This document shows positions 1-64,000 of a DNA stretch of 64,000 nucleotides, in pieces. A model generated the notes under the pieces. It was not told the origin of the DNA. It ran no database searches and saw only the letters and a list, made by a program, of their open reading frames with translations. The translations under genes and the position numbers were made by a program. Numbering within the stretch: the stretch's first letter is position 1; every line of letters starts with the position of its first letter. The DNA comes from Escherichia phage Eps7, in the sequence record NC_010583.1, one strand, 5' to 3'.

Positions 1-106
1 TGTTATCGTTACACACCGTGACTATTTTATTTTTATTGTTAGGCAACTTTTAATTTGTCGATGAATTGTTGCGGAGTGGTACTATATTCCGCGCGTTCTT
101 CCTCGG

Positions 107-772
107 TCATACCTTCCCAACACATTTTAAACGTTCGGCTAGGAATTGATAATCGTTATCATCATCTAACGATTCATCAATAAAGGTTTCACCGATCAAT
201 GTTACGCCGATTGATAGGATATCGTTAACGGCTTGAGCGTCCAGCGTTTTAAATCCAGCACTTGCCGCCGCTGATAATACACCTTTATGATCATCAATCA
301 TTGTAAAATCAGCGTTCGGGTATAGCTGTTTAAACAGTTCAAAGTAATAAGATTTATATACAGCGTCTTTGCTGTGATATATTTCGCTAACCTTATCCGC
401 TTCAAAGTATTTATGTAATGTATCGCGGGAAAATACGCGAATATTACTATTTCCGCGCCCTCGCAAGCCTTGTTTGCGTAAATAAAAATAATCGCTTTTA
501 GACATTAAGCGCGCGGTACAAATAATATTTAAAGTATTTGCATCATTCATACATTGGCGCATATATTCAACCAATGGCAATAAAGAATCTTGCATAATTA
601 AATCATGTTTGCAGGCTTCGCGGGAATACTTAACTAAATTTAAATTCCCATTATCATCAAAACAAGGCGCTACACGGTGCATTGAATTAATGATTGTCCC
701 GTCTAAATCCCAAATCATAACGCGGGAAATATGCGGAAAAGTGCGGGTAATATTCATGTTAACTTGATTCAT
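107..772 (-). CDS. dmp: HAD-family 5'-deoxyribonucleotidase (Dmp-like pre-early protein)
   Basis: 221-aa ORF with N-terminal HAD motif WDLDGT; first gene of a T5-type pre-early block. Confidence 0.6.
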   Translation of the reverse strand: MNQVNMNITRTFPHISRVMIWDLDGTIINSMHRVAPCFDDNGNLNLVKYSREACKHDLIMQDSLLPLVEYMRQCMNDANTLNIICTARLMSKSDYFYLRKQGLRGRGNSNIRVFSRDTLHKYFEADKVSEIYHSKDAVYKSYYFELFKQLYPNADFTMIDDHKGVLSAAASAGFKTLDAQAVNDILSIGVTLIGETFIDESLDDDNDYQFLAERLKCVGKV

Positions 773-855
773 TTATTTGTTTCTCCTGTTAAGGGTAGTT
801 AGTTCAATCTTGCCAGCTAATTATATTAGATTAGCTGGCAATGTTCAATTAACTG

Positions 856-1248
856 TTAGTTAGTGAGGCCATACGCTAGCGCGTCACCGATAAAGCTAAG
901 ATCTTCACCATGTACGCTAGAGCGAATCCCCGCGCAAGTGTAAACCATCGCGCTAGCTTCTGGATTGCAGACCGGACACGGCTTAACAACTGCAAACGCT
1001 AGACCGGATTTAAGCGCATCAATAATAATTGTTTGCACTGTCAAAGTATCAGCGTAAACGCCTTTTGCTTTCGTATGGCTTGCCACTTTGCCGGTATCAT
1101 AAGCAAAGGTAGTAACCTGCAAAGCGTCGTTATAATTCAGCAAATCAAAATTAACTTGCCCCGCCTCGACGTGATAACGTTCACCATTAGAATAAACTAG
1201 AACGATGGAAGAAGTAGCGCGATCAAAAGGAATGTTTTGGTTTTTCAT
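856..1248 (-). CDS. hypothetical pre-early protein
   Basis: 130-aa ORF in compact same-strand array; CPVC motif; no recognisable domain. Confidence 0.45.
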   Translation of the reverse strand: MKNQNIPFDRATSSIVLVYSNGERYHVEAGQVNFDLLNYNDALQVTTFAYDTGKVASHTKAKGVYADTLTVQTIIIDALKSGLAFAVVKPCPVCNPEASAMVYTCAGIRSSVHGEDLSFIGDALAYGLTN

Positions 1249-1280
1249 GTTTATGACTCCAGATTATTTAATTACGGGAT

Positions 1281-1559
1281 TTATTGAAAAAATACATTTA
1301 AAGATAAATCAGTTTTACGAAAATATGTTTCGTCGCCGTCTTTCCTTTCTTGATTAAGGTAATCGCCTGTCATTACCTGAATAGAATCTTTTCCGAAAAA
1401 GATCATATTTTCGCCAATATTACTATCCCATACGGCATACATTCCCGCGTACATTCCACGGGTAACTAAATAAACGCAACTATCAAAAGACATTTCAGAC
1501 CATGCAATATCTTCTAAACAATTGCTATCAGGGATAGATATATTAATTTTACTAGCCAT
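1281..1559 (-). CDS. hypothetical protein
   Basis: 92-aa ORF in same-strand array. Confidence 0.4.
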   Translation of the reverse strand: MASKINISIPDSNCLEDIAWSEMSFDSCVYLVTRGMYAGMYAVWDSNIGENMIFFGKDSIQVMTGDYLNQERKDGDETYFRKTDLSLNVFFQ

Positions 1560-1611
1560 TTAATAAACCTTTTATTAATGGCGGTATATTTCAACCGCCG
1601 ATTAAATTTAA

Positions 1612-3277
1612 TTATGCAAAGAATTTACCGTTTTTGAAGTCAATCAAAGTACGTTGCCCGTTTGCATAGGTAATTAAATGCGTTTGCGTCCAGCTTGACG
1701 CGCCCACGTTGTAGCCCATATCAAGCGACCCCGCCACGCCAGCGGTATAAACGCCGCCGTAAATGCTAGCCGTATGAGTATGACCAGTGTTAAGGCGTCC
1801 CAACTTTTTAAACTGCTTAGGATTGCCCCGACTGCCGTTAATGCCATTGTGACCATGTACGCCGCATTCAATGCCAGCGATTTTAAACGACTGGTCAGTA
1901 GTCAGGAAAATAGCGTTAAATTCGCAACCTGCGACACTACGCAAGGCGTAATCTAGCACGTTAAAAGTATCATCCTTTTCAGCAATAGCGGCGTATATAG
2001 CAGCGTTTAGACGGTGATACAATTCCGCGTTTGCGGGATCGTCTTTAATGTTAGCGTTACGATCATCTAACCAGCGGGATAAAGCTAAATCATGGTTAGA
2101 TTCAACAATGATTGTTTGAGAAAAATCACGCTCCATTGATTCTAATACGCGTCCAGTGTCGATAAGATCATCTAGAACCTTGTCACGTCCTGCGGCGTAC
2201 TGTTTAGCAAGGAATACACCACTAGCGCGGTTGTGATGGTTACGCGATGTAAAATCATGCACATCATGAATAAACTGATATTTAGGCTTGAGAATATCAA
2301 GCAAGCTGTTTTCACTAGCCCATGAAGCAACGGCGCATTCATCATCTAGTTTTTCGGCGTGAATATCGCCATATTGCAAGCCTAGAACATGATCGGACGT
2401 TTCAAAACATCCGGTGGGCATAGCGCAAACATTCAAATCATAGAACATTCCGCTTTCATCCATTGTTTCAAGCTGGCGGCAATAAAATTCTCCGTCGTCG
2501 TCAAATTCTACCAGCAAAGCACCGTAATTATGCAGCGCCTCGGCTTTTTGACCTGCTTTCTGCTGAATGTAGTTTTTAAGCGTAGCCGTTCCGGTTGAAT
2601 ACATACGGCGCACTACTTCACCTTTTAACGCTGGCACACTTTCAGCGGTAATTTTAGCGTGACCAATTGCCAGACCTTCAATATTAAAGCCGTGGCGGTT
2701 TCTGCGAATCCTGAAAGCGGATAGTCTGCCGTTGGTAACACGTTAATTTCAGCCATGAAAGCAAAACGGCGATTATTTAAAAATACGTTTTTCTCGCAAA
2801 TATATTTATTAAATGCGGGATCGTATTTAATGCCTTCGTTACCTTCTCCATTCTGGAAGCCGTTTTTATTGTAAATGAATTTACTAACCAGCAATTCACC
2901 GCCGATATATTCAGCGAATTTTTCCAGACTTGCTAAAAAGTTTTTATGCGGGAGGAAGTATTATTTTGAATCGACGTTAGAATAAAACGGCGACCGGATT
3001 TAACTTCCCACTGTTCCACGGTACTAGAAACAATCCCCGCCGCTTCTGGGCGATCATCATTTTTAATCGCCTTTTCAGCTTTTGCCGCTTTCGGTTTCGC
3101 TGGCTTGTTTGCTTCCAGCCAATCACAAATCGCGGTGGAATGTTTCGTTGTATCGTAAACAGCTTTTGAAATATCGTCGCAAACTTCTAATTTAGTAGCG
3201 CGCAAACGCTTACCATAGAAATTAAAATCAGCGGCCATTTTCAGAATTTGAGCTTGTTTTTCTGCGGAAATATTCAT
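1612..3277 (-). CDS. A1: A1-like pre-early protein with metallophosphoesterase domain; reading frame interrupted twice
   Basis: three consecutive same-strand ORFs (2933..3277, 2625..2894, 1612..2637) totalling ~545 aa; GVHGH and GHTHT phosphoesterase-like motifs in the C-terminal piece; ORF ends look out of frame. Confidence 0.55.
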
Positions 3278-3386
3278 AACTAATTCAACTCCTATAAAGG
3301 GATAAAGATTAAAGCTGGCAATATTGCCAAATATAACGCCTTGCCTGAAGTGAGGACAATTTAAAAGGCGTTATAATTTGCAACAT

Positions 3387-3611
3387 TTAATTAATCGGCA
3401 TTAAACTAGAACAAAAGCCAAATACAATGCCAATTGTAAGAAAGATAATTGACAGATATTTTTGAATGTTCGCGTTTTTGCGGAAATTATTTGCGGCGTA
3501 AACGTTATTAATTCCAATTATTGCCAGAATTGACCTCGTATAATTCAGAATAAAAGCGGCGGCAATAATAAATAAACCTAAAATAAACGCTTCGCTAGGA
3601 TAAAAGATCAA
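3387..3611 (-). CDS. small membrane protein (two predicted TM helices)
   Basis: 74-aa hydrophobic ORF. Confidence 0.4.
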   Translation of the reverse strand: MIFYPSEAFILGLFIIAAAFILNYTRSILAIIGINNVYAANNFRKNANIQKYLSIIFLTIGIVFGFCSSLMPIN

Positions 3612-3661
3612 GATTATTCTCCTTTAAGGGTTAGCGGGGAATATTCCCCGCTAGTTAAAAT

Positions 3662-4078
3662 TTATTCACCTGCGGCCTGTTTTACTTCCTCCGCTACGCC
3701 TAACAATTGCGCTACAGCTTCCAGCGTTTCAAGTTTAGCACTTTCAAGGCTTGCCAGATCGTCGGCATCTTTTACGATACCTGAATCAATAGCGTGTTTA
3801 GCGATGACGCGCACATAGTGAGCTTTACGGACACTAGACCCGCCGCCAACTTTACGCGGTTTATCGCTTTTCTGATAGGCTTTTGCACTGGTCAATTTAG
3901 AACGTACAGACACCGGACTTGCAGCGCCAACGGCGGCGGCAATTTCTTTCAAGCCGTCACTATTCGCAAACTCAATCCCGCTTTTAGCGACCATTTCAGA
4001 ATACATAGAAACAGCTTTTTCGGTGTTTTCTTCGTTCCAAGAGAATTTTGCGGTTTTTTCGGTTTTAACGTTAGACAT
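3662..4078 (-). CDS. hypothetical pre-early protein (possible A2-like DNA-binding protein)
   Basis: 138-aa ORF, Lys/Ala-rich, directly downstream of A1-like gene region; assignment by position only. Confidence 0.4.
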   Translation of the reverse strand: MSNVKTEKTAKFSWNEENTEKAVSMYSEMVAKSGIEFANSDGLKEIAAAVGAASPVSVRSKLTSAKAYQKSDKPRKVGGGSSVRKAHYVRVIAKHAIDSGIVKDADDLASLESAKLETLEAVAQLLGVAEEVKQAAGE

Positions 4079-4177
4079 AATTTAATACTCCATTCAATTA
4101 TTAATTAAGGGATTATGATTAACTAATGTTAATCCATATATTCCCCATATTTCAGGGGAATATAAAGTTAGCACTAA

Positions 4178-4429
4178 TTAGCTAATAGCTTGCCATTTAT
4201 CATCTTTCTGAATGATCTTTACAACGTCGCCGGATTTAACGCGAACATTATAAATTGGCTTGCCGTGGTTACTGCGTTCCGTTTCCGCATAGACCGCTTC
4301 AATTTTATCGAAAGGATCTAGCGCCGCACCTTTAATACGTTCGGCTTTTCCGGTTAATTCATCCGTTTTAGTAACGAAAGGAATAAATACAGATTGACCT
4401 ACTTTCGGCGCGGTAATAACGTTTTGCAT
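4178..4429 (-). CDS. hypothetical protein
   Basis: 83-aa ORF ending the minus-strand pre-early block. Confidence 0.4.
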   Translation of the reverse strand: MQNVITAPKVGQSVFIPFVTKTDELTGKAERIKGAALDPFDKIEAVYAETERSNHGKPIYNVRVKSGDVVKIIQKDDKWQAIS

Positions 4430-4563
4430 TTTTAATACTCCGGTTTATTGGGGATTATTCCACAATAGCGCCTCGATACTTTGAAACGCTATTAGATTAT
4501 AATCCGCTAGGAGTTAGCCTAAACATTACCGTTTTTCCAAATTGTTAAAGAGCAGTTACTACG

Positions 4564-4872
4564 GGGAACATCTTAAAACCTATCGGCTAGCGTGTCAAGC
4601 GTTTTTTAAACTTTTTTCGATTTGATGTGAGTTATATAAATCAATCATTATATTACGCCACACCATTTCCAGACCTTGCTGCTTACCTTTCTTGTATTGC
4701 TTGAATCTGTATTTTACAGATCGTTGCGCTACTGTCAACAAATTTTTTTGTTCTGCTATCTAATGCGCTAGCAGGTTTCGCACTAATCACTAAAGCGTTT
4801 TTTGATTTGATCATTATCGTCGATTCCTTATAATGTATAAGTTTACCGCCGATAGGCTTTAAGATGTTCCCT
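4564..4872. repeat. 24-bp inverted repeat pair (GGGAACATCTTAAAACCTATCGGC / reverse complement) separated by ~260 bp
   Basis: 4564-4587 and 4849-4872 are reverse complements with one mismatch; lies in 1.5-kb non-coding region. Confidence 0.7.
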
Positions 4873-5520
4873 AGTTTTTAAAGAGCATGGCGGTAAACTT
4901 CCCCGCCGTGTAATCTTGCGTTTCGTTTCCGTCCCGCCGTCCTACGAGATAAATAATAGCAAATTGAGCGAAAGAGACAAGCGTAATTTTGTAAAGAAGT
5001 GTAAAGACAAACGCCACCGCACCACGTCCAGCGGCGCACTAAATTTAATGAAACGGGCGCGCGAATAACACCAAAACAACCATTTTAGCAAGTAATTTTT
5101 TCATTTATATCTGCTCTAGGGTACTTGACAAAATCTAAAATCCTCGTGGTGAGGTTTTCTCGGTGTACCCCTTATGATTGCCTATCTTTTCCTTTGATGC
5201 GCTTAGAATCGCTTACAGAGCGTTTTAGACCCTGTTAATAACTTATACAAAAAGCAAAAAATGAAATTTAATGAGTTATCCACTTGATTTTTCAAAAAAG
5301 TATTTTCTGCTGTTATTTTTCATTGACAAATAAGTTTAGACGTGCATTGATTGGTTAGCAGACTAACAATCGCTAGGATGATAATCACGCTGGTGGATTG
5401 TAACAGCCGAAACAGTTAGCAGACTATTAATAATCTAAAAACCTATTAGCCAACTAACTATTTCATATTATATAATATACTTATAAATTAAAGAGAAATA
5501 ATAACTATAAGAAACTATCG

Positions 5521-5655
5521 GCTAAGTGAGAACCACTATCATTTAGGTTATTCACAAAGTTATCCACAGCACTTTTTGACTTGACACAATAAGCAACATT
5601 TTGGCGACTTATCCACAGACTTATATACAGGTTATCCTACTGTATAAATATACAG
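5521..5655. repeat. left arm of ~135-bp imperfect inverted repeat carrying DnaA-box-like 9-mers and a 7-bp-arm palindrome
   Basis: reverse complement of 9781-9914 aligns with 5521-5655; TTATTCACA, TTATCCACA x2 at 5548-5617; CTGTATAAATATACAG at 5640-5655. Confidence 0.7.
5548..5617 (+). promoter_or_regulatory. cluster of three DnaA-box-like sites (TTATNCACA)
   Basis: TTATTCACA 5548-5556, TTATCCACA 5560-5568 and 5609-5617. Confidence 0.5.
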
Positions 5656-5905
5656 GGTAGAATGGTAGCAGTAACAACCGCAATCAAATTTAAGCGGTCT
5701 AAAACGCGCTACACGGCGTTTTCTCACTGCTGCCCTTATTATAATAAAGCCTTGTGTACGCTTACAGAGAGCTAGAAATAGAAAAACGCGCGGCTATCAT
5801 AAAAACAAGCGTTAGGCAAGGAATAAAAAACCTTTTCTTTTTTCTTGCCCCTAACAAACAAATATCTATATCATTCACTCACCGATTAACGATGGAGACA
5901 AAGAA

Positions 5906-6907
5906 ATGTCTACTGTAAGAATTGCAGTACCAGCAAACGCAACTATTGTTAAAGGTAGTTTGCGCAACCTGCTAGATGGTAGTAGTGCGGCAAGTATTCA
6001 GCACACCGCCGCAATGGTTGAAAAAATTCACGAGGATATTTTAGATAATAATGATACTCATTATTCAGTCGATGATTTCACGCTATTACTAGACCAGACA
6101 AGGGCGCTAGTAATTTTCAACCGTGATTATCACATTTTCCGTAACAGTCGGGGAACTGATATTGATTTTATCATTGTTGGTTATAGTGAATCCAATAATG
6201 GTTACATTGCGCGATTATATAACGTGCAAGAAAAAGAGCAGGTAACAGCAACAAAAGTAAATAATATCCGGCTGGATAGTGTCGGATCGTTATTAAATAG
6301 TATCTGGCGTGAATTATCCTCAAGCTATAAAGGTGCGGATAGTGACGCAATCGAAACAACTGGCGTATTGTGTTTTGAAAAGTCAACGGGTAACATGTTG
6401 ATCCCTAACGATTATTTAGAGTATGGGAATGAATCAAACGTTGCAAATGCTGGATTTACACTTTTACCGCTTGACAATGTAACAAAACAGGCTGTACAAT
6501 CTCAAACTTCAAGCGCAAATGCGCAAACTACTGAAAATAAAGGAAATATTATGTCTAAAGTATCTTCTATCGTTGCCGCTAATAAATCCGCCGTTGTAAA
6601 CGCTGCTAAACTGGAAGCGGGTAAAATTGCACTGACTCAAATCACAAAAGTAGCGGCGAAAAAAGCGCCGTTTATGATTAAAGGTTATATCGATACGCCG
6701 ATTGGTCGTGTAGTGATTGCTAACCTGTTAAGCGTAGCAGTTGACCAGTACGCCCCGACTAATCAGAAAGCGAAAGCGATAGCAGGCGCGGCAATGGAAG
6801 CGGCAATGTTGGAAATGGTACAGAGTTTCAATATTGCTGAAATGATCGATGAAATGGTAAAAGGCATTGACATTTCTACCTTTACCCAAAACACCGAAAC
6901 AGAATAA
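5906..6907 (+). CDS. hypothetical protein
   Basis: 333-aa ORF with GGAGA RBS; first gene of plus-strand cassette. Confidence 0.6.
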   Translation: MSTVRIAVPANATIVKGSLRNLLDGSSAASIQHTAAMVEKIHEDILDNNDTHYSVDDFTLLLDQTRALVIFNRDYHIFRNSRGTDIDFIIVGYSESNNGYIARLYNVQEKEQVTATKVNNIRLDSVGSLLNSIWRELSSSYKGADSDAIETTGVLCFEKSTGNMLIPNDYLEYGNESNVANAGFTLLPLDNVTKQAVQSQTSSANAQTTENKGNIMSKVSSIVAANKSAVVNAAKLEAGKIALTQITKVAAKKAPFMIKGYIDTPIGRVVIANLLSVAVDQYAPTNQKAKAIAGAAMEAAMLEMVQSFNIAEMIDEMVKGIDISTFTQNTETE

Positions 6908-6915
6908 TAATTACT

Positions 6916-6938
6916 AGCGGGGATTATTCCCCGCTTTA
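6916..6938 (+). terminator. hairpin AGCGGGG-N6-CCCCGCT with short T tract
   Basis: stem-loop immediately after stop of 5906..6907. Confidence 0.4.
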
Positions 6939-6973
6939 CTATTTCCCTGTTAATTGTTAGGAGACTAGTTATT

Positions 6974-7282
6974 ATGCAACTAAATCAAATCATGTTAGCG
7001 CAATTAGCCGAAAAAATGCCGAATAGCCCACATGTTAATTATTCGGACAATCAAAGCAATATTCCTATATGGGAAAAGCAAGGCCGTCCCTTTTTATGGG
7101 AACATGTAGAAAGCGCGAATAATTATCATGCTTTCTTTGATCGTGGTTATGGCTGGCTATGTATTTTTGTAGACGAAACTTTGCTGGATTATGGAATGGA
7201 TGAAATAGTCCGTGATGACGTAATTTTCTTAAATAAAGGATTTTACAGTGTAGCAAATTCTCTTTATTTCCCCGCTAATTAA
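6974..7282 (+). CDS. hypothetical protein
   Basis: 102-aa ORF preceded by TAGGAG RBS. Confidence 0.5.
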   Translation: MQLNQIMLAQLAEKMPNSPHVNYSDNQSNIPIWEKQGRPFLWEHVESANNYHAFFDRGYGWLCIFVDETLLDYGMDEIVRDDVIFLNKGFYSVANSLYFPAN

Positions 7283-7295
7283 TAGGAGTCTAGTT

Positions 7296-7790
7296 ATGTC
7301 AGAAGAAAAATATGGCTTTTCTCTAGAAAGTGTGAATGAAGCTGAACACGATATGATCGTTTTAGTTGATTGTCATACTGGCTATTGCGGGGAGGGCTGG
7401 ACGGAGGAACATTTTGTTCCCGCTGGCTGTGATCTGGACGCTTTCGCAAACGAACACGCATATGATAATGCTTCTCGTTTCGGTAGCGATGGGGAAGAAG
7501 ATGAAGAAACAGGGGAATGGATTGAAAATGATAATGTATATGCGAGTCTTTATCATTATCAATTGAGTAAGTCCGGTACTTATGTAAACGGCGGCGATCC
7601 TATTAATACCATTATGAAACTAATTATTAAACACGGTGGCGCGGAAATAATTGGTAACAAGGCGTTATTATACGCAAACCGATTAAAACAGCTTGTTTAT
7701 ATTCCTAATAATTCCCGTTGGGATGAATATGCCGTTTTACAGAAAGAATTAAAACGCTGTTTCAACATTGAAGCATTAGAAATAGTCTGA
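7296..7790 (+). CDS. hypothetical acidic protein
   Basis: 164-aa ORF preceded by TAGGAG RBS. Confidence 0.55.
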   Translation: MSEEKYGFSLESVNEAEHDMIVLVDCHTGYCGEGWTEEHFVPAGCDLDAFANEHAYDNASRFGSDGEEDEETGEWIENDNVYASLYHYQLSKSGTYVNGGDPINTIMKLIIKHGGAEIIGNKALLYANRLKQLVYIPNNSRWDEYAVLQKELKRCFNIEALEIV

Positions 7791-7806
7791 TGTAAAGTTT
7801 TGTAAA

Positions 7807-7833
7807 GGTCGCCTATTATGGCGGCCTTTTTTG
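7807..7833 (+). terminator. rho-independent terminator-like hairpin plus T6
   Basis: GGTCGCC-loop-GGCGGCC followed by TTTTTTG. Confidence 0.55.
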
Positions 7834-7897
7834 TTATAATGCCTTTACACCGAAACGGTGGATTGAAAATTTTCCCTGATTTCTAGGAGGCGTTAAA

Positions 7898-8125
7898 ATG
7901 GTACATTCATCATCTTCTGCAATTTTTAATGGTATGGAATGGGTATCCGTTCCCGCTATTATCAGCGTTATGGTTTCTGAATTTGGGATTGGTAAAACTT
8001 ATATCACCATTCAGGAACTTTATGACAATGACAAGATTGACCAGCAAACGGCGGGCTTTTTGCTGGATGAATTAAAAGCTAACCACTGTACCAAAAAGCA
8101 AGCGGCAAAAATTGTTTTAATGTAA
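7898..8125 (+). CDS. hypothetical protein
   Basis: 75-aa ORF with CTAGGAGG RBS. Confidence 0.45.
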   Translation: MVHSSSSAIFNGMEWVSVPAIISVMVSEFGIGKTYITIQELYDNDKIDQQTAGFLLDELKANHCTKKQAAKIVLM

Positions 8126-8171
8126 TTATTAAAGGGGATATATTATCCCCTAATTTCTAGGAGCTAATAAA

Positions 8172-8321
8172 ATGGTTATTTTTAGATCTATTCTGGCTAG
8201 TATCTTGGGCGCTATTTTATCGCTGTTTGTAATAGCTTTCGGCGTTCACGTGGTTATTATTGGAGCAGGTATCGCGGGGTTTTCTTACTTGTTAGGCTGT
8301 ATGACTGGTAAAGGGGAATAA
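8172..8321 (+). CDS. small membrane peptide (49 aa)
   Basis: ORF below track threshold; CTAGGAGC RBS; hydrophobic. Confidence 0.4.
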   Translation: MVIFRSILASILGAILSLFVIAFGVHVVIIGAGIAGFSYLLGCMTGKGE

Positions 8322-8324
8322 AAA

Positions 8325-8537
8325 ATGTTAAAGAATATTTCCCTTGCCCGTTCTAAAGGTTTTAAGCTGGTGGATGTTAACACGTTTGAGCGTCCAGATT
8401 GTAAAATCGAATATGTAGCACGCAACAAAAACGCTTTCCGTGTTACTGAAAAGAAATTTGACAAGCGCGGAAATTTGGTAGCCGAAACGGTTAAACACTT
8501 TGCCACCTTTTACGCTGCTTTTCGTGGGGTATTATGA
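8325..8537 (+). CDS. hypothetical protein
   Basis: 70-aa ORF. Confidence 0.45.
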   Translation: MLKNISLARSKGFKLVDVNTFERPDCKIEYVARNKNAFRVTEKKFDKRGNLVAETVKHFATFYAAFRGVL

Positions 8538-8658
8538 AAACTTTATTTTCTATTTTGCTCGGTGCTGCTGGTGGCTTTATTGCTACCTACTTAAAGTGAT
8601 CCTGCACTGTTAGGAGTTTATTCGATTTGTTTTGGCTATTTGCTAGGGAGGTTGGCAG

Positions 8659-9003
8659 ATGGTAATTTATGAGGGCAATCGCTTTATTACTAATTGCCGT
8701 CCGGCATTATTAGCAAACTATTTAAATCAGCTTTCACCAGTTTATAAAGGCGTAGTTAATATCTATGAGGGCAAAGCACATTATAAAATTTCTGCCGTTG
8801 TCGCCCGTGAACTAGCGTTTCAATTTTTAACTTTTGGGTCTTGTGACGTTCAGGTTATGGGGGAAGCGTTAATAGCGGAAAATGAAAATGAATTTATTGA
8901 CATTTTCCGCAAAGTATGTACGGAGCGCCTGATTATGAAAGGCGCGTATATTCAATCAACCGCTGAAAGTATTGAAACAGCGTTTCGAAAGGTGGCGCAA
9001 TGA
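8659..9003 (+). CDS. hypothetical protein
   Basis: 114-aa ORF with GGGAGG RBS. Confidence 0.55.
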   Translation: MVIYEGNRFITNCRPALLANYLNQLSPVYKGVVNIYEGKAHYKISAVVARELAFQFLTFGSCDVQVMGEALIAENENEFIDIFRKVCTERLIMKGAYIQSTAESIETAFRKVAQ

Positions 9004-9200
9004 CTAAAGATGAAGCACTAGAAAAAATGAAACAAGGTTTCAAAGTTAGTAATCAATATTTTACTAGCGATGAATTTTTGTACATGAAAGAAAACGGCGT
9101 GATCATGTCAGAAGATGGTTACAATTTTAATGATTGGTTTTTCAATATTCGCAAGGGTGAGGAATGGAAGCTAGACGGTTGGAGCGTCTACCGTGAATAG
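9000..9200 (+). CDS. hypothetical protein
   Basis: 66-aa ORF, ATGA overlap with upstream gene. Confidence 0.5.
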   Translation: MTKDEALEKMKQGFKVSNQYFTSDEFLYMKENGVIMSEDGYNFNDWFFNIRKGEEWKLDGWSVYRE

Positions 9201-9326
9201 CTGGTGGCGTAAAACGCAAAGTCACAAATCTAATAATACCGCTGGGAAACATTCCCAGCGTTTACGATTTGGTAATGGCTTTACAATGATATTGATAATC
9301 ATTCTCATTCTAGGAGCGATGGCGTT

Positions 9327-9422
9327 ATGAGACTATATATTTTCGTGGGTAATATTAAGCCTGCTAATGATCCCAACGGTGGCGACAATATCCGCCGCTA
9401 TTTTCAACAATACATCTATTAA
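9327..9422 (+). CDS. small hypothetical peptide (31 aa)
   Basis: ORF below track threshold preceded by CTAGGAGCG RBS. Confidence 0.3.
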   Translation: MRLYIFVGNIKPANDPNGGDNIRRYFQQYIY

Positions 9423-9437
9423 TAACGGGGCGTTACT

Positions 9438-9632
9438 ATGAGTGATAAAATTGTTATTAGTAAAACTAGTGTTACCGTGGATACATTCTATGTAGAAGAT
9501 ACAAAAGAAAACCGCGCAATTTGTGAGAATCAAGAGTATGACAAACTTATATATGATGAGTATGGTTACTACACTAATCTAGTAGATTCCTACGGTGAAA
9601 GCGTAGAGTTCTCCCATCAAATACCGGACTAA
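9438..9632 (+). CDS. hypothetical protein
   Basis: 64-aa ORF; last gene of plus-strand cassette. Confidence 0.5.
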   Translation: MSDKIVISKTSVTVDTFYVEDTKENRAICENQEYDKLIYDEYGYYTNLVDSYGESVEFSHQIPD

Positions 9633-9638
9633 TAATAA

Positions 9639-9668
9639 CGGGGCGCAACTATCGGCCCCGCCTTTTCT
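9639..9668 (+). terminator. GC-rich hairpin followed by T-rich tract
   Basis: CGGGGC-loop-GCCCCG then CCTTTTCT after last cassette gene. Confidence 0.5.
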
Positions 9669-9780
9669 GGCCTTCCTCAAATTTCCCATTATTAAAATAC
9701 CTCCTCCAAAAATAAACGCGTTAGGATGCGTTACAGAGCGTTTTAGAGCTATATTAGAGTTATTCACCACGCAGGAATAC

Positions 9781-9914
9781 TGTATAAATATACAGTAGAA
9801 TAACCTGTTGATAAGTCTGTTGATAACGCCTCAAAATCACTAGGATTTTGTCAAGTCAAATCGTGCTGTTAATAAACCTGTGGATAACTTAAATAACAGT
9901 GTTTCTCACTTCGC
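9781..9914. repeat. right arm of ~135-bp imperfect inverted repeat (DnaA-box-like sites, palindrome)
   Basis: CTGTATAAATATACAG 9781-9796; TGTTGATAA x2 (9807-9827) and TGTGGATAA 9879-9887; reverse complement matches 5521-5655. Confidence 0.7.
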
Positions 9915-10100
9915 TTTCTAAATGCGACTCATTCTCATTATGCGACTCATTCGTACTCAACTCTGTAAAGGATAACCATTCTCATTCCGCTTTCTAAGTG
10001 TGAATCATTATCATTCGCATTCAACTTCTCAAATGCGAATCAATCTCATTATCATTCGCATTTCGGCAGGCAGGGCATTTTCATTTTGCCCTGCGCTTTT

Positions 10101-10698
10101 GTGCAAATCCGACATTTGCCCCCACGGATTACGTGCCAGCGTGCATGTGCGAATCCGACAATTTTGTGTGTGAAACCGATGGGAAATATTTTTTATATGT
10201 GCGAATCCGACAATGAATTTTCCTAAAAACTCCAGCAATCAGCAACTGCGATGCAATCCAGCTGGATTCACTAGAGTATGTGCAAATCCGACATGAGTTT
10301 ATTTGTGCAAAACCGACAAGATTTTTGTGACTTCGATGAGAGGGTGTGTGATTGTGTGGGTTTGGGGAGAAGTGCGAATCCGACGAGGTTTTTGGGAGGA
10401 ACTATGGAGGGTGCAGCTGTAGTGGTGCTTCAGCACCGGTTTGCTGCGTTTTTGGGGATAATGTGGGATGTTTTGGCTAGAATTGAGATTAGTGGAGATA
10501 AAGCGAAATTTTTATTAGCAAAATGGGGCAAAATCGCTTGACAAGTGAAAATTCCTGTGGCTCCAAAAACTCAGGCAATCAAGGGCCTTCGGCCCGAAAT
10601 AATGCTGCTATTTTCAGGAGAGTATGTGTTCATGAAAACTTAGGCAATTGTGCAAATCCGACCATAAATTTCTAGAAACACAATGTGCAAATCCGACA
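10101..10698. repeat. dispersed array of about 8 copies of 14-bp motif GTGC(A/G)AATCCGACA
   Basis: copies at 10101, 10147, 10199, 10280, 10305 (variant), 10372 (variant), 10650, 10685; irregular spacing; non-coding. Confidence 0.75.
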
Positions 10699-10741
10699 GT
10701 AATTTCCAGAAATGTGTTTTCAAAAAAATGTTGTCTAGAAA

Positions 10742-10814
10742 TAACCGCCCTCCCTATAACCGCCCTGTATAGGAAACCGCCCTAGGATATCTATAGTAGG
10801 TGAGAAACTGCCCT
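10742..10814. repeat. short direct repeats AACCGCCCT x3 plus AACTGCCCT
   Basis: 10742-10750, 10758-10766, 10775-10783, 10806-10814. Confidence 0.6.
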
Positions 10815-11232
10815 AGAATGCGTGAGAAACAGATTTAAAGTTTGATGTAAACTCTAGAGTTAGTGCTCAACTATTCCTAGAAACTTAGGAGTCTAGAGGA
10901 AAGTGTTGTGCCATCCTAGCAGATGAGCGGCAACAGGTGTATCATCTTGAACATAAATATTGCCTTTAAATATTTATAAGGTAAATAAAAGTAAATATAC
11001 CCCCATTTCATGAGAGTTAGCCCCTCTAGGCGCGTGCGATTTGATACATCCTCCTGAGTCTCGGGGAGGAAGAACAATTGACGAGAACCTGCAAGCAGAA
11101 CCGTCATCAAGTGTTTTCCTACGAGGAATGATGTAAATCTACGGCCTAGAGGTAAAAACAAGTTGATGTTTTTAATCTATGAGATTATTATAACATGCAG
11201 CTCAAATAATGTCAAGAAGATTTTATTAACAT

Positions 11233-12267
11233 TTATACATCGTGATTGACTTTGAGTATGACTCCCTTCGATGCCATGAAAAGGAATGTTGCTAAGTAAG
11301 ATGACTCGGAGTTTAGCGCAGAATAATCTACACTTCCTCTAGGTCTAGTTTCTTGTTTAGTGTCAAGAATTGTTGATATATCAAACTTAACAAAGTTAGC
11401 AATCTTTCTAGCTTGCTCGGGATCACGTAAGAGTTCATAATGCGCTGCATTTAGAATATTAGTGGATTCAATTACATCATCATTAATTATACTTAGATGA
11501 ACCTGCGCAAGTATCGAGACAATCCCTAGCTTTAACTCAGATACAGAAGAATAAGGTGGTTCTACTTTCTTTGTAAGTCTAGGAAGATGATCATATTTAC
11601 ATTGTTTTTGTGGAATCATCAGAATGTTGGGATAACATTCTAAACATGACTTTGCATTTCCTTCTTTAAAATGTGGGAGTTCTTTATCAGCAAAGACATG
11701 GAATGAATCTGCTGAGAATCCTTTAATAGTAGGGTCAACAGTTTGAATCAGACGACGTAGACTAATGTATGAAGGAGCTAATGTAACTTCTTCTGCATCT
11801 TTATTATACTTGGGCTGTCCACTAGCATTAATATATGCAGGATAAAACTCTGCACAAAATGCTATTGCATGTGCCTCTAACTCATTAAGCTGAGAAACAC
11901 ATTTTCCATTACAAGCTCTAGCTAATTTAATAATCTCTGCTAAATTCTTTTTTTATACTCATATATAATCATCCGGTCTGGGTTTAAGTTCTGTTATTGA
12001 TTTTGCTGAGGGCTCTAACTTAATCCATGTAAATCCTAGCTGTTCTGATAGGTGAGAGATATTTCTAGGTGTTATCTTTATATCTGGAGGTAATTTAAAT
12101 ACTAGGTCTTTAAGTAACTTCATATCATCTGAACCAATGAAGAGAATATACTGCATTTCATCTCTTAGTTCATATTCAGATTCACTCAGGGAGCTAACAC
12201 CAGCAGTAAATTTATTGAGTTGGGCCACTTTGCAGCGACCCACGGTAAACTGAGTAATTATATCCAT
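11233..12267 (-). CDS. hypothetical protein(s); coding continuous 11233-11952 but no canonical start, upstream ORF 11959..12267 ends 6 nt before an A7 run
   Basis: ORFs 11233..11619 and 11959..12267 with an open stop-free frame between them; possible indel at homopolymer 11946-11952. Confidence 0.4.
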
Positions 12268-12878
12268 TAACGACCTCTAGCCTTATCTGCATCAATAGCT
12301 TCGAATACTTTCGTTAACATTTCTTCAAGCTCTCCATCTTTGCTAGGGTTGCTCAGATGAATAGTATATGAGTTCCTAGAAACTCCGGAGTCTTCCTGTG
12401 CTCCGCGATCTTTAGCAAAACTCATCATTGTAACACCAGCTTTGTTCCACTCATCTACGTTAGACGCTTCCCCAAACTTATATGACTGTGTACTATTTAC
12501 TATACCACCACACTTAATATTGTGCATATCCGACATTAATCTTTTATCAGAATTATTTAACATCGTGATTGGTCCAGACTGCCACGGATCTCGAATAGTC
12601 ACTGGAGTACTAGGGCGGTTCACCTCAGTCTTCACAAGTTTGTATCCAGCATCGATTAGTGAATTAATCAGATTATCAGCCGGGATGCGAGCCGTGCCAA
12701 AGATCTTACGAGCATTCATAAGTTTAGCCTGAAACTCTTTGCAAGCCTGAAGATCAATGTGCAAAAACGACAGCTGCATAGATTTAAACTGTACTGTAGC
12801 AGTCAGATCTTTAAAGCTGTAATCCCATGTATCGAGTTCATGATCTGCAACTACTTTAATGGTTTGTTGTGTAAACAT
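12267..12878 (-). CDS. hypothetical protein
   Basis: 203-aa ORF. Confidence 0.5.
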   Translation of the reverse strand: MFTQQTIKVVADHELDTWDYSFKDLTATVQFKSMQLSFLHIDLQACKEFQAKLMNARKIFGTARIPADNLINSLIDAGYKLVKTEVNRPSTPVTIRDPWQSGPITMLNNSDKRLMSDMHNIKCGGIVNSTQSYKFGEASNVDEWNKAGVTMMSFAKDRGAQEDSGVSRNSYTIHLSNPSKDGELEEMLTKVFEAIDADKARGR

Positions 12879-13063
12879 TATCTATTCTCCAGTTTATCTA
12901 ACAGCTTACGAGCTGCGATATTGTGTTGTTTAATTTCTCTGTTAAGAATCTCGTTCTCACAGTTTAACTCTAGATTCTTAGTATTAAGACGACTGCAGAT
13001 CAGTATCAAGCCTAGAATAGTTAAGAGGGATACGCCAAGTATTATTAGTAATAAGGTTTCCAT
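12878..13063 (-). CDS. small membrane protein (N-terminal TM, coiled-coil tail)
   Basis: 61-aa ORF; resembles neighbouring 13063..13296. Confidence 0.45.
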   Translation of the reverse strand: METLLLIILGVSLLTILGLILICSRLNTKNLELNCENEILNREIKQHNIAARKLLDKLENR

Positions 13064-13296
13064 TATTTGATTCCCATGTAACGTTTAAGATAAACAATGA
13101 AGTCTTCCGCTGTATGTTCTAGGCTACCTTGAGCCACGAATAACTTGAGAGACTCACGTTGTAATTTAAGAGTAGCTATCTCGCCACGTAACTTCACGTT
13201 ATCGTCAATAATCTTATTAGCTTCACGAGTCTTGTGCACAGCAGTGTTAATGGCAAAGACTAATACGATTGCTAAGATAATTAATACATATTCCAT
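13063..13296 (-). CDS. small membrane protein (N-terminal TM, coiled-coil tail)
   Basis: 77-aa ORF; similar architecture to 12878..13063. Confidence 0.45.
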   Translation of the reverse strand: MEYVLIILAIVLVFAINTAVHKTREANKIIDDNVKLRGEIATLKLQRESLKLFVAQGSLEHTAEDFIVYLKRYMGIK

Positions 13297-14067
13297 TAGT
13301 TACTCCATATTAGCATCCAGCTCTTGTCGAACGTGGCTGCTCTATTAATTAATTCGCCCATGGAGACGTTATTGTCGTCTATGGCTTCTTGTATAAACTC
13401 TTTACCAAAATCATCCAGTAGGTATTCTGTACCATTTATAATAATCTTATACAGGGTTGGGACTAAAGGATGTTGATGATTAAGTGGGTTCTCATTAACA
13501 GTTATCTCATTCCTTCCCCACGTCGTCTTGAACAGTTTGTGGGAGAGTAGAGCTAATGGGTTTGACCAGACTACGTACTCCATCTTTCTTTAACTCCTGT
13601 TTTAACTTTTGATCTTTATTATACCAAATTATGTGCTCGCCGTCAACTACAAATTTGTGGAAAGGTGCCGGTACGGTGTACACTCCATATTCTGTTAAGC
13701 GTGTCACAACTTTATGAGCACACAATCGGCAACCATGTCCTTCTAAGTGAGACCGTGCAGTTTGCAAGAAGTAACCATCGTGATCTGGACAATAGATCTC
13801 AACCTGCTGTTGCATCGTTCTATATTTAACTCTTTCATACCCAAAGAACTTACCATGTGCTTCAACAGCTCTTCTGATAAAGATAAGATTAAGTGCATCC
13901 TGTTGAAAGTCTGGATGAAGTTGTTTGAGCTTAGTTCTATTAATAGATCCATTTGATTTAGTGAATCTATTTATGGGGAATTGTAATGCTTCCTCATAAA
14001 GTAATTCGTTTATTTTATCTCTCATGCTAAATAGTCTCACAGTTAAGATAGAAGCATTCGTAAGCAT
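13296..14067 (-). CDS. hypothetical Cys/His-rich protein (possible zinc-binding nuclease-like), two overlapping frames
   Basis: ORFs 13507..14067 and 13296..13583 overlap; motif CPDHDGYF...HLEGHGCRLC. Confidence 0.35.
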
Positions 14068-14230
14068 ACTCCGTATATTCTTTATCTTGTAATAGATAGT
14101 TAGCCTGATCTTCTGGTACTCCAGCAGCTAATAATTGTTGTTTATTAGGCTTTTCAGCGAATACCTTTACGAAGTACATTCCCTCTTGATTGTACTCATT
14201 TATATCTCTAGTAAGAACATATACTTGCAT
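14027..14230 (-). CDS. hypothetical protein
   Basis: 67-aa ORF. Confidence 0.4.
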   Translation of the reverse strand: MQVYVLTRDINEYNQEGMYFVKVFAEKPNKQQLLAAGVPEDQANYLLQDKEYTEYAYECFYLNCETI

Positions 14231-14286
14231 TTGTAATTTCCTTGATACACGAAAGGCCAGAACAATTAAGTCCTGGCCTCTAGAAA

Positions 14287-14709
14287 TTAGGTAGCGTCAA
14301 TGCTCACTAAATCCGTTATAAATTCACCTGATTCCATAGGGATAGAGATCGCAGGATCACATTCACAGGAGGTTATCCATTCGTCCCATTTACTATCAAG
14401 TAAAGAGATAAAGCTATCAGGACTTCCTCTTTCTTTATACCTAGCTAAATATTCTTCTTTTAGCTCTCGTTCTGGATAAAGCAGAATAAAATCTATTCCA
14501 GCAGCATGAAGGGCATCCCGTACTTCTTTATGGCTAGAAACTAAGATCAGTTTACCTTCTTCTATAGCTTGTGAAATGTGCTCAATATAGTTCGCTGGAA
14601 AGTTATCCTTCGGGAACTTAGAAGAATCTGAATCTAGTACACGTGGAAAACACCTAGTAAAGTAAGTCTTACCACACCCTGGAAAAGCAGATATAACGTT
14701 AAATTGCAT
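14287..14709 (-). CDS. P-loop NTPase / nucleotide kinase-like protein
   Basis: 140-aa ORF with Walker A AFPGCGKT near N-terminus. Confidence 0.5.
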   Translation of the reverse strand: MQFNVISAFPGCGKTYFTRCFPRVLDSDSSKFPKDNFPANYIEHISQAIEEGKLILVSSHKEVRDALHAAGIDFILLYPERELKEEYLARYKERGSPDSFISLLDSKWDEWITSCECDPAISIPMESGEFITDLVSIDAT

Positions 14710-14719
14710 AATTATTTCC

Positions 14720-15082
14720 TTAGTGAAGTTGCTTGCCGTTTAAGGCCATATCAGCAGTTTCTAGAAGAGATTCAGTAATCTCACGAGATACTGAATACTC
14801 ATTAATTGCATGGCGACGTTTATAAGCATAGGCATTAACAACCAGATCTACAGCACCAAGAACATCTTGAACAGTAACTTCTTCACCATTATCAATCTCT
14901 TCCTGAGTAATGTCCATTAACTGGCCAACTGCCATTAAGAGACCAATAAGATCTGCTGTTTCACCTGCAACGATTGGGTCAACATGGTCTGTAGTAAGAT
15001 CGAAGGCATGATTAACAATATCTCGACCTTCTAGAGTACCTTCCTCAATCCGCTTCTCCAACTGCTTCATCTGCTCTAGCAC
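14720..15082 (-). CDS. hypothetical acidic protein
   Basis: 120-aa ORF. Confidence 0.45.
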   Translation of the reverse strand: MLEQMKQLEKRIEEGTLEGRDIVNHAFDLTTDHVDPIVAGETADLIGLLMAVGQLMDITQEEIDNGEEVTVQDVLGAVDLVVNAYAYKRRHAINEYSVSREITESLLETADMALNGKQLH

Positions 15083-15513
15083 TGGATTTTTTCTTTTGTG
15101 TCATGATAAAGATTTCCTGTATCAGTTGGAAGGAATGCCGATTGTGCCTTCGGCGGATGTTGTTTTGCAATCCAGTTGAGGATCAGTACACGGCTAGGAA
15201 CGATATCAGTATTATACCAGAAGTCATGAACCCAATGTCGTGCATCTTCGAACTTACCGAATTTATATGCTTTCTTAAACAATTCAAAACCAAAACAGTC
15301 AGGTGCAAAATCTACATCACGATAAGGAATTACCTTAGAACCTGTGAGATCTTGGATAGCTGCATTAATTTCTGTGTGGGAGTATTTCGACTCATGGAAT
15401 GTATTGAAGAAGCGATAATTGAAGCGTCCATTTGTTTCGACAAACAACTGAATGAATAAATCATTAAATTGTCCATCAAACCAGTAATTCTGTAATCTTT
15501 GCAGTGCTGTCAT
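15076..15513 (-). CDS. hypothetical protein
   Basis: 145-aa ORF. Confidence 0.5.
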   Translation of the reverse strand: MTALQRLQNYWFDGQFNDLFIQLFVETNGRFNYRFFNTFHESKYSHTEINAAIQDLTGSKVIPYRDVDFAPDCFGFELFKKAYKFGKFEDARHWVHDFWYNTDIVPSRVLILNWIAKQHPPKAQSAFLPTDTGNLYHDTKEKIQC

Positions 15514-15710
15514 TTACGAACTCCATTAATTGCTGCGATAACGCCTTCATACATGAAGGGAAGAACTTGTGAAACGTGGAAATCTTGAATTGTCCAGCCC
15601 GCTTCTTGATACATAATGTTAATGATTGCACAACTTAACATAAAAGCGGGTAGAATTATAAAGTAATCCCACGTTGCTTTCTGCAAGTTAGGGTTATAAA
15701 AATTAATCAT
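15510..15710 (-). CDS. small membrane protein
   Basis: 66-aa hydrophobic ORF. Confidence 0.4.
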   Translation of the reverse strand: MINFYNPNLQKATWDYFIILPAFMLSCAIINIMYQEAGWTIQDFHVSQVLPFMYEGVIAAINGVRK

Positions 15711-15810
15711 CTATTTTTAAGTCTCCGTATTACTTTGGCCTGCTCAACGATTATGAAAATGGCAACCACTAAACCGAAGATTAGGATTGCCATAACAGTT
15801 GTTAAATCAA

Positions 15811-16143
15811 TCAAGGTAGACGCCAAACGTAATGGGCTGTCCAAAGTGTTTCTGGTTCATCGTCATGATGCATCACTAAGGACTCTGGAGAATAACTATT
15901 AGCTAGTTCTTTACGAACCATCTCACGTTCTTCACCAGTTTCAATATTTTTAACAATCACTTTCATATTAAGAGGAGTTAACTCAGAAAGCGGTCGCCAT
16001 AAATCTTCCAGATCTGTTTTAGTTTTATTCTGGATAGATTGAAGGACTTCTAGTGTCTGGGGGTCTACGTTAATAAACCCACGTTCAGTAACAAAACCTA
16101 GAAACTCGTCCAGCAGGGTTAATTCACTAAAATTAAGCTTCAT
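15811..16143 (-). CDS. hypothetical protein
   Basis: 110-aa ORF. Confidence 0.5.
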   Translation of the reverse strand: MKLNFSELTLLDEFLGFVTERGFINVDPQTLEVLQSIQNKTKTDLEDLWRPLSELTPLNMKVIVKNIETGEEREMVRKELANSYSPESLVMHHDDEPETLWTAHYVWRLP

Positions 16144-16378
16144 CTTTCAGAATATCCTCGATCATGTCAGAAGATTGCTGTAGTTCGTCTACAATGCGTT
16201 TAACGTCAGTTTTTGTCACTTTACCAGCCAACATCGTGAACAGCATTGCAACGATGATGATAGGAACTGGCAGAACAAACAGTGCTACTTTACCAACGTT
16301 CTTCGGGGTCCAGGTATGATACTTAGTAACCAGAACACCAACAATAACCAGATAAAAAGCTAAGATAATTAACATCAT
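16133..16378 (-). CDS. small membrane protein
   Basis: 81-aa ORF with TM segments. Confidence 0.45.
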   Translation of the reverse strand: MMLIILAFYLVIVGVLVTKYHTWTPKNVGKVALFVLPVPIIIVAMLFTMLAGKVTKTDVKRIVDELQQSSDMIEDILKDEA

Positions 16379-16656
16379 TTCTTAATCTCCGTGATTACCT
16401 GAGCGCGCAGGACTTTAATAGGAAGTTTAGTGTTACCAACAAGAGTTTCAATATTCGTTAGCTTTTCTTTAAGAAGATCTGAACGTCTTTGCGTGTCCTC
16501 AATATCTTTCTCAGCAGCTATATACTTTTCCCATAGTGCATTGTTGGTGGCCTTCATTGCTTCCATATTTTTATTAGCATTAATAATACCAATGATTCCA
16601 CCAATTGCTGCTAAAGTCGTGAGAACCAGTAATCCAATTAAAATTTCTGTAATCAT
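16375..16656 (-). CDS. membrane-anchored coiled-coil protein
   Basis: 93-aa ORF, N-terminal TM. Confidence 0.45.
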   Translation of the reverse strand: MITEILIGLLVLTTLAAIGGIIGIINANKNMEAMKATNNALWEKYIAAEKDIEDTQRRSDLLKEKLTNIETLVGNTKLPIKVLRAQVITEIKK

Positions 16657-17060
16657 TTAAATACTCCATTAGCACACCACATGGATGGTGGGACTTCTTC
16701 TACATTTCCATAAAATTTGATCTTAAATAAGACACTACCTTTATTTTGGCAGAAAATCTTTCCTTCCTCTACCATAATTTTTGCTTGATTTGTGTCACCA
16801 GATCTTAAAACATCTATTACTGTAACCCCTGTAAATCTGGAGAATTGTTCATCAGCATATTCACCTTGTTGACGGTGTCTCTGCTCCATTTCCATGGCTG
16901 CTTTCTTTGCCTCTTCCCATTTATCCTTATGCTGAGTTGGGGCTTCCTTAACTTCTACTTTATCACGCTGGTTAAGCATGAAATCGGTAACACCGAGTGT
17001 GATAGCTAGAGAGACTAGGGCATTCAGCCCTAGTACAAGTAAGAATTTTCCGTTAGTCAT
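16653..17060 (-). CDS. membrane-anchored protein
   Basis: 135-aa ORF, N-terminal TM. Confidence 0.5.
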   Translation of the reverse strand: MTNGKFLLVLGLNALVSLAITLGVTDFMLNQRDKVEVKEAPTQHKDKWEEAKKAAMEMEQRHRQQGEYADEQFSRFTGVTVIDVLRSGDTNQAKIMVEEGKIFCQNKGSVLFKIKFYGNVEEVPPSMWCANGVFK

Positions 17061-17311
17061 TATTTCTTACCTTTTAGTTGCTTAACTTCACGCTCAAAAG
17101 ATGCTGCACGACGTTCGGCGGTTGCCTGATGCTCTTTCGCAAAACGTACTTCCTGTTTAGCGAGGTTGAATGCCATAGCATTCTTGTTCAGAGAATCATA
17201 CATCTTTTTCATTGCCGGAATAGACATCTTCATGAGCTGACCTTCAAAACCCTGCATATCGAGGAGAATTGCCAGAACGTTAGCCATTTCAGTTTTAGTC
17301 ATGTTTTCCAT
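17060..17311 (-). CDS. hypothetical protein
   Basis: 83-aa ORF 35 nt downstream of promoter -10. Confidence 0.5.
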   Translation of the reverse strand: MENMTKTEMANVLAILLDMQGFEGQLMKMSIPAMKKMYDSLNKNAMAFNLAKQEVRFAKEHQATAERRAASFEREVKQLKGKK

Positions 17312-17345
17312 TAGAATTTCCTCTCTCTCATTAATTTATGAACTT

Positions 17346-17375
17346 ATTATACAGAATTTTAAAGACTAAAAGCAA
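17346..17375 (-). promoter_or_regulatory. sigma70-type early promoter (-35 TTGCTT, -10 TATAAT on minus strand)
   Basis: plus-strand ATTATA 17346-17351 and AAGCAA 17370-17375, 18-bp spacer, A/T-rich upstream. Confidence 0.6.
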
Positions 17376-17392
17376 CTGAATTTTTTAATTAC

Positions 17393-17824
17393 TTACCAAT
17401 CGTTAATGAAACCTGAGAACTCAGAAGCAAATACTAGCTCAAATTTCTCAGCAATTTCAGGGTGATCTTTACAGATCAGTTCAATGCACTTCTCAGGTTC
17501 CATACCATCTTCCTCAGGATCACCGTAATACTTGTCCCAAAGATCATCAGGAATAACTTGCTCAGCTAGATCTTGGAAGTTCACTAACTGATAGCGTGGA
17601 GTATCCTCATTAATAAAGATCTCATGCAATTCCTCAGATACTTCTCCCTTATAATCGGAAATTAGCAGAGCATTGCAAGCAAAACATTCCCACATCATCA
17701 AACGCTCAGAAATCGGGTTCGATTTGTCTTGAACATAGGACTGAAAGACTGCCTTAAAAGTAGCTTTAACTTGCTCAAACTTATCTGCTGTTGCGATTAA
17801 AAGTGCTTTATCAATCTTTTGCAT
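17393..17824 (-). CDS. hypothetical protein
   Basis: 143-aa ORF. Confidence 0.5.
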   Translation of the reverse strand: MQKIDKALLIATADKFEQVKATFKAVFQSYVQDKSNPISERLMMWECFACNALLISDYKGEVSEELHEIFINEDTPRYQLVNFQDLAEQVIPDDLWDKYYGDPEEDGMEPEKCIELICKDHPEIAEKFELVFASEFSGFINDW

Positions 17825-17854
17825 TTTGATTCCTTCTCATCTAATTATAAAGTA

Positions 17855-17883
17855 ATTATACAGAAAACTAAGCATTTTAGCAA
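17855..17883 (-). promoter_or_regulatory. sigma70-type early promoter (-35 TTGCTA, -10 TATAAT)
   Basis: ATTATA 17855-17860, TAGCAA 17878-17883, 17-bp spacer. Confidence 0.6.
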
Positions 17884-17987
17884 ATGTAAAGTTTTAAAAT
17901 AAAAGGCCTAAGCCTAGGCCCGTAAAGAAAGAGATAAGAACTACTATCCCTATTGCTATAAATATCTCACGAGCCATGCCATCAAAA

Positions 17988-18503
17988 TCAAACATTGATA
18001 TCTCCCCTCAATACCGCTGCCACATCTTCATCGATTTGGAGTACTTCACCAGTAGTACAGTTAACCACTTTATCATAGCTTGTGAATTTGCCAGACACAA
18101 TATCCTCTAGAGGAATAGGAGTCTTGCTCATCTCAAAAGAGACGTTGATATAACGTGGGTCACGCACAGAATTAGTATGCACATGTCCGTGAATGTTTAG
18201 CCTACCACGAAGTTCTGCTTCATGCAATGGACAATGTGACAGCCAAAACTTCTTGCCACCACCTGTTTGCTTACCTAGAGCCTGAATATCATCATAAACG
18301 TCTATAAGATCTTTAATATGCAGACCCTGACGCTCAGCATCGTGGTTTCCCATAATTAGTTGGTTAGGCACGTTGTGGATAACCGACTTCAACTTGGCCA
18401 ACCCTTCTCGCCCCACGGCACTATCTCCTAGCAGCACAAGTTTTGTACGCTTGCCAATGTGCTTGGACAAAGTATCTAGGATATACTCATCGTGCTCTTT
18501 CAT
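17988..18503 (-). CDS. calcineurin-like metallophosphoesterase
   Basis: 171-aa ORF with GDSAVGRE, GNHD and GHVH motifs. Confidence 0.6.
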   Translation of the reverse strand: MKEHDEYILDTLSKHIGKRTKLVLLGDSAVGREGLAKLKSVIHNVPNQLIMGNHDAERQGLHIKDLIDVYDDIQALGKQTGGGKKFWLSHCPLHEAELRGRLNIHGHVHTNSVRDPRYINVSFEMSKTPIPLEDIVSGKFTSYDKVVNCTTGEVLQIDEDVAAVLRGDINV

Positions 18504-18576
18504 GTTCTTAAACCAGGGGCGAAAACGAAGAATCCCTGGGTGGTCTAAGTGGAGTTCACTCCAGAATTTAACTTCA

Positions 18577-18783
18577 TTATTTATTCCTTACACATGTGGA
18601 TATAATAGTATAACTATCGTAGAATATACCTTTTGTGAGTCCAATTTGAATACTGGAATAATCTAGCTCACCTCCAGCTACATCACATAAGTGTTTTGTA
18701 TCTTCTGCAGTAAATCTCATATTATCGTCGTAAGAATCACATCCAGCTAACAGCAATGTAGATAAGAATACCAGCTTTTTCAT
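18577..18783 (-). CDS. small lipoprotein
   Basis: 68-aa ORF with lipobox-like signal MKKLVFLSTLLLAGC. Confidence 0.5.
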   Translation of the reverse strand: MKKLVFLSTLLLAGCDSYDDNMRFTAEDTKHLCDVAGGELDYSSIQIGLTKGIFYDSYTIISTCVRNK

Positions 18784-19082
18784 TAATACCTCTTTTTAGT
18801 TAACCAATACATATGGTGCTCATATTGATAGCGATTCCACTTATCTTTAAATTCATCCATATGATTAAAGATATGTTTGGCTAAATCGTTAGCATTCTCT
18901 AGTGTTTTAGCGTAAAGTTTTACTGGTTCGCCATTCTCATACGAGATAATAATAAAGAGCCTATTATCTTCTTCAAATGCGGGGGATATAGATCGTATCC
19001 CCTCAACATCAATAAAGCCAGCCCAGCCTAGAGACTCAAAGTTACAATACTTAGTAATTGTTGGTATAATAGGTTTTTCCAT
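18783..19082 (-). CDS. hypothetical protein
   Basis: 99-aa ORF. Confidence 0.5.
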   Translation of the reverse strand: MEKPIIPTITKYCNFESLGWAGFIDVEGIRSISPAFEEDNRLFIIISYENGEPVKLYAKTLENANDLAKHIFNHMDEFKDKWNRYQYEHHMYWLTKKRY

Positions 19083-19960
19083 TACAGAATCCTCTGTACA
19101 CCACAGCTATCATTTTTATCTGTGGTAAATGTCATGATCTTACCGGCTTCATCATTAACTTGCGCAACCGTCAACTGCCCGTTGAAAACACCGCCAGTAT
19201 CGAGATAAACACGGTTCTTATACAGAATTGGGTAAGGAACACCAGTGTGTCCGTGGAATACGAAATCCACATTCTCAACTTCTGGTACTTCCACAGTCAA
19301 TTCATCTTTAAATCCCGCATAACGCTGGAAGTATGGATGCTCCGCACCTTGTTTAGACAGATGAAAACCAATTTCTTGAATTACATCACGATCCCATAGA
19401 TACGGCTCAATGTAATAGCTAGGATGATCATTAGGATCATTTTCACTTGCAGCGATATGATCAATAATATCATCCCAATTAGGTGTATGTACATCGAATC
19501 CAGCATCTTTATACTGAAACGGTATTCCGCCATGAACAACACCGTATTTCTTGCCACGATGGAGTACGGTCATGAATACAGGCATTTTAGCTGCCATATC
19601 TTCTGCGATACCTTTAATTGTATCGGTATCCATATCATTCATTGCCCACATCCCTCCATTATACATCCAGTTGGCATAGTCACCCGCAATCATAAACTGA
19701 TCATGGTTGCCACGAACGCTACGGAAGCGTGGGTTATATAAGAATTTGGCTAGGACCTGTAAGTTCTGCGGGCCACGGTCAATTAAGTCGCCAACACAGA
19801 CAACATAGTCACGCTTTTCTTTATATCCTGCTAGTTTAAGAGCATCTTCCAGCATATCATTACAGCCGTGAATATCTCCTACGAAGAACAGGTTAACATC
19901 GTCTGGTACTACTAACATTTCGTGCAGGTTAAATTCTTTTTTCATTATCGAGTCATCCAA
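19082..19960 (-). CDS. serine/threonine protein phosphatase (PPP family, lambda-phosphatase-like)
   Basis: 292-aa ORF with GDIHG, GDLIDRG and GNHD motifs. Confidence 0.8.
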   Translation of the reverse strand: MDDSIMKKEFNLHEMLVVPDDVNLFFVGDIHGCNDMLEDALKLAGYKEKRDYVVCVGDLIDRGPQNLQVLAKFLYNPRFRSVRGNHDQFMIAGDYANWMYNGGMWAMNDMDTDTIKGIAEDMAAKMPVFMTVLHRGKKYGVVHGGIPFQYKDAGFDVHTPNWDDIIDHIAASENDPNDHPSYYIEPYLWDRDVIQEIGFHLSKQGAEHPYFQRYAGFKDELTVEVPEVENVDFVFHGHTGVPYPILYKNRVYLDTGGVFNGQLTVAQVNDEAGKIMTFTTDKNDSCGVQRIL

Positions 19961-20325
19961 TTAGTGTGTTTTTCAGCTTCTGTATCATTTGGCTCAAAGA
20001 CAACGTGACAGTCTACTACTTCCCAGAAAGATTGACGGATGATAGCATTTTGTTCTGCAATATCCAATCCTTCCCATTCTTCAAGTGTTTCTAGATCTGT
20101 ATCAACTTCGGTATCACAGCCCACCAGCCCCAAAGTAACAACAATAGTAACACGGCCTTCACGTTCTTCGGGATAAACTTCAGCATATTCCCAAGCAGCC
20201 TGTTCAACATAGTATTCTTGCTCCGATTTAGACAAAGAGTTATACTTTTCTTCTGTGATTCCCATCTCTACAGCACGAGTACCACAGACCACGTTGTTAT
20301 GTATTATAAGATATGCGTAATTCAA
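19945..20325 (-). CDS. hypothetical acidic protein
   Basis: 126-aa ORF 32 nt downstream of promoter. Confidence 0.5.
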   Translation of the reverse strand: MNYAYLIIHNNVVCGTRAVEMGITEEKYNSLSKSEQEYYVEQAAWEYAEVYPEEREGRVTIVVTLGLVGCDTEVDTDLETLEEWEGLDIAEQNAIIRQSFWEVVDCHVVFEPNDTEAEKHTNWMTR

Positions 20326-20356
20326 TGTGATACTCCCCTCATCAATTTATACATAT

Positions 20357-20386
20357 ATTATATCAAAATTTTTAGTCAGAAAGCAA
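20357..20386 (-). promoter_or_regulatory. sigma70-type early promoter
   Basis: ATTATA 20357-20362, AAGCAA 20381-20386, 18-bp spacer. Confidence 0.6.
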
Positions 20387-20390
20387 GTAA

Positions 20391-20419
20391 TAAAAAACCC
20401 AGATCAGCTAAGATCTGGG
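20391..20419 (-). terminator. rho-independent terminator
   Basis: CCCAGATC-AGCTAA-GATCTGGG stem-loop followed on minus strand by T6. Confidence 0.65.
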
Positions 20420-20428
20420 TTAGATTTA

Positions 20429-20719
20429 TTAATCTTCTGGATTATCTTCCAGGAAGTTTTTGATTGCGTCATGCATAGTTTCTTTACGAAGTTGACGACC
20501 AATCAGAATGTGGTTGGCTTCCACACGACCATTAGGGAGACGATCTGCTAGAACTACTACAGGAACCTGACGAACGCCAAATTTCTGCATAAGTTCTGCA
20601 TTATCAGTCTCTTTATGAACTTCTAGACTGTAGTCCTGTACTACTTTATCGAATACAGGCTCGAACATTTTGCACGGATTGCAGGTAGATCCCTTTAATA
20701 GATATACTAATTTACTCAT
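20429..20719 (-). CDS. thioredoxin/glutaredoxin-like protein
   Basis: 96-aa ORF with CNPC redox motif near N-terminus. Confidence 0.6.
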   Translation of the reverse strand: MSKLVYLLKGSTCNPCKMFEPVFDKVVQDYSLEVHKETDNAELMQKFGVRQVPVVVLADRLPNGRVEANHILIGRQLRKETMHDAIKNFLEDNPED

Positions 20720-21122
20720 GTTTATTAACGGCCTCCAAAAATGCCTTCATTACTTTTACTGTTGCAGTGCTAAGATCTAAGGTAGCACCTAAGCACTCAG
20801 ATACAGCAGCCTGATAAGGGGCTTTTAGCCTGCCTTCCGGTACTTGTACTTTCTTATAGGTTTTCTTTTTGACTTTATCCAGCATCGTTTCAAGAACATT
20901 GAGAGGCAACTTCTGACCTTCAATATTCACGCCAAGCTCTTCCATTAGCATGGTATTTAAGTCAATACGAGTAAGTTTCTTGCCCTTGCTAGACATACGA
21001 ATTCCCGCCTTTTTCTCAAGTTTTGCACGCTCTGGTGAATCGAGGTCACGTAATGCGATGTTCAATTCATACGGAGCCATATTGTAATGGTTAGCCATCT
21101 GAGTGTAGTAACGATCTGACAT
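20712..21122 (-). CDS. hypothetical protein
   Basis: 136-aa ORF. Confidence 0.5.
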   Translation of the reverse strand: MSDRYYTQMANHYNMAPYELNIALRDLDSPERAKLEKKAGIRMSSKGKKLTRIDLNTMLMEELGVNIEGQKLPLNVLETMLDKVKKKTYKKVQVPEGRLKAPYQAAVSECLGATLDLSTATVKVMKAFLEAVNKHE

Positions 21123-21203
21123 TTGTGAAACTCCTCTGATTCAATTTATACAAATATTATATAAAAATTTACAGCGGACAGAGAAGTCAACTACTTTTTT
21201 ATA

Positions 21204-21620
21204 TTAATGTGCTTGATGTGGGAATCTCTTCCTAACTAGGTACATTGTTATTGGATATATTGAATACATAAGTATAGGGGAGAAAAGGGTGAAATAAGCC
21301 GTGACTCCCCCAGCTAACATCAGTGGTATCAATGCTAGAGTAAGGGCCATAAGAATCATACCGAATGAGACAGCCAGGGCTACTGTTATGCAGTTCTCTA
21401 ACTCCATCCAAAGCCAACAATATTTCGTATTTCTCTGGCAGTTGCATTTGCAAACGCCGAATGTGCCCATAATTATATACTCTAGCCCATGAACGACTTT
21501 CTTTAATGTGTCATTTTGGGTAACTAGTGCGACAACCGTAAGAATTATCATTAAAATGAAAACTACTAGGCTTATCTTCCATATTCCTAGTAACATCATG
21601 GTGAATAGTTCTGCAAACAT
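21204..21620 (-). CDS. multi-pass membrane protein
   Basis: 138-aa ORF with several hydrophobic segments. Confidence 0.5.
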   Translation of the reverse strand: MFAELFTMMLLGIWKISLVVFILMIILTVVALVTQNDTLKKVVHGLEYIIMGTFGVCKCNCQRNTKYCWLWMELENCITVALAVSFGMILMALTLALIPLMLAGGVTAYFTLFSPILMYSIYPITMYLVRKRFPHQAH

Positions 21621-21695
21621 GGCTTTCTCCTATCATTAAGTTTTTAAAGCCCCCTTTGCTTTAAAAGGCGGGAATTACCCCACCTTGATTTATTA

Positions 21696-22110
21696 TCAGA
21701 CTAATTCTACGTGACCACCGTCGTAAGTACCACGATCGATCTCATCATGATAATCACCAGAACTATTCCAGTCGGCACCAAAACGAAGTTTGACACCAAG
21801 TTCCTTACCAGCTTGTTCAAAAGCCTTCTTAACAGCCCAAAATGCTTCCAGATCTTTCCAATCAATCTTACCATTAATATATGGTGCAAAATCGATAGCG
21901 TCTCCAGTTACATGCTTACTTTTGCTAGGGTCTTTCAAAAATGAAGTACCATTAGCAATGTTTTGGGCACTTTGTGCTACTGTACGAATACCTTGTACGA
22001 TTGTGAAATCATATGGGGATAGTTCTAAAGCCCTACGAGCTACCTTTTGTAGCTCGGGCTTAACAGTTGCTAATTGTTTTTCGTCTTATTTTACCTAAAT
22101 TAAAACTCAT
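21696..22110 (-). CDS. lys: endolysin, L-alanyl-D-glutamate peptidase type; apparent +1 frameshift near 5' end
   Basis: C-terminal 80 aa (HVTGDAIDFAPY...GGHVELV) plus upstream out-of-frame start MSFNLGK; matches recalled T5 endolysin; ATGA overlap with upstream gene. Confidence 0.7.
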
Positions 22111-22761
22111 ATAGATCTACCTAATGATCTTTGCTGCGGTGAGCAAAGCTTTGTTAAGTACTCCTTAAATTGTTCCGAGTCAGCTGTATCTACGGGTTTA
22201 TCCTTCCAGGCAATACCTATGTATCCAGCATAGATATTATTTAGGTTGAAATACGGACAAGTATAGACGTAATTAAAAGTAACGTTCTTAAACGCGGGTA
22301 TATTTGACCCCATATATTTATTTACTTTTACACTTAAATCCGAAGCGTAGTTAAAGCCTTCCAGGTGACGTCTATAAAGTTCAGACGTCTTGTTTACTGC
22401 TTTATCGGCCAAGTCAGCCCTATCCAATTGCGCATTGCTTTCCCATGCAATAATGTTCGAATAATCGTTTATAGCATCGGGTTTATACTTGACTACAAAA
22501 ACAGCATCCGCACCCGTCTGAGAGAAAAGAACCATGCTCTTTTCTCGTGCTACATTAGGAAAGTTATCTATCCTTTGGGTTTGAACATCCTGTAAAACCG
22601 CAGACGTGAGAAGTCTTTAAAAATGACATCACCTCGCTAGTGTTACTTACAAACAAGAAAATAATGACAGCAACTAAGATAGTTAGCAGACGTTTTAGTA
22701 GCGAAGCTGGATCTTTCGCTTCTTGGAGCAGTACCGTTAATAGTTGTAGAAACTTTTCCAC
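22107..22761 (-). CDS. putative holin, frame interrupted
   Basis: ORFs 22564..22761 (N-terminal TM) and 22107..22535 with frame continuity across 22565-22616; coupled to endolysin start. Confidence 0.5.
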
Positions 22762-22785
22762 TTGTAACCTCCTCTAACCATTACC

Positions 22786-22814
22786 ATTATACTAATTCTA
22801 GAGGAAAATTACAA
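22786..22814 (-). promoter_or_regulatory. sigma70-type promoter (-35 TTGTAA, -10 TATAAT) upstream of holin-endolysin
   Basis: ATTATA 22786-22791, TTACAA 22809-22814, 17-bp spacer. Confidence 0.5.
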
Positions 22815-22872
22815 CGTGTTTTTAAAGATCACTTCTGGAGCATAATTTTTTGTCGTTGTCAAGAAGAATTTT

Positions 22873-22908
22873 AGGCAAAAGAAAAGCCAGAGTCGTTAAA
22901 CTCTGGCT
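22873..22908 (-). terminator. rho-independent terminator
   Basis: AGCCAGAG-loop-CTCTGGCT followed on minus strand by T-rich run. Confidence 0.6.
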
Positions 22909-22917
22909 TAAAACTAC

Positions 22918-23517
22918 TTACACTTCTCCATGTTCTTCTGGATGCGGAGCTTGAGCTTTACTATATTGCTCTTTGCGATAATTCGCCAAAATTTCAATAC
23001 GCTTATTGATTTCTTTACTGTTGAGGTAGATATTCTTATTCTCTTTTACCATGTCCTCGATCTCGTCAATAGAGAAGAACGGGAAGTAAACATCGAGCAT
23101 CATATCTTCTACAAACTGGTTGTAAGATTCATAGGCTTTCTTGATTTCTTGACCTTTCTCACAGAATCCGCCAGAGAACGTATGTCCCATAAGCGTAGCA
23201 TGTGGATGTACAACCCAACCGTGGCAAGACAGGAAGATTGTGCAGTAAGCAGAAGCACTAGGACCGAGCAGGTGTCCAATAACCGTTCCACGACAGTTAG
23301 CGATTAGGTTAGATAGTTGTGCAGCAGTATCAACGTAACCACCAGGCCCATTAATCATCAGATTAATTTCATCATCTTCACCAGCCTGCATCAGTATCAT
23401 GGATAGGTCACGATACTCATCCGGTGAGCCTAATTCTTCATCAAAGAAAAAGGTATATTCGTTAGATTGGCGAACAGTGTGAAACAGGTTAGTCTTTTCT
23501 TCTTTCTTATTAGTCAT
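22918..23517 (-). CDS. ClpP-like serine peptidase family protein
   Basis: 199-aa ORF with INGPGG...GHLLGPSASAY pattern resembling ClpP. Confidence 0.55.
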   Translation of the reverse strand: MTNKKEEKTNLFHTVRQSNEYTFFFDEELGSPDEYRDLSMILMQAGEDDEINLMINGPGGYVDTAAQLSNLIANCRGTVIGHLLGPSASAYCTIFLSCHGWVVHPHATLMGHTFSGGFCEKGQEIKKAYESYNQFVEDMMLDVYFPFFSIDEIEDMVKENKNIYLNSKEINKRIEILANYRKEQYSKAQAPHPEEHGEV

Positions 23518-23529
23518 AGTGATCCTTAA

Positions 23530-24282
23530 TTATCCAACTAGTGGTTCTAGCTCTAAGTCACAGAAGTGGTACACATCGGTACGAAGTGCATCAAGTCCGT
23601 TGAAGGTATTCTCAAATTTATGAGAAATGTATTTTTCAGGAATACCGCTTTCAGACGGATGATCTGTCTCGATGCGATACTTATTAGTAATACCAGATTC
23701 AACCTTAATAAGCATGGAATCCATATCTAGAGTATTGGTTTCCATGATTAGCTCTCCCTCATTGGGGAAACGCACATCGGTAACGATTGCGACGTCTGGG
23801 TCGTCTTTATCGATGGATTGCTCCAGAATTATGAGCCAAATGCGTTCATGCACCAGCTGCCTTCCTAACTCAGTACCTACAAGCTGTAGCATTTTTCTTG
23901 GGGAGATAAATACGCTATACAGCGCATCATCAGCTTGCCCAATTAACTGCTGAGGATCAAGGTATTTTCCTTCAAAAATCGGCCAAACGTACGAGAAGTC
24001 CTCAAACTTATCGATACCATACTTAAACCATACGTCTCTAGCTCGCTCCAATTGAGATTGTGTGACTGTAAACCATTGGTCAATCTCTTTTCCCCTGCGC
24101 TCTCCCAGAAACTCTGGAGTTACCCCGAGGATTACGGATGCAAGTTCGTAAACGGGTTTAGCAAAACTGTAACGACGGGATAAACACGTTGGGAACGTGT
24201 CATTACACCAGTCAATCATTAATTCTGCAACGGTATCTTTTCCCGCACCAGCCTCACCATGTAAACCGACTAATACTGACAT
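23530..24282 (-). CDS. deoxynucleoside monophosphate kinase-like P-loop protein
   Basis: 250-aa ORF with N-terminal GEAGAGKDT Walker A, similar in layout to phage dNMP kinases. Confidence 0.6.
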   Translation of the reverse strand: MSVLVGLHGEAGAGKDTVAELMIDWCNDTFPTCLSRRYSFAKPVYELASVILGVTPEFLGERRGKEIDQWFTVTQSQLERARDVWFKYGIDKFEDFSYVWPIFEGKYLDPQQLIGQADDALYSVFISPRKMLQLVGTELGRQLVHERIWLIILEQSIDKDDPDVAIVTDVRFPNEGELIMETNTLDMDSMLIKVESGITNKYRIETDHPSESGIPEKYISHKFENTFNGLDALRTDVYHFCDLELEPLVG

Positions 24283-24635
24283 TAATCTTTCCTATTTGTA
24301 ATGGGTGGATAGTAAACTAAGCAACGTTTTTCTTGTAAATCTTGACGATAGAAGCAAACCATACCGGTCAGTCGTGAAATGTAAGAGTAAACTGCTTCCT
24401 CGCATTTTGCTTTTGCATTCCAATCTTTGTAAGGTACAACAACTACTACGCCATCTTCACCATTTGTAGCTAATTTCTTTTCGAATTTGAAATCAAAGCT
24501 ACACGGCTGAAGTCCTTTAGGCCAGTCAACATGAGCTTGTTTTAACTCATGGGATGGCTCCGGTTTTATTTCTTCTGCACAGCCTGTGATTGTGATTGCG
24601 GCTGCGAGCAGTACTCCAAGTTTCCAGTTAAACAC
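24282..24635 (-). CDS. lipoprotein (candidate outer-membrane spanin subunit)
   Basis: 117-aa ORF with lipobox ITGC; overlaps upstream TM/coiled-coil gene. Confidence 0.45.
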   Translation of the reverse strand: MFNWKLGVLLAAAITITGCAEEIKPEPSHELKQAHVDWPKGLQPCSFDFKFEKKLATNGEDGVVVVVPYKDWNAKAKCEEAVYSYISRLTGMVCFYRQDLQEKRCLVYYPPITNRKD

Positions 24636-25015
24636 GCTAATCTTTCCTCGAACTCTTTATTCTGCTTTTTAGCAATTAATGTTACCAATCCAGGCTTTGC
24701 AGCGATAACATCTTGACGACTAAGAGCTTTATCTAACTGCTTAATCTTTTTGTCTAGATCTGCTTGCGAAATATTATTCATTGTGAAATACTGGTTCATT
24801 CGAGTCTCACGAAGTTCACTCTCAGTTTTCACTTTATTAAGAGAAGTCTCTAGAGTGGAGATCTTTTTAGTCGCAACTGCAAGATCTCCCGCTAAAGTTT
24901 CAACCTTATTTACTAAATGATAAGCACCGAATCCGATACCTATCGCAAGACCAGCTCCCAGGATATACCACTTACCTTGCCATATTCCTGAAAGAAGTTT
25001 TTGTATCAAATCCAT
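24566..25015 (-). CDS. N-terminal TM coiled-coil protein (candidate inner-membrane spanin subunit)
   Basis: 149-aa ORF; TM helix then heptad-rich region; 3' end overlaps lipoprotein gene. Confidence 0.45.
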   Translation of the reverse strand: MDLIQKLLSGIWQGKWYILGAGLAIGIGFGAYHLVNKVETLAGDLAVATKKISTLETSLNKVKTESELRETRMNQYFTMNNISQADLDKKIKQLDKALSRQDVIAAKPGLVTLIAKKQNKEFEERLACLTGNLEYCSQPQSQSQAVQKK

Positions 25016-25670
25016 GTGCTGCTAACCTGTCTTTATCTGATACGGTAATCATATCAGGCTCACCAGTTCCTAGTACACCGAAGATATACTGTTCGAGAAC
25101 TTGGTGTAAACGGTATAAGTTACTTTCAATTTCCTGCCACGGAATACCTGACTGATGGAAACGAATGTTTGTCTGAATTACGAAGTTACGAACATCATCG
25201 TTATCGTTCTTCTTAATACCTTTCACATATGCAATTGGTACGCGCAGTTCAGATAAGATACGTTCTGCTTTAGGTTTTGCTTCAACCAACATATCTCGCA
25301 TGGTTTCACGAACATCACCACGATTCTTGTCTAGTAAGTAAGAACGGGCATGTAATCCCATTTCTTCCATTTTATCAAATACAGCATCGATGTTGAACGT
25401 TTTGAAACTGAATGCCGGATGCCAGCAGGACAGCTCATGTAACCAGTAAACTTCACCTGCAATAAACAGCGGATTTACTGAGTATTCGAAATCACCACGG
25501 AAGGATAAGGAACCTTCACGAAACACCTGACGATTATGAACAATATTCTTTTCTACATCGTCGGTTACTTTTACTAGCAGCTCTTCAGTTTTACGCTCCC
25601 AGACACGATCTGGATCAAATAAACTATTCTGCAAATCGTATACATCATTGAACTTTGAAATGATTCTCAT
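24972..25670 (-). CDS. hypothetical protein
   Basis: 232-aa ORF 32 nt downstream of promoter. Confidence 0.55.
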   Translation of the reverse strand: MRIISKFNDVYDLQNSLFDPDRVWERKTEELLVKVTDDVEKNIVHNRQVFREGSLSFRGDFEYSVNPLFIAGEVYWLHELSCWHPAFSFKTFNIDAVFDKMEEMGLHARSYLLDKNRGDVRETMRDMLVEAKPKAERILSELRVPIAYVKGIKKNDNDDVRNFVIQTNIRFHQSGIPWQEIESNLYRLHQVLEQYIFGVLGTGEPDMITVSDKDRLAAHGFDTKTSFRNMAR

Positions 25671-25701
25671 AAATTATCCTTTTGCCTCAATCTATAAACA
25701 T

Positions 25702-25730
25702 ATTATATAATACTTGTGGCGTCTGAGCAA
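25702..25730 (-). promoter_or_regulatory. sigma70-type early promoter
   Basis: ATTATA 25702-25707, GAGCAA 25725-25730, 17-bp spacer. Confidence 0.55.
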
Positions 25731-25816
25731 CTGAAATTTTATTACAAAAAATAGCCCAGCCTGCAATTTTGCGACTGGGCTTTGTCATTATTATTCTTGC
25801 TAGGAGGTGATTATCA

Positions 25817-26206
25817 TCACTCTTGTTTACTTAATTCTCTAGCACGACGTAGCGATCCAGCGGTTCTCCATAGTTTAATGTCGTCAATAACTTCTTTGTA
25901 AGGAGCAATAGTAAGACCTAGCGGTCCTGCTACCAACAGTCCAAAGAAACCAATTACACGCATGTATAGCAAGCATTCTTTGGGAGTCATTGACTGGACA
26001 GCCTGCCTTTCCTCATCACTGTCGAACTCGTATTCTTGATCGTCTAAACGTAGGTACTTAATAAACCATTCAGCAGAATATTCATCCAGATGACTAATAA
26101 CTGCAATAGCATAGCCTAAACCAATAATAAACCATGCTGCTACAATGAATAAAATAAAGCTCATGATATCTCCAGTTAAAGTTGAGGTCCGCGACCAACT
26201 CACCAC
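25817..26206 (-). CDS. membrane protein
   Basis: 129-aa ORF with TM segments. Confidence 0.5.
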   Translation of the reverse strand: MVSWSRTSTLTGDIMSFILFIVAAWFIIGLGYAIAVISHLDEYSAEWFIKYLRLDDQEYEFDSDEERQAVQSMTPKECLLYMRVIGFFGLLVAGPLGLTIAPYKEVIDDIKLWRTAGSLRRARELSKQE

Positions 26207-26280
26207 TTACCGCACTAAGGGGCACGACTCCCTTATCCGTAACAGTTGCAGGTGACGCAACTCGGTCCTACGCGAGTTCT

Positions 26281-26565
26281 TTACTTGCTCTGCATTTCAG
26301 CACGGAATTTTTTCATCTTACGAGTTTTACGGAAGAAGAAATAAGTAGCTACTGGCCCGAACAAGGTGTCCATAATAAGCATACCTGACATGATGAATTT
26401 GAACATCTTTTCATCGTCAAATTCTGCTAATTCTGGTGGACGATATTTGTTTATAACATAAAGAATAACATCTTTATTTTTAGAGATATACAGATCATCA
26501 ATCAGACTGTAAATCGCGACAACTGCACCAATAACAAACCACAAAGCAAATGGAGAGATAATCAT
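26281..26565 (-). CDS. small membrane protein
   Basis: 94-aa ORF. Confidence 0.45.
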   Translation of the reverse strand: MIISPFALWFVIGAVVAIYSLIDDLYISKNKDVILYVINKYRPPELAEFDDEKMFKFIMSGMLIMDTLFGPVATYFFFRKTRKMKKFRAEMQSK

Positions 26566-26855
26566 TTAAGATCCTTTTCATCAATTAGAATAGTAACAAA
26601 CAATGGTACACAACCTGGGCACAAATCTTTACCAAACTTTTCCATTACATCCCAAAGTGGTAAGGTAATCATATCATTCTTAACTCTAGGATCTGTATAC
26701 TCAGCTATTCGTTTATTTGCAAAATCAGTAGCTAAATCTGAGTTATGCTCGTAGCTATAATCAGTCCAGAATTTAGTATGATCATTTCTAAGATACTCTA
26801 GTACAGCATCAGTTGCTGGAATCTGAACTAGACTGTTGAGATTTAGCTCTTTCAC
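26562..26855 (-). CDS. hypothetical protein
   Basis: 97-aa ORF. Confidence 0.5.
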   Translation of the reverse strand: MKELNLNSLVQIPATDAVLEYLRNDHTKFWTDYSYEHNSDLATDFANKRIAEYTDPRVKNDMITLPLWDVMEKFGKDLCPGCVPLFVTILIDEKDLK

Positions 26856-27306
26856 GTTCTTCTCTCCGACGTTTGCGTTCCTTCATCATGTGGGCTGCTA
26901 CAACCTCATGATAGTAATCGTTAATGTTACCTTCAGGTAAGAAATGTTTAATCGTTTCTAGCTGACAGATAACACGGTAAAGATGTTTATTTGGCAAACA
27001 TAATTTCATGCCCATAACAAATCCAGAGAAACCTGGAACACTGAACGTGGGTTGGGCTTCTACGTTGCCCTCGGGATTGATACTAAGTTCAATCGAGATA
27101 CCCATTTTCATACTATAAAGCTGACAACCCTCACCATTACCAAATCTTGACCAAACAGTAAAGTCCTCATCGATTTGATCTTGGATTTCTTCAATTGCAA
27201 GTTTAATTCTAGGATCTAAATTAGTCATCTTCACCTTCAAAGTCGCAATCATAACGACAAGTAAACGAATCGGAATTGTTAGAATGTTGAGTAGTGATTT
27301 CACCAC
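26809..27306 (-). CDS. hypothetical protein
   Basis: 165-aa ORF. Confidence 0.5.
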   Translation of the reverse strand: MVKSLLNILTIPIRLLVVMIATLKVKMTNLDPRIKLAIEEIQDQIDEDFTVWSRFGNGEGCQLYSMKMGISIELSINPEGNVEAQPTFSVPGFSGFVMGMKLCLPNKHLYRVICQLETIKHFLPEGNINDYYHEVVAAHMMKERKRRREERERAKSQQSSSDSSN

Positions 27307-27520
27307 GTTTGCTAACAGTAACAGCCGGAGTAGAGAAGTTTTTATTAGTATAGATCTCTACTTTGCCATTACGTTCTTTAATATCACGCACTTTACCATA
27401 TTCGGTGGTAATACCGTTCTGCTGAACTTTAATATTACCATTTTTCATAGAAACTTTGGTGGATGCCAGAGAACCGAAACTAACTGCTGAAATTACTAGA
27501 GCAATAATAAGTTTACGCAT
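27221..27520 (-). CDS. secreted protein (signal peptide)
   Basis: 99-aa ORF with N-terminal signal-like MRKLIIALVISAVSFGSLAS. Confidence 0.5.
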   Translation of the reverse strand: MRKLIIALVISAVSFGSLASTKVSMKNGNIKVQQNGITTEYGKVRDIKERNGKVEIYTNKNFSTPAVTVSKRGEITTQHSNNSDSFTCRYDCDFEGEDD

Positions 27521-27794
27521 AATGCAACTCTCTTAGTTTATTCGTGATAGCCTGTAGTACGCCTTCTCGACTAGTATCTATAGTTACACCGATAGAGTCT
27601 CCAGTCACATACACTTTACACCTATTAGGGCCTTCACTAATTATTAATGCCACTGTAGTTATATTTATAGAACAGTCCTTATAATTAGAAGTTCTAAAGG
27701 TAACGAAAGGAGAACAGAAATTACTCATCTTCATCCTCCTCCTTACAGTCACGGCATACATCATAATCATTGAAAGAATGTTCGTGAGCTTCAC
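27513..27794 (-). CDS. hypothetical protein (start uncertain)
   Basis: 93-aa ORF; probable true start at internal Met near 27731. Confidence 0.35.
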   Translation of the reverse strand: MKLTNILSMIMMYAVTVRRRMKMSNFCSPFVTFRTSNYKDCSINITTVALIISEGPNRCKVYVTGDSIGVTIDTSREGVLQAITNKLRELHYA

Positions 27795-28002
27795 ACCACC
27801 AAGAACAAGAATCGCACAAGAAAATTTCTGTTTTCTCTATTGCCTGTCCAAGCAGTTCGTCTGCTTCATCTTCTGTGATTTTCAAACTACAAACATCAGC
27901 AATACGTTTAACAATCATTCTGCCTGCTTCATGATAGGACATACAAGTCCCAACAACATCATGCTCAAGAACATGGACAGCGCAGTCTAAGCGAGTTTTC
28001 AT
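27721..28002 (-). CDS. Cys-rich acidic protein
   Basis: 93-aa ORF with several CxxC pairs. Confidence 0.5.
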   Translation of the reverse strand: MKTRLDCAVHVLEHDVVGTCMSYHEAGRMIVKRIADVCSLKITEDEADELLGQAIEKTEIFLCDSCSWWCEAHEHSFNDYDVCRDCKEEDEDE

Positions 28003-28032
28003 TTCAAAGCCCTCTCATCAATTTATATAAAT

Positions 28033-28061
28033 ATTATACCAAGAAAAGAGGGTTTTAGCAA
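28033..28061 (-). promoter_or_regulatory. sigma70-type early promoter
   Basis: ATTATA 28033-28038, TAGCAA 28056-28061, 17-bp spacer. Confidence 0.6.
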
Positions 28062-28078
28062 ATGAATTATTTACGAAA

Positions 28079-28447
28079 TTAGTCGTAGCACCACCATAAT
28101 CCACGCTTACGCAGATCATGATCGCGATTATAGTCGTAATTTTCTGGATCTTTCATCACATGATGAAGTTCACGACGGTTTCCCTGACGAACCATTTTGT
28201 TAGAATGCCACTTAACGTTCCTACTAACAGAATCCCACCAGTGCCCATCTTTCTTCTCGTTACGGATGATATTTTCCTGAATCTCCTTCTCAATTTCATC
28301 CCAAGTTTTTAGCCCATGCTTCATTGGATCGAACTTGATAATACTTCCACTGTTTACCATCCCTATCCGTGTAGATATACGGAATACGGATATTAGTGCT
28401 ATGAAAGTTATAAGTAGAACGATGTGCATCACGCCAGTGACGATCAC
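28079..28447 (-). CDS. membrane-anchored protein
   Basis: 122-aa ORF with N-terminal TM. Confidence 0.5.
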   Translation of the reverse strand: MIVTGVMHIVLLITFIALISVFRISTRIGMVNSGSIIKFDPMKHGLKTWDEIEKEIQENIIRNEKKDGHWWDSVSRNVKWHSNKMVRQGNRRELHHVMKDPENYDYNRDHDLRKRGLWWCYD

Positions 28448-28533
28448 CAGATTGTTTACGATATGTACGGCTCATATTACCTCCATTAAGTCTTTTAAAT
28501 TAACTTAATGTGGACGAACTTCAAAATATAACA

Positions 28534-28719
28534 TTAGTAATTTCCGTTGTCGTTGTATACTACCCCACTGCTAGGGAGTTCTTCTACTGTCACATTCTCG
28601 AACTCTATAGAACTTCTATGGTTTCTAGCCAGTTCGATTGCTTCTTCCGCAGTTTCCGCAACAACAATAGCTGTACCACCTAACCACAGGCCGCTATAGT
28701 TCACTTTAAAAATTTTCAT
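28534..28719 (-). CDS. hypothetical protein
   Basis: 61-aa ORF. Confidence 0.4.
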   Translation of the reverse strand: MKIFKVNYSGLWLGGTAIVVAETAEEAIELARNHRSSIEFENVTVEELPSSGVVYNDNGNY

Positions 28720-28783
28720 TTCGAAAATCCTATATACAAGAAAACCCCAGACTACTTATTCAATAGCTGGGGTTTGTTATTAA

Positions 28784-29077
28784 TTAACCTTCACCGAAAC
28801 CTACGAAGCCATCAAATTCATCATTTGAAATACCTTCGCCATATCCGATAATCAGTTCAGTCGATTCCATCTTTTTAATCTCCGAGATTTTCATGCCTGC
28901 TTTACTATTCTTATAGTATTTGCGAGGATTCCCACACATCCAACAAGAACAGATGCAAGGAGTGGTAGTGATAATGCCTAACCGCTTAGGACTTTCTTCG
29001 TGTGGGAAGACTGTCCAATACTTCTTGCGATTGTTTTTCACACGTTGCCGATGATGGCGTCTTAATGCTCGATCCAC
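28784..29077 (-). CDS. Cys-rich hypothetical protein
   Basis: 97-aa ORF. Confidence 0.5.
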   Translation of the reverse strand: MDRALRRHHRQRVKNNRKKYWTVFPHEESPKRLGIITTTPCICSCWMCGNPRKYYKNSKAGMKISEIKKMESTELIIGYGEGISNDEFDGFVGFGEG

Positions 29078-29158
29078 ACATTTCTCCTAAAACTTGGGAG
29101 ATAAATGGAGTTTGCTCGACTACTTTGCGTAGCTGGGAGAAATCGTATCCAAACCCCA

Positions 29159-29527
29159 TTATATCGCCTGAGTAAATGTACGACTAATAACGTCGTTCTG
29201 TTGTTCACGCGTCAGTGCATTAAATCGAACAGCATAGCCAGAGACACGAATGGTCAACTGAGGGTATTTTTCAGGATGTTTCTGTGCATCCAAAAGCTGA
29301 TCACGACTTAACACATTGACATTTAGGTGCTGACCTCCCTCGACCTGAGGAATTACTTCAACATCTACGATGCGAAAGGCTTCAGGATCAAAGTGAGGTG
29401 TGATACCTTCTAGATCTTCAACTAGAACTTTTTGTTTAAGTTCACCATCTTTAGAGTATAATTGAATGATCTGATTGTCATGAACAAGGTTAATTACGCC
29501 GGATTTAAGGTTTTGGTACGCTTTCAT
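29159..29527 (-). CDS. hypothetical protein
   Basis: 122-aa ORF. Confidence 0.5.
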
Positions 29528-29710
29528 TAGATCTCCCTGATGTTAGAATTTGGCTCAGCTTTTTGTTAACCCAGAAGCAAGATAAAAACTGGGAGGCAGG
29601 CTGTTTATTAAGTGAATACCCGATAATCGCTCGTAGTCCGGCTTGTGGATTGATAGTCCCATTCAGTTTAATAAACACAGAGATCTGGCACAAAGGCCTG
29701 ATCTTATCTT

Positions 29711-29787
29711 TGGTAGTTAGTAGTGGATTTGAACCACTGTAGTCGCTCCGTATGAAGGAGGTGCATAACCTCTCTGCCAACTAACTA
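29711..29787 (-). tRNA. tRNA with anticodon CAT (Met or Ile-lysidine type)
   Basis: manual fold: acceptor TAGTTAG/CTAACTA, T-arm GGTTCAAATCC, anticodon loop TTCATAC, encoded CCA. Confidence 0.6.
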
Positions 29788-29883
29788 TTATGTTTTACTA
29801 GACTAAGTAAGTATTCTTTATACTCTTTAGACCAATTAGTCTTTTTTAAACTTTCCTGGACGCATAGTCTTACTTCCTAAATT

Positions 29884-29960
29884 TGGTACTCCGGGAGGGA
29901 TTTAAACCCCCGATCTCTCGGTTATCAGCCGAGTGCTTTAGATCGCTAAGCTACCGAAGC
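29884..29960 (-). tRNA. tRNA-Ile (GAT)
   Basis: manual fold: anticodon stem CTCGG/CCGAG, loop CTGATAA, T-loop TTTAAAT, encoded CCA. Confidence 0.6.
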
Positions 29961-29961
29961 A

Positions 29962-30165
29962 TTAACATTTAATTGCAGAACGTTTACCATTTCTAGGCGC
30001 ACCTGGAAGTCGTGCACGTTCTGCCATTCTTCGCTTAATCTTTGGGATATTTTCTAGTGTTTGTTCTTCAGGCTTAATACCTGAAACACTACACCACTGA
30101 TTACCATCCCATGCGGTAATGATCATAACACCATTACCCATAATCTTTTGTGAAGTAATTCTCAT
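29962..30165 (-). CDS. hypothetical protein
   Basis: 67-aa ORF. Confidence 0.4.
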   Translation of the reverse strand: MRITSQKIMGNGVMIITAWDGNQWCSVSGIKPEEQTLENIPKIKRRMAERARLPGAPRNGKRSAIKC

Positions 30166-30458
30166 TATAACAACTCGTCTAAGTAAGAGGTATACTGGTA
30201 TTTAGCTTCACCAGTTTTATCTACTTCGACTTCTGTTCTAGGTACTTTTCGTACCAGACCGTGAATCATCTTATATTGAATAGATTTAGATGGTTCGTGA
30301 TCTTTAGGAAAGACCTGCTTAACTGTAACTACTTTAAATCCCTCACGTGGTGTTAGTACAACAACTTGATCACCTTCTTTGATTTTCCAAGACTCAGGAA
30401 ATTCATAAGTGTAGCGTTGACCACCGGTAAGGAATATAACAGAAAGATAACGTTTCAT
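30165..30458 (-). CDS. hypothetical protein
   Basis: 97-aa ORF 32 nt downstream of promoter. Confidence 0.5.
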   Translation of the reverse strand: MKRYLSVIFLTGGQRYTYEFPESWKIKEGDQVVVLTPREGFKVVTVKQVFPKDHEPSKSIQYKMIHGLVRKVPRTEVEVDKTGEAKYQYTSYLDELL

Positions 30459-30489
30459 TTGGTTTTCCTCTCATTAATTTATATAAACA

Positions 30490-30518
30490 TTATATCAAGA
30501 AATAAGAGGAAAGGCAAA
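30490..30518 (-). promoter_or_regulatory. sigma70-type early promoter (-35 TTGCCT)
   Basis: ATTATA 30490-30495, AGGCAA 30513-30518, 17-bp spacer. Confidence 0.55.
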
Positions 30519-30533
30519 TGAATTTTTAAATTT

Positions 30534-30608
30534 GGTGCTCCCACCAGGAATCGAACCCGGTTCAGATGCTTACAAGGCAACTGCATCGCCAGCAATGCTT
30601 TAGGAGCA
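30534..30608 (-). tRNA. tRNA-Thr (TGT)
   Basis: manual fold: T-arm CCGGGTTCGATTCCTGG, anticodon loop CTTGTAA, encoded CCA. Confidence 0.6.
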
Positions 30609-30774
30609 ATAAACCCGTTATTTCAACGGGATTTCTTTTTCAAATACAGGAGACTTATCAGACATTACTGTCATAGCCAACTGCTGTAGAAATTCGAATG
30701 AGAGTTTTAAACGTTCTTCGCCCAACTCAACCTCAACGCGCTTCATTCGTTTATCTACCTTTATCTTTAGATTA

Positions 30775-30996
30775 TCAGCCATCTTCGGGTTCTCTTTGCT
30801 CAGCTATTGCTAGCCAGTCTGGTAAAAGAAACTTAGTACGAAATTCTTCATATGTTTCTTCCGGATGAAAGCTATAGCCTTGCTTTTCATCATTTAATAA
30901 AACCGAACCGTCTTCCTGCTCATAAGCTCGGTATGTTTCACCAATAATTAAAACTCGCCTATTAGGGTTTTTATTACGAAACTCAAAAACGTCCAT
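30775..30996 (-). CDS. hypothetical protein
   Basis: 73-aa ORF. Confidence 0.5.
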   Translation of the reverse strand: MDVFEFRNKNPNRRVLIIGETYRAYEQEDGSVLLNDEKQGYSFHPEETYEEFRTKFLLPDWLAIAEQREPEDG

Positions 30997-31011
30997 AACG
31001 TTTCCTTAAAT

Positions 31012-31086
31012 TGGTGCGGGATACGAGAGTCGAACTCGTGTCTACTGGTTGGAAGCCAGTTATTCTAGCCACTGAACTAATCACGC
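31012..31086 (-). tRNA. tRNA-Gly (TCC)
   Basis: manual fold: anticodon stem ACTGG/CCAGT, loop CTTCCAA, T-loop TTCGACT, CCA. Confidence 0.65.
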
Positions 31087-31092
31087 ATAAAT

Positions 31093-31168
31093 TGGCTGGA
31101 GAAGGAGGAATCGAACCTACCATTAACGGAGTCAAAGGCCGTTGTGCTAACCGTTACACTACTCTCCA
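31093..31168 (-). tRNA. tRNA-Gln (TTG)
   Basis: manual fold: U1-A72, discriminator G, anticodon loop CTTTGAC, T-loop TTCGATT, CCA. Confidence 0.6.
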
Positions 31169-31174
31169 AGTATT

Positions 31175-31250
31175 TGGCTGGGATGCCACGGATCGAACGT
31201 GGAACCTTCGGAGTCAGAGGCCGACGATCTGCCAATTGATCTACATCCCA
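31175..31250 (-). tRNA. tRNA-Gln (CTG)
   Basis: manual fold: U1-A72, discriminator G, anticodon loop CTCTGAC, D-stem GATC, CCA. Confidence 0.6.
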
Positions 31251-31258
31251 ATAATTTT

Positions 31259-31459
31259 TTATTCTTCAGGAACCGTGGCTATTGGATCTGGTTCTTCTAG
31301 ACGTTTACCATTATGATCGACACGAATAATGCCACAACCTTCACAGATTACAACAGCACCATAGCCTTCTTTAACTTCGGCTTCTGTAATCAGACCAGAT
31401 AAATCACCAGTATCTTTGCCCCACATATCAATAGAGCATTCTTTGCAGAAATCAGCCAT
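31259..31459 (-). CDS. zinc-ribbon-like small protein
   Basis: 66-aa ORF with CxxC...CxxC. Confidence 0.5.
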   Translation of the reverse strand: MADFCKECSIDMWGKDTGDLSGLITEAEVKEGYGAVVICEGCGIIRVDHNGKRLEEPDPIATVPEE

Positions 31460-31483
31460 ATTTTATTTCCTATTTAAGTTAAT

Positions 31484-31558
31484 TGGTGCATCCTCAGGGA
31501 ATCGAACCCCGATCGTAAAGTTCGTAGCTTTACATTCTTTCCGTTGAAATAAGGACGC
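31484..31558 (-). tRNA. tRNA-Arg (ACG)
   Basis: manual fold: anticodon stem TAAAG/CTTTA, loop CTACGAA, T-loop TTCGATT, CCA. Confidence 0.6.
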
Positions 31559-31564
31559 AATATT

Positions 31565-31641
31565 TGGGGTGGCTAGTGGAATTCGAATCCACATAGGCCT
31601 GATTCACAATCAGGATCATTAACCAATTATGATATAGCCAC
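31565..31641 (-). tRNA. tRNA-His (GTG)
   Basis: manual fold: anticodon stem CCTGA/TCAGG, loop TTGTGAA, T-loop TTCGAAT, CCA. Confidence 0.7.
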
Positions 31642-31960
31642 AATTGAAATCTCTAGTTATCCCTTTCGGAGGGGCTAAAGGGCGATACCCATTCTAAAGA
31701 CTTCAATTGTGGCGGCTCTCCGAAACTCATCACACTAACAACTAGTTGATTACTTCTGGATTCTCGCCCAGAAAATTCTCTAGAAAGGTGCACCGTTACT
31801 CTTTGAGCCATTAATGTATCAAGAAGCAGAAGGACTTGAACCTTCACGAGATAGACCATTTATCTCAGCCTCGTTTTCGGGTATCTTATGAGGAGTGGAT
31901 GTTCCCCTTACGCCCTTTAGGAAGCCCCGTCTACCGATTCCGGCATACTTCAAGAATTAT
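31642..31960 (-). other. unresolved tRNA-like / structured RNA region
   Basis: ORF-free; contains Leu-tRNA-like D-arm GGAATCGGTAGAC and a T-arm GAAGGTTCAAGTCCTTC without clean acceptor pairing or CCA. Confidence 0.3.
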
Positions 31961-32164
31961 TTAAAACTTGTAACCTTCGGGAACCTTATCCTTAACACCA
32001 ATATACTCAGCTTGGATGTAATAATCAGGTACATGATCTTTTGGCAGATTCTTGTTAGTATCATGAACCTCAGCTCTAGCTTCTTCTTCAGAATCAAAAC
32101 CACGATACCAGATTTCACCACCCCAGCCACGTTCACTTTCGGTATACTTAACAATGTGTTTCAT
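31961..32164 (-). CDS. hypothetical protein
   Basis: track ORF 31961..32215 trimmed to internal Met so it does not overlap tRNA. Confidence 0.4.
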   Translation of the reverse strand: MKHIVKYTESERGWGGEIWYRGFDSEEEARAEVHDTNKNLPKDHVPDYYIQAEYIGVKDKVPEGYKF

Positions 32165-32182
32165 AAGGTTTTCCTTATTAGT

Positions 32183-32272
32183 TGGAGGAAGGTAATGGAG
32201 TCGAACCATCACCATATCGCTACAGCGGGCAGGTTTTCAAGACCTGTTACATACCACTATGTCCTACCTTCC
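32183..32272 (-). tRNA. tRNA-Ser (TGA), long variable arm
   Basis: manual fold: acceptor GGAAGGT/ACCTTCC, anticodon stem CAGGT/ACCTG, loop CTTGAAA, CCA; 90 nt. Confidence 0.65.
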
Positions 32273-32279
32273 AGTTGTT

Positions 32280-32370
32280 TGGCGGAAGAAGAGAGATTCG
32301 AACTCTCAAGCCGTTTTACCAGTCAGCCACTTTCCAAGCGGTTTTCGTCACCTAATCGATTTGCTCTTCC
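32280..32370 (-). tRNA. tRNA, long-variable-arm class (anticodon unresolved, possibly Ser-GGA)
   Basis: perfect T-arm GAGAGTTCGAATCTCTC, acceptor GGAAGAG/TTCTTCC, CCA; 91 nt. Confidence 0.5.
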
Positions 32371-32544
32371 GTAGATCTCAGGATTAAATCATAAACTTCA
32401 TTAGCGGATACTGGAAGTATGAGATTATACATCTTTTGGTCATACCTCTGACCATACTCTATAAACACATACTCTTTAGTTAATGTATTAACAGCTAACC
32501 AGATATCAGTTATAGGAGTTTTCATCATGAGTTAATCCAATGTT

Positions 32545-32625
32545 TGGTAGGGATGGAGGGACTCGAACCCACACCCGAAGACTAGAATCTAAATCTAGCG
32601 CGTCTGCCAATTTCGCCACATCCCC
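32545..32625 (-). tRNA. tRNA-Leu (TAG)
   Basis: manual fold: anticodon stem CTAGA/TCTAG, loop TTTAGAT, extended variable region, CCA. Confidence 0.6.
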
Positions 32626-32632
32626 ATTTTAT

Positions 32633-32851
32633 TTAGTTAGAAATAAATAATAATCCCGCAACAATGGAACCTACGCCACTGAACACCATTATCAGCATAG
32701 CTTCTAAGCTGATAAAGCGGACAGTATATGGAGCGCCCCAAGAATAATCAGTAAAGAAAGTTTTCTTTTCTTTAGCTAAATCTTTAACAGTTCTAAAATA
32801 GATAGCTAGTGCTAAAGCTGCAAGAACTATAGAGGCTGCTAAGAATACCAT
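32633..32851 (-). CDS. small membrane protein
   Basis: 72-aa ORF with two hydrophobic segments. Confidence 0.45.
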   Translation of the reverse strand: MVFLAASIVLAALALAIYFRTVKDLAKEKKTFFTDYSWGAPYTVRFISLEAMLIMVFSGVGSIVAGLLFISN

Positions 32852-32870
32852 ATTATTTCCTTAATTTGTT

Positions 32871-32946
32871 TGGTGGAGTCACTCAGAATTGAACTGAGTT
32901 CCACTGCTTGCAAGGCAGTAAGTTTAACCAAATAACCTATGACCCC
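32871..32946 (-). tRNA. tRNA-Ala (TGC)
   Basis: manual fold: G3-U70 pair, anticodon stem ACTGC/GCAGT, loop CTTGCAA, CCA. Confidence 0.6.
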
Positions 32947-32952
32947 GAATTT

Positions 32953-33031
32953 TGGTGGAGAATAACGGAATCGAACCGTTCTGATGTCCTCGGTGCAAGC
33001 GAGGTGTCCACTCCATGCAGACCCATTCCCC
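32953..33031 (-). tRNA. tRNA with anticodon TGC (second Ala-like copy)
   Basis: manual fold: G3-U70, anticodon stem CCTCG/CGAGG, loop CTTGCAC, T-arm AACGGTTCGATTCCGTT, CCA. Confidence 0.5.
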
Positions 33032-33040
33032 AAAATTTAT

Positions 33041-33304
33041 TTATTCTCTATACATATCGAGAACAGTTGCTACAATCTGAGCTTCTAGCCTAGCAATATC
33101 TTTATTCACTATATCAGATTCTACTACTAAGTGATTATATATTGCTTCAGTTTTAGCAAGATCTACATCAGATAGTTTATTAAGACTATTATAATACTTA
33201 GCATTATTGCAACGTTTCTTCATATCGGAAACTCGTTTATGGAGTGTTCTTTGTTGATAACGTTGTGACATTAGTTTCTTAGCCATATCTTTCAGATCAA
33301 ACAT
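33041..33304 (-). CDS. hypothetical protein
   Basis: 87-aa ORF with AGGAAT RBS. Confidence 0.5.
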   Translation of the reverse strand: MFDLKDMAKKLMSQRYQQRTLHKRVSDMKKRCNNAKYYNSLNKLSDVDLAKTEAIYNHLVVESDIVNKDIARLEAQIVATVLDMYRE

Positions 33305-33548
33305 GGATATTCCTTCTAGTTTACTAAGGCTATTAGCTCGGTGTGCGTATTACCCTCAGACATTAGCCAGTAGAGGATAATCGCTCTTCACAAACCCGAT
33401 ACACTATTCAGTTGCCGCTGAATCTAGCGGACTAATCTAGAACTTCTCCCGAGTCGTAGGGATCGTGCTTTTTTGGCAGCCAGTCCTAGGTCGAGCTAAT
33501 ACCTTAGTGAACTTTGATGAGGATTTCTCCTCATCAATTTATATAAAT
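33305..33548 (-). ncRNA. candidate structured leader / small RNA
   Basis: 245-nt ORF-poor transcribed segment between promoter and next start codon; long-range complement TAAGGTATTAGCTCG vs CGAGCTAATAGCCTTA; local hairpins. Confidence 0.3.
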
Positions 33549-33577
33549 ATTATAACAAGAAATTAAGCATCAAGCAA
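33549..33577 (-). promoter_or_regulatory. sigma70-type early promoter
   Basis: ATTATA 33549-33554, AAGCAA 33572-33577, 17-bp spacer. Confidence 0.6.
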
Positions 33578-33929
33578 GTACATTTTTAGCGATTTCTTGT
33601 AGTTCCTTAACGTCGCTAACGAAAAGGTAATCAGAGCTTCCAGAGTGCATACTCTGCATAACCACACCACCATCCGGTGCATCTTCTTTCAGTGTGATAC
33701 CTAACCAGAACTCGGCAAAACTAGGTGTTACCTCACCTTGACTTGCCTTGAACACATCGCCTTCTGTGATCTCTTGACCAGTGGAGAGTCCCATGTATGG
33801 TACGTTCAGATCAATATCTTTGTAGAACTCAGCTAGATCTTGCTCGAAATCCCAACCTTTAGAGATAGCGAACTCCATTGTTACATGACCGAAATAGCCT
33901 TGAACCTTGCTTGATAATTGCATTTGCAA
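33570..33929 (-). CDS. hypothetical protein
   Basis: 119-aa ORF. Confidence 0.5.
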   Translation of the reverse strand: MQMQLSSKVQGYFGHVTMEFAISKGWDFEQDLAEFYKDIDLNVPYMGLSTGQEITEGDVFKASQGEVTPSFAEFWLGITLKEDAPDGGVVMQSMHSGSSDYLFVSDVKELQEIAKNVLA

Positions 33930-33948
33930 TTCCTTATTTTGAGTTAAT

Positions 33949-34022
33949 TGGTACTCGGTGATAGAATCGAACTATCGCAACCGCCGTGTAAAGACGGGGT
34001 TCTCCCATTAAACTAACCGAGC
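33949..34022 (-). tRNA. tRNA-Val (TAC)
   Basis: manual fold: T-arm GATAGTTCGATTCTATC, anticodon stem CCGTC/GGCGG, loop TTTACAC, CCA. Confidence 0.6.
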
Positions 34023-34026
34023 AATT

Positions 34027-34104
34027 TGGTGGATTGCCTGGGATTCGAACCCAGAACTGACGGATTAAAGGTCCGCTACTCTTATCCAGTTGAGCTAGCA
34101 ATCC
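34027..34104 (-). tRNA. tRNA-Lys (TTT)
   Basis: manual fold: anticodon stem GCGGA/TCCGT, loop CCTTTAA, T-arm CTGGGTTCGAATCCCAG, CCA. Confidence 0.6.
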
Positions 34105-34490
34105 AATTTTTCTACTAATAATTTAAAAGCATCTAGTACAGGTACTTCAAACCATTCTCCAGATACTCTATAATCTTTAAGAAGATTATGTAATTCTTTC
34201 TCTGTACGTCTTTTATCCGACGAAAATCTGAAATGGTATAGCTTGTAGTCTCTATTAGGTGAATAAGTTTGATAACTTGTTAACCTCTCATTCACATCTA
34301 TAGTCATACCTATTTTATACATGCCTGGCCATGCTGGATTACCAATTACATATACAAAACCTTCCGTTATAGGTATTTTATGCTCCCTTTTATACTTTAA
34401 GAGATTTAAGGCTGCCATTCGATAACAGAATCTAAACTCTGAAGTTTTTAACTTACCTTCTTTACCTGAAATTTCGTTATATTTGCTCAT
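34095..34490 (-). CDS. T5orf172-type (GIY-YIG-like) domain protein
   Basis: 131-aa ORF with YVIGNPAWPGMYKIGMT...RL...Y pattern; 3' end overlaps tRNA by ~10 nt. Confidence 0.5.
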   Translation of the reverse strand: MSKYNEISGKEGKLKTSEFRFCYRMAALNLLKYKREHKIPITEGFVYVIGNPAWPGMYKIGMTIDVNERLTSYQTYSPNRDYKLYHFRFSSDKRRTEKELHNLLKDYRVSGEWFEVPVLDAFKLLVEKLDC

Positions 34491-34744
34491 ATAAGCTCTT
34501 ATGAGCTTATCATCTATAATGAAGTTATCAGGAAGGTTTAAGGCAGCTAAAAACTTTATTAATTAGCATAGACTTCCTTAATAGAATAAACTTTTAAGTT
34601 AAGGTGATTAATACCAAATTCCGCCATCACTTCGTTTTCATCTTTACCGTAATGGGCTAGTGGATACTTCTTACGATCTTTGCTAGAACGTAGATCACTT
34701 ACTTTTAAACGAAATAATTTCATTTCGAAATCCTTCTATTAAAT

Positions 34745-34822
34745 TGGAAGCGGGTGCAGGAATCGAACCTACCTCTTTCTAGCTTATGAGACTAGCGATC
34801 TCTACCAGAGATCTAACCCGCA
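34745..34822 (-). tRNA. tRNA-Met (CAT), possibly initiator type
   Basis: manual fold: unpaired 1-72, anticodon loop CTCATAA, T-loop TTCGATT, CCA. Confidence 0.55.
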
Positions 34823-34828
34823 ATTGTT

Positions 34829-34907
34829 TGGTCTCCGTGGGAGGATTTGAACCCCCCGACCCTATCGCCCCAAACGAAACGCTCTGGCCAAACTGAGCTA
34901 CACGGAG
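34829..34907 (-). tRNA. tRNA-Pro (TGG)
   Basis: manual fold: acceptor CTCCGTG/CACGGAG, anticodon loop TTTGGGG, T-loop TTCAAAT, CCA. Confidence 0.55.
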
Positions 34908-34938
34908 AATATTCTTTGTTAACTCACTTTATAAATAT

Positions 34939-34967
34939 ATTATACAGAGAATTAAGCTAAATAGCAA
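34939..34967 (-). promoter_or_regulatory. sigma70-type early promoter upstream of tRNA pair
   Basis: ATTATA 34939-34944, TAGCAA 34962-34967, 17-bp spacer. Confidence 0.6.
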
Positions 34968-35212
34968 CTACATTTTTAATAAATTTACTTATTAGGTAAG
35001 TCACCGAGCTATCAACTCATGCTAGCGAAAGTTTGCGAGACCTTCTTTAAGTACTAGAACACACCCGCCGATGTGTCGGACTTACTTAATAAGTAAACTT
35101 TCGTTTACTTACACCTACCTGGTCGGGAGGATTTTCAGCGACTAGAACCGGCCGGAAACTCATCGCCTTGTTTATCTAGGAGTCCGTTCTCTAGGAAGCA
35201 GAAACCTAAATT

Positions 35213-35287
35213 TGGTGCGGTCGGAGGGAATCGAACCCTCAACTTCTGGTTGGCAACCAAAAAATTATACCTTTTAACTACGAACGC
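35213..35287 (-). tRNA. tRNA-Gly (GCC)
   Basis: manual fold: T-arm GAGGGTTCGATTCCCTC, anticodon stem TTTGG/CCAGA, loop TTGCCAA, CCA. Confidence 0.6.
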
Positions 35288-35302
35288 ATAATAAGTCAAT
35301 CT

Positions 35303-35440
35303 AGGCAGGACTTGAACCTGCTATCACTTGTGCGGATTTACGAGAACCATTCTTTCACTCGAATCGAACGAGCTTCTACCCTCGGCAAGCTGGTGTCCCC
35401 TCTCCACCACGCTAGAATGATAATTAATGCCTGCTCCTTT
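35303..35440 (-). other. unresolved tRNA-like region (two T-arm-like motifs, no encoded CCA)
   Basis: GCAGGTTCAAGTCCTGC and GCTCGTTCGATTCGAGT motifs; acceptor stems could not be paired by hand. Confidence 0.3.
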
Positions 35441-35500
35441 GAATCAAGAAGTCCACCCCGGACTTTGGGTCTTTGCAGTACATCACGCTGCTCTGATGTT

Positions 35501-35576
35501 TGGTACACCCACTAGGACTTGAACCTAGAACCCTCCGCTTAAGAGGCGGTAGCTCTAACCATTGAGCTATGGATGT
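35501..35576 (-). tRNA. tRNA-Lys (CTT)
   Basis: manual fold: T-arm CTAGGTTCAAGTCCTAG, anticodon loop CTCTTAA, CCA. Confidence 0.55.
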
Positions 35577-35652
35577 ATTATTATGTTTTGCAGTGCTCTA
35601 AATATAGACACTTCCCACGCGGTGGTTATCTATACCAGCGTCCTGCAAAAAT

Positions 35653-35729
35653 TGGCGCGACCGATGGGATTCGAACCCACATTTTCTCCCGTGACAGGGG
35701 AGTACCATTACCAAGCCAGCCCCGATCGC
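35653..35729 (-). tRNA. tRNA-Asp (GTC)
   Basis: manual fold: anticodon stem CTCCC/GGGAG, loop CTGTCAC, T-loop TTCGAAT, discriminator G, CCA. Confidence 0.65.
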
Positions 35730-36025
35730 ATAATTTATTTACTCAGTTTTGAGTTTTTCGATAGCTTCCTCAACCTCTTTTAGAGCTTCACGACGGGCAT
35801 TCTGTTGCTGCATATCTTGAATTAATGTCAGTTTTTGTTTTTAATTTCTTGATCCCAAACCTTAATATTATTAATCAGACTATCACGATCAGCTTCTAGT
35901 CGAGCAATTGCACGAGTTGTCATATCTATTTCCTCAGTTATTAATGAAAATGGTATCTGTGACTGAATTCAATATCAGTAATGATAGCTGGTTGGCTACC
36001 GGTTTACTTAACTCTACACAGAATA

Positions 36026-36108
36026 TGGCGGGCCGTGTAGGATTCGAACCTACGTTGTCTTTCGACATGGATTAACAGTCCACCGCCAAACCGCTTGGCT
36101 AACGACCC
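36026..36108 (-). tRNA. tRNA-Asn (GTT) with enlarged variable region
   Basis: manual fold: anticodon arm GTGGACTGTTAATCCAT, T-arm GTAGGTTCGAATCCTAC, CCA; 83 nt. Confidence 0.55.
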
Positions 36109-36115
36109 TAAAATT

Positions 36116-36191
36116 TGGACGACCGCATGAGATTCGAACTCACATAAGGAGGTTTTGCAGGCCTCCGCCTAAGCCATTCAGCCAACGGTCG
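36116..36191 (-). tRNA. tRNA-Cys (GCA)
   Basis: manual fold: anticodon loop CTGCAAA, discriminator U, T-loop TTCGAAT, CCA. Confidence 0.55.
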
Positions 36192-36369
36192 AGTTATCTT
36201 GCTTTTCGAGATTAGTAAACTCTAGATCTTTAGAATGTCCTATAGATCTAGCATAATAGCCATCTCCAGCATCATAGCCTGACTTACCACACTCACACAT
36301 CTTAAACTCTCTATAACGAGTGAAAATATGTTCAGAACCACAACACTTAAATTTAACTAACATTTTCAT
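36178..36369 (-). CDS. zinc-ribbon-like small protein
   Basis: 63-aa ORF with CC...CxC; 3' end overlaps tRNA by ~14 nt so stop may be misplaced. Confidence 0.4.
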   Translation of the reverse strand: MKMLVKFKCCGSEHIFTRYREFKMCECGKSGYDAGDGYYARSIGHSKDLEFTNLEKQDNSTVG

Positions 36370-36590
36370 TTAACACGCTCCGGTAAATCTTCGAGTTTAT
36401 ATTGAGTAGCCACATTAGCAGCATCTAGTAACAAACCCATATGTTTAAGAATCCTAGTGATAGCTTCGCCTTCTGCTTCTTCTACAAAAGTGCGTAGTTG
36501 AATGAAGTCAATACCACCATCCATACCAGAGAAAATGTTAAGTAAGCGAAGCATTACCAGCTTACGTTCTTTTAATTCTTGTTCTGCCAT
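36366..36590 (-). CDS. hypothetical protein
   Basis: track ORF 36366..36608 trimmed to Met 30 nt downstream of promoter -10. Confidence 0.5.
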   Translation of the reverse strand: MAEQELKERKLVMLRLLNIFSGMDGGIDFIQLRTFVEEAEGEAITRILKHMGLLLDAANVATQYKLEDLPERVK

Positions 36591-36619
36591 GTTGCTTCTC
36601 CAGTTCAATTTATGTAATA

Positions 36620-36648
36620 ATTATACAGAACTTTAAGGATTTAAGCAA
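36620..36648 (-). promoter_or_regulatory. sigma70-type early promoter
   Basis: ATTATA 36620-36625, AAGCAA 36643-36648, 17-bp spacer. Confidence 0.6.
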
Positions 36649-36928
36649 CTACATTTTTCAGAAATTTGATGCCTTTCTTTTTCTTCTTATACTTCCACGT
36701 TAATGGATTCTGTCGATTATGAACGCTTGAGATCTTTGTCTCGTCAAATTTCTTCAATACCATGTAATCACACGCCAACTGCTCTAGTGGAATGGTTTCT
36801 CCATCAAAAGCATAAACATAAGGCTGTTGACTAGCACGATAATGATAGACTTTGTTAACTCTACGTTTCAGCGACTTATCCGCGCAGTAAATAAAGAAGT
36901 TTTCAGGATGCATCAGCATCTCCTTCAA
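36641..36928 (-). CDS. hypothetical protein
   Basis: 95-aa ORF directly downstream of tRNA. Confidence 0.45.
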   Translation of the reverse strand: MKEMLMHPENFFIYCADKSLKRRVNKVYHYRASQQPYVYAFDGETIPLEQLACDYMVLKKFDETKISSVHNRQNPLTWKYKKKKKGIKFLKNVVA

Positions 36929-36930
36929 AT

Positions 36931-37005
36931 TGGTGCAACCTGTACGTAACGATCGTACCTCTTCTCCTTTTCAGGGAGACGCTAATCCATCTCAGCTAAA
37001 GTCGC
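36931..37005 (-). tRNA. tRNA-Phe (GAA)
   Basis: manual fold: anticodon stem TCTCC/GGAGA, loop CTGAAAA, CCA; atypical T-loop. Confidence 0.5.
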
Positions 37006-37011
37006 AAATAT

Positions 37012-37088
37012 TGGCAAACCTACTAGGACTCGAACCTAGACCGTACGGTTTTGGAGACCGACATGCTGTCCAGTAACACTCTAGGAAT
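37012..37088 (-). tRNA. tRNA-like, anticodon probably CCA (Trp); acceptor stem imperfect
   Basis: T-arm CTAGGTTCGAGTCCTAG, anticodon arm CGGTCTCCAAAACCG, CCA end; 5' acceptor pairs poorly. Confidence 0.4.
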
Positions 37089-37096
37089 GCAGAAAT

Positions 37097-37173
37097 TGGC
37101 GTCCTGTGCGGGGATCGAACCCGCAAATCCTACCTTGAAAGGGTAGTGACTTTACCAGTTTGTCTAACAGGAC
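37097..37173 (-). tRNA. tRNA-Glu (TTC)
   Basis: manual fold: acceptor GTCCTGT/ACAGGAC, anticodon stem CTACC/GGTAG, loop CTTTCAA, CCA. Confidence 0.7.
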
Positions 37174-37180
37174 TTAAATT

Positions 37181-37271
37181 TGGTGTTGGATGATGGAGTC
37201 GAACCACCCGAGACCCTTCCGAGTCGGCAGATTTACAGTCTGCTTCGCTACCTCTACGATACTAATCCAAC
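37181..37271 (-). tRNA. tRNA-Tyr (GTA), long variable arm
   Basis: manual fold: anticodon stem GCAGA/TCTGC, loop CTGTAAA, 91 nt, CCA. Confidence 0.65.
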
Positions 37272-37396
37272 ATATTTGAATGAAAAATAAGTCGGTTAAA
37301 CTCAAGGTGGAATATTTCAGGAAATCCTGACTTTACCCCTAAAAGCAACTCGCTTAGTTACTTCTCATTCAGATATGTTTTCCAAATTAGATAACT

Positions 37397-37426
37397 ATTA
37401 TATCAAGTTTTGAAGGACTGAGCAAG
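37397..37426 (-). promoter_or_regulatory. sigma70-type promoter overlapping a hairpin
   Basis: ATTATA 37397-37402, AGCAAG 37421-37426; inverted repeat CTGAGCAAG...CTTGCTCAG 37418-37450. Confidence 0.45.
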
Positions 37427-37461
37427 TCAAATTTTAAAGAACTTGCTCAGTGCTATATCAG

Positions 37462-37737
37462 TTACTCGAAGCTAGGAGTGACACTCAGTTTGAATGGAAG
37501 CTCGAACACTTCTTCATAATCATCATTGAGCGTAATTACACGACCTTCTAGCTTAGTCATGGTGATTTCGATATCAGCCTCTGCATCAGGAGCCATACCA
37601 GCTTCCACACATTTAGCTTTGACTTCCGGCAGAAGTTCTACATCGTAGAAATAAAGCCATTCAATCTCACCTTCCCAGCCACCCCAGGATTTACAAACAG
37701 CACTTTCAACACCAGTTGCAGTAACACGTTTTGACAT
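37462..37737 (-). CDS. hypothetical acidic protein
   Basis: 91-aa ORF 31 nt downstream of promoter. Confidence 0.5.
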   Translation of the reverse strand: MSKRVTATGVESAVCKSWGGWEGEIEWLYFYDVELLPEVKAKCVEAGMAPDAEADIEITMTKLEGRVITLNDDYEEVFELPFKLSVTPSFE

Positions 37738-37767
37738 TCGTTAACTCCTTCATCAATTTATATAACT

Positions 37768-37797
37768 ATTATAGCAGAAATCTTAAGTAAAAAGCAA
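37768..37797 (-). promoter_or_regulatory. sigma70-type early promoter
   Basis: ATTATA 37768-37773, AAGCAA 37792-37797, 18-bp spacer. Confidence 0.6.
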
Positions 37798-37827
37798 GTA
37801 CATTTTTAAAATTTCTGCTTGGAGGAG

Positions 37828-38034
37828 TTAAACTCCTGATTCTTCAGCCAGATCAAGCCCAACCAACGTGATTGCCATAATAGCCGCGCCATGTTCTTTC
37901 TCTCCTAGCTCTTTGGCTTGAGTGAGAATATTTAGGAACTGCTTTTGAAAATCTGCAACTTCTTCTGTCATGCCTGCTTCAGCAATAATTCCTTTCAGCA
38001 TAAAGCGTTGTGCCGTAATTTCAGGATTAGCCAT
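37828..38034 (-). CDS. hypothetical protein
   Basis: 68-aa ORF. Confidence 0.45.
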   Translation of the reverse strand: MANPEITAQRFMLKGIIAEAGMTEEVADFQKQFLNILTQAKELGEKEHGAAIMAITLVGLDLAEESGV

Positions 38035-38185
38035 TTATTATCTCCAGTTATTTAGAATGTAAGCCAAACTTAGGATCATAGCGATCGTAAGTCGTACCAT
38101 TAGTTGAAGCCTTGATGCTATGAAAACGACAGTACATAAATTTACGTAGTGCTTTCTTAATAGCTTTCATTTTATTTCCTTAATT

Positions 38186-38262
38186 TGGTAGGGGTGGTGG
38201 GATTCGAACCCACAAAACCTGAATTTTAAGTCCAGTACCTATGCCAATTCGATTACACCCCC
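38186..38262 (-). tRNA. tRNA with anticodon TAA (Leu-type) but short variable arm
   Basis: manual fold: T-arm GTGGGTTCGAATCCCAC, anticodon stem CTGGA/TTCAG, loop CTTAAAA, CCA; D-arm irregular. Confidence 0.45.
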
Positions 38263-38270
38263 ATGTAATC

Positions 38271-38608
38271 TTAGCGAATCTCTAAACCCTGGAAATATCG
38301 AGGGAATGGAGAGCCAACTTCAAAATTGATGCCCCAATTAAGTTCAACGAGTTCAGATTTATTAAGATCTAGGCCATTACCTTCAAAGATATAGCCGTAA
38401 ACCGCAGGGAACATAGCTGCTAGATCTTCCATATCGGAATGAGCATTGTGTTCTTCACGGAACTGCTCAACTCTTCAATAGAACTTTTCTAGGAGACTCA
38501 GGTACGATGAACGTTACCACATCAGTAGAATCATCGGTACGATACACCGTAGCTTGGAACAAGCCAACACCTAAAAGGTTTATTGCCGGAGTAGTAAAAA
38601 TATCCATC
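38271..38608 (-). CDS. hypothetical protein, frame interrupted near 38470
   Basis: two adjacent protein-like frames (MDIFTTPAINLL... and ...EQFREEHNAHSDMEDL...) each below track threshold. Confidence 0.35.
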
Positions 38609-38794
38609 TTAGCCTCGCTCAATGTCTAGACAAATTGCATATTCAGGGTTGATACCAGTACCTTTACATGTAGGACATTCCCATTCTCTACAGAAAATAT
38701 CCCCAGGTTCTGCATCATCCTGCCTACCACTACCATGACAGTCCTTACACCGACATTCTTCTAATGCTTTCTTCATTTCATAGAATCTAGACAT
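38609..38794 (-). CDS. zinc-finger-like small protein
   Basis: 61-aa ORF with CxxC...CxxC. Confidence 0.5.
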   Translation of the reverse strand: MSRFYEMKKALEECRCKDCHGSGRQDDAEPGDIFCREWECPTCKGTGINPEYAICLDIERG

Positions 38795-38811
38795 ATAGTC
38801 TCCTAGTTAAT

Positions 38812-38889
38812 TGGTGGCTCCCGGAGGATTCGAACCTACCTACCTTTCGCTTATGAGGCGACGGCTCATACCAAATGAGCTTGAGAACC
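38812..38889 (-). tRNA. tRNA with anticodon CAT (third CAT tRNA)
   Basis: manual fold: D-stem GCTC/GAGC, anticodon loop CTCATAA, T-loop TTCGAAT, CCA. Confidence 0.55.
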
Positions 38890-38894
38890 AAATT

Positions 38895-38988
38895 TGGAGG
38901 AAGATGCCAGATTCGAACTGGCACACCGTGTCTCCACAGCTACTGGCTGTTTAGCAAACAGCTCCCTTACCTTTAGGGTTAATCTTCC
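38895..38988 (-). tRNA. tRNA-Ser (GCT), long variable arm
   Basis: manual fold: acceptor GGAAGAT/ATCTTCC, anticodon loop TTGCTAA, T-arm GCCAGTTCGAATCTGGC, 94 nt, CCA. Confidence 0.6.
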
Positions 38989-39002
38989 GAATTTATGAAT
39001 AT

Positions 39003-39031
39003 ATTATACAGAAAATTTCGGCATTAAGCAA
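39003..39031 (-). promoter_or_regulatory. sigma70-type early promoter upstream of tRNA pair
   Basis: ATTATA 39003-39008, AAGCAA 39026-39031, 17-bp spacer. Confidence 0.6.
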
Positions 39032-39039
39032 GTGAAATT

Positions 39040-39336
39040 TTACTGAACATTGCACTGATATACTTGTTTGATACGTGTCACTGACTTCTTAGTTGGGTTG
39101 ATAGAAGAACCCTGCCACCAACGTGATTCTGAGCTGAGAACAGCCCCAGGAACAGCTTGTTCTTTTGGCAGAACAATATCAAAACACTGTTCACCCATAT
39201 TATCTTTAATGTGCGACCAAATGTCTAGAGTAAATCGTTCTAGCTTATTACAAACTTGAACTTGACAAAGTTCCTGTTGTGGAGCAGCAAATACAGAAGT
39301 AGATACTAGAGTCAATGCAAGTACAATGCGTTTCAT
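39040..39336 (-). CDS. secreted/periplasmic protein (signal peptide)
   Basis: track ORF trimmed to MKRIVLALTLVSTSVFA start; MREESNM prefix is a leader artefact. Confidence 0.5.
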   Translation of the reverse strand: MKRIVLALTLVSTSVFAAPQQELCQVQVCNKLERFTLDIWSHIKDNMGEQCFDIVLPKEQAVPGAVLSSESRWWQGSSINPTKKSVTRIKQVYQCNVQ

Positions 39337-39366
39337 ATTTGATTCCTCTCTCAAATTTATAAATAT

Positions 39367-39394
39367 ATTATACAGAAATTTTCTATATAAGCAA
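39367..39394 (-). promoter_or_regulatory. sigma70-type early promoter
   Basis: ATTATA 39367-39372, AAGCAA 39389-39394, 16-bp spacer. Confidence 0.55.
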
Positions 39395-39411
39395 GGTAAA
39401 AATTTATGTAT

Positions 39412-39434
39412 ATAGCCCTCTAAGCGAGGGCTAT
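39412..39434 (-). terminator. hairpin ATAGCCCTC-loop-GAGGGCTAT downstream of pnuC-like gene
   Basis: perfect 9-bp stem; T-rich tract is weak. Confidence 0.4.
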
Positions 39435-39441
39435 AACTACT

Positions 39442-40134
39442 TTATTTGTTAACGCGTACAAAGTATCCTTTATAGGCTCCCATAATAGAGTTACCTAAGA
39501 ATACTAGCCACATTGCTAGGATTGCATAAGATGCACCTGTAGATTGAGCAGTTACAAGCCAAATGTACACAGTACCAATGTTAATAGCAATCCAAATCAG
39601 CCATTGTTCAGCATATTGTTTGACCATAAGCCACATAGCAATCACACTACCTACCGCAGTAAATGCATCCAACATTGGGAATGGATCAGCCGTAGTAGCA
39701 AGGAAACTACCATAACCTAACGTGGCTACTGCTAAAATCCCTAGAGTCAGCAAAGCTTGAGCTTTTGTCAGAACTTTAGTTGGAACATCCGGCAGATTAC
39801 TTGGCTTATTTTTATGCCATAAGTACATTCCATAAAACTGCATAGGAACGTAGTATAGCAGGTTTAGTGCAGCGTTACCATAAAGATCTGCGTTTAAAGC
39901 TGTAATACCATATGTAAGAACACCCACTAAGCCCCAAATATAGTTGGAAACACGTCCTTTTGCAACCAGAATAACACAAACCACATTGGTTATTGCAGTA
40001 GCCCAATCTAGAGCTGTACCATTATAGTTTGCTAAACTAATAAAGGCGACTGCTATAAACAGCCACAGATATTCCAGAGGTTTCCAGTTTTTAAAGTCAT
40101 TTACGAGATAGTTAGTCATATTAAAACTCTCCAA
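39442..40134 (-). CDS. pnuC: PnuC-like nicotinamide riboside transporter
   Basis: 230-aa multi-TM ORF overlapping the end of the NadR-like gene; size and topology typical of PnuC. Confidence 0.55.
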   Translation of the reverse strand: MESFNMTNYLVNDFKNWKPLEYLWLFIAVAFISLANYNGTALDWATAITNVVCVILVAKGRVSNYIWGLVGVLTYGITALNADLYGNAALNLLYYVPMQFYGMYLWHKNKPSNLPDVPTKVLTKAQALLTLGILAVATLGYGSFLATTADPFPMLDAFTAVGSVIAMWLMVKQYAEQWLIWIAINIGTVYIWLVTAQSTGASYAILAMWLVFLGNSIMGAYKGYFVRVNK

Positions 40135-41176
40135 AGATAAAGTGATGAATCAGCCAGTCTACTGCGTTTACTGCTTCGTCCATACGAACTTTGTAGTCCG
40201 GAGAGTCGATGTAAACAGTACGCCCTTCAGGGAACTGATTTGGAAATTCTTTCTTCATCTGCTCGAACAGTTCAGAAGTAATTGAACGATCGGAGTTAAT
40301 ACGTAAACCATCATCTACCCACTTGACAGTAGGCGCTAGAACAATTACTAAATCGTAATGTTCTTCTTTTGCAATTGCTGTAACCACAGGGTTCTTACTA
40401 TGTTCATAAAGTCTGTGGTAGAACTCAGTAATAAAAGCATTTGTATCCACAAACATGATCTTATTTGCAGTACGTTTTGCTTCAAACTCTAGCTCTTTGT
40501 GTCTGAACGCAATTTTACTATAGTCTTCGCTGGTAAGCAGATTTTCGTTACCAACTAGATCAACTTCACAATACGTTCGGCCATATTCTTTTACCCACGA
40601 AGTGTTGTATAGCTTCGCAAGGTATTTTGTTAAAGTAGTCTTTCCTGAGCTTTCAGTCCCAATGATTACAACCTTACGCACGTAATCTTTACGAACTACG
40701 CTAGGAAGAAACTCCCAATACTTCATAAGATCATTACGAATCATTGTAGCTGAGATTGGAACACGAGTCCGATCAGAATCTACAATATAATGACCAAACT
40801 TCGGCAGATATTTCTTATATTCTGCATCATAGTCTAGTTCGCTAGAGAAAATGGTGATCTCAGGCAAATGTCCGTAATTTTCATTAAGGATTCTAGCATA
40901 TTCCGGCCAACCATTCGGATATTCAGGAATATCATCTTCAATAATGTACTCTACCGAAATGTGCTCAATATCCGCGTAAGTTTGTTCTAACCAACGAAGT
41001 CGATTCTTTAACTGTAATACTTCCTGATCACGTGTGTTCTGCTTATCCAGCCAACGATTATCATGACTAACTACAACAATAACTCGTTCACACATAGTTG
41101 CTGCTGTGTTTATTAGGTTAATATGACCACGCGTTAATGGCGCGAACTTACCAATTACTAGACCAGTCTTAATCAT
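40121..41176 (-). CDS. nadR: NadR-like bifunctional NMN adenylyltransferase / ribosylnicotinamide kinase
   Basis: N-terminal nucleotidyltransferase motif GKFAPLTRGHINLI and C-terminal Walker A GTESSGKTT; start trimmed to MIKTGLV. Confidence 0.65.
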   Translation of the reverse strand: MIKTGLVIGKFAPLTRGHINLINTAATMCERVIVVVSHDNRWLDKQNTRDQEVLQLKNRLRWLEQTYADIEHISVEYIIEDDIPEYPNGWPEYARILNENYGHLPEITIFSSELDYDAEYKKYLPKFGHYIVDSDRTRVPISATMIRNDLMKYWEFLPSVVRKDYVRKVVIIGTESSGKTTLTKYLAKLYNTSWVKEYGRTYCEVDLVGNENLLTSEDYSKIAFRHKELEFEAKRTANKIMFVDTNAFITEFYHRLYEHSKNPVVTAIAKEEHYDLVIVLAPTVKWVDDGLRINSDRSITSELFEQMKKEFPNQFPEGRTVYIDSPDYKVRMDEAVNAVDWLIHHFIFGEF

Positions 41177-41205
41177 ATTTGATTCCTCTCTCAAATTTAT
41201 AAATA

Positions 41206-41234
41206 TATTATACAGAGAATTTAGCGTTCAAGCA
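41206..41234 (-). promoter_or_regulatory. sigma70-type early promoter
   Basis: ATTATA 41206-41211, AAGCAA 41229-41234, 17-bp spacer. Confidence 0.6.
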
Positions 41235-41390
41235 ATCGAATTTTTAAACTTTTTAGTGGAAAAATCTCAAGGCATTTAGTGGTAGCACGTTGTTGCTACA
41301 ATAATAGTATATGTATTACTAAAGTAAATAAAGAATTAAATACTAAAGACCTTAGTTGAATAACTTATGGGCTTTTCTTTTGCCTTAAAT

Positions 41391-41427
41391 ACAGAAAAGC
41401 CCGCGCTCTCGGAGGAAACGCGGGCTT
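41391..41427 (-). terminator. rho-independent terminator
   Basis: AGCCCGCG-loop-CGCGGGCT stem followed on minus strand by TTTTCT. Confidence 0.65.
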
Positions 41428-41450
41428 GGTTCGAAGATTACGTGTAACTA

Positions 41451-42395
41451 TTACTTGTTACGCATATCCATGATCATTTGACCATCGTAGCCAGTACCAA
41501 CAACAGTCTGCGGTACACCACCTTGTATTTTTCAGCACGAAGCATTTCAAACTTCCAGCTGCTTCCAACGAATCATTTCAGGAGTAATGGTACGTTGCAG
41601 CGCGGCGTTAGCTTCAGCTTCTTTCTTAGCTGCGTACAGTTTAGCATCTGCGTCACGTTCGTTAGCTACTGCCATGTTTTCACGAGCAGAACGATCAGCT
41701 TCAGCTTGCTTAACTTTCTGCTGTGCTTCTTGTTCAACACGAGCCAATTCAGCTTTAGCGGCGTTAACTTGTTCTTCACGAACTTTTGTGTTTTGTACCT
41801 GTTCCATGATTACAGGTGGCAGAGTAATATCCTGAAGGAATACTTGCTTAACCGTGTAACCATAAGGACGCGCGTACTCTTCTACTTCTTGCTGAATAGC
41901 AGTTTGCAGTTGAGCCTGAATCTTAGCGTCGAACAGATCTTGTGCTTTTGGTACAGACTTACCAAACTCACGAATCGTAGATAGCATCTTCTCTTCAACG
42001 TACTTGTTCAGAGCTTGATCCTGAGTACCTGCGTTAACACGGTTCATAGGAGCTTTAGCACCATCAAACTGCAACATAACGGTAATGTCAACAGTGGACT
42101 TAAACTTATCCTGGCTAGGAACCTGAAGTTTATCCAGTTTCATGGAAATATCTTTCGTACTAAAAGTATCAAAAGAAGCAAATGGGTTAACAATATGGAA
42201 GCCTGGCAATACAGGATTAGGGCTAACTTTACCCAGGAAGGTTTGGGTCTTAACAGTACCATCCTGAACAACTGTGTAGGAATTGAGAGCCAGAATAAGA
42301 GCGCCAAGACCAACTACAGCACCAACACCCCAACGTTTGATAGTGCGAATTACTTTTTGCTCAGAAGTCAGTTCTTTAGTGTTTTTAGTAAACAT
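41451..42395 (-). CDS. SPFH/band-7 (stomatin/prohibitin-like) membrane protein, C-terminus frame-shifted
   Basis: 282-aa ORF with N-terminal TM and long Gln/Ala coiled-coil region; protein-like frame continues to stop near 41451. Confidence 0.5.
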
Positions 42396-42406
42396 ATATT
42401 TCCTTA

Positions 42407-42607
42407 TTATTTAGAAGAGTTAGCTACTACAGTTACTTTAGTTGCAGAAATAAACAGGCTAGCATCCACAGCAAATTCAGGAGCTTTGATATCTCCATTA
42501 TGAAATATGACTATACCGGAGACTACTTCAAATGCTAGTGCTGTAACATCGGTGGTATTTACTTGTGAATGTTCACCTACTACTTTTACTATATATCGTG
42601 TTTTCAC
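42407..42607 (-). CDS. hypothetical protein
   Basis: 66-aa ORF downstream of tRNA. Confidence 0.45.
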   Translation of the reverse strand: MKTRYIVKVVGEHSQVNTTDVTALAFEVVSGIVIFHNGDIKAPEFAVDASLFISATKVTVVANSSK

Positions 42608-42633
42608 TTTATTTTCCTAGCAGTTAATAAAAT

Positions 42634-42708
42634 TGGCCGAGGTGACAGGATTCGAACCTGCATAAAGGAATTTAGAAGACTCCTGCCTATCCCTTAGACT
42701 ACACCCCG
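42634..42708 (-). tRNA. tRNA-Arg (TCT)
   Basis: manual fold: acceptor CGGGGTG/CACCTCG, anticodon stem GGAGT/ATTCC, loop CTTCTAA, T-arm GCAGGTTCGAATCCTGT, CCA. Confidence 0.6.
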
Positions 42709-43805
42709 TTTAGGTATTTTTAAGAACTCTTATAAAAGCTCTTAAAGATACCCGACGGTAGGTAGGGTCAGCCCCCTCAGATTAAGCTCTGCAGCCCTTC
42801 CGTCAGACAATATCTTCCAGTTTAAGTCAGGGTGACTTTGTGGTTATGTTCTCCGTATGTGAAGAACTCGGTTAGGCTTAGGTCATGACTCCCAGCCTAC
42901 TGCTGCCACTCAACAGGAATTATCGCGAATTACCTGTACTATTGGGCACCATTAGTGACATCTCTCATGTCAGCGTTTCCCACTCTCATATTCACGCGGT
43001 CTGTTAGAATCGCACCTCCGATTTTCGATGCGAAGCTGGATGCCTAGTCTCAGGTTAAACGGGGCACACACTAGGCAGTGATCCCGAGTTCCGAGTTTGG
43101 TTGAGGCCGTCAGGTTTCCTCGTGGTTTAGCTGTTTCGATTCTAACCTAATACTGATCAGGTGGCGTACCTCCTGAACCGTCATAGTATGTACTCCAGCA
43201 GCGAATGCTTATCCGGTATAAGCCCGAGTTATCCGATTCTTTCCAGAAGGAGCAGTAAAGCTCAATGTCAGCCTGTGAGCATCTGGCAGTGTTATCACAT
43301 AAGTCAGTTCGACACCCCACATTTTAGTGCCTGGTAGATCCCGAATGAAGCCCTCAGTCGTTAGACCTCCATCATTCATCAAAGATTTACGCTACCCACT
43401 ATTCGATGGACAATCGCCGCATTGTGGTATACATACGTTTTCACTTGCATCCTAGACGGGTCAGCGTTGAAAGTTATATGGGTTTCTCAAGCCCAACCTT
43501 CAGTCTTCTACCCCTGGGACACGCACCGTATTTCACACTGTGCCTAGCTCCTGTTGAGACCCATCGTTTTGTATAAATTAGAGAAGAGTTTAGAGGAGAG
43601 GTTTCAGACGCCTCATTTTACAAGAAGTCTCGAACCTATATTCGTTACTCTAGTCACTTGGCCGGATATACCGGACTGGACTCGGAACTCTAACAGGTGA
43701 TCATTCTTAACCCACCGACTCTATTCAGTGTCAGAAGCTATCACTAGGTGAATCGCTAAAGCTCACTCAGCGTAATCGGCTCGCTGTTCTCTAATTTATG
43801 AATCT
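42709..43805 (-). other. ~1.1-kb ORF-free, G+C-elevated segment transcribed from an early promoter (candidate large non-coding RNA or foreign insert)
   Basis: no ORF of 60 codons or more in six frames; sampled G+C ~45-52 percent versus ~30-40 percent in flanks; promoter at 43806-43834 points into it. Confidence 0.4.
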
Positions 43806-43834
43806 ATTATACAGAATTTTGGAACGTTTAGCAA
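43806..43834 (-). promoter_or_regulatory. sigma70-type early promoter reading into the ORF-free segment
   Basis: ATTATA 43806-43811, TAGCAA 43829-43834, 17-bp spacer. Confidence 0.6.
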
Positions 43835-43842
43835 ATCAATTT

Positions 43843-44286
43843 TTAATTAAATTCGCCAGCAACCTGAGCAGCAATGCCACCATCGTAACGACCAGGAAAC
43901 TCTTCCTTAATCGCTTTCATCAGCATACCCTTTGTAATCCCAGGATTCAACTTAACTAATTCTGCAAAGTATTTGCGAATCTCAGAATCAGATAACTGAG
44001 GCGGCAGATACTGTTGTAGCCATTTGTTCAGTATATATTCATACTGAGCAGACTGCAAGCTATAATTATCAAGGTCTTGACCGTGAAGTTTAGCTTTTGT
44101 CTGATTAATGCTTTTCAGTTGAGCTTTTAGATAAGATACAAACTGTTCAGAAGTAATGAAGTCTTTATCAACACGCTGAAGATCTCCGATTATAGTCTGG
44201 TAGCTTTTAGCTACTTCTTTATCAGAACCATCAACCTTAGATTCCTGCAAAGCCCTACGCAAAACATCTAGAATATTCTCTTCCAT
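43843..44286 (-). CDS. GatB/YqeY-domain-like protein
   Basis: 147-aa ORF; recalled resemblance of C-terminal region to YqeY family; TAATG overlap with upstream small ORF. Confidence 0.45.
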   Translation of the reverse strand: MEENILDVLRRALQESKVDGSDKEVAKSYQTIIGDLQRVDKDFITSEQFVSYLKAQLKSINQTKAKLHGQDLDNYSLQSAQYEYILNKWLQQYLPPQLSDSEIRKYFAELVKLNPGITKGMLMKAIKEEFPGRYDGGIAAQVAGEFN

Positions 44287-44456
44287 TATTTAATTCCCAG
44301 TGCTTGGTTAAAAGATTGTTCTGTCATAACTGCCGAGACTTTAGCGAAATCAAACTTCTTAGGGTTTGTAGTAATTTCAGCAACGTTAGTAGTTTTAACT
44401 GTTTTCGTAGTACGGATACCACGAGTATTAACACCAATAATTACAACTGATTTCAT
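44286..44456 (-). CDS. small hypothetical protein (56 aa)
   Basis: ORF below track threshold, 32 nt downstream of promoter. Confidence 0.4.
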   Translation of the reverse strand: MKSVVIIGVNTRGIRTTKTVKTTNVAEITTNPKKFDFAKVSAVMTEQSFNQALGIK

Positions 44457-44487
44457 ATTTCGCTTCCTCTCATTAATTTATGAAAGT

Positions 44488-44516
44488 ATTATACAGAAAT
44501 TTAAGGCTTTAAGCAA
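44488..44516 (-). promoter_or_regulatory. sigma70-type early promoter
   Basis: ATTATA 44488-44493, AAGCAA 44511-44516, 17-bp spacer. Confidence 0.6.
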
Positions 44517-44524
44517 TCGAATTT

Positions 44525-44992
44525 TTAAGTTTTCTTAACCACAGGCTTGTAGAACGTATGGCCTTGAATCTTCGTTGTTTTCTTAAACTTCTTTGTCCAG
44601 TACGGTTTATCTTTACCACTATGGAAGTATAACGCTCCATGTGTTGGATCTTGTGGTAAATCAACGTAGTATATCACTCTAGCTAAATTCTTAGCAACTT
44701 GCCAAGCCTCATCGGTTTTATCAACTTTTGGTCTCTTGGCCACCCAAGAGAACTGGTTAGACTGATATACTACTTTACAGTAAGAATCAGGAAAGTACCA
44801 GAGTTAACACGGTTTTTTAGTAACCTGTGCAACTGCGATCATTCCTTTAGTGCCCTCACCTCGTGCTTCGAAGTAGATATTTTTTGCAATGCAATCAATC
44901 TGCTTTGAGTCGTAGGTCGCATGACTATTGAAGCTATAGGTTAGGGCAGCTATTAAAAGCAAAGCTGCCTTCATTTTATTTACTCCGGCCAA
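44525..44992 (-). CDS. SleB-like cell wall hydrolase with signal peptide, frame interrupted
   Basis: ORFs 44804..44992 (signal peptide, NIYFEARGE) and 44525..44743 (HGALYFHS); intervening frame reads VNSGTFPDSYCKVVYQSNQFSW. Confidence 0.5.
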
Positions 44993-45297
44993 TCGTACTC
45001 AATACGATTAGGGCTTTCTTGATACCCTTCGTCTAAGAGATCATTACGCATGGTCTCTTTAGCTACTGGGTTCGAGGTTACTAGTACCACTTTCTTGGGT
45101 CTCTGACCAAATTCTAGGAGTAAACGAAGAATTTGATAACCTTCCATACCATCTACAGCCAGATCGTTATCCATATAAACGAAATGACCTGTGGTATCGG
45201 TTTTATTCAGAAACTCAATAGCGGCTTCGGGGGTTCGAATGATAATGTCCATTCCATGAAGGTTACGTACATCATCAATCAGAATATGAAAAATCAT
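44980..45297 (-). CDS. receiver (REC/CheY-like) domain protein candidate
   Basis: 105-aa ORF with ILIDD ... YMDNDL ... VVLVTS ... K spacing resembling response-regulator receiver domains. Confidence 0.4.
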   Translation of the reverse strand: MIFHILIDDVRNLHGMDIIIRTPEAAIEFLNKTDTTGHFVYMDNDLAVDGMEGYQILRLLLEFGQRPKKVVLVTSNPVAKETMRNDLLDEGYQESPNRIEYDWPE

Positions 45298-45327
45298 AAT
45301 AGCCTCGTCTCATCAATTTAAAAATAT

Positions 45328-45356
45328 ATTATACAGAAAACTAAACTAATTAGCAA
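45328..45356 (-). promoter_or_regulatory. sigma70-type early promoter
   Basis: ATTATA 45328-45333, TAGCAA 45351-45356, 17-bp spacer. Confidence 0.6.
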
Positions 45357-45736
45357 ATACATTTTTAAATTGAGAGACTAGTAAACCGATAAACAGCCTA
45401 GAGGCGCCACAGGCCATATCTTATGAGCCATGTACCTTTGATCTAGGGTTTGAATCATCAACGAATACTTTGCATCTTTTAGCTTTAGAAGGTTAGAAGT
45501 TTGAGTTCTTTTAACTTTTCAGCTTTCATACTTGAGCGTTGATCTTTGAAGTTGTGTTGGTACTACCAACGACCGTTTTTACAGTTCAGCTTAAGAGGCT
45601 GGTGTAATAAACATAATCTCCAATAGATTATACTTTATAGTATGGTCAGCGGTCTTATTTAACCTCGTATTTCAACCGCTGCTGCGAGGTAAGATGCTTG
45701 GGCTTTCGTCTACCGATTTACTAGTCTTTTAAATTA

Positions 45737-46375
45737 TTACTCTACTTCGATGAAAGTAGAGGCGTTGGACTCAGACAGAACAAAGTCAACGTTAGTTGCA
45801 AAGTCCTGGTATTCTTCGTCGTGTTGCTTGATCAGCTTTTCTAGCTCCAGCGGATCGATCAGGAACGGAGTGTTCTTGAGTTCCAGCAGGTTAAGCTGCA
45901 TCTTAACTTCATCCTCGGAAGTCTTCTTGTCGCGGGTAGCCATGGTATCCTGCAGACGCTCATACTTGGCGTCAAACTGAGCCTTCTGAGTGTTAAACTT
46001 AACAGTAGCAGCATGGAACTGCTTACGCATGTTAGCCAGCAACTGAGCTTTGAGTTCCATAGAACGCTTAGCTTCGATTGCTTCCGCAACAGTCATAGAG
46101 CGAGAACCGATCTCTACAACAGTTTCAGCATTGCTCTTGATCAGCGCAGCTTTCAGCTGATCACGCTGGGACATCATATCCAGCAGAGACTGGAAATCAG
46201 TCTTAATACGAGTAGACAGAGCATCTACTTCGATTGCAGCGCCAACGACAACTTGGTTCTTGTCCTTACCTTCACCAACAGCGATCAAAAGCTGTTGTTC
46301 AGTAGCTTTACGGATTTTAGCTTCCAGAGACTTGATAGTTGCCAGAGCACGAGTTTTAGAGATACGAGTAGTCAT
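45737..46375 (-). CDS. coiled-coil hypothetical protein
   Basis: 212-aa ORF, G+C-richer than neighbours. Confidence 0.55.
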   Translation of the reverse strand: MTTRISKTRALATIKSLEAKIRKATEQQLLIAVGEGKDKNQVVVGAAIEVDALSTRIKTDFQSLLDMMSQRDQLKAALIKSNAETVVEIGSRSMTVAEAIEAKRSMELKAQLLANMRKQFHAATVKFNTQKAQFDAKYERLQDTMATRDKKTSEDEVKMQLNLLELKNTPFLIDPLELEKLIKQHDEEYQDFATNVDFVLSESNASTFIEVE

Positions 46376-46429
46376 TATTTGCTTCCTTATATGAAGTTTG
46401 AGATTTGAATTTGTTTTAAAAACGGTCTA

Positions 46430-46612
46430 TTACAGACCGATTGCCAGCATAGTGCGCAGAACAGTATCAGAACTGTTATCAATATTCGGATTGGCGCGAT
46501 TCAGCACGTTAAAGATTTTCTGGATGCCGGACTGACGCTCAGCCATACGACGCAGACCCAGGTTACGTTTTGCTACTTTACCATTTTTACGGACGTTTTT
46601 AGATACTGGCAT
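46430..46612 (-). CDS. small basic protein
   Basis: 60-aa ORF. Confidence 0.4.
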   Translation of the reverse strand: MPVSKNVRKNGKVAKRNLGLRRMAERQSGIQKIFNVLNRANPNIDNSSDTVLRTMLAIGL

Positions 46613-47385
46613 AATTATTTTCCTTTTGTTGTTCTCTCAAATTTATGAATATATTATACAGAATTTGGAGCTGAAAGCAAATCAAATTTTGATTTTTTTC
46701 GATCATGATGGCTACACAATAACTTTCAACTAAAGCATCGAATGCGGGATCATGTTTCACTGGATAGATTCCATAACGAATGGTATCCATCTTTTCCATT
46801 TTAGCTTTTGCCCAGCTAGCACCTTCGGCTTCTAGATCTTTATAGCTATAACCAGCTTGCATCCACTGATTACGGAAAGATCGAACGTTACCTAAGTTCC
46901 AGAATTTCCACGGAACTATTTCTTCATGGGTTCCGGCATGGAACGTATTTGCAGAGTAGATTGTCATATCAAACTCTGGGCCATTGCCGTAATACAGAGC
47001 ATTATCTCCTAGAGACAATTCCATAATGTTCTGAGCCATAGAGAAGGCAGCATAATTAGAGCCTACGTCATTAGTGCAGTGATGCTTACCATCACGGAAG
47101 GCAATCAGTTTAGGATTACGACCATTTAGAGCCTCCATAATATGGAGCGCAGATGGACTGTTTTTTAGCTTGATCCATCCAGAATGCAATAGTAGAGGCA
47201 GTTACCTTAGCACCCGCATTAAGCTGATCTTGAACGTCTAGAGTAACGAATACCAGATCAGGATCTTTATCAATTCCGTGCATCGCTACAAAAGCGAAAG
47301 AAGGCATTGCAATATGAGTAGTACCGCAATTTCCTGGAGTACCTAGAGATTCAATGTCCAGCATACCAAAGGGCTTGAATTTCAT
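46599..47385 (-). CDS. putative exonuclease-like protein, frame interrupted
   Basis: ORFs 47116..47385 (MLDIESLG acidic motif) and 46599..47189 overlap; 3' end of downstream piece runs into promoter. Confidence 0.4.
46653..46680 (-). promoter_or_regulatory. sigma70-type early promoter
   Basis: ATTATA 46653-46658, AAGCAA 46675-46680, 16-bp spacer. Confidence 0.55.
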
Positions 47386-47415
47386 AATTATGTCCTTTAT
47401 TGTTGTAGAAAACTA

Positions 47416-47628
47416 TTAAAGAGCTGTCTCTTTAATAGACTCCCACTGTTTGGGGTCTTTCAGAGGAAGTTCCTCTTCTTCAAACAGGTCTGTTCCATTT
47501 TCACTAACATCCCAGTTTTCTTCCATGATTTCTTCTAGAAGCTCATGTTTAGAAAGACGAGTGTAGTCTCTAGCAGACTTGTGAGTGCTAGCACGGTTAA
47601 AATCATTCTTTGCAACGAAGTTACGCAT
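47416..47628 (-). CDS. hypothetical protein
   Basis: 70-aa ORF. Confidence 0.45.
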   Translation of the reverse strand: MRNFVAKNDFNRASTHKSARDYTRLSKHELLEEIMEENWDVSENGTDLFEEEELPLKDPKQWESIKETAL

Positions 47629-47669
47629 AGTTTCTCCAAATAAGAGGGGCTTTCGCCCCCTGATTTAAA

Positions 47670-47885
47670 TTACTTGCCCAGCAGTTTAAGGATATTTTCC
47701 TTAATAGTTTGAGCAGATTTTTCACTCTTATTGGTTTCAGCCAGTTTCAGAGCGAGTTCTTCCTGCTGTTTCTGAATATCAGCAGCAGTTTTCTGGTCAG
47801 CTTCAATACGAGCTTGAAGTTCATCAGTAATAGTGGTAAAGGAAGCAACGATTTCAGTAACGGAACGTGGTTTCTTAGAGAACAT
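47670..47885 (-). CDS. coiled-coil small protein
   Basis: 71-aa ORF. Confidence 0.45.
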   Translation of the reverse strand: MFSKKPRSVTEIVASFTTITDELQARIEADQKTAADIQKQQEELALKLAETNKSEKSAQTIKENILKLLGK

Positions 47886-47946
47886 AAAAATATCCTTAAT
47901 TAGTCAGAGAAAGAGTTAGTATATGGGGCTTTCGCCCCATCAATCA

Positions 47947-48462
47947 TTACTTCGCTTTACGCTTACGAGTAGGTTTAGCGGATTTACGATCAGAAGCACC
48001 AGTAAACTTAATACCGATACCGTAGCACAGAGCGCGAACGTTGTCACGGCTATACTCTACACCGAAAATATTCGGTTTAACGGAGCCAAACTGTCCACGG
48101 GATTCACGCATTACGTCAGCCATTGGCTTACGCTTCTGATTGACTGCTTTTTCGTAGTCTTTCAGAGCCATACCGTTGCGGGCGAACATCTCAGCACCGC
48201 CGTTAAAGCTCAGAGTTACCGGTACAGACTTATGACCTTCACCCTTGATGAACACAACCTGCTTAGCAGTTGCGCGAGTAGAGTTCTTGGCCTTCGGCTT
48301 CTGGCGAACCGGAGCCGCAGACTTCAGGGCAGTCTGAGCCTGAGCATCAGTAGGATGCTTACGCAGATGACGTTCCAGACGAGCCTTACGATTGGCTTCG
48401 GTCTGAGCGAAAGTTTTAACTGCCGGAGCTGCCTGAGTTTTTGCGTTTTTCTGCTTAGCCAT
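47947..48462 (-). CDS. basic (Lys/Ala-rich) protein, possible nucleic-acid binding
   Basis: 171-aa ORF. Confidence 0.55.
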   Translation of the reverse strand: MAKQKNAKTQAAPAVKTFAQTEANRKARLERHLRKHPTDAQAQTALKSAAPVRQKPKAKNSTRATAKQVVFIKGEGHKSVPVTLSFNGGAEMFARNGMALKDYEKAVNQKRKPMADVMRESRGQFGSVKPNIFGVEYSRDNVRALCYGIGIKFTGASDRKSAKPTRKRKAK

Positions 48463-48500
48463 TATTTGTTTTCCTTTTTGTTGATCAATTTATGAGATAT

Positions 48501-48529
48501 ATTATACGAAATTTTGAAGCGTTTAGCAA
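48501..48529 (-). promoter_or_regulatory. sigma70-type early promoter
   Basis: ATTATA 48501-48506, TAGCAA 48524-48529, 17-bp spacer. Confidence 0.6.
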
Positions 48530-48545
48530 ATGAATTTTTTAAAAA

Positions 48546-48824
48546 TTATCTGCCGATCATCTTAGCTTGTTCCTCACTGGAAACGTACTGATAACCACCC
48601 TTATTGTATGCAGGAGCAGTACACAGTTTCTTACGCTCAATTTCTTCTTGAGCCTTGCGTTCCCTTTCGGCTAACTCTTCATCTAGGTAAATTAGACGTT
48701 GCTCCGGAGGTGGTGGAAGCCTAGTTTCTGGCTCACCAATATTTGCCTTTCTGATCTGACGCGGAGATTGTGCGCGTTTTCTCAAAGGTTTAAATCCTAA
48801 TGAATTTGAGTTGTAAATTCGCAT
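48546..48824 (-). CDS. hypothetical protein
   Basis: 92-aa ORF. Confidence 0.5.
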   Translation of the reverse strand: MRIYNSNSLGFKPLRKRAQSPRQIRKANIGEPETRLPPPPEQRLIYLDEELAERERKAQEEIERKKLCTAPAYNKGGYQYVSSEEQAKMIGR

Positions 48825-48851
48825 AAAGCCCTCCTCACTTTCAATACGAAT

Positions 48852-48880
48852 ATTATACTAAATTAGAGGGCTTTAAGCAA
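48852..48880 (-). promoter_or_regulatory. sigma70-type early promoter
   Basis: ATTATA 48852-48857, AAGCAA 48875-48880, 17-bp spacer. Confidence 0.6.
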
Positions 48881-48900
48881 GTGAATTTTTAATTTATTTA

Positions 48901-49389
48901 TTACATCTCAGCAAGTTCTTGCTCAGTAATTACAGTATTGCATAGAGCATCAACTTCTTCATTACCACGAATACCTGAGTGACCTTTAACCTTAACAAAG
49001 GTTGGATTGGTATCATGGAAGTTAATATACTGTTGAGTTAGTTTAAATGCTTCTTGCCAGAGTTCTAGATTAAGAGGAGTTTCACCATCTCCCTTCTTCC
49101 AGCCTTTCTTCTGCCAAGACCACATCCAGCTTTCCATACCATTTTTGCAGTAAGCAGAATCAGTGTAGATAATTACTGGACGATTATCTTTCTTAGTAGA
49201 CCAACGAAGAACTTCTACAATTGCAGTAAGTTCCATTTCGTTATTAGTAGTTTTAGGGCTGAAGCCAGATTTAGAGCCAATACGATCATCATTATCATTA
49301 TAGACAACGAATCCCCACGCACCTAAACCAGGATTGCCTTTACATGCACCATCTGTATATATGTGGAAAACCGACATTATTTGCTCCAA
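48901..49389 (-). CDS. rnhA: ribonuclease HI
   Basis: 162-aa ORF with YTDGAC.GNPG, TNN.MEL, DS.Y and HSG..GNE.VD motifs. Confidence 0.8.
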   Translation of the reverse strand: MEQIMSVFHIYTDGACKGNPGLGAWGFVVYNDNDDRIGSKSGFSPKTTNNEMELTAIVEVLRWSTKKDNRPVIIYTDSAYCKNGMESWMWSWQKKGWKKGDGETPLNLELWQEAFKLTQQYINFHDTNPTFVKVKGHSGIRGNEEVDALCNTVITEQELAEM

Positions 49390-49646
49390 TCAATTTCAAG
49401 CCAAAAACCTTCACGCTGTTCATACTTAGCTTCTACAACATAACCTAGTTTGCTAAGTTTTTGCATGACGCTATTTCTAGCGTTTTCTGAGTATTCAGTT
49501 AATCCCTGGATGTGACAGTTAAATTCTTTATCTTTAATAGCTTTGTCAATCTCTACGGCAATAAGTGATTCTAGGTCAATTACTTCCTTTTTAATGCTAG
49601 CAATAGTATTTTGTTTTGCTTCTAAAGCAGATAAAAGAATAGACAT
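49377..49646 (-). CDS. hypothetical protein
   Basis: 89-aa ORF. Confidence 0.5.
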   Translation of the reverse strand: MSILLSALEAKQNTIASIKKEVIDLESLIAVEIDKAIKDKEFNCHIQGLTEYSENARNSVMQKLSKLGYVVEAKYEQREGFWLEIDWSK

Positions 49647-49648
49647 AT

Positions 49649-50227
49649 TTATTCTCCAATTACTAAAACATCATGTTGGGAAGATACACCACACATATAA
49701 TCTGCACAATGCGTAAAAGCCAGATCAATGATTTCAAATATATCATCTACATCTAAATCTGTGGCTCGACAATCCGCAATAGCTAAACCTGTACGAATAC
49801 TGGAAAGTACATCTTCTCCTCCACAGCCTACACCGGCATATTCAACTTCTAGAATAGAAGCATTAGATTGGAAAATAAAGATTCTTCCTTTGTAGAGCAT
49901 AATAAATTGTCCCAGATTAGGTTCAGCATATTTTTCATTTTTCTTTTCGCCAAAATCTTTCTGGTTAAACATATCACGTAATTTAGGTACTATTTCCGTA
50001 TATAAATATTTATCATCGGAAATATCTGCTAAACGTGGTGGTACAGTAAAGCTATGCTCTAGTAATTGTCCCATGTAGAAGGAACTAGTGTATCCGAAGT
50101 ACAAATCATCAGAGATTTTGAATACTTTCGGATTTTTAACCAGCAGTTTCGTATAGCCATTAGAACCCATACGATCACCAGCTAAGTATACTTTATCTTT
50201 ATATTTAAATGCTACTATGGCTGTCAT
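49649..50227 (-). CDS. Ntn-hydrolase (HslV/proteasome-like) family protein candidate
   Basis: 192-aa ORF starting MTAIVAFKYKDKVYLAGDRMGSNG, resembling HslV N-terminus. Confidence 0.45.
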   Translation of the reverse strand: MTAIVAFKYKDKVYLAGDRMGSNGYTKLLVKNPKVFKISDDLYFGYTSSFYMGQLLEHSFTVPPRLADISDDKYLYTEIVPKLRDMFNQKDFGEKKNEKYAEPNLGQFIMLYKGRIFIFQSNASILEVEYAGVGCGGEDVLSSIRTGLAIADCRATDLDVDDIFEIIDLAFTHCADYMCGVSSQHDVLVIGE

Positions 50228-50257
50228 TATTAAATCCTTCTGTCAAATTAGAAGTAT

Positions 50258-50286
50258 ATTATATTTGAATTTCACTCAGTAAGCAA
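50258..50286 (-). promoter_or_regulatory. sigma70-type early promoter
   Basis: ATTATA 50258-50263, AAGCAA 50281-50286, 17-bp spacer. Confidence 0.6.
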
Positions 50287-50325
50287 ATGAAATTTAAATA
50301 TAATAGCCCCGAAGGGCTATTTGAA

Positions 50326-50679
50326 TTAGATTATAATCAAGATTATTAGGGCGTATGTCAGATAATGCAGTAACTGATCAAATCCTAAAGCTATCCAAAA
50401 CTTAGCATCGCTTATAGCATATTTACAGCGTTGTGCTTTCCAATAATCTATAATAAAGTGTAGAATTAATTCCATAATAGCTAAAGCTATAGACATTCCT
50501 GGTGATGTGAATAGGATTAGAATTGCAAATGTTAATCCAGCATGTACTAGCGAATGGGTTAATAATGGAAGTTTCCACCCTATTTTATGCGTCTTTCTTA
50601 GCATATATGGTGTTTGGAGTGGATAATCGGCCATAAAATGTTTTAGAAAGAATATGACAAATAATAGTATAATTAACAT
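50326..50679 (-). CDS. multi-pass membrane protein
   Basis: 117-aa hydrophobic ORF. Confidence 0.45.
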   Translation of the reverse strand: MLIILLFVIFFLKHFMADYPLQTPYMLRKTHKIGWKLPLLTHSLVHAGLTFAILILFTSPGMSIALAIMELILHFIIDYWKAQRCKYAISDAKFWIALGFDQLLHYLTYALIILIII

Positions 50680-50682
50680 ATG

Positions 50683-51537
50683 TTACACCGTAAATGGATA
50701 TGCAATAGCAGGATGGTGTTCATAGCCACGAACAGTAAAATCATCCTTACTTACCCACGTTAATACATCATCCAAAGTTCTAATATTTGGATTGATTTCT
50801 AAAGTAGGAGGTGCAAAAGGTTCACGATCGAATTGCTTGTGCTCCATCAGAACATTATACTGATCTTCATAGATATGAAGATTAATAATCTTTTGACGAG
50901 CAATACCTGGCTTAAGACCTGTAATCTGTGCCATAATAGCTAGAAGTGCATAGCATTGCACCATATTAAATACTTGGCCCAGCAAGAAATCATTAGACCT
51001 CTGGAAAGAGTTTAGGTATAGTGTATCACCTAAAATAGAGAATTGATGGGTATGCATACACGGACGTAGGCATCCTTTACGAAATTCCCCACGGGTTCCA
51101 AAAGTTAAAATTTCTCCACGATCGTCAATCCCTCTTTTCAAATTATGATAGACTTTGGCTAACTGATCAAATACCATACCATCAGAATTAGTCCAATGAC
51201 GTCCTTGAACACCATAGACTCGTCCCATATCATCCTCGCCTTTACGGAATGGATTACCTAGCCAGGCAATATTTTCATTTGCATTAGCATTCCATGTATT
51301 AACACCAATAGCGCGGAATTGTGCTGCTGAGTCGTACCCACGGAGATATCCGATCATTTCCATTATTGCTTGTTTAGCAAATGCTTTACGAGTAGTTACT
51401 AGCGGCAGTTCTCCTGCTCCTACGTTAAAGGTAAAGTCTGCATCAATAATGGTTAGGCAACGAACCCCTGTTCTAGGATTCGTTACCCATACACCCTCTT
51501 CAAGAATACGTTTTCCAGTTTCAATATATTGCTTCAT
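50683..51537 (-). CDS. thyA: thymidylate synthase
   Basis: 284-aa ORF with catalytic-Cys region [10 protein letters not shown]; adjacent to DHFR and RNR genes. Confidence 0.8.
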
Positions 51538-52062
51538 TTAAATATCACCAATTCTTGTAAGAATGAAAGCGTTTTATCTGCATTCTGTCCTGCCACATAG
51601 TCCATTCTAGTTGCCATTGAATTATAAGTAATATGATGATGCAGATGTACATCAGCAGATAATGGTGTGGCTGAAGTAATAGTAGAGATATACGCCATAT
51701 CTAGATGATTTTTTGACATACATTTCAAGAAGCAGAGTTGCTCCCCCTAATACTACAGTTACCTCTTCCTTGAGAAAATCAGGCAGACGGTATCCAATGT
51801 TGCTTATGCGTGTAGCTGATCTTATAGAGTTCGGTAGTGGTCTATTTGCATAAATAAATAGGTCAGAATCTCCTAGTATTCTTTTTTGCAGAGTCTCAGG
51901 GAATGCTAACCAAGTTCCTGCTCCTACAATAATATTGTCAGGTGCCAGAGAATCCAATGTAGCATAGAAGATATCTAGTTCTTCTTTGAAAGAACCCCAG
52001 GGGAGCTTACCATTGAGGCCGAACTCCCCATTCGGCCCAGTTGCATAGATTGCTGCTATCAT
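51534..52062 (-). CDS. dihydrofolate reductase, frame interrupted near 51700
   Basis: N-terminal MIAAI...GKLPW DHFR motif; two overlapping frames 51652..52062 and 51534..51728. Confidence 0.6.
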
Positions 52063-53207
52063 TAGAACATATCCTCAAATTCGTTGCCAAGATCTTTCAG
52101 AGTATCAGCAGATGTTTCTGTTACTTGACCTACACGATACGCTGCGCCAATCTGAATCTCTTGCGGAGCAGGTTGTAAAGATGTAGTATCCAACCAGTTC
52201 ATAATCCACGGAATAGGGTTCTTAGTAATTACAGGTAAGTGGCTTGGCCATTCTACACCAATGTGCATAAATGCGTTACGTCCTACAAAGTAAAGGTATT
52301 CTTCAAGCAGTTCTGCGTTCAAACCAATCAGACTGCGGCCTTTAAAGATAAAGTGGCCCCATTCAATCTCAGTTTTCAGAGTTTTTAGGAGTTGTGTTGG
52401 TGCTTTAGCTAATGCTTCATCTACCAGATCTTTATCAAATTGCTGGAACATAATCTGGATGATAGCTTTAGACATTTGAGTATGTAGAGCTTCATCTTTA
52501 GCGATTAATTGCAGGTTCTTAGCAATACCTTGCAGAATATCGTTCTCTGCTAGAGCAAAGGTACATGCAAAGGATGCGTAGAACTGCATTGCTTCCAGAC
52601 CGTAGATTGCAAAGTAAGCATCTAACAGCTTAGCCTGAGTTTCACGTTTAACTTCAGGGAACTCAGTTTCTGGATAAGTATTATCACCACGATGATCACG
52701 TACTGCAAGGAAATACTGACCTAACAGATACAATTCATCAAACAGTTCAACAGAATCTGCGATACGTGCAAATGCTTCTTGGTTTTTAGTTACAGAATCA
52801 ATAAATTCTGCTGGATCAGTCAGAACGTTACGAATAATATTACTATACGCACGGCTGTGCAGATCTTCGAAGTAGCTCCACTGCTTGAGCATACCCTCCA
52901 ATTCAGGACGGCTTACAAGCGGCATAATAGCTGCTTCAGGAGCACGGCTAATGAAAGAATCTGTTTGGGTCTGCCATGCTAAGTTCAGGAGAGTAATTTC
53001 CTGAATATCACGCGGAAGGTTTGGCCATTGTTTCTTATCGGCTTCCAGACTGATTTCAGTTTCAGTCCAAAATTGAGAACGTTGCAGAAGTGCTAGACGC
53101 TCAAGTTCAGGATGTGCTACACGAACGTAATCTGCGATACCAAGAGAATCGCCCAGGAAAAGGTCAGCGTTAGTATGATCCCAATTCAGGTTTAGTAAAG
53201 TAGTCAT
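52062..53207 (-). CDS. nrdB: ribonucleotide reductase small subunit
   Basis: 381-aa ORF with ferritin-like DEALH region; sits between DHFR and nrdA. Confidence 0.75.
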   Translation of the reverse strand: MTTLLNLNWDHTNADLFLGDSLGIADYVRVAHPELERLALLQRSQFWTETEISLEADKKQWPNLPRDIQEITLLNLAWQTQTDSFISRAPEAAIMPLVSRPELEGMLKQWSYFEDLHSRAYSNIIRNVLTDPAEFIDSVTKNQEAFARIADSVELFDELYLLGQYFLAVRDHRGDNTYPETEFPEVKRETQAKLLDAYFAIYGLEAMQFYASFACTFALAENDILQGIAKNLQLIAKDEALHTQMSKAIIQIMFQQFDKDLVDEALAKAPTQLLKTLKTEIEWGHFIFKGRSLIGLNAELLEEYLYFVGRNAFMHIGVEWPSHLPVITKNPIPWIMNWLDTTSLQPAPQEIQIGAAYRVGQVTETSADTLKDLGNEFEDMF

Positions 53208-53238
53208 TGATTTTCCTCTTTCTCACTATTTCAGGAAT

Positions 53239-53267
53239 ATTATAGCAAATCTGGTAGCGATTAGCAA
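53239..53267 (-). promoter_or_regulatory. sigma70-type early promoter upstream of nrdB
   Basis: ATTATA 53239-53244, TAGCAA 53262-53267, 17-bp spacer. Confidence 0.6.
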
Positions 53268-53273
53268 GTAAAA

Positions 53274-53756
53274 TTATAAACTATCAAGCTCCAATAGTTT
53301 AGCATCGCGCCATTCTATAGCATCCTCTAATTCTTTAAATGTTTTAGTATGTTTTACACCTTTCCTAGCTATTTGGACTTGATAAGATCCACTTGCTTTT
53401 TGGTGTATATTTTTAATACCTAACTTATTGTCCTTATGTGCTCCAACGTTCTTTCCATTACTAAATCTGTTAGAGGCTAGTAAATTAATTGCTCTATTAT
53501 CATGACGTATTCTATTATCATGATCTACTTCTTTTGGGATGTACCCATGCGTAATATAGAATGCTAGGATATGTGCGTAGTATTTTGTACCTCTTACCTG
53601 CATTACTATGTATCCTGAGCATTTTTCCAAAGAGCCTGCCTCTTTGCCTGCAAACTTAGTATTAAATGATTTATCTTCTCTAGGTTTGTGGGTAAAGATT
53701 CCGGTTTCTGGATTATAGTCAAATAACTCAGCTATTTCTTTGTATTTTTCTTCCAT
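53274..53756 (-). CDS. HNH homing endonuclease
   Basis: 160-aa ORF with HNH motif EVDHDNRIRHDNRAINL; located between nrdA and nrdB. Confidence 0.7.
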   Translation of the reverse strand: MEEKYKEIAELFDYNPETGIFTHKPREDKSFNTKFAGKEAGSLEKCSGYIVMQVRGTKYYAHILAFYITHGYIPKEVDHDNRIRHDNRAINLLASNRFSNGKNVGAHKDNKLGIKNIHQKASGSYQVQIARKGVKHTKTFKELEDAIEWRDAKLLELDSL

Positions 53757-53811
53757 AATCTAAAATTACAGCCATTATAGGCCTAATAAAGGGGCTTTCG
53801 CCCCTTATTTA

Positions 53812-56204
53812 TTATAATTGACAACCACCAGATGCGCATCCAGCAGCAGCTTCCTCTCCTGCACCTCCACCATTTTCAGTGTTGAAGTTTGCATAATAAA
53901 AGGTTTTCCAACCGTACTTAACAGCAGTCATAAAGTCACGAACTACTACTGGGCCGGGAATGATTTCATTCTCGAACTTGGTGTAGTCATAGTACATATT
54001 CGTACTGATAGACTGGCTGAAGAATTTCTGCATGGTTGCTACCCATTTGATCCACTCGATACGATCTACATCATAAGCCAGTTTATAGCTCATTAATGTA
54101 TCCCAATCAGTTGCACCTGGAGCAATTGCAATTACTTTATTAACTGCACTACCCTTGATAGATACGATCTTACGGGGCGGTTCGATAGAGTTAGTAACAC
54201 CTAGCAGTACAGAGGAACTTTCACCTGGCATCTGAGCAGTCAGAACAGAGTTGCGCATACCATATTTCAGAATATCTGCACGCAGAGATTCCCAATCCAT
54301 TTCTAGACCTACAGTTACCAGTTCATCAACAGTTTTCTTGTACGTGTCGATTACCAGAGTTCCTTGCGAAGGCTTAGTACGATTAAACCAGTCACATGCA
54401 CCTTGTTCTTTAGCCAGACGTACAGAGGCTTTATGTAGGAAGTAGGACAGCTTTTCAGCTTCACGGTGAATCCAGTTACGTGCTTCAACACCTTCGTAAG
54501 CCAAACCTTCTGCTGCCATTGCACCTGCTGCGTTCATCAGACCAATACCAACGTTACGACGTTTCTTAGCCGTGTACTTCCATAGTTGGGAATGGGTAAT
54601 CCTGAATCTCGATGATTGTATCAACGAATTTCAGAAGGATGTAGCAAGTTTTCTCCCATTCAGCCAGAGATTCCATGCGGCCTAGTACAACACCACCTAA
54701 GTTACACAGAGATACTTCACCAATATCTTCTGGACGCATATCGTCTAACTGATCTTGGGTTTTATACAGTTCCGTAACGTGATGGAATGGACGGGTGGCT
54801 GAGTAATTCAACACAAAAGGGTTGGTCATACGAATCGGGTCAAGGAAGTTACCATGACGGTTAGATTCACCAATGTGATGAGCATACATACGCCCTGTTT
54901 CCATACGGATACGTAACCAAGTATCTAGGATTTCTTTTGCAGAGATTCTAGGAGCTGCTGGAATTGTTTTTCCTTCGTGGTCGATCTTTGTAAGAGAAGC
55001 CACACGTTTCTCCGCTGCCACGTAGATTTCTTCAAACTTAGCCTCATCTTCACCATAAAACGCTTCATGAACTTCTGGTGCGTAGAAGTAGGACATTAGC
55101 GTAATATCTTCGTTTTTCAGGTAACGTTTTAACAGAAGGTTGTTAAAGCTCAGAGAATAATCCATCTTATCGATTTTATTCTCGTCTGTAGCACGTTGCT
55201 GCTTAACCTGCATCAACTGAATGATTTCAGGATCGAAGTATGGATAAGACACAGTAGCAGAACCGCCACGGGTTTGCTGAGTGTTAGCTTTTACTGATCG
55301 GTCAATGTGTCGATAATATGGCAGTTTTCCGGAATGCGGGAATGCCCCATTTCGCACCGGATCAGCAATTGATCGGCTTTCAAGATGATACCCGATTCCC
55401 GCTCTGGCTGCGACCATTTTGAAGACGATGTGCTCGGCTGTGTCGATTGAATCCAGCGTGTCAGTGGAATCCACGAGACAGCAACTAGCAAATCCACGGT
55501 CACTAGAGCGCAGGCCAACCAGTGGCGGCGTAGGAACGTTGATTTTGTGGAGCGACATTGCATTGTAGAGGTCGATTGCATCTAGGATTGTCCAGTTAGG
55601 TTGAGATAACATCGCCATTGCCATACCCATGTAGGCAAACTGCGGGGTTTCATAAATTTCACCAGTTGCAATATTACGACGAGAATACTTGTCGAAGAAC
55701 TGTTTCAGTCCACCACTGGTGAATAAACGATCGCGATCATGATCAATAACTTGGTTCAGAGCGTCAAACTGATCATCGCTAATCCATGCACTCATGTCTT
55801 CCCAGCGCCAACACGAACCATATGATCGTGGAAGAAACGCAGAGAAGGGGTTCAAAGGAATCATATAGGCGTTTACGCATCTGCGCAAGACGTAATTCCT
55901 TTGCTACAGTATCATATGCTGGGTTGTCTTTGATAAGACCTTCAGCGGCTTTAATTAACACATCTTGGAGGGTATCGGAATCTACAACACCTTTTGGTAG
56001 ATTTTTCTGGGCAGACATAACGACGGCAGACCAACTTACGTCAGTTGCTTTACATGCCCATGCAGCCCAATCATTGAGTTTTTCAGGAGCAAAGTCCTGA
56101 ACAGTACCGTCACGTTTAATTACTTTTTCAATACTATGGCTCATTGGGGTTTCCTTTTTGTAGTTATCAGGATTTAGGAAATATTCTACTTTGTTTTGGG
56201 TCAT
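53812..56204 (-). CDS. nrdA: ribonucleotide reductase large subunit, frame interrupted twice
   Basis: three consecutive ORFs (55779..56204 with ATP-cone VIKRDGT, 54566..55888, 53812..54624 ending in Cys-rich tail); breaks near 55800-55880 and 54570-54620. Confidence 0.75.
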
Positions 56205-56267
56205 TATGCAAGTACAATTTTACAGATAAAAAGAGCCCGGATATTTTCATACCCAGGCTCGTCTGTC

Positions 56268-56510
56268 TTACCATTTAAGTTTATCGGTTATATCAATTAG
56301 CTTCTGTTGTATTTCTCGGTTGAAGAGAATATCTACAGAAGTACTTAGTTCATTATAGTTGAAAGGCCGATTTGGATTAGAGGCTACAATTTTCCACGCT
56401 AGGGTAGTCTTAGGACTTTCTTCCCCTTCCTTACGTGTAATCATGTTAGCAGCACTCAGTGAAGTACGGTGGATCTTAGTTTTGCGGTGCAGATGTACGA
56501 CGTTTCCCAT
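56268..56510 (-). CDS. hypothetical protein
   Basis: 80-aa ORF. Confidence 0.45.
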   Translation of the reverse strand: MGNVVHLHRKTKIHRTSLSAANMITRKEGEESPKTTLAWKIVASNPNRPFNYNELSTSVDILFNREIQQKLIDITDKLKW

Positions 56511-56511
56511 A

Positions 56512-56845
56512 TTACACCTTCCCCATATCCTTAAAGATATCGTAGAATGCTTTAGACTCCGGTGAGCGAACGTTGTCGATCAGTTCGATCATAGAGAAAG
56601 GAGAGTTTTCGTACTTCTCATAGACTTCCATAAGAAGTGCTAGACCTGAATCACCCTTGATGTCTTTCTGAGCTATATCCCCACAGATAATTAAACGACA
56701 ATCTTGTCCTACACGAGTCAGGAGACAGATCATTGCTTCAACGGAGATATTCTGAGCTTCATCGACAATTACATAGGAGTTGTTGAATGTTGCCACGCTT
56801 TCTTGAACCATTGCGGTTCTCTCTTTTTTGACGTGCTTTTCCCAT
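56512..56845 (-). CDS. PhoH-like P-loop ATPase fragment (Walker B only)
   Basis: VIVDEAQN and CGDIAQKD motifs; probable start MGKARQKRE upstream with frame shift at an A6 run. Confidence 0.45.
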
Positions 56846-56918
56846 AAATAACACTCCTATAGTGTACTTCGCTAACAGAGGATCAACAAAAAGATCTTGT
56901 TTATCAACTTACAAATAT

Positions 56919-56947
56919 ATTATACCAATATATGCGGGAGAAAGCAA
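56919..56947 (-). promoter_or_regulatory. sigma70-type early promoter
   Basis: ATTATA 56919-56924, AAGCAA 56942-56947, 17-bp spacer. Confidence 0.55.
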
Positions 56948-57138
56948 CTACAATTTTAAATAAGCCTATGATATTGCATTTAAATAAAAAATTTGCTTGC
57001 TTTTATTGGGAGATGTATGGTACTAGATAATCATTTTATATCGCGTACACGGGCGCGTGATTATACTATTTTTAATAGAGGTTGGCAAATAAAATTTTTT
57101 GACCCAGATCAATTTACAGAATGTTATAGTAAAATATT

Positions 57139-57168
57139 GTTGACATCCGCCTTCGAATGAGTTATAAT
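57139..57168 (+). promoter_or_regulatory. consensus sigma70 promoter (TTGACA-17-TATAAT) upstream of nrdD
   Basis: TTGACA 57139-57144, TATAAT 57163-57168; GGAGG RBS before ATG 57198. Confidence 0.65.
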
Positions 57169-57197
57169 AGTAGTCTTAGTTAGAGAAGGAGGGTATA

Positions 57198-59072
57198 ATG
57201 AATCGCAATGAAGAACTAAAATATAAAGGAATGCAGTCCTTAATTCGAAACTGCAAAGAAATTATCGAAGGTTCAGCAGATGAAGAGCTGCTGTTTAATA
57301 ATGCCAATAAACCCTCAGAACGTTTCCCTACACAAAGGGATATGCTTGCAGGGGAATTGAGTAAATATCTGATTCTGGAAGAAATGCCAATACAGATTCG
57401 AAATGCTCACATGATTGGTGATATTCACTTCCATGATGCTGATTACGCTGCGTTAGGTATGACTAACTGTTGCCTGGTTGCTTTGGAAGATATGTTGAAG
57501 AATGGTATGAAGGTTGGTAATGCTGAAATCAGTACACCAAACTCTATTACTACTGCGGCTGCTATTACAGCTCAGATTATCACTCAAGTTAGCTCCCATC
57601 AGTATGGTGGTACTTCTGTAGACCGATTAGATGAAGTATTGGCTCCTTATGTTCGTAAGTCTTACGATAAGAATCATGCGTTTGCAAAGCGTTGGACTAA
57701 GGATGAAGCCAAAGCATCTGTAATGGCTACGGAAATGACTGAGAAAGAAGTGTACGATGCCTGTCAAGGTCTAGAATATGAAATCAATACGATGTTCAAC
57801 TCTAATGGTCAGAGTCCATTTATTACCTTTGGGTTTGGTCTAGGAACTTCTTGGGAAGCACGTCTTGTACAGAAAGCAATCCTAGAAGTGCGTATGGATG
57901 GTTTGGGTATCAATAAACGTACTGCTATCTTCCCTAAACTGGTATTTGTTCTGCGAGATGGCGTAAACATGAAGCCTGGAGATGTCAACTACGATATCAA
58001 GAAGTTGGCTATGAAGTGTACTGCCGAACGTATGTATCCTGACTATATCAGCTATGATAAGGTTGTAGAAGTTACGGGAGACTACAAAGTCTCTATGGGC
58101 TGTCGTTCATTCCTGGCTGCTGCGGAAGATGGTGAAACTTCTGGTCGTAACAACTTAGGCGTTGTTTCCGTAAACCTTCCTCGAATCGCTATCGAAGCGG
58201 AAGGAAATATTGATCTATTCTTCGATCTGCTTGAGCTGCGTGTGGATACCGCGTTAAAAGCATTGGAGTGGAGAGTTGATCGCTTAAAATACATTCAAGC
58301 TAACGCTGCGCCCATCCTCTATATGTCAGGAGCCTTTGGATTACGTCTGGGGCCAGATGAATATGTATTTGATCATTTCTACAAGCGTGCTTCTGTATCC
58401 CTAGGATATATTGGCTGCCACGAAATGTTGCAGCTCATGTTTGGTAAAGATGTTGATACAATGTCTGAGTCTTGTATCAAGTTCGTTCAACGTGTGTTAC
58501 AATACATGCGTGATCGTGCTGATCAGAAGAAGGAAGAGACTCAATTAGGGTATAGTCTGTATGCTACACCATCTGAATCTCTATGTGATCGCTTCTGTCG
58601 TCTAGATCGTGAGTATTTCCCAGAGCATGAAGATATTCTGGCTAAAGGATATTACACTAACTCTCATCACCTTGATGTGGAGCGTAAGGTTGCTCCAAAT
58701 GTGAAGTTTGATTATGAGTCTAACTTTACTCCTATTGCTTCTGGTGGGTGCATTTCCTATGTGGAATTACCCGATATGAAACGATTCCCAGATGCGCTGG
58801 AATGGGTTATTAACTATGCTGCAAGTAAGGTTCATTACTTCGGTATTAATACTCCAGTAGACTCCTGTGGGGAATGTGGGTTCTTGGGTGAGACTATAGC
58901 TTCTGAGGATGGTTTCAAATGCCCTATTTGTGGCAACCATGACCCTGAGACTCTTGAGGTAACTCGTCGAGTTTGTGGATATCTTGGAAATCCAGGTGCT
59001 CGTCCGTTTAACCCAGGCAAACAGCATGAGGTAATGGGTCGAGTGAAACATCAGGACATTCGCGCTAAATAA
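57198..59072 (+). CDS. nrdD: anaerobic ribonucleoside-triphosphate reductase
   Basis: 624-aa ORF ending with glycine-radical motif RVCGYLG and CPICG zinc-ribbon. Confidence 0.8.
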   Translation: MNRNEELKYKGMQSLIRNCKEIIEGSADEELLFNNANKPSERFPTQRDMLAGELSKYLILEEMPIQIRNAHMIGDIHFHDADYAALGMTNCCLVALEDMLKNGMKVGNAEISTPNSITTAAAITAQIITQVSSHQYGGTSVDRLDEVLAPYVRKSYDKNHAFAKRWTKDEAKASVMATEMTEKEVYDACQGLEYEINTMFNSNGQSPFITFGFGLGTSWEARLVQKAILEVRMDGLGINKRTAIFPKLVFVLRDGVNMKPGDVNYDIKKLAMKCTAERMYPDYISYDKVVEVTGDYKVSMGCRSFLAAAEDGETSGRNNLGVVSVNLPRIAIEAEGNIDLFFDLLELRVDTALKALEWRVDRLKYIQANAAPILYMSGAFGLRLGPDEYVFDHFYKRASVSLGYIGCHEMLQLMFGKDVDTMSESCIKFVQRVLQYMRDRADQKKEETQLGYSLYATPSESLCDRFCRLDREYFPEHEDILAKGYYTNSHHLDVERKVAPNVKFDYESNFTPIASGGCISYVELPDMKRFPDALEWVINYAASKVHYFGINTPVDSCGECGFLGETIASEDGFKCPICGNHDPETLEVTRRVCGYLGNPGARPFNPGKQHEVMGRVKHQDIRAK

Positions 59073-59079
59073 TGAATCA

Positions 59080-59113
59080 GCCAGATCGCTAGTCGATCTG
59101 GCTTTTATTTTAT
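59080..59113 (+). terminator. rho-independent terminator after nrdD
   Basis: AGCCAGATCG-CTAGT-CGATCTGGCT followed by TTTTATTTT. Confidence 0.7.
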
Positions 59114-59141
59114 TTGCTTTCGAGCTAAAACTTATGTATAA

Positions 59142-59453
59142 TTGATTTATAAATTTGAGAGGAGAAAGACTATGAGCAAATTGCTTCCGAAAGTAGATGT
59201 TTCCCATCTTGGAGAGCCTAGTGAAGAACGTAAGGCTCTTGATTGGCTAGGTGGATTTGATTATCGTCGTGTTGTTGCAACATGGAATACTGGTAAGGTT
59301 AAAAAATTTCGTGTGCATTATGTTGGCAAAGATAAGTGGCTCTGGATCGATTATGAAGAATCGAAGGGATCTACTAAGGCTGTAAAAGTCTATCGTATGA
59401 ATGGGTATTATTATGCTCATTGTGATAAGAATGAATTTACAGTACAGAACTAA
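59142..59453 (+). CDS. hypothetical protein
   Basis: 103-aa ORF with GAGAGG RBS; lacks CxxxCxxC so not an NrdG activase. Confidence 0.5.
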   Translation: MIYKFERRKTMSKLLPKVDVSHLGEPSEERKALDWLGGFDYRRVVATWNTGKVKKFRVHYVGKDKWLWIDYEESKGSTKAVKVYRMNGYYYAHCDKNEFTVQN

Positions 59454-59462
59454 GGAACAAGA

Positions 59463-59666
59463 ATGAAGAACGTAAGACATCTTAAATATCGCTTAATTTA
59501 CAACGGACGTATGGAAACAGAAGATCTAGCTCAGCTAGCGATCAATTCAGATGAAGTTACGGTTCGTGCTTTATCTATTGAGAAGCTGCGTGCTTCTTAC
59601 GAAAATCGTATTATGGAACTGGAGGAGAAACTGTATGGACTTCTTGAATCAGAATCTAAAAAATAA
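59463..59666 (+). CDS. hypothetical protein
   Basis: 67-aa ORF. Confidence 0.45.
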   Translation: MKNVRHLKYRLIYNGRMETEDLAQLAINSDEVTVRALSIEKLRASYENRIMELEEKLYGLLESESKK

Positions 59667-59829
59667 TCTAGAAAACATGCTTATGGAGCAGTGGAACTCT
59701 GGGTATAATGCTGGGGTGGCTACTTGTATTGCGGGGTTGGATATGCTTATTAAGCAAGAAAAGGTACGTCCAGAAGAAGCAATTCTACTCCAAAATATCA
59801 TCGAAGGATTCAAGCAAGGAATCGTATAA
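59635..59829 (+). CDS. hypothetical protein
   Basis: track ORF 59551..59829 trimmed to Met after GGAGGAG RBS. Confidence 0.45.
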   Translation: MDFLNQNLKNNLENMLMEQWNSGYNAGVATCIAGLDMLIKQEKVRPEEAILLQNIIEGFKQGIV

Positions 59830-60643
59830 TGCGTAGACTAATCGTTGTTAGTGGTGCAGGTTTGAGTGTAGATAGTGGTGTTCGTGCTTTCCGTACTGAT
59901 ACTGCTAGTGGTAAAGCGTTGTGGGATGATTATGACCTAGAAGAGGTATGTAATATTCATGCCTTTCGTGGTAATTTTACCATAAAACTCATATGTTTTA
60001 CAACAAACGTCGTGAAGAGTTACAAACTGTTGAACCTAACCTAGCTCATTTGCGTATTGGTGAATGGTATAAACGGTATCCAAATCAAGTGGTAAACCTT
60101 ACTACCAATGTTGATGATCTAATCGAACGTGCTGGAGTGCCGAGAGAAGATATACTCCATATTCATGGATATCTGAAAGAAATTATTGTAGAGCATGCGT
60201 TCGACCAGACACGTGATGTTATTGATATTGGGTATAGTTCTATTGATCCAGATGACTTTGATTGGGTTAAACCTAACGTTATCTTCTTTGGTGAGGTTGC
60301 TCCTGCCTATAAAACAATGTATGAGGTTTTTGATGGTATCACCAGTCATGATATGATCATCATTGTTGGGTGCTCTAACCAAGTAATTAACTTCTACTGG
60401 GAGCTATTTCCTGTTCTGAATCTTACTGCTGCAAAACTTATGGTAGTTAACTATTACGATAGTGCAGTAGCTATGGAACCAGGCTATCAGGGCATGACTC
60501 GTAGTGAAATGTATCAGTTAGAAGAACGTGGTATTCCTTACTGGAGTAAAGGTGCTGTGGATGCCTTTAGTGATCCCGATTTTATTGCTCGTGTGGAAGC
60601 TCATCTAGAAGGTAAACCCTATGTTCAACAAAAGCATGTGTGA
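59829..60643 (+). CDS. Sir2-family (sirtuin-like) protein, frame interrupted near 60000
   Basis: N-terminal VVSGAGLSVDSGVRAFR and downstream TTNVDDL...HIHG resemble sirtuin motifs; two overlapping frames. Confidence 0.5.
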
Positions 60644-60803
60644 TCTTTTAGTGTGGCCGGATGGTAGTTGGTGCTACCGTTTCGAATTTGCTACCGATGA
60701 TTTCTCATGGAAGAGTGATGATTTCTGTGTTATCTATGAAGATACAGCAGAATGGAAAGAGTTCCTTATTAAGGAGGGAGAATATGGTGAAGAAGATTTT
60801 TAA
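60621..60803 (+). CDS. small acidic protein
   Basis: 60-aa ORF. Confidence 0.4.
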   Translation: MFNKSMCDLLVWPDGSWCYRFEFATDDFSWKSDDFCVIYEDTAEWKEFLIKEGEYGEEDF

Positions 60804-60969
60804 GGGTATCTGGAAAGGTCTAGTATGGTTTGTCAACCTAATCGGTATGATTACCATTTATTCTCTGTTCCTATCTGTTATGTGGGGTAAAGGTGAATTG
60901 AAGGTTCCAGTTCCTTTTACTGATGAAGTTAAAGTCTGGACGTGGGATGCTACTGGTGGAAATAAGTAA
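60784..60969 (+). CDS. small membrane protein
   Basis: track ORF 60661..60969 trimmed to Met after AGGAGGGAG RBS. Confidence 0.45.
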   Translation: MVKKIFKGIWKGLVWFVNLIGMITIYSLFLSVMWGKGELKVPVPFTDEVKVWTWDATGGNK

Positions 60970-61462
60970 TACTCCTATAATTTTCCTGGATATTGATGGG
61001 GTGCTCAATTCGAGCATCTCTCACCATCATGCTCCAGATAGTGAAAAGCTATTCTTTGGTAGTGATTGGGTTTATAAGCCATTACTCCAGGCTTTTCAGA
61101 ACTTCCTTAAACCTTCTCCAATAATGATTGTTGGGGTATCTTCATGGTTTTCTGTACGAAACGAGATGGAGAACGTCCAGAGTATGACCGGGCTCGGTTT
61201 GATCGATCGTTTTCTTGGTACAACAGATTTTACTGGTGGCGGTTTATCTCGTGGTAATTCTGTCTTACGTTTCGTAGAAAAACATAAGCTCAAGCATTGG
61301 TGCGTCCTAGATGATGCTGGTGCTATGATGTATCAATTTCCTACTGTTATTGTAAATGGCAGGACTGGAATAAACCTTCAAGATTTAAATGCTATCAGCT
61401 ATATGCTGGAGTTTAGTCCAGATCTTGAAATGTGTAAGGCTCTTCAGAAACTCAAGGTGTAA
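60947..61462 (+). CDS. HAD-like hydrolase
   Basis: FLDIDGVLN motif near N-terminus; start chosen to avoid overlap. Confidence 0.5.
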   Translation: MLLVEISNTPIIFLDIDGVLNSSISHHHAPDSEKLFFGSDWVYKPLLQAFQNFLKPSPIMIVGVSSWFSVRNEMENVQSMTGLGLIDRFLGTTDFTGGGLSRGNSVLRFVEKHKLKHWCVLDDAGAMMYQFPTVIVNGRTGINLQDLNAISYMLEFSPDLEMCKALQKLKV

Positions 61463-61464
61463 AT

Positions 61465-61893
61465 ATGTTCGATAATCTTTTCATGAAAGAGGTAAACCCT
61501 ATGCTCCTCAACTTCTGGCGATCTCTCCCTGATGGTATGTATAATGAAACCATCAATCTGCTCAAGATTTGGTGTGAGAATAACGATATCTTCTTATCCT
61601 TTAAAGGCCCACTAGAGGAAGCTCCGTGTATTGGAGTTAGCGTGGATTTAGGGGAGGGAGTAGAAGAGATTGTAGACTGGAAAGAACTAGATGAAATGGG
61701 TCTGGTTTTTGCCTTGAACCATAAGCTGTTTATGCCTGCAAATCACCGTCTTATTGTAAACTATCGCACTGGTGAAGCTCCTGCTTTCCAGGTAAATGAA
61801 CGGGAGGGCTGGTCATATTCGCCCGAAGAAGTAAATGAGGGGATTCAGAAACTTCGTCGTTTCGGGTATATGATCCCAGGTTTAACTGCTTAA
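61465..61893 (+). CDS. hypothetical protein (tandem paralog A)
   Basis: 142-aa ORF; shares W.EL..MGL..ALN...F.P......R...TGE. ... PGL pattern with next gene. Confidence 0.5.
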   Translation: MFDNLFMKEVNPMLLNFWRSLPDGMYNETINLLKIWCENNDIFLSFKGPLEEAPCIGVSVDLGEGVEEIVDWKELDEMGLVFALNHKLFMPANHRLIVNYRTGEAPAFQVNEREGWSYSPEEVNEGIQKLRRFGYMIPGLTA

Positions 61894-61902
61894 GGAGGCA
61901 GA

Positions 61903-62298
61903 ATGGAACAAGTATTTTGGCGTCAGATAGATCCTAGTTTGGTAGAGCGTGCTGAGGGGCTCCTTGCACGTTGGTTGGGGGTTGACAAGGTTAGTGTAAC
62001 ATTTCCGTTTACTTCTGTAACAGACCCTAGTGTAGGTGTCTTTGTGGACGAAGATGAAGATGATGGTTGGGAAGCTGACTGGAATGAATTGTCCAGTATG
62101 GGCTTGATTGTTGCCCTCAACTTCTCTATATTCCACCCACGTGGTTTAGCTATTACACGTGATCCCGAAACCGGTGAATCCCCTTATCTTTTGCAAGTAG
62201 AAGATGATATTTGGGAGTACACCGAAGATATTCTCGAAGAAGCTAAAGGTCAATTAAATCGCATTGGGATCTATGTTCCAGGCCTAAATGATGATTGA
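61903..62298 (+). CDS. hypothetical protein (tandem paralog B)
   Basis: 131-aa ORF similar to 61465..61893. Confidence 0.5.
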   Translation: MEQVFWRQIDPSLVERAEGLLARWLGVDKVSVTFPFTSVTDPSVGVFVDEDEDDGWEADWNELSSMGLIVALNFSIFHPRGLAITRDPETGESPYLLQVEDDIWEYTEDILEEAKGQLNRIGIYVPGLNDD

Positions 62299-62322
62299 TT
62301 TTCATTAGTCCAATCCTGATTA

Positions 62323-62349
62323 CCGAGTCATTTTGGCTCGGTTTTCTCT
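62323..62349 (+). terminator. rho-independent terminator
   Basis: CCGAG-loop-CTCGG followed by TTTTCTCTG. Confidence 0.55.
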
Positions 62350-62390
62350 GTGCTCAAAGACACTGATAGCACCTTACGGAAAAATTTTAC

Positions 62391-62419
62391 TTGCAGGATG
62401 GTCAAAATCTTGATATAAT
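62391..62419 (+). promoter_or_regulatory. sigma70-type promoter (TTGCAG-17-TATAAT) on plus strand
   Basis: TTGCAG 62391-62396, TATAAT 62414-62419, A-rich upstream. Confidence 0.5.
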
Positions 62420-62916
62420 ATTTATATTGAATTGAGAGACATTAGTAAAAATTGATTTTGCTAATTTTTCTTGTTTACAATCCGCAATACGGAACAGTTA
62501 GGCTGCCCCATTAAGGGTTGTTTTAACTATTACTAGTGTTTATACTGCATTAGTTAATTATCAATTAAGTGATCTGCGTACCCTGAATTCGGAAAGGTAA
62601 ATCCAAACCGTGCATATTTAGCTCGTTATATAGGCAGAGCTTTATATGGGGGTGCGAACGAAAAGAGCAGCGAATGGTGACACGTCCAGTAGCCACCTAC
62701 CAATAGGATAGTGAGGGCAATCAGAATCGGCTTAGCGGCCAATGACCTAGGTTCTGATCTGGATAAGAGTTAAGAGAGCGCAGCACTGAGGTATGATAAC
62801 TTATTCATACTGCTTGATGATGATTAATGTTTGTGTAAATGGTAGTAATAGTTGTTCTATTCTTTTGAATAGTCCTAAAGAAAGATATTCGAATAACCAA
62901 CATAGGAGTATTGTTG

Positions 62917-64000
62917 TGTTCTCAATCCTACAAGGTCACGCAGGATTTTCCAGAGATAAAGCTACTGGCATCTGGAAAGAGATCAAAGTGGAAGATTACA
63001 CCTTTGCAAAGCGATTCTCTAAAGAGCATCCAGAAGGTAAACCAGCTTCCATGCCCTTCAAATTTGATGTACTTGAAGAACTTGACCCGCAAAACCTTGC
63101 TGAAATGTTACCTATCATGCGTCGTCTTACCAAAGACCCGCATATTGTAGCTATTCGTGGTAAATGTTTAGCCCCAAAAGATAATGTGCGTCGTACCAGG
63201 GGAAACTTTAACGTATCCAATCCTAGTCATATTATTGCTATGGACGTGGATGGTATTGTAGATACTGGTGGCTATGACAAGTTTAATCTTGTTGGCATGG
63301 CACGTCATATTATTAAGATGTTGAATAGTATTAGTGAGGATATGTTTCCTCTTGATGCAGGGTTTATTGCCCATGCATCGTCTTCGGCTGGATTAAAACC
63401 AGGTATCCGAATGCACTTAATGCTAGAATCTAATGTCAAGGTAACGCAGGGACAGTTAAAGTTCTTATTTACATCTATCAATGATAGTAGTAAGCAAAAG
63501 TACGGCTTTGATATTGCTGACTTAGCTTATTATTCTTCTGTTCAGCTTCACTATTTCGCAGATCCCTTATTTGATGATGGTATAGTCGATCCGTTTAAAG
63601 CGGAGAATAAACCACGTCTTGTGTATGTTAAGGGTTCGAAGGTAAATCTACCTAATAACCTAGTTGACTTTGAAACAACTAGAGGTGAGTTTAAAGAAGA
63701 GTTCTACTCCTTACTTGACCAAATTAAAGGCAAGAAGGCTGCATCTGATAAAGTGGAAGAAACCATCAGCGAACTAGAAGAAGCTGAGGATGGAGTGTAC
63801 CTGCGTATTATTCCAAAACTTTATCACAGAGCGTTAGAAGATGGTGTTGACTTTACGTGGTTAGAACGTGAAATTAAACCAGCTTTATCTGAGTATATTG
63901 CGACTAAAGATAATAGTCGTAATATTCAAGATTACTTTAATAACGGTCGTAAGCAGGCTCTCAAAGCCTTTGTAAATAACTCCAAACGTGAGATTCCACC
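62917..64000 (+). CDS. partial ORF running off window end; possible replication (primase-like) protein
   Basis: GTG start after AGGAG RBS; open frame of ~360 codons to window end; function guessed from position only. Confidence 0.4.

What the first reader, a model, noticed from the sequence alone, without database searches (positions are those of the whole stretch)
44980..45297. Orphan receiver-domain-like (CheY-like) protein
The 105-aa ORF has the spacing of a response-regulator receiver domain: N-terminal acidic pair (ILIDD), putative phospho-acceptor Asp in YMDNDL about 40 residues later, Thr/Ser in VVLVTS and a downstream Lys. No output domain or kinase is nearby. A stand-alone REC protein in a lytic phage could hijack host two-component signalling.
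Basis: inference. Interest (0 to 1): 0.5.

Follow-up and report, generated by a model that had tools for sequence, protein, structure and literature searches.

The report
Phage cREC receiver-like protein (T5.084)
This small early gene of a T5-like phage does encode a receiver-domain-like protein, but it belongs to the already catalogued phage family "cREC", which is predicted to be a small phosphate-cleaving enzyme and not a two-component signalling switch, and whose real activity has never been tested.

Summary
The ORF is real. It lies at 44980..45297 on the minus strand and encodes 105 aa, with a GAGG ribosome-binding site, a sigma-70-like promoter and pN/pS 0.11 against T5.

The window is a T5-like Epseptimavirus. 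The gene is the ortholog of T5.084 (93% identical) and is present in about 400 T5-like records.

It matches Pfam PF20274 (cREC_REC) at 56.7 bits (cut-off 27) and does not match the canonical receiver model PF00072. UniProt and NCBI already give near-identical orthologs this name.

- **Conserved, as in receivers:** the acidic pair (D8, D9), the acceptor-position Asp (D43) and the Thr (T74).
- **Not conserved:** the canonical Lys; its position holds S95 and varies across the family.
- **Family-specific:** near-invariant R11, R21, D45 and N76.

No kinase occurs nearby, here or in the relatives examined. Some distant members sit beside RtcB and RNA ligase genes, WYL/SIR2 genes or tRNA clusters.

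Knocking down T5.084 had no fitness effect in a published screen, and T5 is sensitive to Detocs.

Verdict: the fold inference is right and the signalling-hijack idea is unsupported. The family is known but biochemically untested. Interest is low to moderate.

The parts
44980..45297 (-). Coding sequence of the 105-aa stand-alone cREC (PF20274) protein, the ortholog of phage T5 gene T5.084; the range includes the stop codon
   Evidence: ORF listing; Pfam match of 56.7 bits against a cut-off of 27; PHROG 1479, E = 6.6e-30; 93% identical to T5.084 and 99% identical to the Stitch and Seafire orthologs; pN/pS 0.11
45303..45306 (-). Ribosome-binding site GAGG, 5 nt upstream of the ATG
   Evidence: Read from the sequence; the same site is annotated as the ribosome-binding site in phage Seafire
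45328..45356 (-). Sigma-70-like promoter TTGCTA-17-TATAAT, about 30 nt upstream of the ATG; probable early promoter
   Evidence: Consensus scan, 10 of 12 positions match; T5 has an annotated promoter at the equivalent place upstream of T5.084. This is a consensus match only; promoter function is inferred
45265..45276 (-). Codons for D8-D9-V10-R11: the acidic pair at the end of strand 1 plus the near-invariant family Arg
   Evidence: D8 99%, D9 100% and R11 98% conserved over 110 family representatives; strand 1 spans residues 4-7 in the model
45235..45237 (-). Codon for R21, invariant in the family, at the end of strand 2
   Evidence: 100% conserved over 110 representatives; strand 2 spans residues 18-20
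45163..45171 (-). Codons for D43-N44-D45. D43 occupies the phospho-acceptor position at the end of strand 3. D45, two residues later, is invariant (a DxD motif). Position 44 is H in 77% and N in 21% of the family
   Evidence: hhalign against CheY aligns D43 with D57 and D45 with N59; strand 3 spans residues 39-42; conservation figures
45067..45078 (-). Codons for T74-S75-N76-P77 at the end of strand 4. T74 is the counterpart of the receiver Thr/Ser; N76 and P77 are family-specific
   Evidence: T74 aligns with CheY T87; position 74 is T or S in 99%, N76 is 98% and P77 is 91% conserved

Best explanation
The gene encodes a stand-alone member of the cREC family (Pfam PF20274, "cyclic-phosphate processing receiver domain") and is the ortholog of phage T5 gene T5.084. 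It is probably an early gene, transcribed from its own promoter; this timing is inferred from the promoter-like site and the T5 annotation.

**Structure.** The protein is a stripped-down receiver fold: strand 1, a loop, strand 2, then helix-strand units up to strand 5, with no helix 1 and no helix 5. The C-terminal ends of strands 1, 3 and 4 carry D8/D9, D43/D45 and T74/N76. Two invariant arginines (R11, R21) stand where receivers use a lysine.

**Most likely function (inferred, not shown).** It is a small aspartate-based phosphoesterase, not a signalling switch.
- D43 would attack a phosphate, as in receivers and in HAD phosphatases.
- The invariant D45, two residues on, would act as general acid/base, as in the HAD DxD motif.
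- The arginines and T74 would hold the phosphate.
- The probable substrate is a cyclic or terminal phosphate on RNA (2',3'-cyclic ends left by host anticodon nucleases) or on an ADP-ribose-derived small molecule.

This would make it an accessory phage-host conflict gene that is dispensable on laboratory E. coli.

**Confidence, by step.** Family membership and fold are shown here (about 0.97). That it is an enzyme, and what its substrate is, are inferred (about 0.45).
For: **Family membership**
- PF20274 match of 56.7 bits against a cut-off of 27.
- 4315 cluster representatives match the family profile at E <= 0.001, most of them stand-alone proteins of about 100 aa.
- UniProt and NCBI already give near-identical orthologs the cREC name.

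**Fold**
- pLDDT 93.5, with the topology given by DSSP.

**Pocket residues**
- Near-invariant over 110 diverse representatives: D8, D9, R11, R21, D43, D45, G53, T/S74 and N76.
- The invariant Asp two residues after the acceptor Asp (100%) is a HAD-like DxD signature. In CheY that position is N59.
- Purifying selection, pN/pS 0.11.

**Genomic context consistent with RNA-end or NAD chemistry in part of the family**
- RNA_ligase, cREC and RtcB lie on one strand within 4.7 kb in L017 and L018.
- WYL-WCX and SIR2 lie beside cREC in an integrase-borne island.
- tRNA genes lie within 8 kb of cREC in 8 of 29 other loci. In this window, tRNA-Arg is 2.3 kb downstream and 28 more tRNA genes follow.

**Literature.** The family was defined and predicted to cleave cyclic phosphates; it is never found with histidine kinases and had not been characterised experimentally as of 2022 (PMC7824862 and PMC9503650).

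**Accessory role.** T5.084 knock-down was scored "Not Fit" (fitness -4.196, p = 0.88, 5 guides) in the CRISPRi-ART data table (PMC11879866, supplementary file 16).
Against: - No biochemical data exist for any cREC protein in the literature searched.
- This phage has no RNA ligase, RtcB, Nudix, Macro or WYL gene within 10 kb of cREC. A tblastn of the window with one RtcB and one RNA ligase found nothing.
- The nearest NAD-linked genes are not adjacent: NadR is 4 kb away and Sir2 is 15 kb away.
- The gene has no conserved neighbour, even within Demerecviridae. In phage My1 it sits elsewhere in the early block. A census of 148 neighbouring proteins found no dominant partner.
- The T5 clade has N44 where 77% of the family has H, and A47 where 90% has G. 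If that His is catalytic, this clade could work differently.
- The tRNA proximity has no matched control.
Confidence: 0.5

Rival explanations
1. Signal sponge or ligand binder. The conserved charged pocket binds a phosphorylated or cyclic nucleotide-like immune messenger, or an RNA end, without cleaving it. It would then resemble the small phage sponge proteins that sequester defence signals.
For: - It is a small (105 aa), stand-alone early accessory gene with no enzymatic partner nearby.
- Its ortholog is dispensable on a laboratory host.
- It sits in regions rich in small genes of unknown function.
- That small phage sponges exist is my own knowledge, not tested here.
Against: The strictly conserved set of four aspartates, a threonine and two arginines is the signature of phosphoryl-transfer chemistry in both receivers and HAD enzymes (established knowledge, applied). 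No oligomer or binding evidence was obtainable here.
Confidence: 0.2
2. Phosphorylation-controlled switch without a kinase. The domain is phosphorylated on D43 by a small-molecule donor such as acetyl phosphate and then binds or regulates another phage or host protein, like a single-domain response regulator.
For: The receiver-like fold is present, and the acidic pair, the acceptor-position Asp, the Thr and the aromatic Y92 (counterpart of CheY Y106) are all retained.
Against: - Helix 5, and with it the helix 4-strand 5-helix 5 face that receivers use for output, is missing (the role of that face is established knowledge).
- The Lys needed for the canonical switch is not conserved.
- The invariant Asp two residues after the acceptor would be expected to make any acyl-phosphate short-lived (inference from HAD chemistry).
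- No conserved partner gene exists.
Confidence: 0.12
3. One reading: a phosphate sink or decoy that takes phosphoryl groups from host histidine kinases, either ordinary two-component systems or the Detocs defence system, and so rewires or disarms host signalling.
For: - The fold is receiver-like and the acceptor Asp is conserved.
- Detocs contains a stand-alone buffer receiver, DtcB, so a phage mimic is conceivable (bioRxiv 10.1101/2023.01.24.525353).
Against: - No match to PF00072 at E <= 10, and no match to any PADLOC defence model.
- Helix 1, the main kinase-docking element in canonical receivers (established knowledge), is replaced by a 10-residue loop in the model and throughout the family alignment.
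- The family is reported never to occur with histidine kinases. None was seen in the loci examined here, and none recurred in the neighbour census.
- T5, with a 93% identical ortholog, is fully blocked by Vibrio alginolyticus Detocs expressed in E. coli.
Confidence: 0.08
4. Not a functional gene: a chance ORF or a decaying remnant.
For: Three other genes in this window carry frameshifts or stops relative to their relatives, so the assembly or the phage does carry lesions.
Against: - This ORF is intact and differs from the Seafire and Stitch orthologs by a single conservative change, V27I.
- pN/pS is 0.11.
- It is present in 492 phage records.
- It has a strong Pfam match and a high-confidence fold.
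Confidence: 0.01

Closest known systems
cREC, the cyclic-phosphate processing receiver domain (Pfam PF20274; defined by Iyer, Anantharaman, Krishnan, Burroughs and Aravind, Viruses 2021, PMC7824862)
   Same: - Scores well above the family threshold.
- Carries the family signature DDxR ... R ... D[HN]DL[GA] ... G ... [TS]SNP.
- Stand-alone protein of about 100 aa, phage-borne, with no kinase nearby.
- Near-identical orthologs already carry this name in UniProt and NCBI.
   Different: - The T5 clade has N44 and A47 where most members have H and G.
- In this phage the gene is not next to any RNA ligase, Nudix, Macro, WYL or sirtuin gene. The contextual argument behind the family's predicted function therefore rests on other members.
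Canonical two-component receiver domains (CheY, Spo0F; Pfam PF00072)
   Same: - Acidic pair after strand 1, Asp at the end of strand 3, Thr at the end of strand 4 and an aromatic residue on strand 5, all at matching positions.
   Different: - No sequence-profile match.
- Helices 1 and 5 are absent.
- The Lys at the end of strand 5 is absent.
- Extra invariant residues R11, R21, D45 and N76.
- No kinase partner.
HAD-superfamily phosphatases (DxD nucleophile and acid/base motif), including the 3'-phosphatase domain of T4 polynucleotide kinase
   Same: A possible working analogy: an Asp nucleophile with a second Asp two residues later, a Thr/Ser and a basic residue holding the phosphate. HAD enzymes heal RNA ends in phage repair pathways. 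This rests on established knowledge and is an inference here.
2H phosphoesterases (2',3'-cyclic phosphodiesterases)
   Same: The activity proposed for cREC in the literature is the one 2H enzymes are known to perform, and both occur in large phages (PMC9503650).
   Different: Unrelated fold, and His-based instead of Asp-based chemistry.
DtcB, the stand-alone buffer receiver of the Detocs defence system
   Same: A single-domain receiver-like protein with no output domain.
   Different: - DtcB works with a cognate kinase and is a canonical receiver.
- This protein matches no PADLOC model.
- Its T5 ortholog does not protect T5 from Detocs.

Membership tests
cREC (Pfam PF20274) | Profile HMM score above Pfam's gathering threshold | tested here: met
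   56.7 bits against a cut-off of 27, E = 3.9e-15, covering residues 4-87 and profile positions 2-86 of 88
cREC (Pfam PF20274) | Family signature residues: the DD pair, the two arginines, the D-x-D after strand 3 and the [TS]-x-N-P after strand 4 | tested here: met
   D8, D9, R11, R21, D43, D45, T74, N76 and P77 are all present. Each is 91-100% conserved in 110 representatives. Position 44 holds N, the minority state (21%), not H
cREC (Pfam PF20274) | Receiver-like Rossmannoid fold | tested here: met
   [not shown]
cREC (Pfam PF20274) | No association with histidine kinases | tested here: met
   No kinase within 10 kb in a T5-like contig, none in the seven other annotated contexts, and none recurring among 148 neighbouring proteins from 22 loci. 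Only the 25 commonest families were listed, so a single occurrence cannot be excluded
cREC (Pfam PF20274) | Neighbourhood of RNA-repair or NAD/ADP-ribose-processing genes | tested here: inconclusive
   Not met within 10 kb in this phage. NadR is 4 kb away and Sir2 is 15 kb away. Met in other members: RNA ligase and RtcB in L017 and L018; WYL and SIR2 in L030
cREC (Pfam PF20274) | Cyclic-phosphate phosphodiesterase activity | not testable with these tools
   This is a prediction only. The defining authors state that the family is experimentally uncharacterised (PMC9503650), and no later report was found
Canonical receiver domain (PF00072, CheY-like) | Match to the Response_reg profile | tested here: not met
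   No PF00072 match even at E <= 10. One family member, P0187, reaches only 17.9 bits against a cut-off of 30.2
Canonical receiver domain (PF00072, CheY-like) | Five strand-helix units, including helix 1 (kinase docking) and helix 5 | tested here: not met
   DSSP of the model shows no helix between strand 1 (residues 4-7) and strand 2 (18-20) and no helix after strand 5; there are three helices in all. This rests on a predicted structure
Canonical receiver domain (PF00072, CheY-like) | Acidic pair after strand 1, acceptor Asp after strand 3, Thr/Ser after strand 4 | tested here: met
   D8/D9; D43 aligns with CheY D57; T74 aligns with CheY T87
Canonical receiver domain (PF00072, CheY-like) | Conserved Lys at the end of strand 5 | tested here: not met
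   The position that aligns with CheY K109 is S95. Across 110 family representatives it is K in only 17
Canonical receiver domain (PF00072, CheY-like) | Phosphotransfer from a cognate histidine kinase | not testable with these tools
   No kinase gene was found in the Pfam-annotated 10 kb on either side of the gene; phosphotransfer from host kinases needs a biochemical assay
Detocs DtcB-like buffer receiver | Sequence similarity to Detocs or other defence-system receiver models | tested here: not met
   No PADLOC model matches at E <= 10

The most novel reading that the evidence does not exclude
The T5-type cREC protein, encoded next to the phage's large tRNA gene set, is a true enzyme built on a receiver fold. 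It would use D43 and D45 either to open or remove the 2',3'-cyclic phosphate ends left on tRNAs by host anticodon nucleases, or to destroy a cyclic-phosphate or ADP-ribose-derived alarm molecule. That would be the first receiver-fold domain shown to act as a stand-alone counter-defence phosphoesterase.
Probability: 0.3. Interest if true: 0.6.

Novelty: already known. Interest (0 to 1): 0.28.

Why it matters
The result corrects a tempting misreading: a receiver-like phage protein is not evidence that a phage taps host two-component signalling.

The family is large (4315 clusters at 50% identity match its profile) and is conserved across T5-like phages. It nevertheless has no tested activity and no solved structure.

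T5 is a tractable model phage, and its ortholog T5.084 is dispensable in the laboratory. It is therefore a convenient entry point for finding out what cREC proteins do. If the predicted cyclic-phosphate chemistry holds, it would add a new enzyme type to phage RNA-repair or counter-defence toolkits.

Tried and rejected
- **Sequence search of solved structures.** Only chance matches were found, to designed beta-trefoils and one designed receiver-like protein (E >= 0.05). No cREC structure exists.
- **NCBIfam and PADLOC.** No matches.
- **Exact-sequence contig look-up of the window protein.** Not on record; it carries a private V27I change.
- **Scan of genome contigs with the broad alignment.** A narrower sub-family alignment gave only 12 loci, mostly metagenome bins, which suggests the family is mainly phage-borne.
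- **All-against-all clustering of neighbours in 22 loci.** No conserved partner emerged.
- **Fusion partners among the longer family members.** Only one HNH fusion and otherwise unannotated extensions. None of the Nudix fusions described in the literature appeared in this sample.
- **Adjacency to the SleB-like hydrolase.** I considered a functional pair and rejected it, because the adjacency is not kept in phage My1.
- **Literature searches for an experimental cREC study or a phage anti-Detocs receiver.** Nothing was found, and the journal version of the Detocs paper is not held. My recollection that it reports phage DtcB homologs could not be checked, so I did not use it.
- **Rfam scan of the locus.** Only the tRNA was found.
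- **Model coordinates.** They are not exposed to scripts, so distances within the pocket could not be measured.

Full report
**Observation.** The ORF is real. It runs from 45297 down to 44980 on the minus strand and encodes 105 aa. A GAGG ribosome-binding site lies 5 nt upstream at 45303..45306 (annotated at the same place in phage Seafire). A sigma-70-like TTGCTA-17-TATAAT lies at 45356..45328 on the same strand, where T5 has an annotated promoter in front of its ortholog. Against the T5 ortholog there are 27 synonymous and 11 non-synonymous differences, giving pN/pS 0.11, so the gene is under purifying selection.

**Where the window comes from.** The 2.6 kb around the gene is 98.6-99.3% identical to T5-like phages of the genus Epseptimavirus, family Demerecviridae: Klebsiella phage 150049 and Salmonella phages UTK0010, Stitch and Seafire. 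The protein differs from the Stitch and Seafire orthologs only by V27I and is 93% identical to T5.084 of phage T5. tblastn finds it in 492 phage records. About 400 of these are T5-like at 80% identity or more. Weaker relatives occur in Pectobacterium phage My1 and in about 50 large Vibrio phages. The records listed annotate the gene itself only as a hypothetical protein.

**Family.** The protein matches Pfam PF20274, cREC_REC ("cyclic-phosphate processing receiver domain"), at 56.7 bits against a cut-off of 27. It does not match the canonical receiver model PF00072 even at E <= 10. It also matches PHROG 1479, of unknown function, and nothing in NCBIfam or PADLOC. UniRef and NCBI already label orthologs about 90% identical as cREC-domain proteins, and BFVD lists phage proteins with that name as the best structural matches. 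A profile built from 66 relatives finds 4315 cluster representatives at E <= 0.001 among 1.84 billion. Most are stand-alone proteins of about 100 aa. Ten of the longer ones were checked: one is fused to an HNH nuclease and the others carry unannotated extensions.

**Structure.** An AlphaFold2 model built with the 66-sequence alignment has mean pLDDT 93.5 and pTM 0.86. The DSSP elements are:
- strand 4-7
- strand 18-20
- helix 23-32
- strand 39-42
- helix 53-62
- strand 69-72
- helix 77-90
- a short strand at 92-93
- strand 100-102

**Active-site mapping.** A profile alignment to E. coli CheY (sequence supplied from memory) has low probability, because the target is a single sequence. Even so, it is consistent with the strand positions in the model.

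| This protein | CheY |
|---|---|
| D43 | D57 |
| D45 | N59 |
| T74 | T87 |
| S75 | A88 |
| Y92 | Y106 |
| S95 | K109 |
| P96 | P110 |

Conservation over 110 diverse family representatives, which are 27-46% identical to the query:

| Position | State and frequency |
|---|---|
| 8 | D, 99% |
| 9 | D, 100% |
| 11 | R, 98% |
| 21 | R, 100% |
| 43 | D, 99% |
| 44 | H 77%, N 21% |
| 45 | D, 100% |
| 53 | G, 100% |
| 74 | T or S, 99% |
| 76 | N, 98% |
| 77 | P, 91% |
| 80 | R or K, 75% |
| 95 (CheY Lys position) | variable; K in 17 of 110 |

Four residues of the receiver quintet are kept and the Lys is not. The family adds two invariant arginines, an invariant Asp two residues after the acceptor Asp, and an Asn-Pro after strand 4.

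**Context in this phage.** In a T5-like contig with precomputed Pfam labels, the genes within 10 kb are:
- ribonucleotide reductase, thymidylate synthase and RNase H
- DUF7022
- an Rv2179c-like 3'-5' exoribonuclease
- cREC
- a SleB-like cell-wall hydrolase, DUF7616 and a YqeY-like protein
- a Band-7 protein and a Toprim protein

There is no kinase, RNA ligase, RtcB, Nudix, Macro or WYL gene (window genes checked). tRNA-Arg lies 2.3 kb downstream and 28 more tRNA genes lie between 29.7 and 39 kb. NadR starts 4 kb downstream, and relatives annotate PnuC beside it. A Sir2 gene lies 15 kb away. In the more distant Demerecviridae phage My1, cREC sits at a different place in the same early block and is not next to the SleB-like gene. 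No neighbour is therefore a conserved partner.

**Context elsewhere.**
- In two related metagenome contigs binned as a Thermoplasmata archaeon, an RNA ligase (PF09414), cREC, a 174-aa protein of unknown function and RtcB lie on one strand within 4.7 kb, with tRNA genes interspersed (L017, L018).
- In an integrase-borne island of beta-proteobacterial type, cREC lies among an AAA ATPase, DUF2779, a WYL-WCX regulator, SIR2 and a PP2C phosphatase.
- In a KVP40-like Vibrio phage contig (L005) it follows a block of 17 tRNA genes.
- In other phage contigs it sits among small genes of unknown function, with Metallophos and SprT-like genes recurring twice.
- In a Parcubacteria genome it stands alone among housekeeping genes.
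- A census of 148 neighbouring proteins from 22 loci found no dominant family and no recurrent kinase.
- tRNA genes lie within 8 kb of cREC in 8 of 29 other loci. This is suggestive but has no control.

These observations independently reproduce part of the published contextual picture. They also show that it does not apply directly to T5-like phages.

**Literature.** The family was defined in 2021 as a divergent receiver domain. It was described as never found with histidine kinases and as linked to RNA ligases, WYL regulators and NAD/ADP-ribose enzymes. It was predicted to resolve 2',3'-cyclic phosphates or cyclic ADP-ribose derivatives (PMC7824862). In 2022 the same group stated that it remained experimentally uncharacterised (PMC9503650). 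I found no later functional study.

Two experimental data sets bear on the T5 ortholog.
- In a transcriptome-wide knock-down screen, T5.084 is listed as "Not Fit" (mean guide fitness -4.196, p = 0.88, 5 guides). It is absent from the list of 17 Fit genes, although one sentence of the same supplement names it among Fit genes of unknown function (PMC11879866). I follow the data table: the gene is dispensable on E. coli DH10B.
- T5 is fully blocked by the two-component-like Detocs system (bioRxiv 10.1101/2023.01.24.525353).

**Mechanism.** Shown here: family membership, the fold, the conserved pocket residues, the accessory status of the ortholog, and the absence of kinases nearby. Inferred: the protein is a small Asp-based phosphoesterase. 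The argument has three parts.
- The invariant D-x-D after strand 3 resembles the nucleophile plus acid/base pair of HAD phosphatases. The active-site geometry of those enzymes is known to parallel that of CheY (established knowledge).
- The two invariant arginines can replace the missing Lys in holding a phosphate.
- The surfaces that receivers use to dock kinases (helix 1) and to signal (helix 4-strand 5-helix 5) are truncated.

The substrate is unknown. RNA 2',3'-cyclic phosphate ends or ADP-ribose-derived cyclic phosphates are the published prediction. They fit the RtcB, RNA ligase and tRNA contexts of some members, and they fit the tRNA-rich setting here. However, T5-like phages lack an adjacent ligase. 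Any sealing step would therefore have to be done by a host enzyme, or the protein would erase a signal instead of repairing RNA.

I put family membership at about 0.97 and the enzyme reading at about 0.45.

**Verdict.** The object is a member of a described and catalogued family, so the novelty class is "already known". The remaining interest is that the family has never been tested at the bench, and that T5 offers an easy system in which to test it.

Noticed in passing
window 44525..44974 (minus strand): The SleB-like cell-wall hydrolase gene immediately downstream (Pfam PF07486, with a signal peptide) is broken in this window. A 1-nt insertion, followed 24 nt later by a 1-nt deletion, shifts 8 codons and creates a TAA at 44804..44806. 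The gene is intact in Stitch and Seafire.
   Followed up: yes
window 46599..47385 (minus strand): The Rv2179c-like 3'-5' exoribonuclease gene (T5.087 ortholog; 702 nt in Stitch) carries two extra A residues in runs of A. It is split into ORFs of 89 aa and 196 aa. The pattern looks like homopolymer sequencing error, but the lesions could be real.
   Followed up: partly
window 59829..60643 (plus strand): The Sir2 gene is split into ORFs of 71 aa and 216 aa by a 1-nt length difference from most relatives. The closest record, Escherichia phage PSa2 (99.1% identical), annotates the same split as two genes.
   Followed up: partly
window 29711..42708 (minus strand): There are 29 tRNA genes covering all 20 amino acids, interspersed with small ORFs. 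The last one, tRNA-Arg(UCU), lies 2.3 kb downstream of the cREC gene.
   Followed up: partly
window 42709..43842: A stretch of about 1.1 kb has no convincing ORF. It lies between tRNA-Arg and the YqeY-like gene, at the place where T5 has "RNAX, stable RNA with unknown functions". Only about 210 nt align to T5 RNAX (79-88% identity). A TTGCTA-17-TATAAT promoter-like site lies at 43834..43806. Rfam gives no match.
   Followed up: partly
L017 2915..7597 and L018 (contigs binned as a Thermoplasmata archaeon): RNA ligase (PF09414), several tRNA genes, cREC, a 174-aa protein of unknown function and RtcB lie on one strand in a compact putative RNA-repair cassette. The contigs may be viral.
   Followed up: partly
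L030 346..11031; also L009, L011, L012: An integrase-borne island next to a tRNA-Leu gene carries DUF2779, a 716-aa double-AAA ATPase, cREC, a WYL-WCX regulator and SIR2, with a PP2C phosphatase in related loci. It looks like a defence or counter-defence island.
   Followed up: no
L021 8001..8640: Two cREC-like genes lie in tandem. BLAST groups the second with the family, but it does not reach the Pfam threshold.
   Followed up: no
PMC11879866, supplementary files 1 and 16: The supplement is internally inconsistent about T5.084. The data table and the list of 17 Fit genes call it Not Fit, while one sentence lists it among Fit genes of unknown function.
   Followed up: yes
window 40121..41194 (minus strand) and the gene just downstream: A NadR-type gene with adenylyltransferase and AAA_28 (kinase-type) domains lies here. 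In relatives a PnuC transporter gene is annotated just downstream of it. The two form an NAD salvage pair that is not annotated in the equivalent region of T5.
   Followed up: no

What the first reader, a model, noticed from the sequence alone, without database searches (positions are those of the whole stretch)
44525..44992. Secreted SleB-like cell-wall hydrolase in addition to the endolysin
After frame correction the ORF has a signal peptide and SleB-family motifs (NIYFEARGE ... AVAQV..NR ... QFSW). It would be a second, exported peptidoglycan hydrolase distinct from the L-Ala-D-Glu peptidase endolysin at 21696-22110.
Basis: partly seen in the sequence, partly recalled or inferred. Interest (0 to 1): 0.4.

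Follow-up and report, generated by a model that had tools for sequence, protein, structure and literature searches.

The report
Known T5-phage SleB-like wall hydrolase gene
This is the well-conserved, already annotated "SleB-like cell wall hydrolase" gene of T5-like phages, a small exported peptidoglycan-cutting enzyme separate from the main lysis enzyme, and its apparent break in this sequence is most likely one of many single-base errors in the record.

Summary
On the minus strand, 44525-44974 encodes a 149-aa protein once two single-base length changes 21 bases apart are undone (an extra base in a run at 44813-44818, a missing base in a run at 44792-44794). The repaired protein matches Pfam Hydrolase_2 over its whole length (E 4.8e-26). 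Its model matches only the SleB catalytic domain among solved structures. It keeps the catalytic Glu and groove residues and starts with a classic cleavable signal peptide.

It is not new. The window is a T5-like phage (Epseptimavirus). About 390 phage records carry the same region over most of its length. All those examined have an intact 450-nt gene, often annotated "cell wall hydrolase SleB". Two papers already note it as a second lytic ORF far from the holin/M15-peptidase cassette.

The frame break is specific to this window. The window has 28 such private indels in 16.7 kb, and they break 7 of 31 conserved genes, as well as the canonical endolysin and the holin. The break is therefore almost certainly a sequencing error.

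The most likely function is a Sec-exported periplasmic lytic transglycosylase made from the early region. Its role in infection is untested. Interest is low.

The parts
44525..44974 (-). SleB/CwlJ-family (Pfam Hydrolase_2) cell wall hydrolase gene, 149 codons plus stop after undoing two 1-nt length errors. As written it stops after 56 codons.
44918..44974 (-). Codons 1-19, predicted Sec signal peptide MKAALLLIAALTYSFNSHA, with predicted cleavage after SHA.
   Evidence: Inspection plus hydrophobicity scan. Orthologues keep small residues at -3/-1 (SHA, AYA, SQA, VQA), and 52 of 55 homologues have an N-terminal hydrophobic stretch. No SignalP run.
44867..44869 (-). Codon 36, Glu36 in YFEARGE. 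It aligns with the catalytic glutamate of Bacillus SleB (YGESRGE).
   Evidence: (invariant in 55 homologues)
44813..44818 (-). Homopolymer run one base too long (A6 on the coding strand, A5 in all relatives examined). It throws codons 53-60 out of frame, including invariant Arg55.
44804..44806 (-). TAA stop codon created in the shifted frame between the two indels.
44792..44794 (-). Homopolymer run one base too short (T3 on the coding strand, T4 in relatives). It returns the reading to the original frame.
45328..45356 (-). Sigma-70 promoter-like site TTGCTA-17-TATAAT upstream of the four-gene block. This is a consensus match only.
44980..45297 (-). Upstream gene of the block, 105 aa, cREC_REC receiver-like domain. 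Its stop is 5 nt before the hydrolase ATG.
44286..44456 (-). Downstream gene, 56 aa, DUF7616.
43843..44286 (-). Last gene of the block, 147 aa, weak YqeY-like match (25.4 bits, just under the 27-bit cutoff).

Best explanation
The window is a T5-like phage (Demerecviridae, Epseptimavirus, close to species EPS7). Region 44525-44974 (minus strand) is the family's conserved single-domain SleB/CwlJ-type cell wall hydrolase gene. It is the second gene of a conserved four-gene block in the early/tRNA region. The apparent break (+1 in an A run, -1 in a T run 21 bases on, with a TAA between) is an error of this sequence record, not biology. The intact protein most likely works as follows (inferred). 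It is made from an early sigma-70 promoter and exported by Sec. Signal peptidase I cuts it after Ala19, giving a basic 15-kDa periplasmic enzyme (pI 9.7), possibly stabilised by a Cys28-Cys66 disulfide. It cleaves the MurNAc-GlcNAc glycan bond as a lytic transglycosylase, with Glu36 as the single catalytic acid and Arg55, Tyr116 and His139 lining the groove. Because it reaches the wall without the holin, it would nick or thin the sacculus during infection. It would thus complement the holin-dependent cytoplasmic M15 L-Ala-D-Glu peptidase at lysis. Shown here: homology, fold, residue conservation, signal-peptide anatomy, synteny, and the error profile of the record. Inferred: export, cleavage site, disulfide, bond specificity, timing and role.
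For: Identity: Pfam Hydrolase_2 91.8 bits, E 4.8e-26, full profile. PHROG 938 'endolysin' E 1.8e-30. PDB sequence hits are only SleB catalytic domains 4F55/4FET. The AF2 model has pLDDT 92, and Foldseek finds only 4FET/4F55 (probability 1.0, TM 0.72-0.80 on the target). C28, Y34, E36, G44, R55, C66, V68, Q74 and H139 are invariant in 55 homologues. E36-R55 spacing (19) equals E203-R222 of the B. subtilis SleB catalytic groove E203/R222/Y278/H301 (PMC13556211). A single glutamate is essential for SleB transglycosylase activity (PMC12331253). Export: n-h-c signal peptide with a conserved -3/-1 pattern in orthologues, and 52 of 55 homologues have an N-terminal hydrophobic segment. Activity on ordinary Gram-negative wall is plausible because in Yersinia phage PYps3T the homologue sits directly after the holin as the cassette endolysin, and Hydrolase_2 is a common lysin domain in phages of Gram-negatives (PMC8223927). 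Artefact: 501 nt are identical to relatives except the two run-length changes. No phage record among 439 shares them (best 99.6%). The window variant is absent from IMG/VR while the canonical one is present. There are 28 window-private 1-nt indels in 16.7 kb. They break 7 of 31 conserved genes, including thymidylate synthase and DHFR, as well as the canonical endolysin and the holin. Synteny of the block is kept in T5 proper, Bas26 and OSY-STA.
Against: No read data are available, so a genuine lesion in this isolate cannot be formally excluded. No signal-peptide predictor was run, and the model's coordinates could not be inspected, so the cleavage site and the disulfide are inferences. Bacillus SleB needs muramic-delta-lactam, which enterobacterial peptidoglycan lacks, so substrate and bond specificity cannot be transferred directly. 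No paper found here reports activity, export or a phenotype for the T5-like protein. An actively exported glycan-cleaving enzyme made early might be expected to lyse cells prematurely, so some control or a non-lytic role may exist.
Confidence: 0.85

Rival explanations
1. The gene really is broken in this phage isolate (a pseudogene). The phage then makes only a 56-aa secreted stub and relies on the M15 endolysin alone.
For: The sequence as given has the stop. The gene lies in the early/tRNA region, where gene content differs between relatives. Truncated versions (96 and 102 aa) exist in other records (P0028, P0033), which hints that the gene may be dispensable.
Against: The same record has private 1-nt indels at 1.7 per kb that also break the endolysin, holin, thymidylate synthase, DHFR and a metallopeptidase. 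A plaque-forming phage is unlikely to carry all of these. The two changes are a +1/-1 pair in homopolymer runs inside 501 otherwise identical bases, and no other record or IMG/VR contig shares them.
Confidence: 0.08
2. The exported SleB-like protein is not a lysis enzyme. It is an early periplasmic remodelling factor, for example altering the wall to change cell growth or division, to exclude superinfecting phages, or to free progeny from wall debris. Lysis would depend only on the holin/M15 cassette.
For: The gene is 23 kb from the lysis cassette, in a block with a receiver-like cREC_REC protein, DUF7616 and a YqeY-like protein rather than with holin or spanins. It has its own export signal, so it does not need the holin. 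T5-like phages already make another early envelope-directed protein, the lipoprotein Llp (PMC4319617).
Against: Nothing tested here separates this from an auxiliary lysis role. Homologues serve as the cassette endolysin in Chaseviridae. PHROGs and most annotators file the family under lysis.
Confidence: 0.3
3. The break is decoded by programmed recoding: a +1 shift at ACT-AAA-AAA-C followed by a -1 shift about 20 nt later.
For: The first indel sits in an A-rich run, and the two shifts cancel, so the downstream sequence is back in the original frame.
Against: Relatives 99.6% identical have a plain open frame, so there is no conserved recoding site. Two successive shifts in opposite directions would be needed. 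The same kind of paired indel occurs all over the window in unrelated genes.
Confidence: 0.01
4. The protein keeps the SleB fold but is catalytically dead and acts only as a wall-binding protein.
For: The native substrate of Bacillus SleB (muramic-delta-lactam) is absent from the host. No activity data exist for the T5-like protein.
Against: The catalytic Glu and the groove Arg and His are invariant, and the Tyr is kept, across 55 homologues. Homologues occupy the endolysin slot next to a holin.
Confidence: 0.05

Closest known systems
'Cell wall hydrolase SleB' of T5-like phages (e.g. AKFV33 orf081, T5_ev212 'SleB putative cell wall hydrolase', Bas26 bas26_0074, Salmonella phage SE20 'spore cortex-lytic enzyme precursor')
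   Same: 87-100% identical protein, same length (149 aa), same neighbours and orientation. Already described as a lytic ORF of the early region (PMC3326045) and as a second 'endolysin' far from the holin (PMC11180984).
   Different: Only the two single-base run-length changes in this window, which are most likely errors.
Bacillus spore cortex-lytic enzyme SleB, catalytic domain (PDB 4F55, 4FET), and CwlJ
   Same: Same fold (Foldseek probability 1.0, 29-31% identity). Same catalytic Glu and groove Arg/Tyr/His. Like CwlJ, it is a single catalytic domain.
   Different: No N-terminal PG_binding_1 domain and no YpeB partner. The NCBIfam SleB equivalog score is 54 against a cutoff of 236.5. It has a Sec signal peptide and two invariant Cys that Bacillus SleB lacks. 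The host wall has no muramic-delta-lactam.
Hydrolase_2 endolysins of other Gram-negative phages (Chaseviridae PYps3T ORF083, Nankokuvirus PAK_P3 gp151, rV5-like 'SleB')
   Same: Same domain, 35-46% identity, and an N-terminal hydrophobic export segment in each one examined.
   Different: In PYps3T the gene directly follows the holin and is the cassette endolysin. In T5-likes it is an extra enzyme alongside a separate holin/M15-peptidase cassette.
Signal-peptide or SAR (signal-anchor-release) endolysins such as P1 Lyz and phage 21 R
   Same: Holin-independent, Sec-dependent delivery of a muralytic enzyme to the periplasm.
   Different: Those are lysozyme-fold enzymes held inactive in the membrane until depolarisation. 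Here the N-terminus looks like a short, cleavable type I signal (19 aa, SHA|T) rather than a 20-plus-residue Gly/Ala-rich SAR anchor. This rests on inspection only.

Membership tests
Pfam Hydrolase_2 (PF07486), SleB/CwlJ catalytic domain | Profile match above the gathering score over the whole domain | tested here: met
   Corrected protein 91.8 bits against 27, profile 1-100/100. As written, only the C-terminal ORF passes (30.9 bits).
Pfam Hydrolase_2 (PF07486), SleB/CwlJ catalytic domain | SleB catalytic-domain fold | tested here: met
   AF2 pLDDT 92. The only significant PDB matches are 4FET/4F55, with TM 0.72-0.80 on the target.
Pfam Hydrolase_2 (PF07486), SleB/CwlJ catalytic domain | Catalytic glutamate and groove Arg/Tyr/His | tested here: met
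   E36, R55 and H139 are invariant and Y116 is kept. Aligned to YGESRGE...LNR of SleB. Groove residues named in PMC13556211.
Pfam Hydrolase_2 (PF07486), SleB/CwlJ catalytic domain | Lytic transglycosylase activity (1,6-anhydroMurNAc products) | not testable with these tools
   Needs purified protein and muropeptide analysis.
True spore SleB (NCBIfam TIGR02869 equivalog) | Score above the equivalog cutoff | tested here: not met
   54 bits against 236.5. Only the C-terminal half of the model (78-201) is matched.
True spore SleB (NCBIfam TIGR02869 equivalog) | N-terminal peptidoglycan-binding domain | tested here: not met
   Single-domain 149-aa protein. Only Hydrolase_2 passes its Pfam cutoff, and there is no PG_binding_1 hit.
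Canonical holin-dependent phage endolysin | Encoded in the lysis cassette next to the holin | tested here: not met
   The holin and M15 peptidase are at about 21.7-22.8 kb, and this gene is at 44.5-45.0 kb.
Canonical holin-dependent phage endolysin | Membership of a phage lysis protein family | tested here: met
   PHROG 938 'endolysin', E 1.8e-30.
Sec-exported protein with cleavable type I signal peptide | Basic n-region, 10-15-residue hydrophobic core, small residues at -3/-1 | tested here: met
   MK / AALLLIAALTYSF / NSHA|T. Kyte-Doolittle 9-residue maximum 2.99. The pattern is conserved in orthologues. Heuristic only, no SignalP.
Sec-exported protein with cleavable type I signal peptide | Demonstrated export and cleavage | not testable with these tools
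   Needs PhoA/Bla fusions or N-terminal sequencing.

The most novel reading that the evidence does not exclude
The exported SleB-like enzyme of T5-like phages is not an auxiliary lysin. It would be an early periplasmic effector with a distinct job, such as wall remodelling that conditions the cell, blocks rival phages or defences, or acts together with the adjacent cREC_REC receiver-like protein. It would belong to a disulfide-bearing, muramic-lactam-independent subfamily of SleB/CwlJ enzymes whose chemistry has never been measured.
Probability: 0.25. Interest if true: 0.45.

Novelty: already known. Interest (0 to 1): 0.1.

Why it matters
For this window it matters little. The gene is a routine, widely annotated component of T5-like phages, and the odd frame structure is a data-quality issue. 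Two practical points follow. First, ORF calls anywhere in this window should be checked against relatives, because about one gene in four is broken by private single-base indels. Second, nobody appears to have tested what a Sec-exported SleB-fold enzyme does in a Gram-negative infection that already has a holin/endolysin pair. That is a modest open question about T5 biology and a possible source of small, basic, outer-membrane-facing lysins.

Tried and rejected
1. Programmed frameshifting at the A run was rejected, because near-identical relatives have a plain ORF and the same paired indels occur in unrelated genes.
2. The TTG at 44992 as start was rejected. It overlaps the upstream gene, while the ATG at 44974 has a GGAG 9 nt upstream and is the start annotated in relatives.
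3. I looked for the window's own record or any record sharing the indel pair. There is none in the phage collection (best 99.6%) and none in IMG/VR.
4. I searched the literature for activity, export or phenotype data on the T5-like protein. I found only annotations and the 'two endolysin ORFs' remark. The HIDEN-SEQ preprint does not mention the gene. Neither the CRISPRi-ART paper nor its supplements mention it.
5. The SleB structure paper PMC3415495 is not held. Catalytic residues were taken from PMC12331253 and PMC13556211 instead.
6. The Cys28-Cys66 disulfide could not be checked, because model coordinates are not returned. The only support is that both Cys are invariant in 55 homologues and are present or absent together in five more distant sequences.

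Full report
**What is in the sequence**

On the minus strand of 44525-44992 there are two ORFs in the same reading frame. One spans 44804-44992 (62 aa from a TTG) and the other 44525-44743 (72 aa). A single TAA at 44804-44806 separates them.

- The first ORF carries MKAALLLIAALTYSFNSHA...NIYFEARGE...AVAQV.
- YCKVVYQSNQFSW lies in the same frame, in the stop-free stretch just upstream of the second ORF's listed GTG start.
- The expected 'KNRVNSG' between them is readable only in a neighbouring frame.

**What the correction is**

The window is a T5-like phage. A 1-kb query around the site hits 439 phage records, 389 of them over at least 80% of its length. The hits are Salmonella and Escherichia Demerecviridae, best at 99.6%.

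In Bas26 (GreteKellenberger), SpoonbillGilly, OSY-STA, NG_S8 and STK8t the site holds one intact 450-nt CDS. An alignment of 501 nt shows the window is identical to Bas26 and SpoonbillGilly except for two run-length changes on the coding strand. A5 has become A6 and, 21 bases downstream, T4 has become T3. The +1 creates the TAA and the -1 restores the frame. Undoing both gives exactly the 149-aa protein of the relatives.

The true start is the ATG at 44974. It has a GGAG 9 nt upstream and lies 5 nt after the stop of the preceding gene.

**Error or real lesion**

I compared the window with three relatives over the 16.7 kb that all three cover.

- There are 28 single-base indels private to the window, 14 insertions and 14 deletions. 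Twenty sit in otherwise clean context, 13 are in runs of three or more bases, and many form +1/-1 pairs.
- Of the 31 OSY-STA genes mapped onto the window, 7 carry frame-disturbing indels only in the window. They include a lipoprotein, a metallopeptidase, dihydrofolate reductase and, as a compensated pair that creates no stop, thymidylate synthase.
- In the lysis cassette, the canonical endolysin has a +1 at 22084. The holin has two 1-nt deletions at 22607 and 22610. Both are relative to PSa2 (species EPS7, 99.2% identical) and Bas26.

A plaque-forming phage is very unlikely to carry all of these. No other record shares the pair in the hydrolase gene. The exact window variant is absent from IMG/VR, while the canonical version is present. 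I conclude, at about 0.9, that the break is a sequencing or assembly error. Only reads or resequencing can settle it.

**What the protein is**

- The corrected protein matches Pfam Hydrolase_2 (PF07486) end to end: 91.8 bits, E 4.8e-26.
- It matches PHROG 938 'endolysin' at E 1.8e-30.
- By sequence it finds only the SleB catalytic domains 4F55 and 4FET in the PDB.
- An AlphaFold model built on 55 homologues has pLDDT 92. Foldseek against the PDB returns only those SleB structures, with probability 1.0 and TM 0.72-0.80 on the target.

Across the 55 homologues, C28, Y34, E36, G44, R55, C66, V68, Q74 and H139 are invariant. E36 aligns with the glutamate of YGESRGE in SleB. A single glutamate is essential for SleB's lytic transglycosylase activity (PMC12331253). 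The B. subtilis catalytic groove is given as E203/R222/Y278/H301 (PMC13556211). The phage E36/R55/Y116/H139 match this in order, and the Glu-Arg spacing is the same, 19 residues.

It is not a true spore SleB. The NCBIfam equivalog scores 54 bits against a cutoff of 236.5, and there is no peptidoglycan-binding domain.

**Export**

The N-terminus has the anatomy of a type I signal peptide: MK, then AALLLIAALTYSF, then NSHA|T. Orthologues diverge in sequence but keep small residues at -3/-1 (AYA, SQA, VQA, TFA). Of 55 homologues, 52 have an N-terminal hydrophobic stretch and 3 have lipoboxes. More distant phage homologues (PAK_P3, PYps3T, an rV5-like phage) also start with a hydrophobic segment.

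The two invariant cysteines are absent from Bacillus SleB. In the few distant sequences examined they are present or absent together. This fits a periplasmic disulfide, but I could not check it in the model. The mature protein would be 130 aa and 15 kDa, with pI 9.7 and a lysine-rich tail. That matches the trait reported for Hydrolase_2 lysins of Gram-negative phages (PMC8223927).

**Context**

The gene is second in a block of four minus-strand genes:

| Gene | Coordinates | Match |
|---|---|---|
| cREC_REC receiver-like | 44980-45297 | 56.7 bits |
| the hydrolase | 44525-44974 | Hydrolase_2 |
| DUF7616 | 44286-44456 | DUF7616 |
| YqeY-like | 43843-44286 | weak, 25.4 bits, below cutoff |

A TTGCTA-17-TATAAT promoter-like site lies at 45356-45328, which is only a consensus match. 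The block is kept in T5 proper and in Epseptimaviruses. It lies in the early/tRNA region, about 23 kb from the holin/M15-peptidase cassette.

In the Chaseviridae phage PYps3T, by contrast, the homologue follows the holin directly and is the cassette endolysin. This indirectly supports the idea that this domain can act on ordinary Gram-negative peptidoglycan, even though Bacillus SleB requires muramic-delta-lactam.

**Likely mechanism**

My best reading:

- The protein is exported by Sec, cleaved after Ala19 and folded in the periplasm.
- It cuts glycan strands as a lytic transglycosylase with Glu36.
- It is therefore independent of the holin.
- It supplements the cytoplasmic L-Ala-D-Glu peptidase, which must wait for the holin.

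All the biochemical steps are inferred. The main functional rival, at about 0.3, is an early wall-remodelling role unrelated to lysis.

**Known or new**

It is known. tblastn finds the protein in 1449 phage records, with about 520 T5-like records at 60% identity or more. Many are annotated 'cell wall hydrolase SleB', 'spore cortex-lytic enzyme precursor' or 'endolysin'. Niu et al. 2012 list it among the early-region lysis-related genes of AKFV33 (PMC3326045). Guzel et al. 2024 explicitly report two 'endolysin' ORFs in T5-like Salmonella phages, an M15C peptidase by the holin and a SleB-domain protein far from it (PMC11180984). I found no experimental work on the T5-like protein.

**Verdict**

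- The feature is ordinary and already annotated.
- The only window-specific peculiarity is a record error.

Noticed in passing
window 35700-56000 and 21100-22700: The window carries many private single-base indels: 28 in 16.7 kb compared with three relatives. They often come as +1/-1 pairs a few to about 45 bases apart, and about half are in homopolymer runs. Frame-disturbed genes are 35739-35923, 38271-38607, 41451-42395 (lipoprotein), 46682-47385 (metallopeptidase, two +1), 50683-51537 (thymidylate synthase, a compensated pair) and 51534-52062 (DHFR). ORF-based findings elsewhere in this window should be read with this in mind.
   Followed up: yes
window 21696-22110 and about 22107-22761: The canonical M15 endolysin has an extra base at 22084 that separates its first 8-9 codons from the rest. 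The holin has two 1-nt deletions at 22607 and 22610. Both are intact in PSa2 (species EPS7, 99.2% identical) and Bas26.
   Followed up: yes
window 21171-21183: A 1-nt plus a 5-nt insertion (A; CAGAG) relative to PSa2 and Bas26, in the spacer between two minus-strand genes downstream of the lysis cassette.
   Followed up: no
window 44980-45297 (-): The gene immediately upstream of the hydrolase (stop 5 nt before its ATG) is a 105-aa stand-alone cREC_REC 'cyclic-phosphate processing receiver' domain protein (56.7 bits). The pairing is conserved in T5 and Epseptimaviruses. Its function is unknown.
   Followed up: partly
window 43244-43709 and 53275-53808: These segments did not align by megablast with the close relatives OSY-STA and STK8t. 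The first did align, heavily gapped, with NG_S8. Neighbouring sequence is 97-100% identical, so these may be variable or mosaic insertions. Their content was not examined.
   Followed up: no
L011 (Yersinia phage PYps3T) 1991-2908: In this Chaseviridae phage a 186-aa SleB-like protein with an N-terminal hydrophobic segment and both conserved Cys follows the holin directly. The same domain is therefore the primary endolysin there.
   Followed up: partly
alignment A2, columns of C28 and C66: Two cysteines are invariant in all 55 homologues from Gram-negative phages and metagenomes but absent from Bacillus SleB. This suggests a disulfide-stabilised periplasmic subfamily of Hydrolase_2.
   Followed up: partly
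proteins P0028 (102 aa) and P0033 (96 aa, Klebsiella phage vB_Kpn_3): Other public records also hold truncated versions of this hydrolase. These could be further sequencing errors or occasional real loss of the gene.
   Followed up: no

What the first reader, a model, noticed from the sequence alone, without database searches (positions are those of the whole stretch)
45357..45736. 380-bp ORF-free interval with hairpin upstream of a promoter
No ORF of 60 codons or more lies between the coiled-coil protein gene (ends 45737) and the promoter at 45328-45356. The interval contains a strong hairpin (CAGCGGT...ACCGCTG near 45650-45690). It could hold a terminator plus a small RNA or peptide gene.
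Basis: seen in the sequence. Interest (0 to 1): 0.25.

Follow-up and report, generated by a model that had tools for sequence, protein, structure and literature searches.

The report
Unannotated structured RNA in T5-like phage
The "empty" gap holds a conserved, intricately folded RNA of about 350 bases that always follows the same uncharacterised gene in many phages and in Bacillus-like bacteria, matches no catalogued RNA family, and can be studied directly in the classic phage T5.

Summary
Window 45298-45736 has no ORF of 60 codons or more, contains the CAGCGGT/ACCGCTG hairpin, and ends at a T5-type promoter (45328-45356, - strand). The hairpin is not a terminator. It is one stem of an H-type pseudoknot inside a ~353-nt structured RNA on the - strand (45375-45727).

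The RNA has five parts:
- a 21-bp closing helix;
- two pseudoknots;
- a variable hairpin region;
- a 3' three-helix domain;
- a ~90-nt single-stranded array of heptad repeats (UYAAAGN).

Every helix covaries. G-U pairs outnumber A-C 75 to 10, which fixes the strand. Within T5-like phages the interval is as constrained as codon positions 1-2 of the neighbouring gene.

The same architecture lies directly 3' of homologues of the adjacent 212-aa helical protein (phrog_1491, mis-named "tail fiber"):
- 84 of 84 viral loci (80 by nhmmer, four by eye);
- 68 of 80 bacterial, mostly Bacillales, loci.

It often sits in tRNA arrays, and three members carry a tRNA nested inside. It has no Rfam match.

The best reading is a new RNA class that probably works with its partner protein. 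The function is unknown.

The parts
45375..45727 (-). Whole structured RNA element (~353 nt), measured from the outer ends of closing helix P1. It starts 10 nt after the stop codon of the 212-aa gene.
   Evidence: nhmmer family profile hits 45386-45716 on the - strand, E 3e-96, and this is the only copy in the window. RNAalifold and pair counts support the fold. G-U cells 75 against A-C cells 10 fix the strand.
45707..45727 (-). P1, 5' strand of the 21-bp closing helix.
   Evidence: 21 of 21 positions pair in the window. 14 of the 21 pairs change on both sides in alignment A4. A P1 duplex was found in 44 of 45 diverse loci, with unrelated sequences; 32 of 45 reach p<=0.01 against shuffles.
45375..45395 (-). 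P1, 3' strand. It begins at the conserved UG that follows GGC.
   Evidence: In every locus tested the duplex starts at position 1 after GGC.
45690..45695 (-). LR, 5' strand (AUCUUA) of the long-range pseudoknot.
   Evidence: AUCUUA/UAAGAU becomes AUCUUG/CAAGAU in 5 of 11 sequences. Across 44 loci the longest Watson-Crick helix averages 5.93 bp against 4.62 +/- 0.14 in 2000 shuffles, at constant offsets.
45418..45423 (-). LR, 3' strand (UAAGAU), in the loop of hairpin P3c.
45685..45689 (-). Pseudoknot stem S1, 5' strand (CCUCG).
   Evidence: 100% paired in A4, with 2 pairs changed on both sides. Different S1 sequences occur in distant members.
45663..45667 (-). Pseudoknot stem S1, 3' strand (CGAGG), followed by the conserved UUAAAY.
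45674..45681 (-). Pseudoknot stem S2, 5' strand (CAGCGGUU).
   Evidence: Interleaved with S1. The H-type pseudoknot is found in 42 of 43 distinct loci, averaging 12.2 bp against 9.6 +/- 0.5 in shuffles. More than 15 different S2 sequences occur.
45647..45654 (-). Pseudoknot stem S2, 3' strand (GACCGCUG).
45552..45646 (-). Variable region with three hairpins: HA 45613-45631, HB 45587-45601, HC 45556-45570. Other members carry insertions, a T-arm-like hairpin or a complete tRNA at this site.
   Evidence: HB changes CAGC/GCUG to CAGA/UCUG, CGGA/UCCG and others. This is the most polymorphic part, with 18.9% of sites variable. Nested tRNAs occur in L080, L088 and L177.
45462..45551 (-). A-rich array of heptad repeats (consensus U-Y-A-A-A-G-N, roughly a dozen units). 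RNAalifold leaves it unpaired.
   Evidence: In 114 distinct arrays, AAAG occurs 5.4 times per 104 nt against 1.0 in shuffles. The spacing of A-run starts peaks at 7 nt (492 cases), with 120 at 6, 176 at 8 and 77 at 14. RNAalifold predicts no pairs here. Only 8.9% of sites are polymorphic.
45397..45454 (-). 3' domain: the UUCAAAC motif (45448-45454), then helices P3a (45443-45447 with 45397-45401), P3b (45434-45437 with 45402-45405) and P3c (45426-45429 with 45412-45415).
   Evidence: Across 45 diverse sequences the covariation score is 0.454 against 0.150 in shuffles, 0 of 500 shuffles reaching it. P3a was a selection criterion, but P3b was not and is 70.6% paired.
45737..46375 (-). Partner gene: a 212-aa helical protein (T5.085 homologue, phrog_1491, annotated 'tail fiber protein').
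45328..45356 (-). T5-type early promoter for the next gene (cREC). It lies in the interval but is not part of the RNA.
44980..45297 (-). Downstream gene, given as context only: cREC (cyclic-phosphate-processing receiver domain).
   Evidence: PF20274, E 3.9e-15. The predicted RNA-end and ADP-ribose processing role comes from PMC7824862 and PMC9503650.

Best explanation
SHOWN. The interval encodes a ~353-nt RNA on the - strand (45375-45727). It is read from the same strand as the upstream 212-aa gene and starts 10 nt after that gene's stop codon. A 21-bp helix (P1) joins its two ends. Inside are an H-type pseudoknot (S1/S2), a second long-range pseudoknot (LR) between a 5' single strand and a 3' hairpin loop, a variable hairpin region, and a three-helix 3' domain. 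Together these close off a ~90-nt unpaired array of heptad repeats (UYAAAGN). The same architecture follows homologues of the same gene in T5-like, rV5-like and many uncultured phages, and in Bacillales chromosomes. The paired sequences are completely different in these lineages.

INFERRED. The RNA is a stable product. Its 3' end is set by a terminator in distant members, by an adjacent tRNA (RNase P cleavage) in rV5-like phages, and by unknown processing in T5-like phages. It probably works together with the co-encoded helical protein as a ribonucleoprotein. In this model the folded clamp presents the repeat array as a multivalent binding site for an oligomer of that protein, or for a host factor. 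This would resemble the way TRAP or CsrA read arrays of short repeats. Its place in tRNA arrays, the tRNAs nested inside some members, and the neighbouring cREC and YqeY-like genes point to a role in tRNA or translation biology or its protection during infection. That last step is the weakest.
For: Structure:
- RNAalifold finds P1, S1 and P3a-c unaided, and 25 of 40 pairs are compensatory.
- For the full structure with both pseudoknots on 11 sequences, 93.5% of cells pair against 77.5% in shuffles. 29 of 49 pairs change on both sides. The covariation score is 0.499 against 0.203, with 0 of 500 shuffles reaching it, and slid registers score 0.147 or less.
- P1, LR and the S1/S2 pseudoknot each beat shuffles across 43-45 diverse loci.

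Strand:
- G-U cells outnumber A-C cells 75 to 10.
- Distant members have rho-independent terminators 15-25 nt after P1 on this strand.

Selection:
- 10.8% of RNA sites are polymorphic, against 58.5% at third codon positions.
- RNA identity to 4MG is about 70% over 167 nt, while the protein is 40% identical.

Linkage to the gene:
- 80 of 84 viral loci retrieved by the protein carry the RNA by nhmmer; the other four carry it by eye.
- 68 of 80 bacterial loci carry the 3'-domain signature downstream. The controls give 1 of 80 upstream and 3 of 80 antisense.
- In an RNA-first pattern search, all 34 true RNA hits with enough flanking sequence have the gene upstream. The 41 other hits have neither the gene nor the 3' domain, so they are chance matches.
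- In Bacillales the gene plus RNA is a stand-alone locus between ordinary cellular genes.

Repeat array: a 7-nt period and fivefold AAAG enrichment in 114 arrays.
Against: - No expression data were available, so a discrete ~350-nt species is not demonstrated.
- T5-like phages have no terminator after P1 and no separate promoter before it. There the RNA could remain a 3' UTR.
- The protein has no recognisable RNA-binding domain. It is near neutral (median pI 6.1) and only its N-terminal 30 residues are clearly basic.
- Partnership rests on genetic linkage alone.
- The tRNA or translation role is inferred only from neighbourhood, and the Bacillales loci lack that neighbourhood.
- The literature check was limited to open full text and Rfam 15, so an earlier description elsewhere cannot be excluded.
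Confidence: 0.6

Rival explanations
1. Cis-acting 3' UTR. The fold belongs to the mRNA of the 212-aa gene and controls that gene's stability or translation, for example as a 3' exonuclease block or an autoregulatory site for its own product. It is not a separate trans-acting RNA.
For: It is always on the same strand and 3' of the gene. In T5-like phages it starts 10 nt after the stop codon, with no promoter between.
Against: - L113 and L118 have an intrinsic terminator right after the gene, and the RNA lies about 600 nt further on.
- DU_PP_V and rV5-like phages have a hairpin spacer between the gene and P1.
- Complete tRNAs are nested inside three members, and their processing would cut the UTR.
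- About 350 nt with two pseudoknots and a conserved repeat array is far more than known 3' stabilisers need.
Confidence: 0.2
2. Sponge or decoy for a host factor. The heptad array titrates a host RNA-binding protein or nuclease, and the adjacent protein is only an accessory or is unrelated.
For: The repeat array has a conserved motif and period. The partner protein lacks obvious RNA-binding features. The phage context is rich in tRNA and RNA-repair genes.
Against: Strict co-inheritance with one protein family from Bacillales chromosomes to enterobacterial phages is hard to explain if the protein is irrelevant. A single host target shared by such different hosts is not evident.
Confidence: 0.12
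3. Antisense (+ strand) small RNA. A + strand promoter in the AT-rich palindrome (annotated in T5 record AY692264) drives a transcript of about 190 nt that ends at the + strand terminator-like hairpin at 45555-45571.
For: AY692264 annotates a + strand putative promoter, equivalent to window 45318-45384. The scan finds a + strand terminator-like site at 45555-45571 followed by ACCGTTTTTA. The + strand also folds well, with z -5.9.
Against: - No + strand promoter-like site passes the scan.
- The conserved helices contain 75 G-U cells against 10 A-C, so they work only on the - strand.
- The hairpin lies in the variable region and is absent in other lineages.
- Distant members have terminators on the gene's strand.
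Confidence: 0.04
4. One reading: a plain intergenic spacer holding a terminator hairpin for the upstream gene, plus the next promoter, possibly with a small peptide gene.
For: A hairpin and a promoter are present. Two database records-35-aa ORFs here.
Against: The hairpin has a loop of about 20 nt and no U-run. No - strand terminator is found. The short ORFs are not conserved. The spacer is under selection as strong as that on codon positions 1-2 and covaries as RNA.
Confidence: 0.02
5. DNA-level element, such as a replication origin, a nick or packaging site, or a protein-binding array, rather than an RNA.
For: The element has short direct repeats and an inverted repeat at its ends. It contains GGCGCC (45402-45407), and from memory T5 nicks occur at GCGC-type sites.
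Against: The G-U against A-C asymmetry, the pseudoknotted long-range pairings, the fixed orientation relative to the gene, and the downstream terminators are all RNA signatures. The GCGC motif is limited to T5-like members.
Confidence: 0.02

Closest known systems
GOLLD and ROOL RNAs (large ornate phage and prophage RNAs)
   Same: All are large, multi-pseudoknotted RNAs of unknown function encoded in phages, often in or next to tRNA islands. GOLLD sometimes has tRNAs in its linker (PMC12286853). This RNA sits in tRNA arrays and three members have a nested tRNA.
   Different: No match to either Rfam model, even at E<=10. It is much smaller (about 285-400 nt against about 580-800 or more). It is strictly linked to one protein gene, whereas no protein partner is known for ROOL. 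It has a heptad-repeat array. It also occurs as a stand-alone chromosomal locus in Bacillales.
TRAP with the trp leader (G/U)AG repeats; CsrA with CsrB/RsmZ GGA repeats. These are analogies for mechanism only, recalled from established knowledge.
   Same: An array of many short, regularly spaced sequence motifs in one RNA, read multivalently by an oligomeric protein.
   Different: The motif is AAAG with a 7-nt period, not a triplet with 2-3-nt spacers and not GGA in hairpin loops. Here the array is enclosed by an elaborate pseudoknotted scaffold. The candidate protein is unrelated to TRAP or CsrA. Binding has not been tested.
DIP1984 family (PDB 3kdq), for the partner protein
   Different: The scores are far below the family cut-off (14.6 bits against 70). 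The phage and Bacillales proteins are about 60 residues longer. The DIP1984 family itself has no known function, so the match explains nothing about mechanism.
tmRNA
   Same: Similar size. The 5' and 3' ends pair. Pseudoknots flank an unstructured central segment. It has a dedicated small protein partner.
   Different: Not detected by ARAGORN or Rfam. The terminal helix is 15-21 bp, not an acceptor stem with a T-arm and CCA. The central segment has a 7-nt period, so it is not a reading frame. The partner is not SmpB.
Type III toxin-antitoxin RNAs (ToxI-like)
   Same: A repeat-containing RNA genetically coupled to a single protein gene, found in phages and bacteria.
   Different: From established knowledge, ToxI-type repeats are about 34-36 nt, lie upstream of the toxin gene and are separated from it by a terminator. 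Here the repeats are 7 nt, lie inside a large fold, and are downstream. The protein has no ToxN-like or any other Pfam or PADLOC match.

Membership tests
   The stem CAGCGGUU/GACCGCUG has a loop of about 19-21 nt. The scan reports no - strand terminator in 45298-45736.
   On the - strand the stem is followed by ACCAUACUAUAAAG.
T5-type early promoter | TTGCTT-like -35, a 17-18-nt spacer and a TATAATA-like -10, in a repeated AT-rich context | tested here: met
   TTGCTA-17-TATAAT at 45356-45328 on the - strand. At least 15 paralogous copies in the window. The same site is annotated in S114, AKFV33 and T5.
GOLLD RNA | Match to the Rfam covariance model | tested here: not met
   No hit at the gathering threshold in the window or in 20 distant viral loci, none at E<=10 in 45250-45800, and none at E<=0.01 in 19 bacterial loci.
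GOLLD RNA | Phage or prophage location near tRNA islands, with tRNAs sometimes inside the RNA | tested here: met
   29 tRNA genes in the window. tRNAs flank the element in rV5-like loci and are nested in L080, L088 and L177. The family description is from PMC12286853.
ROOL RNA | Match to the Rfam covariance model | tested here: not met
tmRNA | Detected by ARAGORN or Rfam; tRNA-like acceptor and T-arm; tag reading frame | tested here: not met
   ARAGORN reports tRNAs only. Rfam reports no tmRNA. The central array has a 7-nt period.
Type III TA antitoxin RNA (ToxI-like) | Tandem repeats of about 34-36 nt upstream of a ToxN-family toxin gene | tested here: not met
   The repeats have a 7-nt period and lie downstream of the gene. 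The protein has no Pfam or PADLOC match.
DIP1984 protein family (partner protein) | Score at or above the NCBIfam NF038048 cut-off (70 bits) | tested here: not met
   The window protein does not hit the model at all; the only hit, from the homologue in L100, scores 14.6 bits, E 0.028.
DIP1984 protein family (partner protein) | Same fold as PDB 3kdq | tested here: met
New RNA class proposed here (provisional definition) | P1 closing helix; 5' H-type pseudoknot; LR pairing to the P3c loop; heptad array; (U)UCAAAYC-P3-GGCUG; location 3' of a phrog_1491 gene | tested here: met
   All features are present at 45375-45727.
New RNA class proposed here (provisional definition) | Transcribed and accumulating as a discrete RNA; binds the partner protein | not testable with these tools
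   No expression or binding data are accessible.

The most novel reading that the evidence does not exclude
The RNA and the 212-aa helical protein form a previously unrecognised ribonucleoprotein class. It is shared by Bacillales chromosomes and by many large tRNA-carrying phages, including T5-like, rV5-like, Vibrio, Bacillus, Lactococcus and jumbo phages. A doubly pseudoknotted clamp holds out a loop of roughly a dozen UYAAAGN heptads, and this loop organises an oligomer of the protein. The particle acts on tRNA or translation, or shields them from host attack, during infection. This would be a third kind of phage tRNA-island RNA beside GOLLD and ROOL, and the first with a dedicated protein partner and a genetically tractable host phage.
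Probability: 0.35. Interest if true: 0.88.

Novelty: categorically new. Interest (0 to 1): 0.8.

Why it matters
T5 is one of the founding model phages, yet this interval is left blank or given ad hoc ORFs in hundreds of deposited genomes.

The analysis shows a large, strongly constrained RNA fold that no Rfam family matches. It is inherited together with one uncharacterised protein family that is routinely mis-annotated as "tail fiber". The pair occurs from Bacillales chromosomes to enterobacterial, Vibrio, Bacillus and uncultured phages.

This matters for three reasons:
- It adds a new class to the short list of large bacterial and phage RNAs of unknown function.
- Unlike GOLLD and ROOL, it offers a candidate protein partner and a simple experimental system (T5 on E. 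coli K-12).
- It corrects an annotation that propagates through phage databases.

The heptad-repeat array enclosed by a pseudoknotted clamp is an unusual design. It could reveal a new mode of multivalent RNA-protein recognition.

Tried and rejected
- Rfam: gathering threshold on the whole window and on 20 distant viral loci, permissive E<=10 on the interval, and E<=0.01 on 19 bacterial loci. Only tRNAs and unrelated families were found.
- tmRNA and tRNA: ARAGORN finds nothing in the interval.
Covariation was therefore assessed with RNAalifold, the count of structure pairs and anchored shuffle tests written in Python.
- LR test with RNAduplex: this was uninformative (median z -0.35) because the search space was too loose. 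It was replaced by a contiguous Watson-Crick helix test.
- P3a statistics on A6 are partly circular, because perfect P3a pairing was used to locate the domain. P3b, the A4 alignment and the upstream and antisense controls are the non-circular evidence.
- Partner protein: Pfam, NCBIfam, PADLOC and a PDB sequence search gave no functional assignment. BFVD returned only uncharacterised phage proteins. The afdb50 library was unavailable.
- Shared neighbourhood of Hydrolase_2 and M14 peptidase genes in T5 and in Solibacillus: not reproduced in Bacillus safensis or Lysinibacillus, so it was dropped.
- T5 nick site at GCGC (recalled from memory): the motif is limited to T5-like members and the element sits at about 35% of the T5 genome, so this was not pursued.
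- Literature: seven full-text searches found no description of this RNA or of the protein's function. Coverage is limited to open-access text.
Full report
**Context.** The window is a T5-like phage (Demerecviridae, Epseptimavirus). It is 99% identical to EscoHU1, S114 and related phages over 44900-46400. It carries 29 tRNA genes on the - strand between 29.7 and 42.7 kb. Genes around the finding are on the - strand.

The interval lies between two genes:
- A 212-aa ORF at 45737-46375, the T5.085 homologue. It matches phrog_1491 and is annotated "tail fiber protein".
- A 105-aa ORF at 44980-45297, the T5.084 homologue. It is a cREC domain protein (PF20274, E 3.9e-15). Aravind and co-workers predict that cREC domains process cyclic phosphate ends of RNA or ADP-ribose derivatives (PMC7824862, PMC9503650).

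**Checking the observation.**
- No ORF of 60 codons or more lies in 45298-45736. Only a 27-aa and a 26-aa ORF are found.
- TTGCTA-17-TATAAT sits at 45356-45328 on the - strand. Bases 45298-45370 are one copy of the T5 promoter repeat, with at least 15 paralogues in the window. The site is annotated as a promoter in S114, AKFV33 and T5.
- The hairpin CAGCGGT...ACCGCTG is at 45647-45681.

About 435 T5-like records carry the same interval at 90-100% identity, almost always unannotated. Among 28 distinct T5-like sequences only 10.8% of its sites are polymorphic. In the adjacent gene, third codon positions are polymorphic at 58.5%, and positions 1 and 2 at 16.5% and 5.2%. The interval is therefore under purifying selection as strong as that on amino-acid-determining positions.

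**The lead.** A distant-mode search gave a 71% match to bases 45386-45552 in an unrelated phage record. The match lies directly downstream of that phage's homologue of the 212-aa gene. A tblastn search showed that the protein family is present in 742 phage records, including rV5-like, Pectobacterium, Pseudomonas, Vibrio, Bacillus, Lactococcus, Erwinia jumbo and Clostridium phages.

In 7-11, DU_PP_V, Av-05 and 4MG the gene is followed by an unannotated gap of 340-1060 bp. nhmmer with the window's - strand sequence hits that gap on the gene's strand in three of these four phages; 7-11 gave no hit. The RNA is about 70% identical to 4MG over 167 nt, while the proteins are about 40% identical.

I then retrieved 80 IMG/VR loci with the protein. 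Iterated nhmmer found the element immediately 3' of the gene, on the same strand, in 80 of 84 loci. The other four have the same architecture by eye.

**Anatomy.** An alignment of 11 diverse enterobacterial-phage sequences (A4) and inspection of distant members give one architecture.
1. P1, a 21-bp closing helix: 45707-45727 pairs with 45375-45395.
2. A conserved ACGAA junction, then the LR 5' strand AUCUUA (45690-45695).
3. An H-type pseudoknot. S1 is CCUCG/CGAGG (45685-45689 with 45663-45667). It is interleaved with S2, CAGCGGUU/GACCGCUG (45674-45681 with 45647-45654). An A-rich UUAAAY segment follows the S1 3' strand.
4. A variable region with three hairpins (45552-45646).
5. An unpaired A-rich array (45462-45551).
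6. UUCAAAC followed by a three-helix domain, P3a-c (45397-45454). The loop of P3c contains UAAGAU (45418-45423), which pairs with the LR 5' strand.
7. GGCUG leading into the P1 3' strand.

**Covariation.**
- RNAalifold, unaided, predicts P1, S1 and P3a-c. 25 of its 40 pairs are compensatory.
- With both pseudoknots written in, 93.5% of cells pair on A4, against 77.5 +/- 1.1% in shuffles. 29 of 49 pairs change on both sides, against 17 +/- 2.3. The covariation score is 0.499 against 0.203, and 0 of 500 shuffles reach it. Sliding the 3' partners by 1-3 columns drops the score to 0.147 or less.
- In the LR helix, the A-U pair becomes G-C in 5 of 11 sequences.
- P1, across 45 diverse loci located by sequence anchors: the strand after GGC finds a partner 190-320 nt upstream in 44 loci. 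The duplex always starts at its first base, and the helix sequences are unrelated. 32 of 45 loci reach p<=0.01 against shuffles.
- LR: the longest contiguous Watson-Crick helix between the 28 nt after P1 and the P3 interior averages 5.93 bp, against 4.62 +/- 0.14 in 2000 shuffles. It sits at constant offsets. Examples are AGCUUAG/CUAAGCU, UCAGUG/CACUGA, UAGAAU/AUUCUA, UUACGC/GCGUAA and UUAAAUCA/UGAUUUAA.
- The S1/S2 pseudoknot is found in 42 of 43 distinct loci, averaging 12.2 bp against 9.6 +/- 0.5 in shuffles. More than 15 different S2 sequences occur.
- For 45 diverse 3' domains the covariation score is 0.454 against 0.150. P3a pairing was a selection criterion there, so P3b (70.6% paired) and the A4 counts are the independent evidence.

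**Strand.** The helices contain 75 G-U cells and only 10 A-C cells, so they form only in the - strand transcript. Many distant members have a rho-independent terminator 15-25 nt after P1 on the same strand. In rV5-like phages a tRNA gene starts within about 3-15 nt of the end of P1, which would give an RNase P-defined 3' end. T5-like phages have neither: P1 is followed after 18 nt by the next promoter. How the 3' end forms there is unknown.

**The hairpin is not a terminator.** Its loop is about 20 nt, no U-run follows it, and the scan finds no - strand terminator in the interval.

**The repeat array.** I examined the 104 nt upstream of the UUCAAAYC motif in 114 distinct sequences.
- Adenine makes up 40% of the bases.
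- AAAG occurs 5.4 times, against 1.0 in shuffles.
- The spacing between A-run starts peaks sharply at 7 nt (492 cases). There are 120 cases at 6, 176 at 8 and 77 at 14.
- The A-runs are usually preceded by UC or UU and followed by G.

This gives roughly a dozen UYAAAGN heptads. RNAalifold leaves the array unpaired. Within T5-like phages it is as conserved as the helices, with 8.9% of sites polymorphic. A 7-nt period rules out a reading frame.

**Linkage and distribution.**
- A scan of one genome per species found 175 bacterial loci encoding the protein. The best 80 are mostly Bacillales (Lysinibacillus, Solibacillus, Paenibacillus, Brevibacillus, the Bacillus pumilus and licheniformis groups), with some Clostridia and metagenome-assembled genomes.
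- 68 of those 80 have the 3'-domain signature downstream on the gene's strand. The controls give 1 of 80 upstream and 3 of 80 antisense. Their P1 helices are again of unrelated sequence.
- In these genomes the gene plus RNA is a stand-alone locus between ordinary cellular genes: an amino-acid permease, an MFS transporter and SIMPL. The protein is annotated as hypothetical.
- For the reciprocal test, I searched IMG/VR with an RNA-only pattern (ATCTTRCCYC, then 6-32 bases, then GRGGTTAAA). It gave 80 usable hits. All 34 hits that also have the 3' domain and enough flanking sequence have the gene upstream. Five more are truncated by locus ends. The remaining 41 have neither the gene nor the 3' domain, as expected for chance matches. 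No RNA without the gene was seen.
- Complete tRNAs are nested in the variable region of L080, L088 and L177. L109 and L115 carry a T-arm-like hairpin at the same place.

**The partner protein.**
- It has no Pfam, NCBIfam or PADLOC assignment.
- AlphaFold2, with a 56-sequence alignment, gives a confident model (pLDDT 88.9). The model has long antiparallel helices, with a small four-stranded sheet formed by the N-terminus, a central beta-hairpin and the C-terminus.
- BFVD returns only uncharacterised phage proteins.
- The family is near neutral (median pI 6.1), with a basic N-terminal helix and an acidic C-terminus. This neither supports nor excludes RNA binding.
- The "tail fiber" label has no support. 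The + strand ORF annotated at this position in T5 record AY692264 and in Es2 is broken in this window.

**Interpretation.**
- Shown: a conserved, strand-specific, doubly pseudoknotted RNA fold with a heptad-repeat array, inherited together with one protein family across very distant phages and bacteria.
- Inferred: it accumulates as a discrete RNA and works with that protein. The array may serve as a multivalent binding platform, as in TRAP with its (G/U)AG repeats or CsrA with its GGA repeats. A tRNA- or translation-related role is suggested only by the phage neighbourhoods.
- Main rival: a cis-acting 3' UTR of the gene. This is disfavoured by members with a terminator between the gene and the RNA, by the nested tRNAs, and by the complexity of the fold.

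**Comparison with known systems.** The closest in context are GOLLD and ROOL, which are phage RNAs near tRNA islands, and GOLLD sometimes has tRNAs in its linker (PMC12286853). This RNA matches neither Rfam model, is smaller, has a repeat array and has a dedicated gene partner. It is not a tmRNA, not a terminator and not a ToxI-type antitoxin (see the membership tests).

Seven full-text literature searches found no description of it. These cover open-access text only, so an earlier description cannot be excluded.

**Verdict.** What is there is a new class of structured RNA with a probable protein partner and an unknown function. It deserves experimental follow-up in T5.

Noticed in passing
window 42740-43805 (- strand): About 1.05 kb with no ORF of 60 codons or more on either strand. 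It starts right after a T5-type promoter (about 43832-43805) and ends at tRNA-Arg(tct) at 42634-42708. By eye it is richer in G+C than its surroundings. It has no Rfam hit at E<=1 and is unannotated in relatives. Only 15 of 460 phage records cover 80% or more of it. It may be a second large non-coding RNA.
   Followed up: partly
window 44525-44992 (- strand): The SleB-like cell-wall hydrolase gene (T5p081 homologue) is split in this record. Relative to phage S114 there is a 1-nt deletion near 44791 and a 1-nt insertion at 44813. Together they shift 22 nt out of frame and create a stop codon. This is either a pseudogene or a sequencing error.
   Followed up: yes
L080 3229-3302; L088 3271-3344; L177 2198-2271: Complete tRNA genes are nested inside the variable region of the new RNA, between its 5' pseudoknot domain and the heptad array. 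L109 and L115 have a T-arm-like hairpin (GGTTCGAATCC) at the same place.
   Followed up: partly
L119 2519-2647 (Paenibacillus xylaniclasticus): A skipping-rope RNA (RF02924, 54 bits) lies about 80 nt 3' of the new element.
   Followed up: no
window 45737-46375, and the same position in T5 record AY692264 and Es2 OR515477: The 212-aa gene is widely annotated as 'tail fiber protein' with no supporting evidence. Two records instead annotate an ORF on the opposite strand (T5p083 in AY692264; a 714-nt CDS in Es2). In this window that opposite-strand frame is broken into 76-aa and 131-aa pieces.
   Followed up: partly
window 43843-44286 and 44980-45297 (- strand): The genes next to the RNA include a YqeY/GatB-like protein (phrog_1460, 'tRNA amidotransferase') and a cREC domain protein. 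Homologous loci in phages 7-11 and Av-05 sit beside NAD-salvage genes (nicotinamide phosphoribosyltransferase, PRPP synthetase).
   Followed up: no
window 46423-46439 (- strand): A terminator-like hairpin (CGGTCTGTAATAGACCG followed by TTTTT) overlaps the end of the 60-aa ORF just upstream of the 212-aa gene. It may partly insulate the gene-plus-RNA unit from upstream transcription.
   Followed up: no
L006 (phage JLBYU43) 679-1500: In this T5 relative an HNH endonuclease gene occupies the position of the cREC gene immediately downstream of the RNA and promoter. This shows that the junction after the RNA is a site of gene replacement.
   Followed up: no
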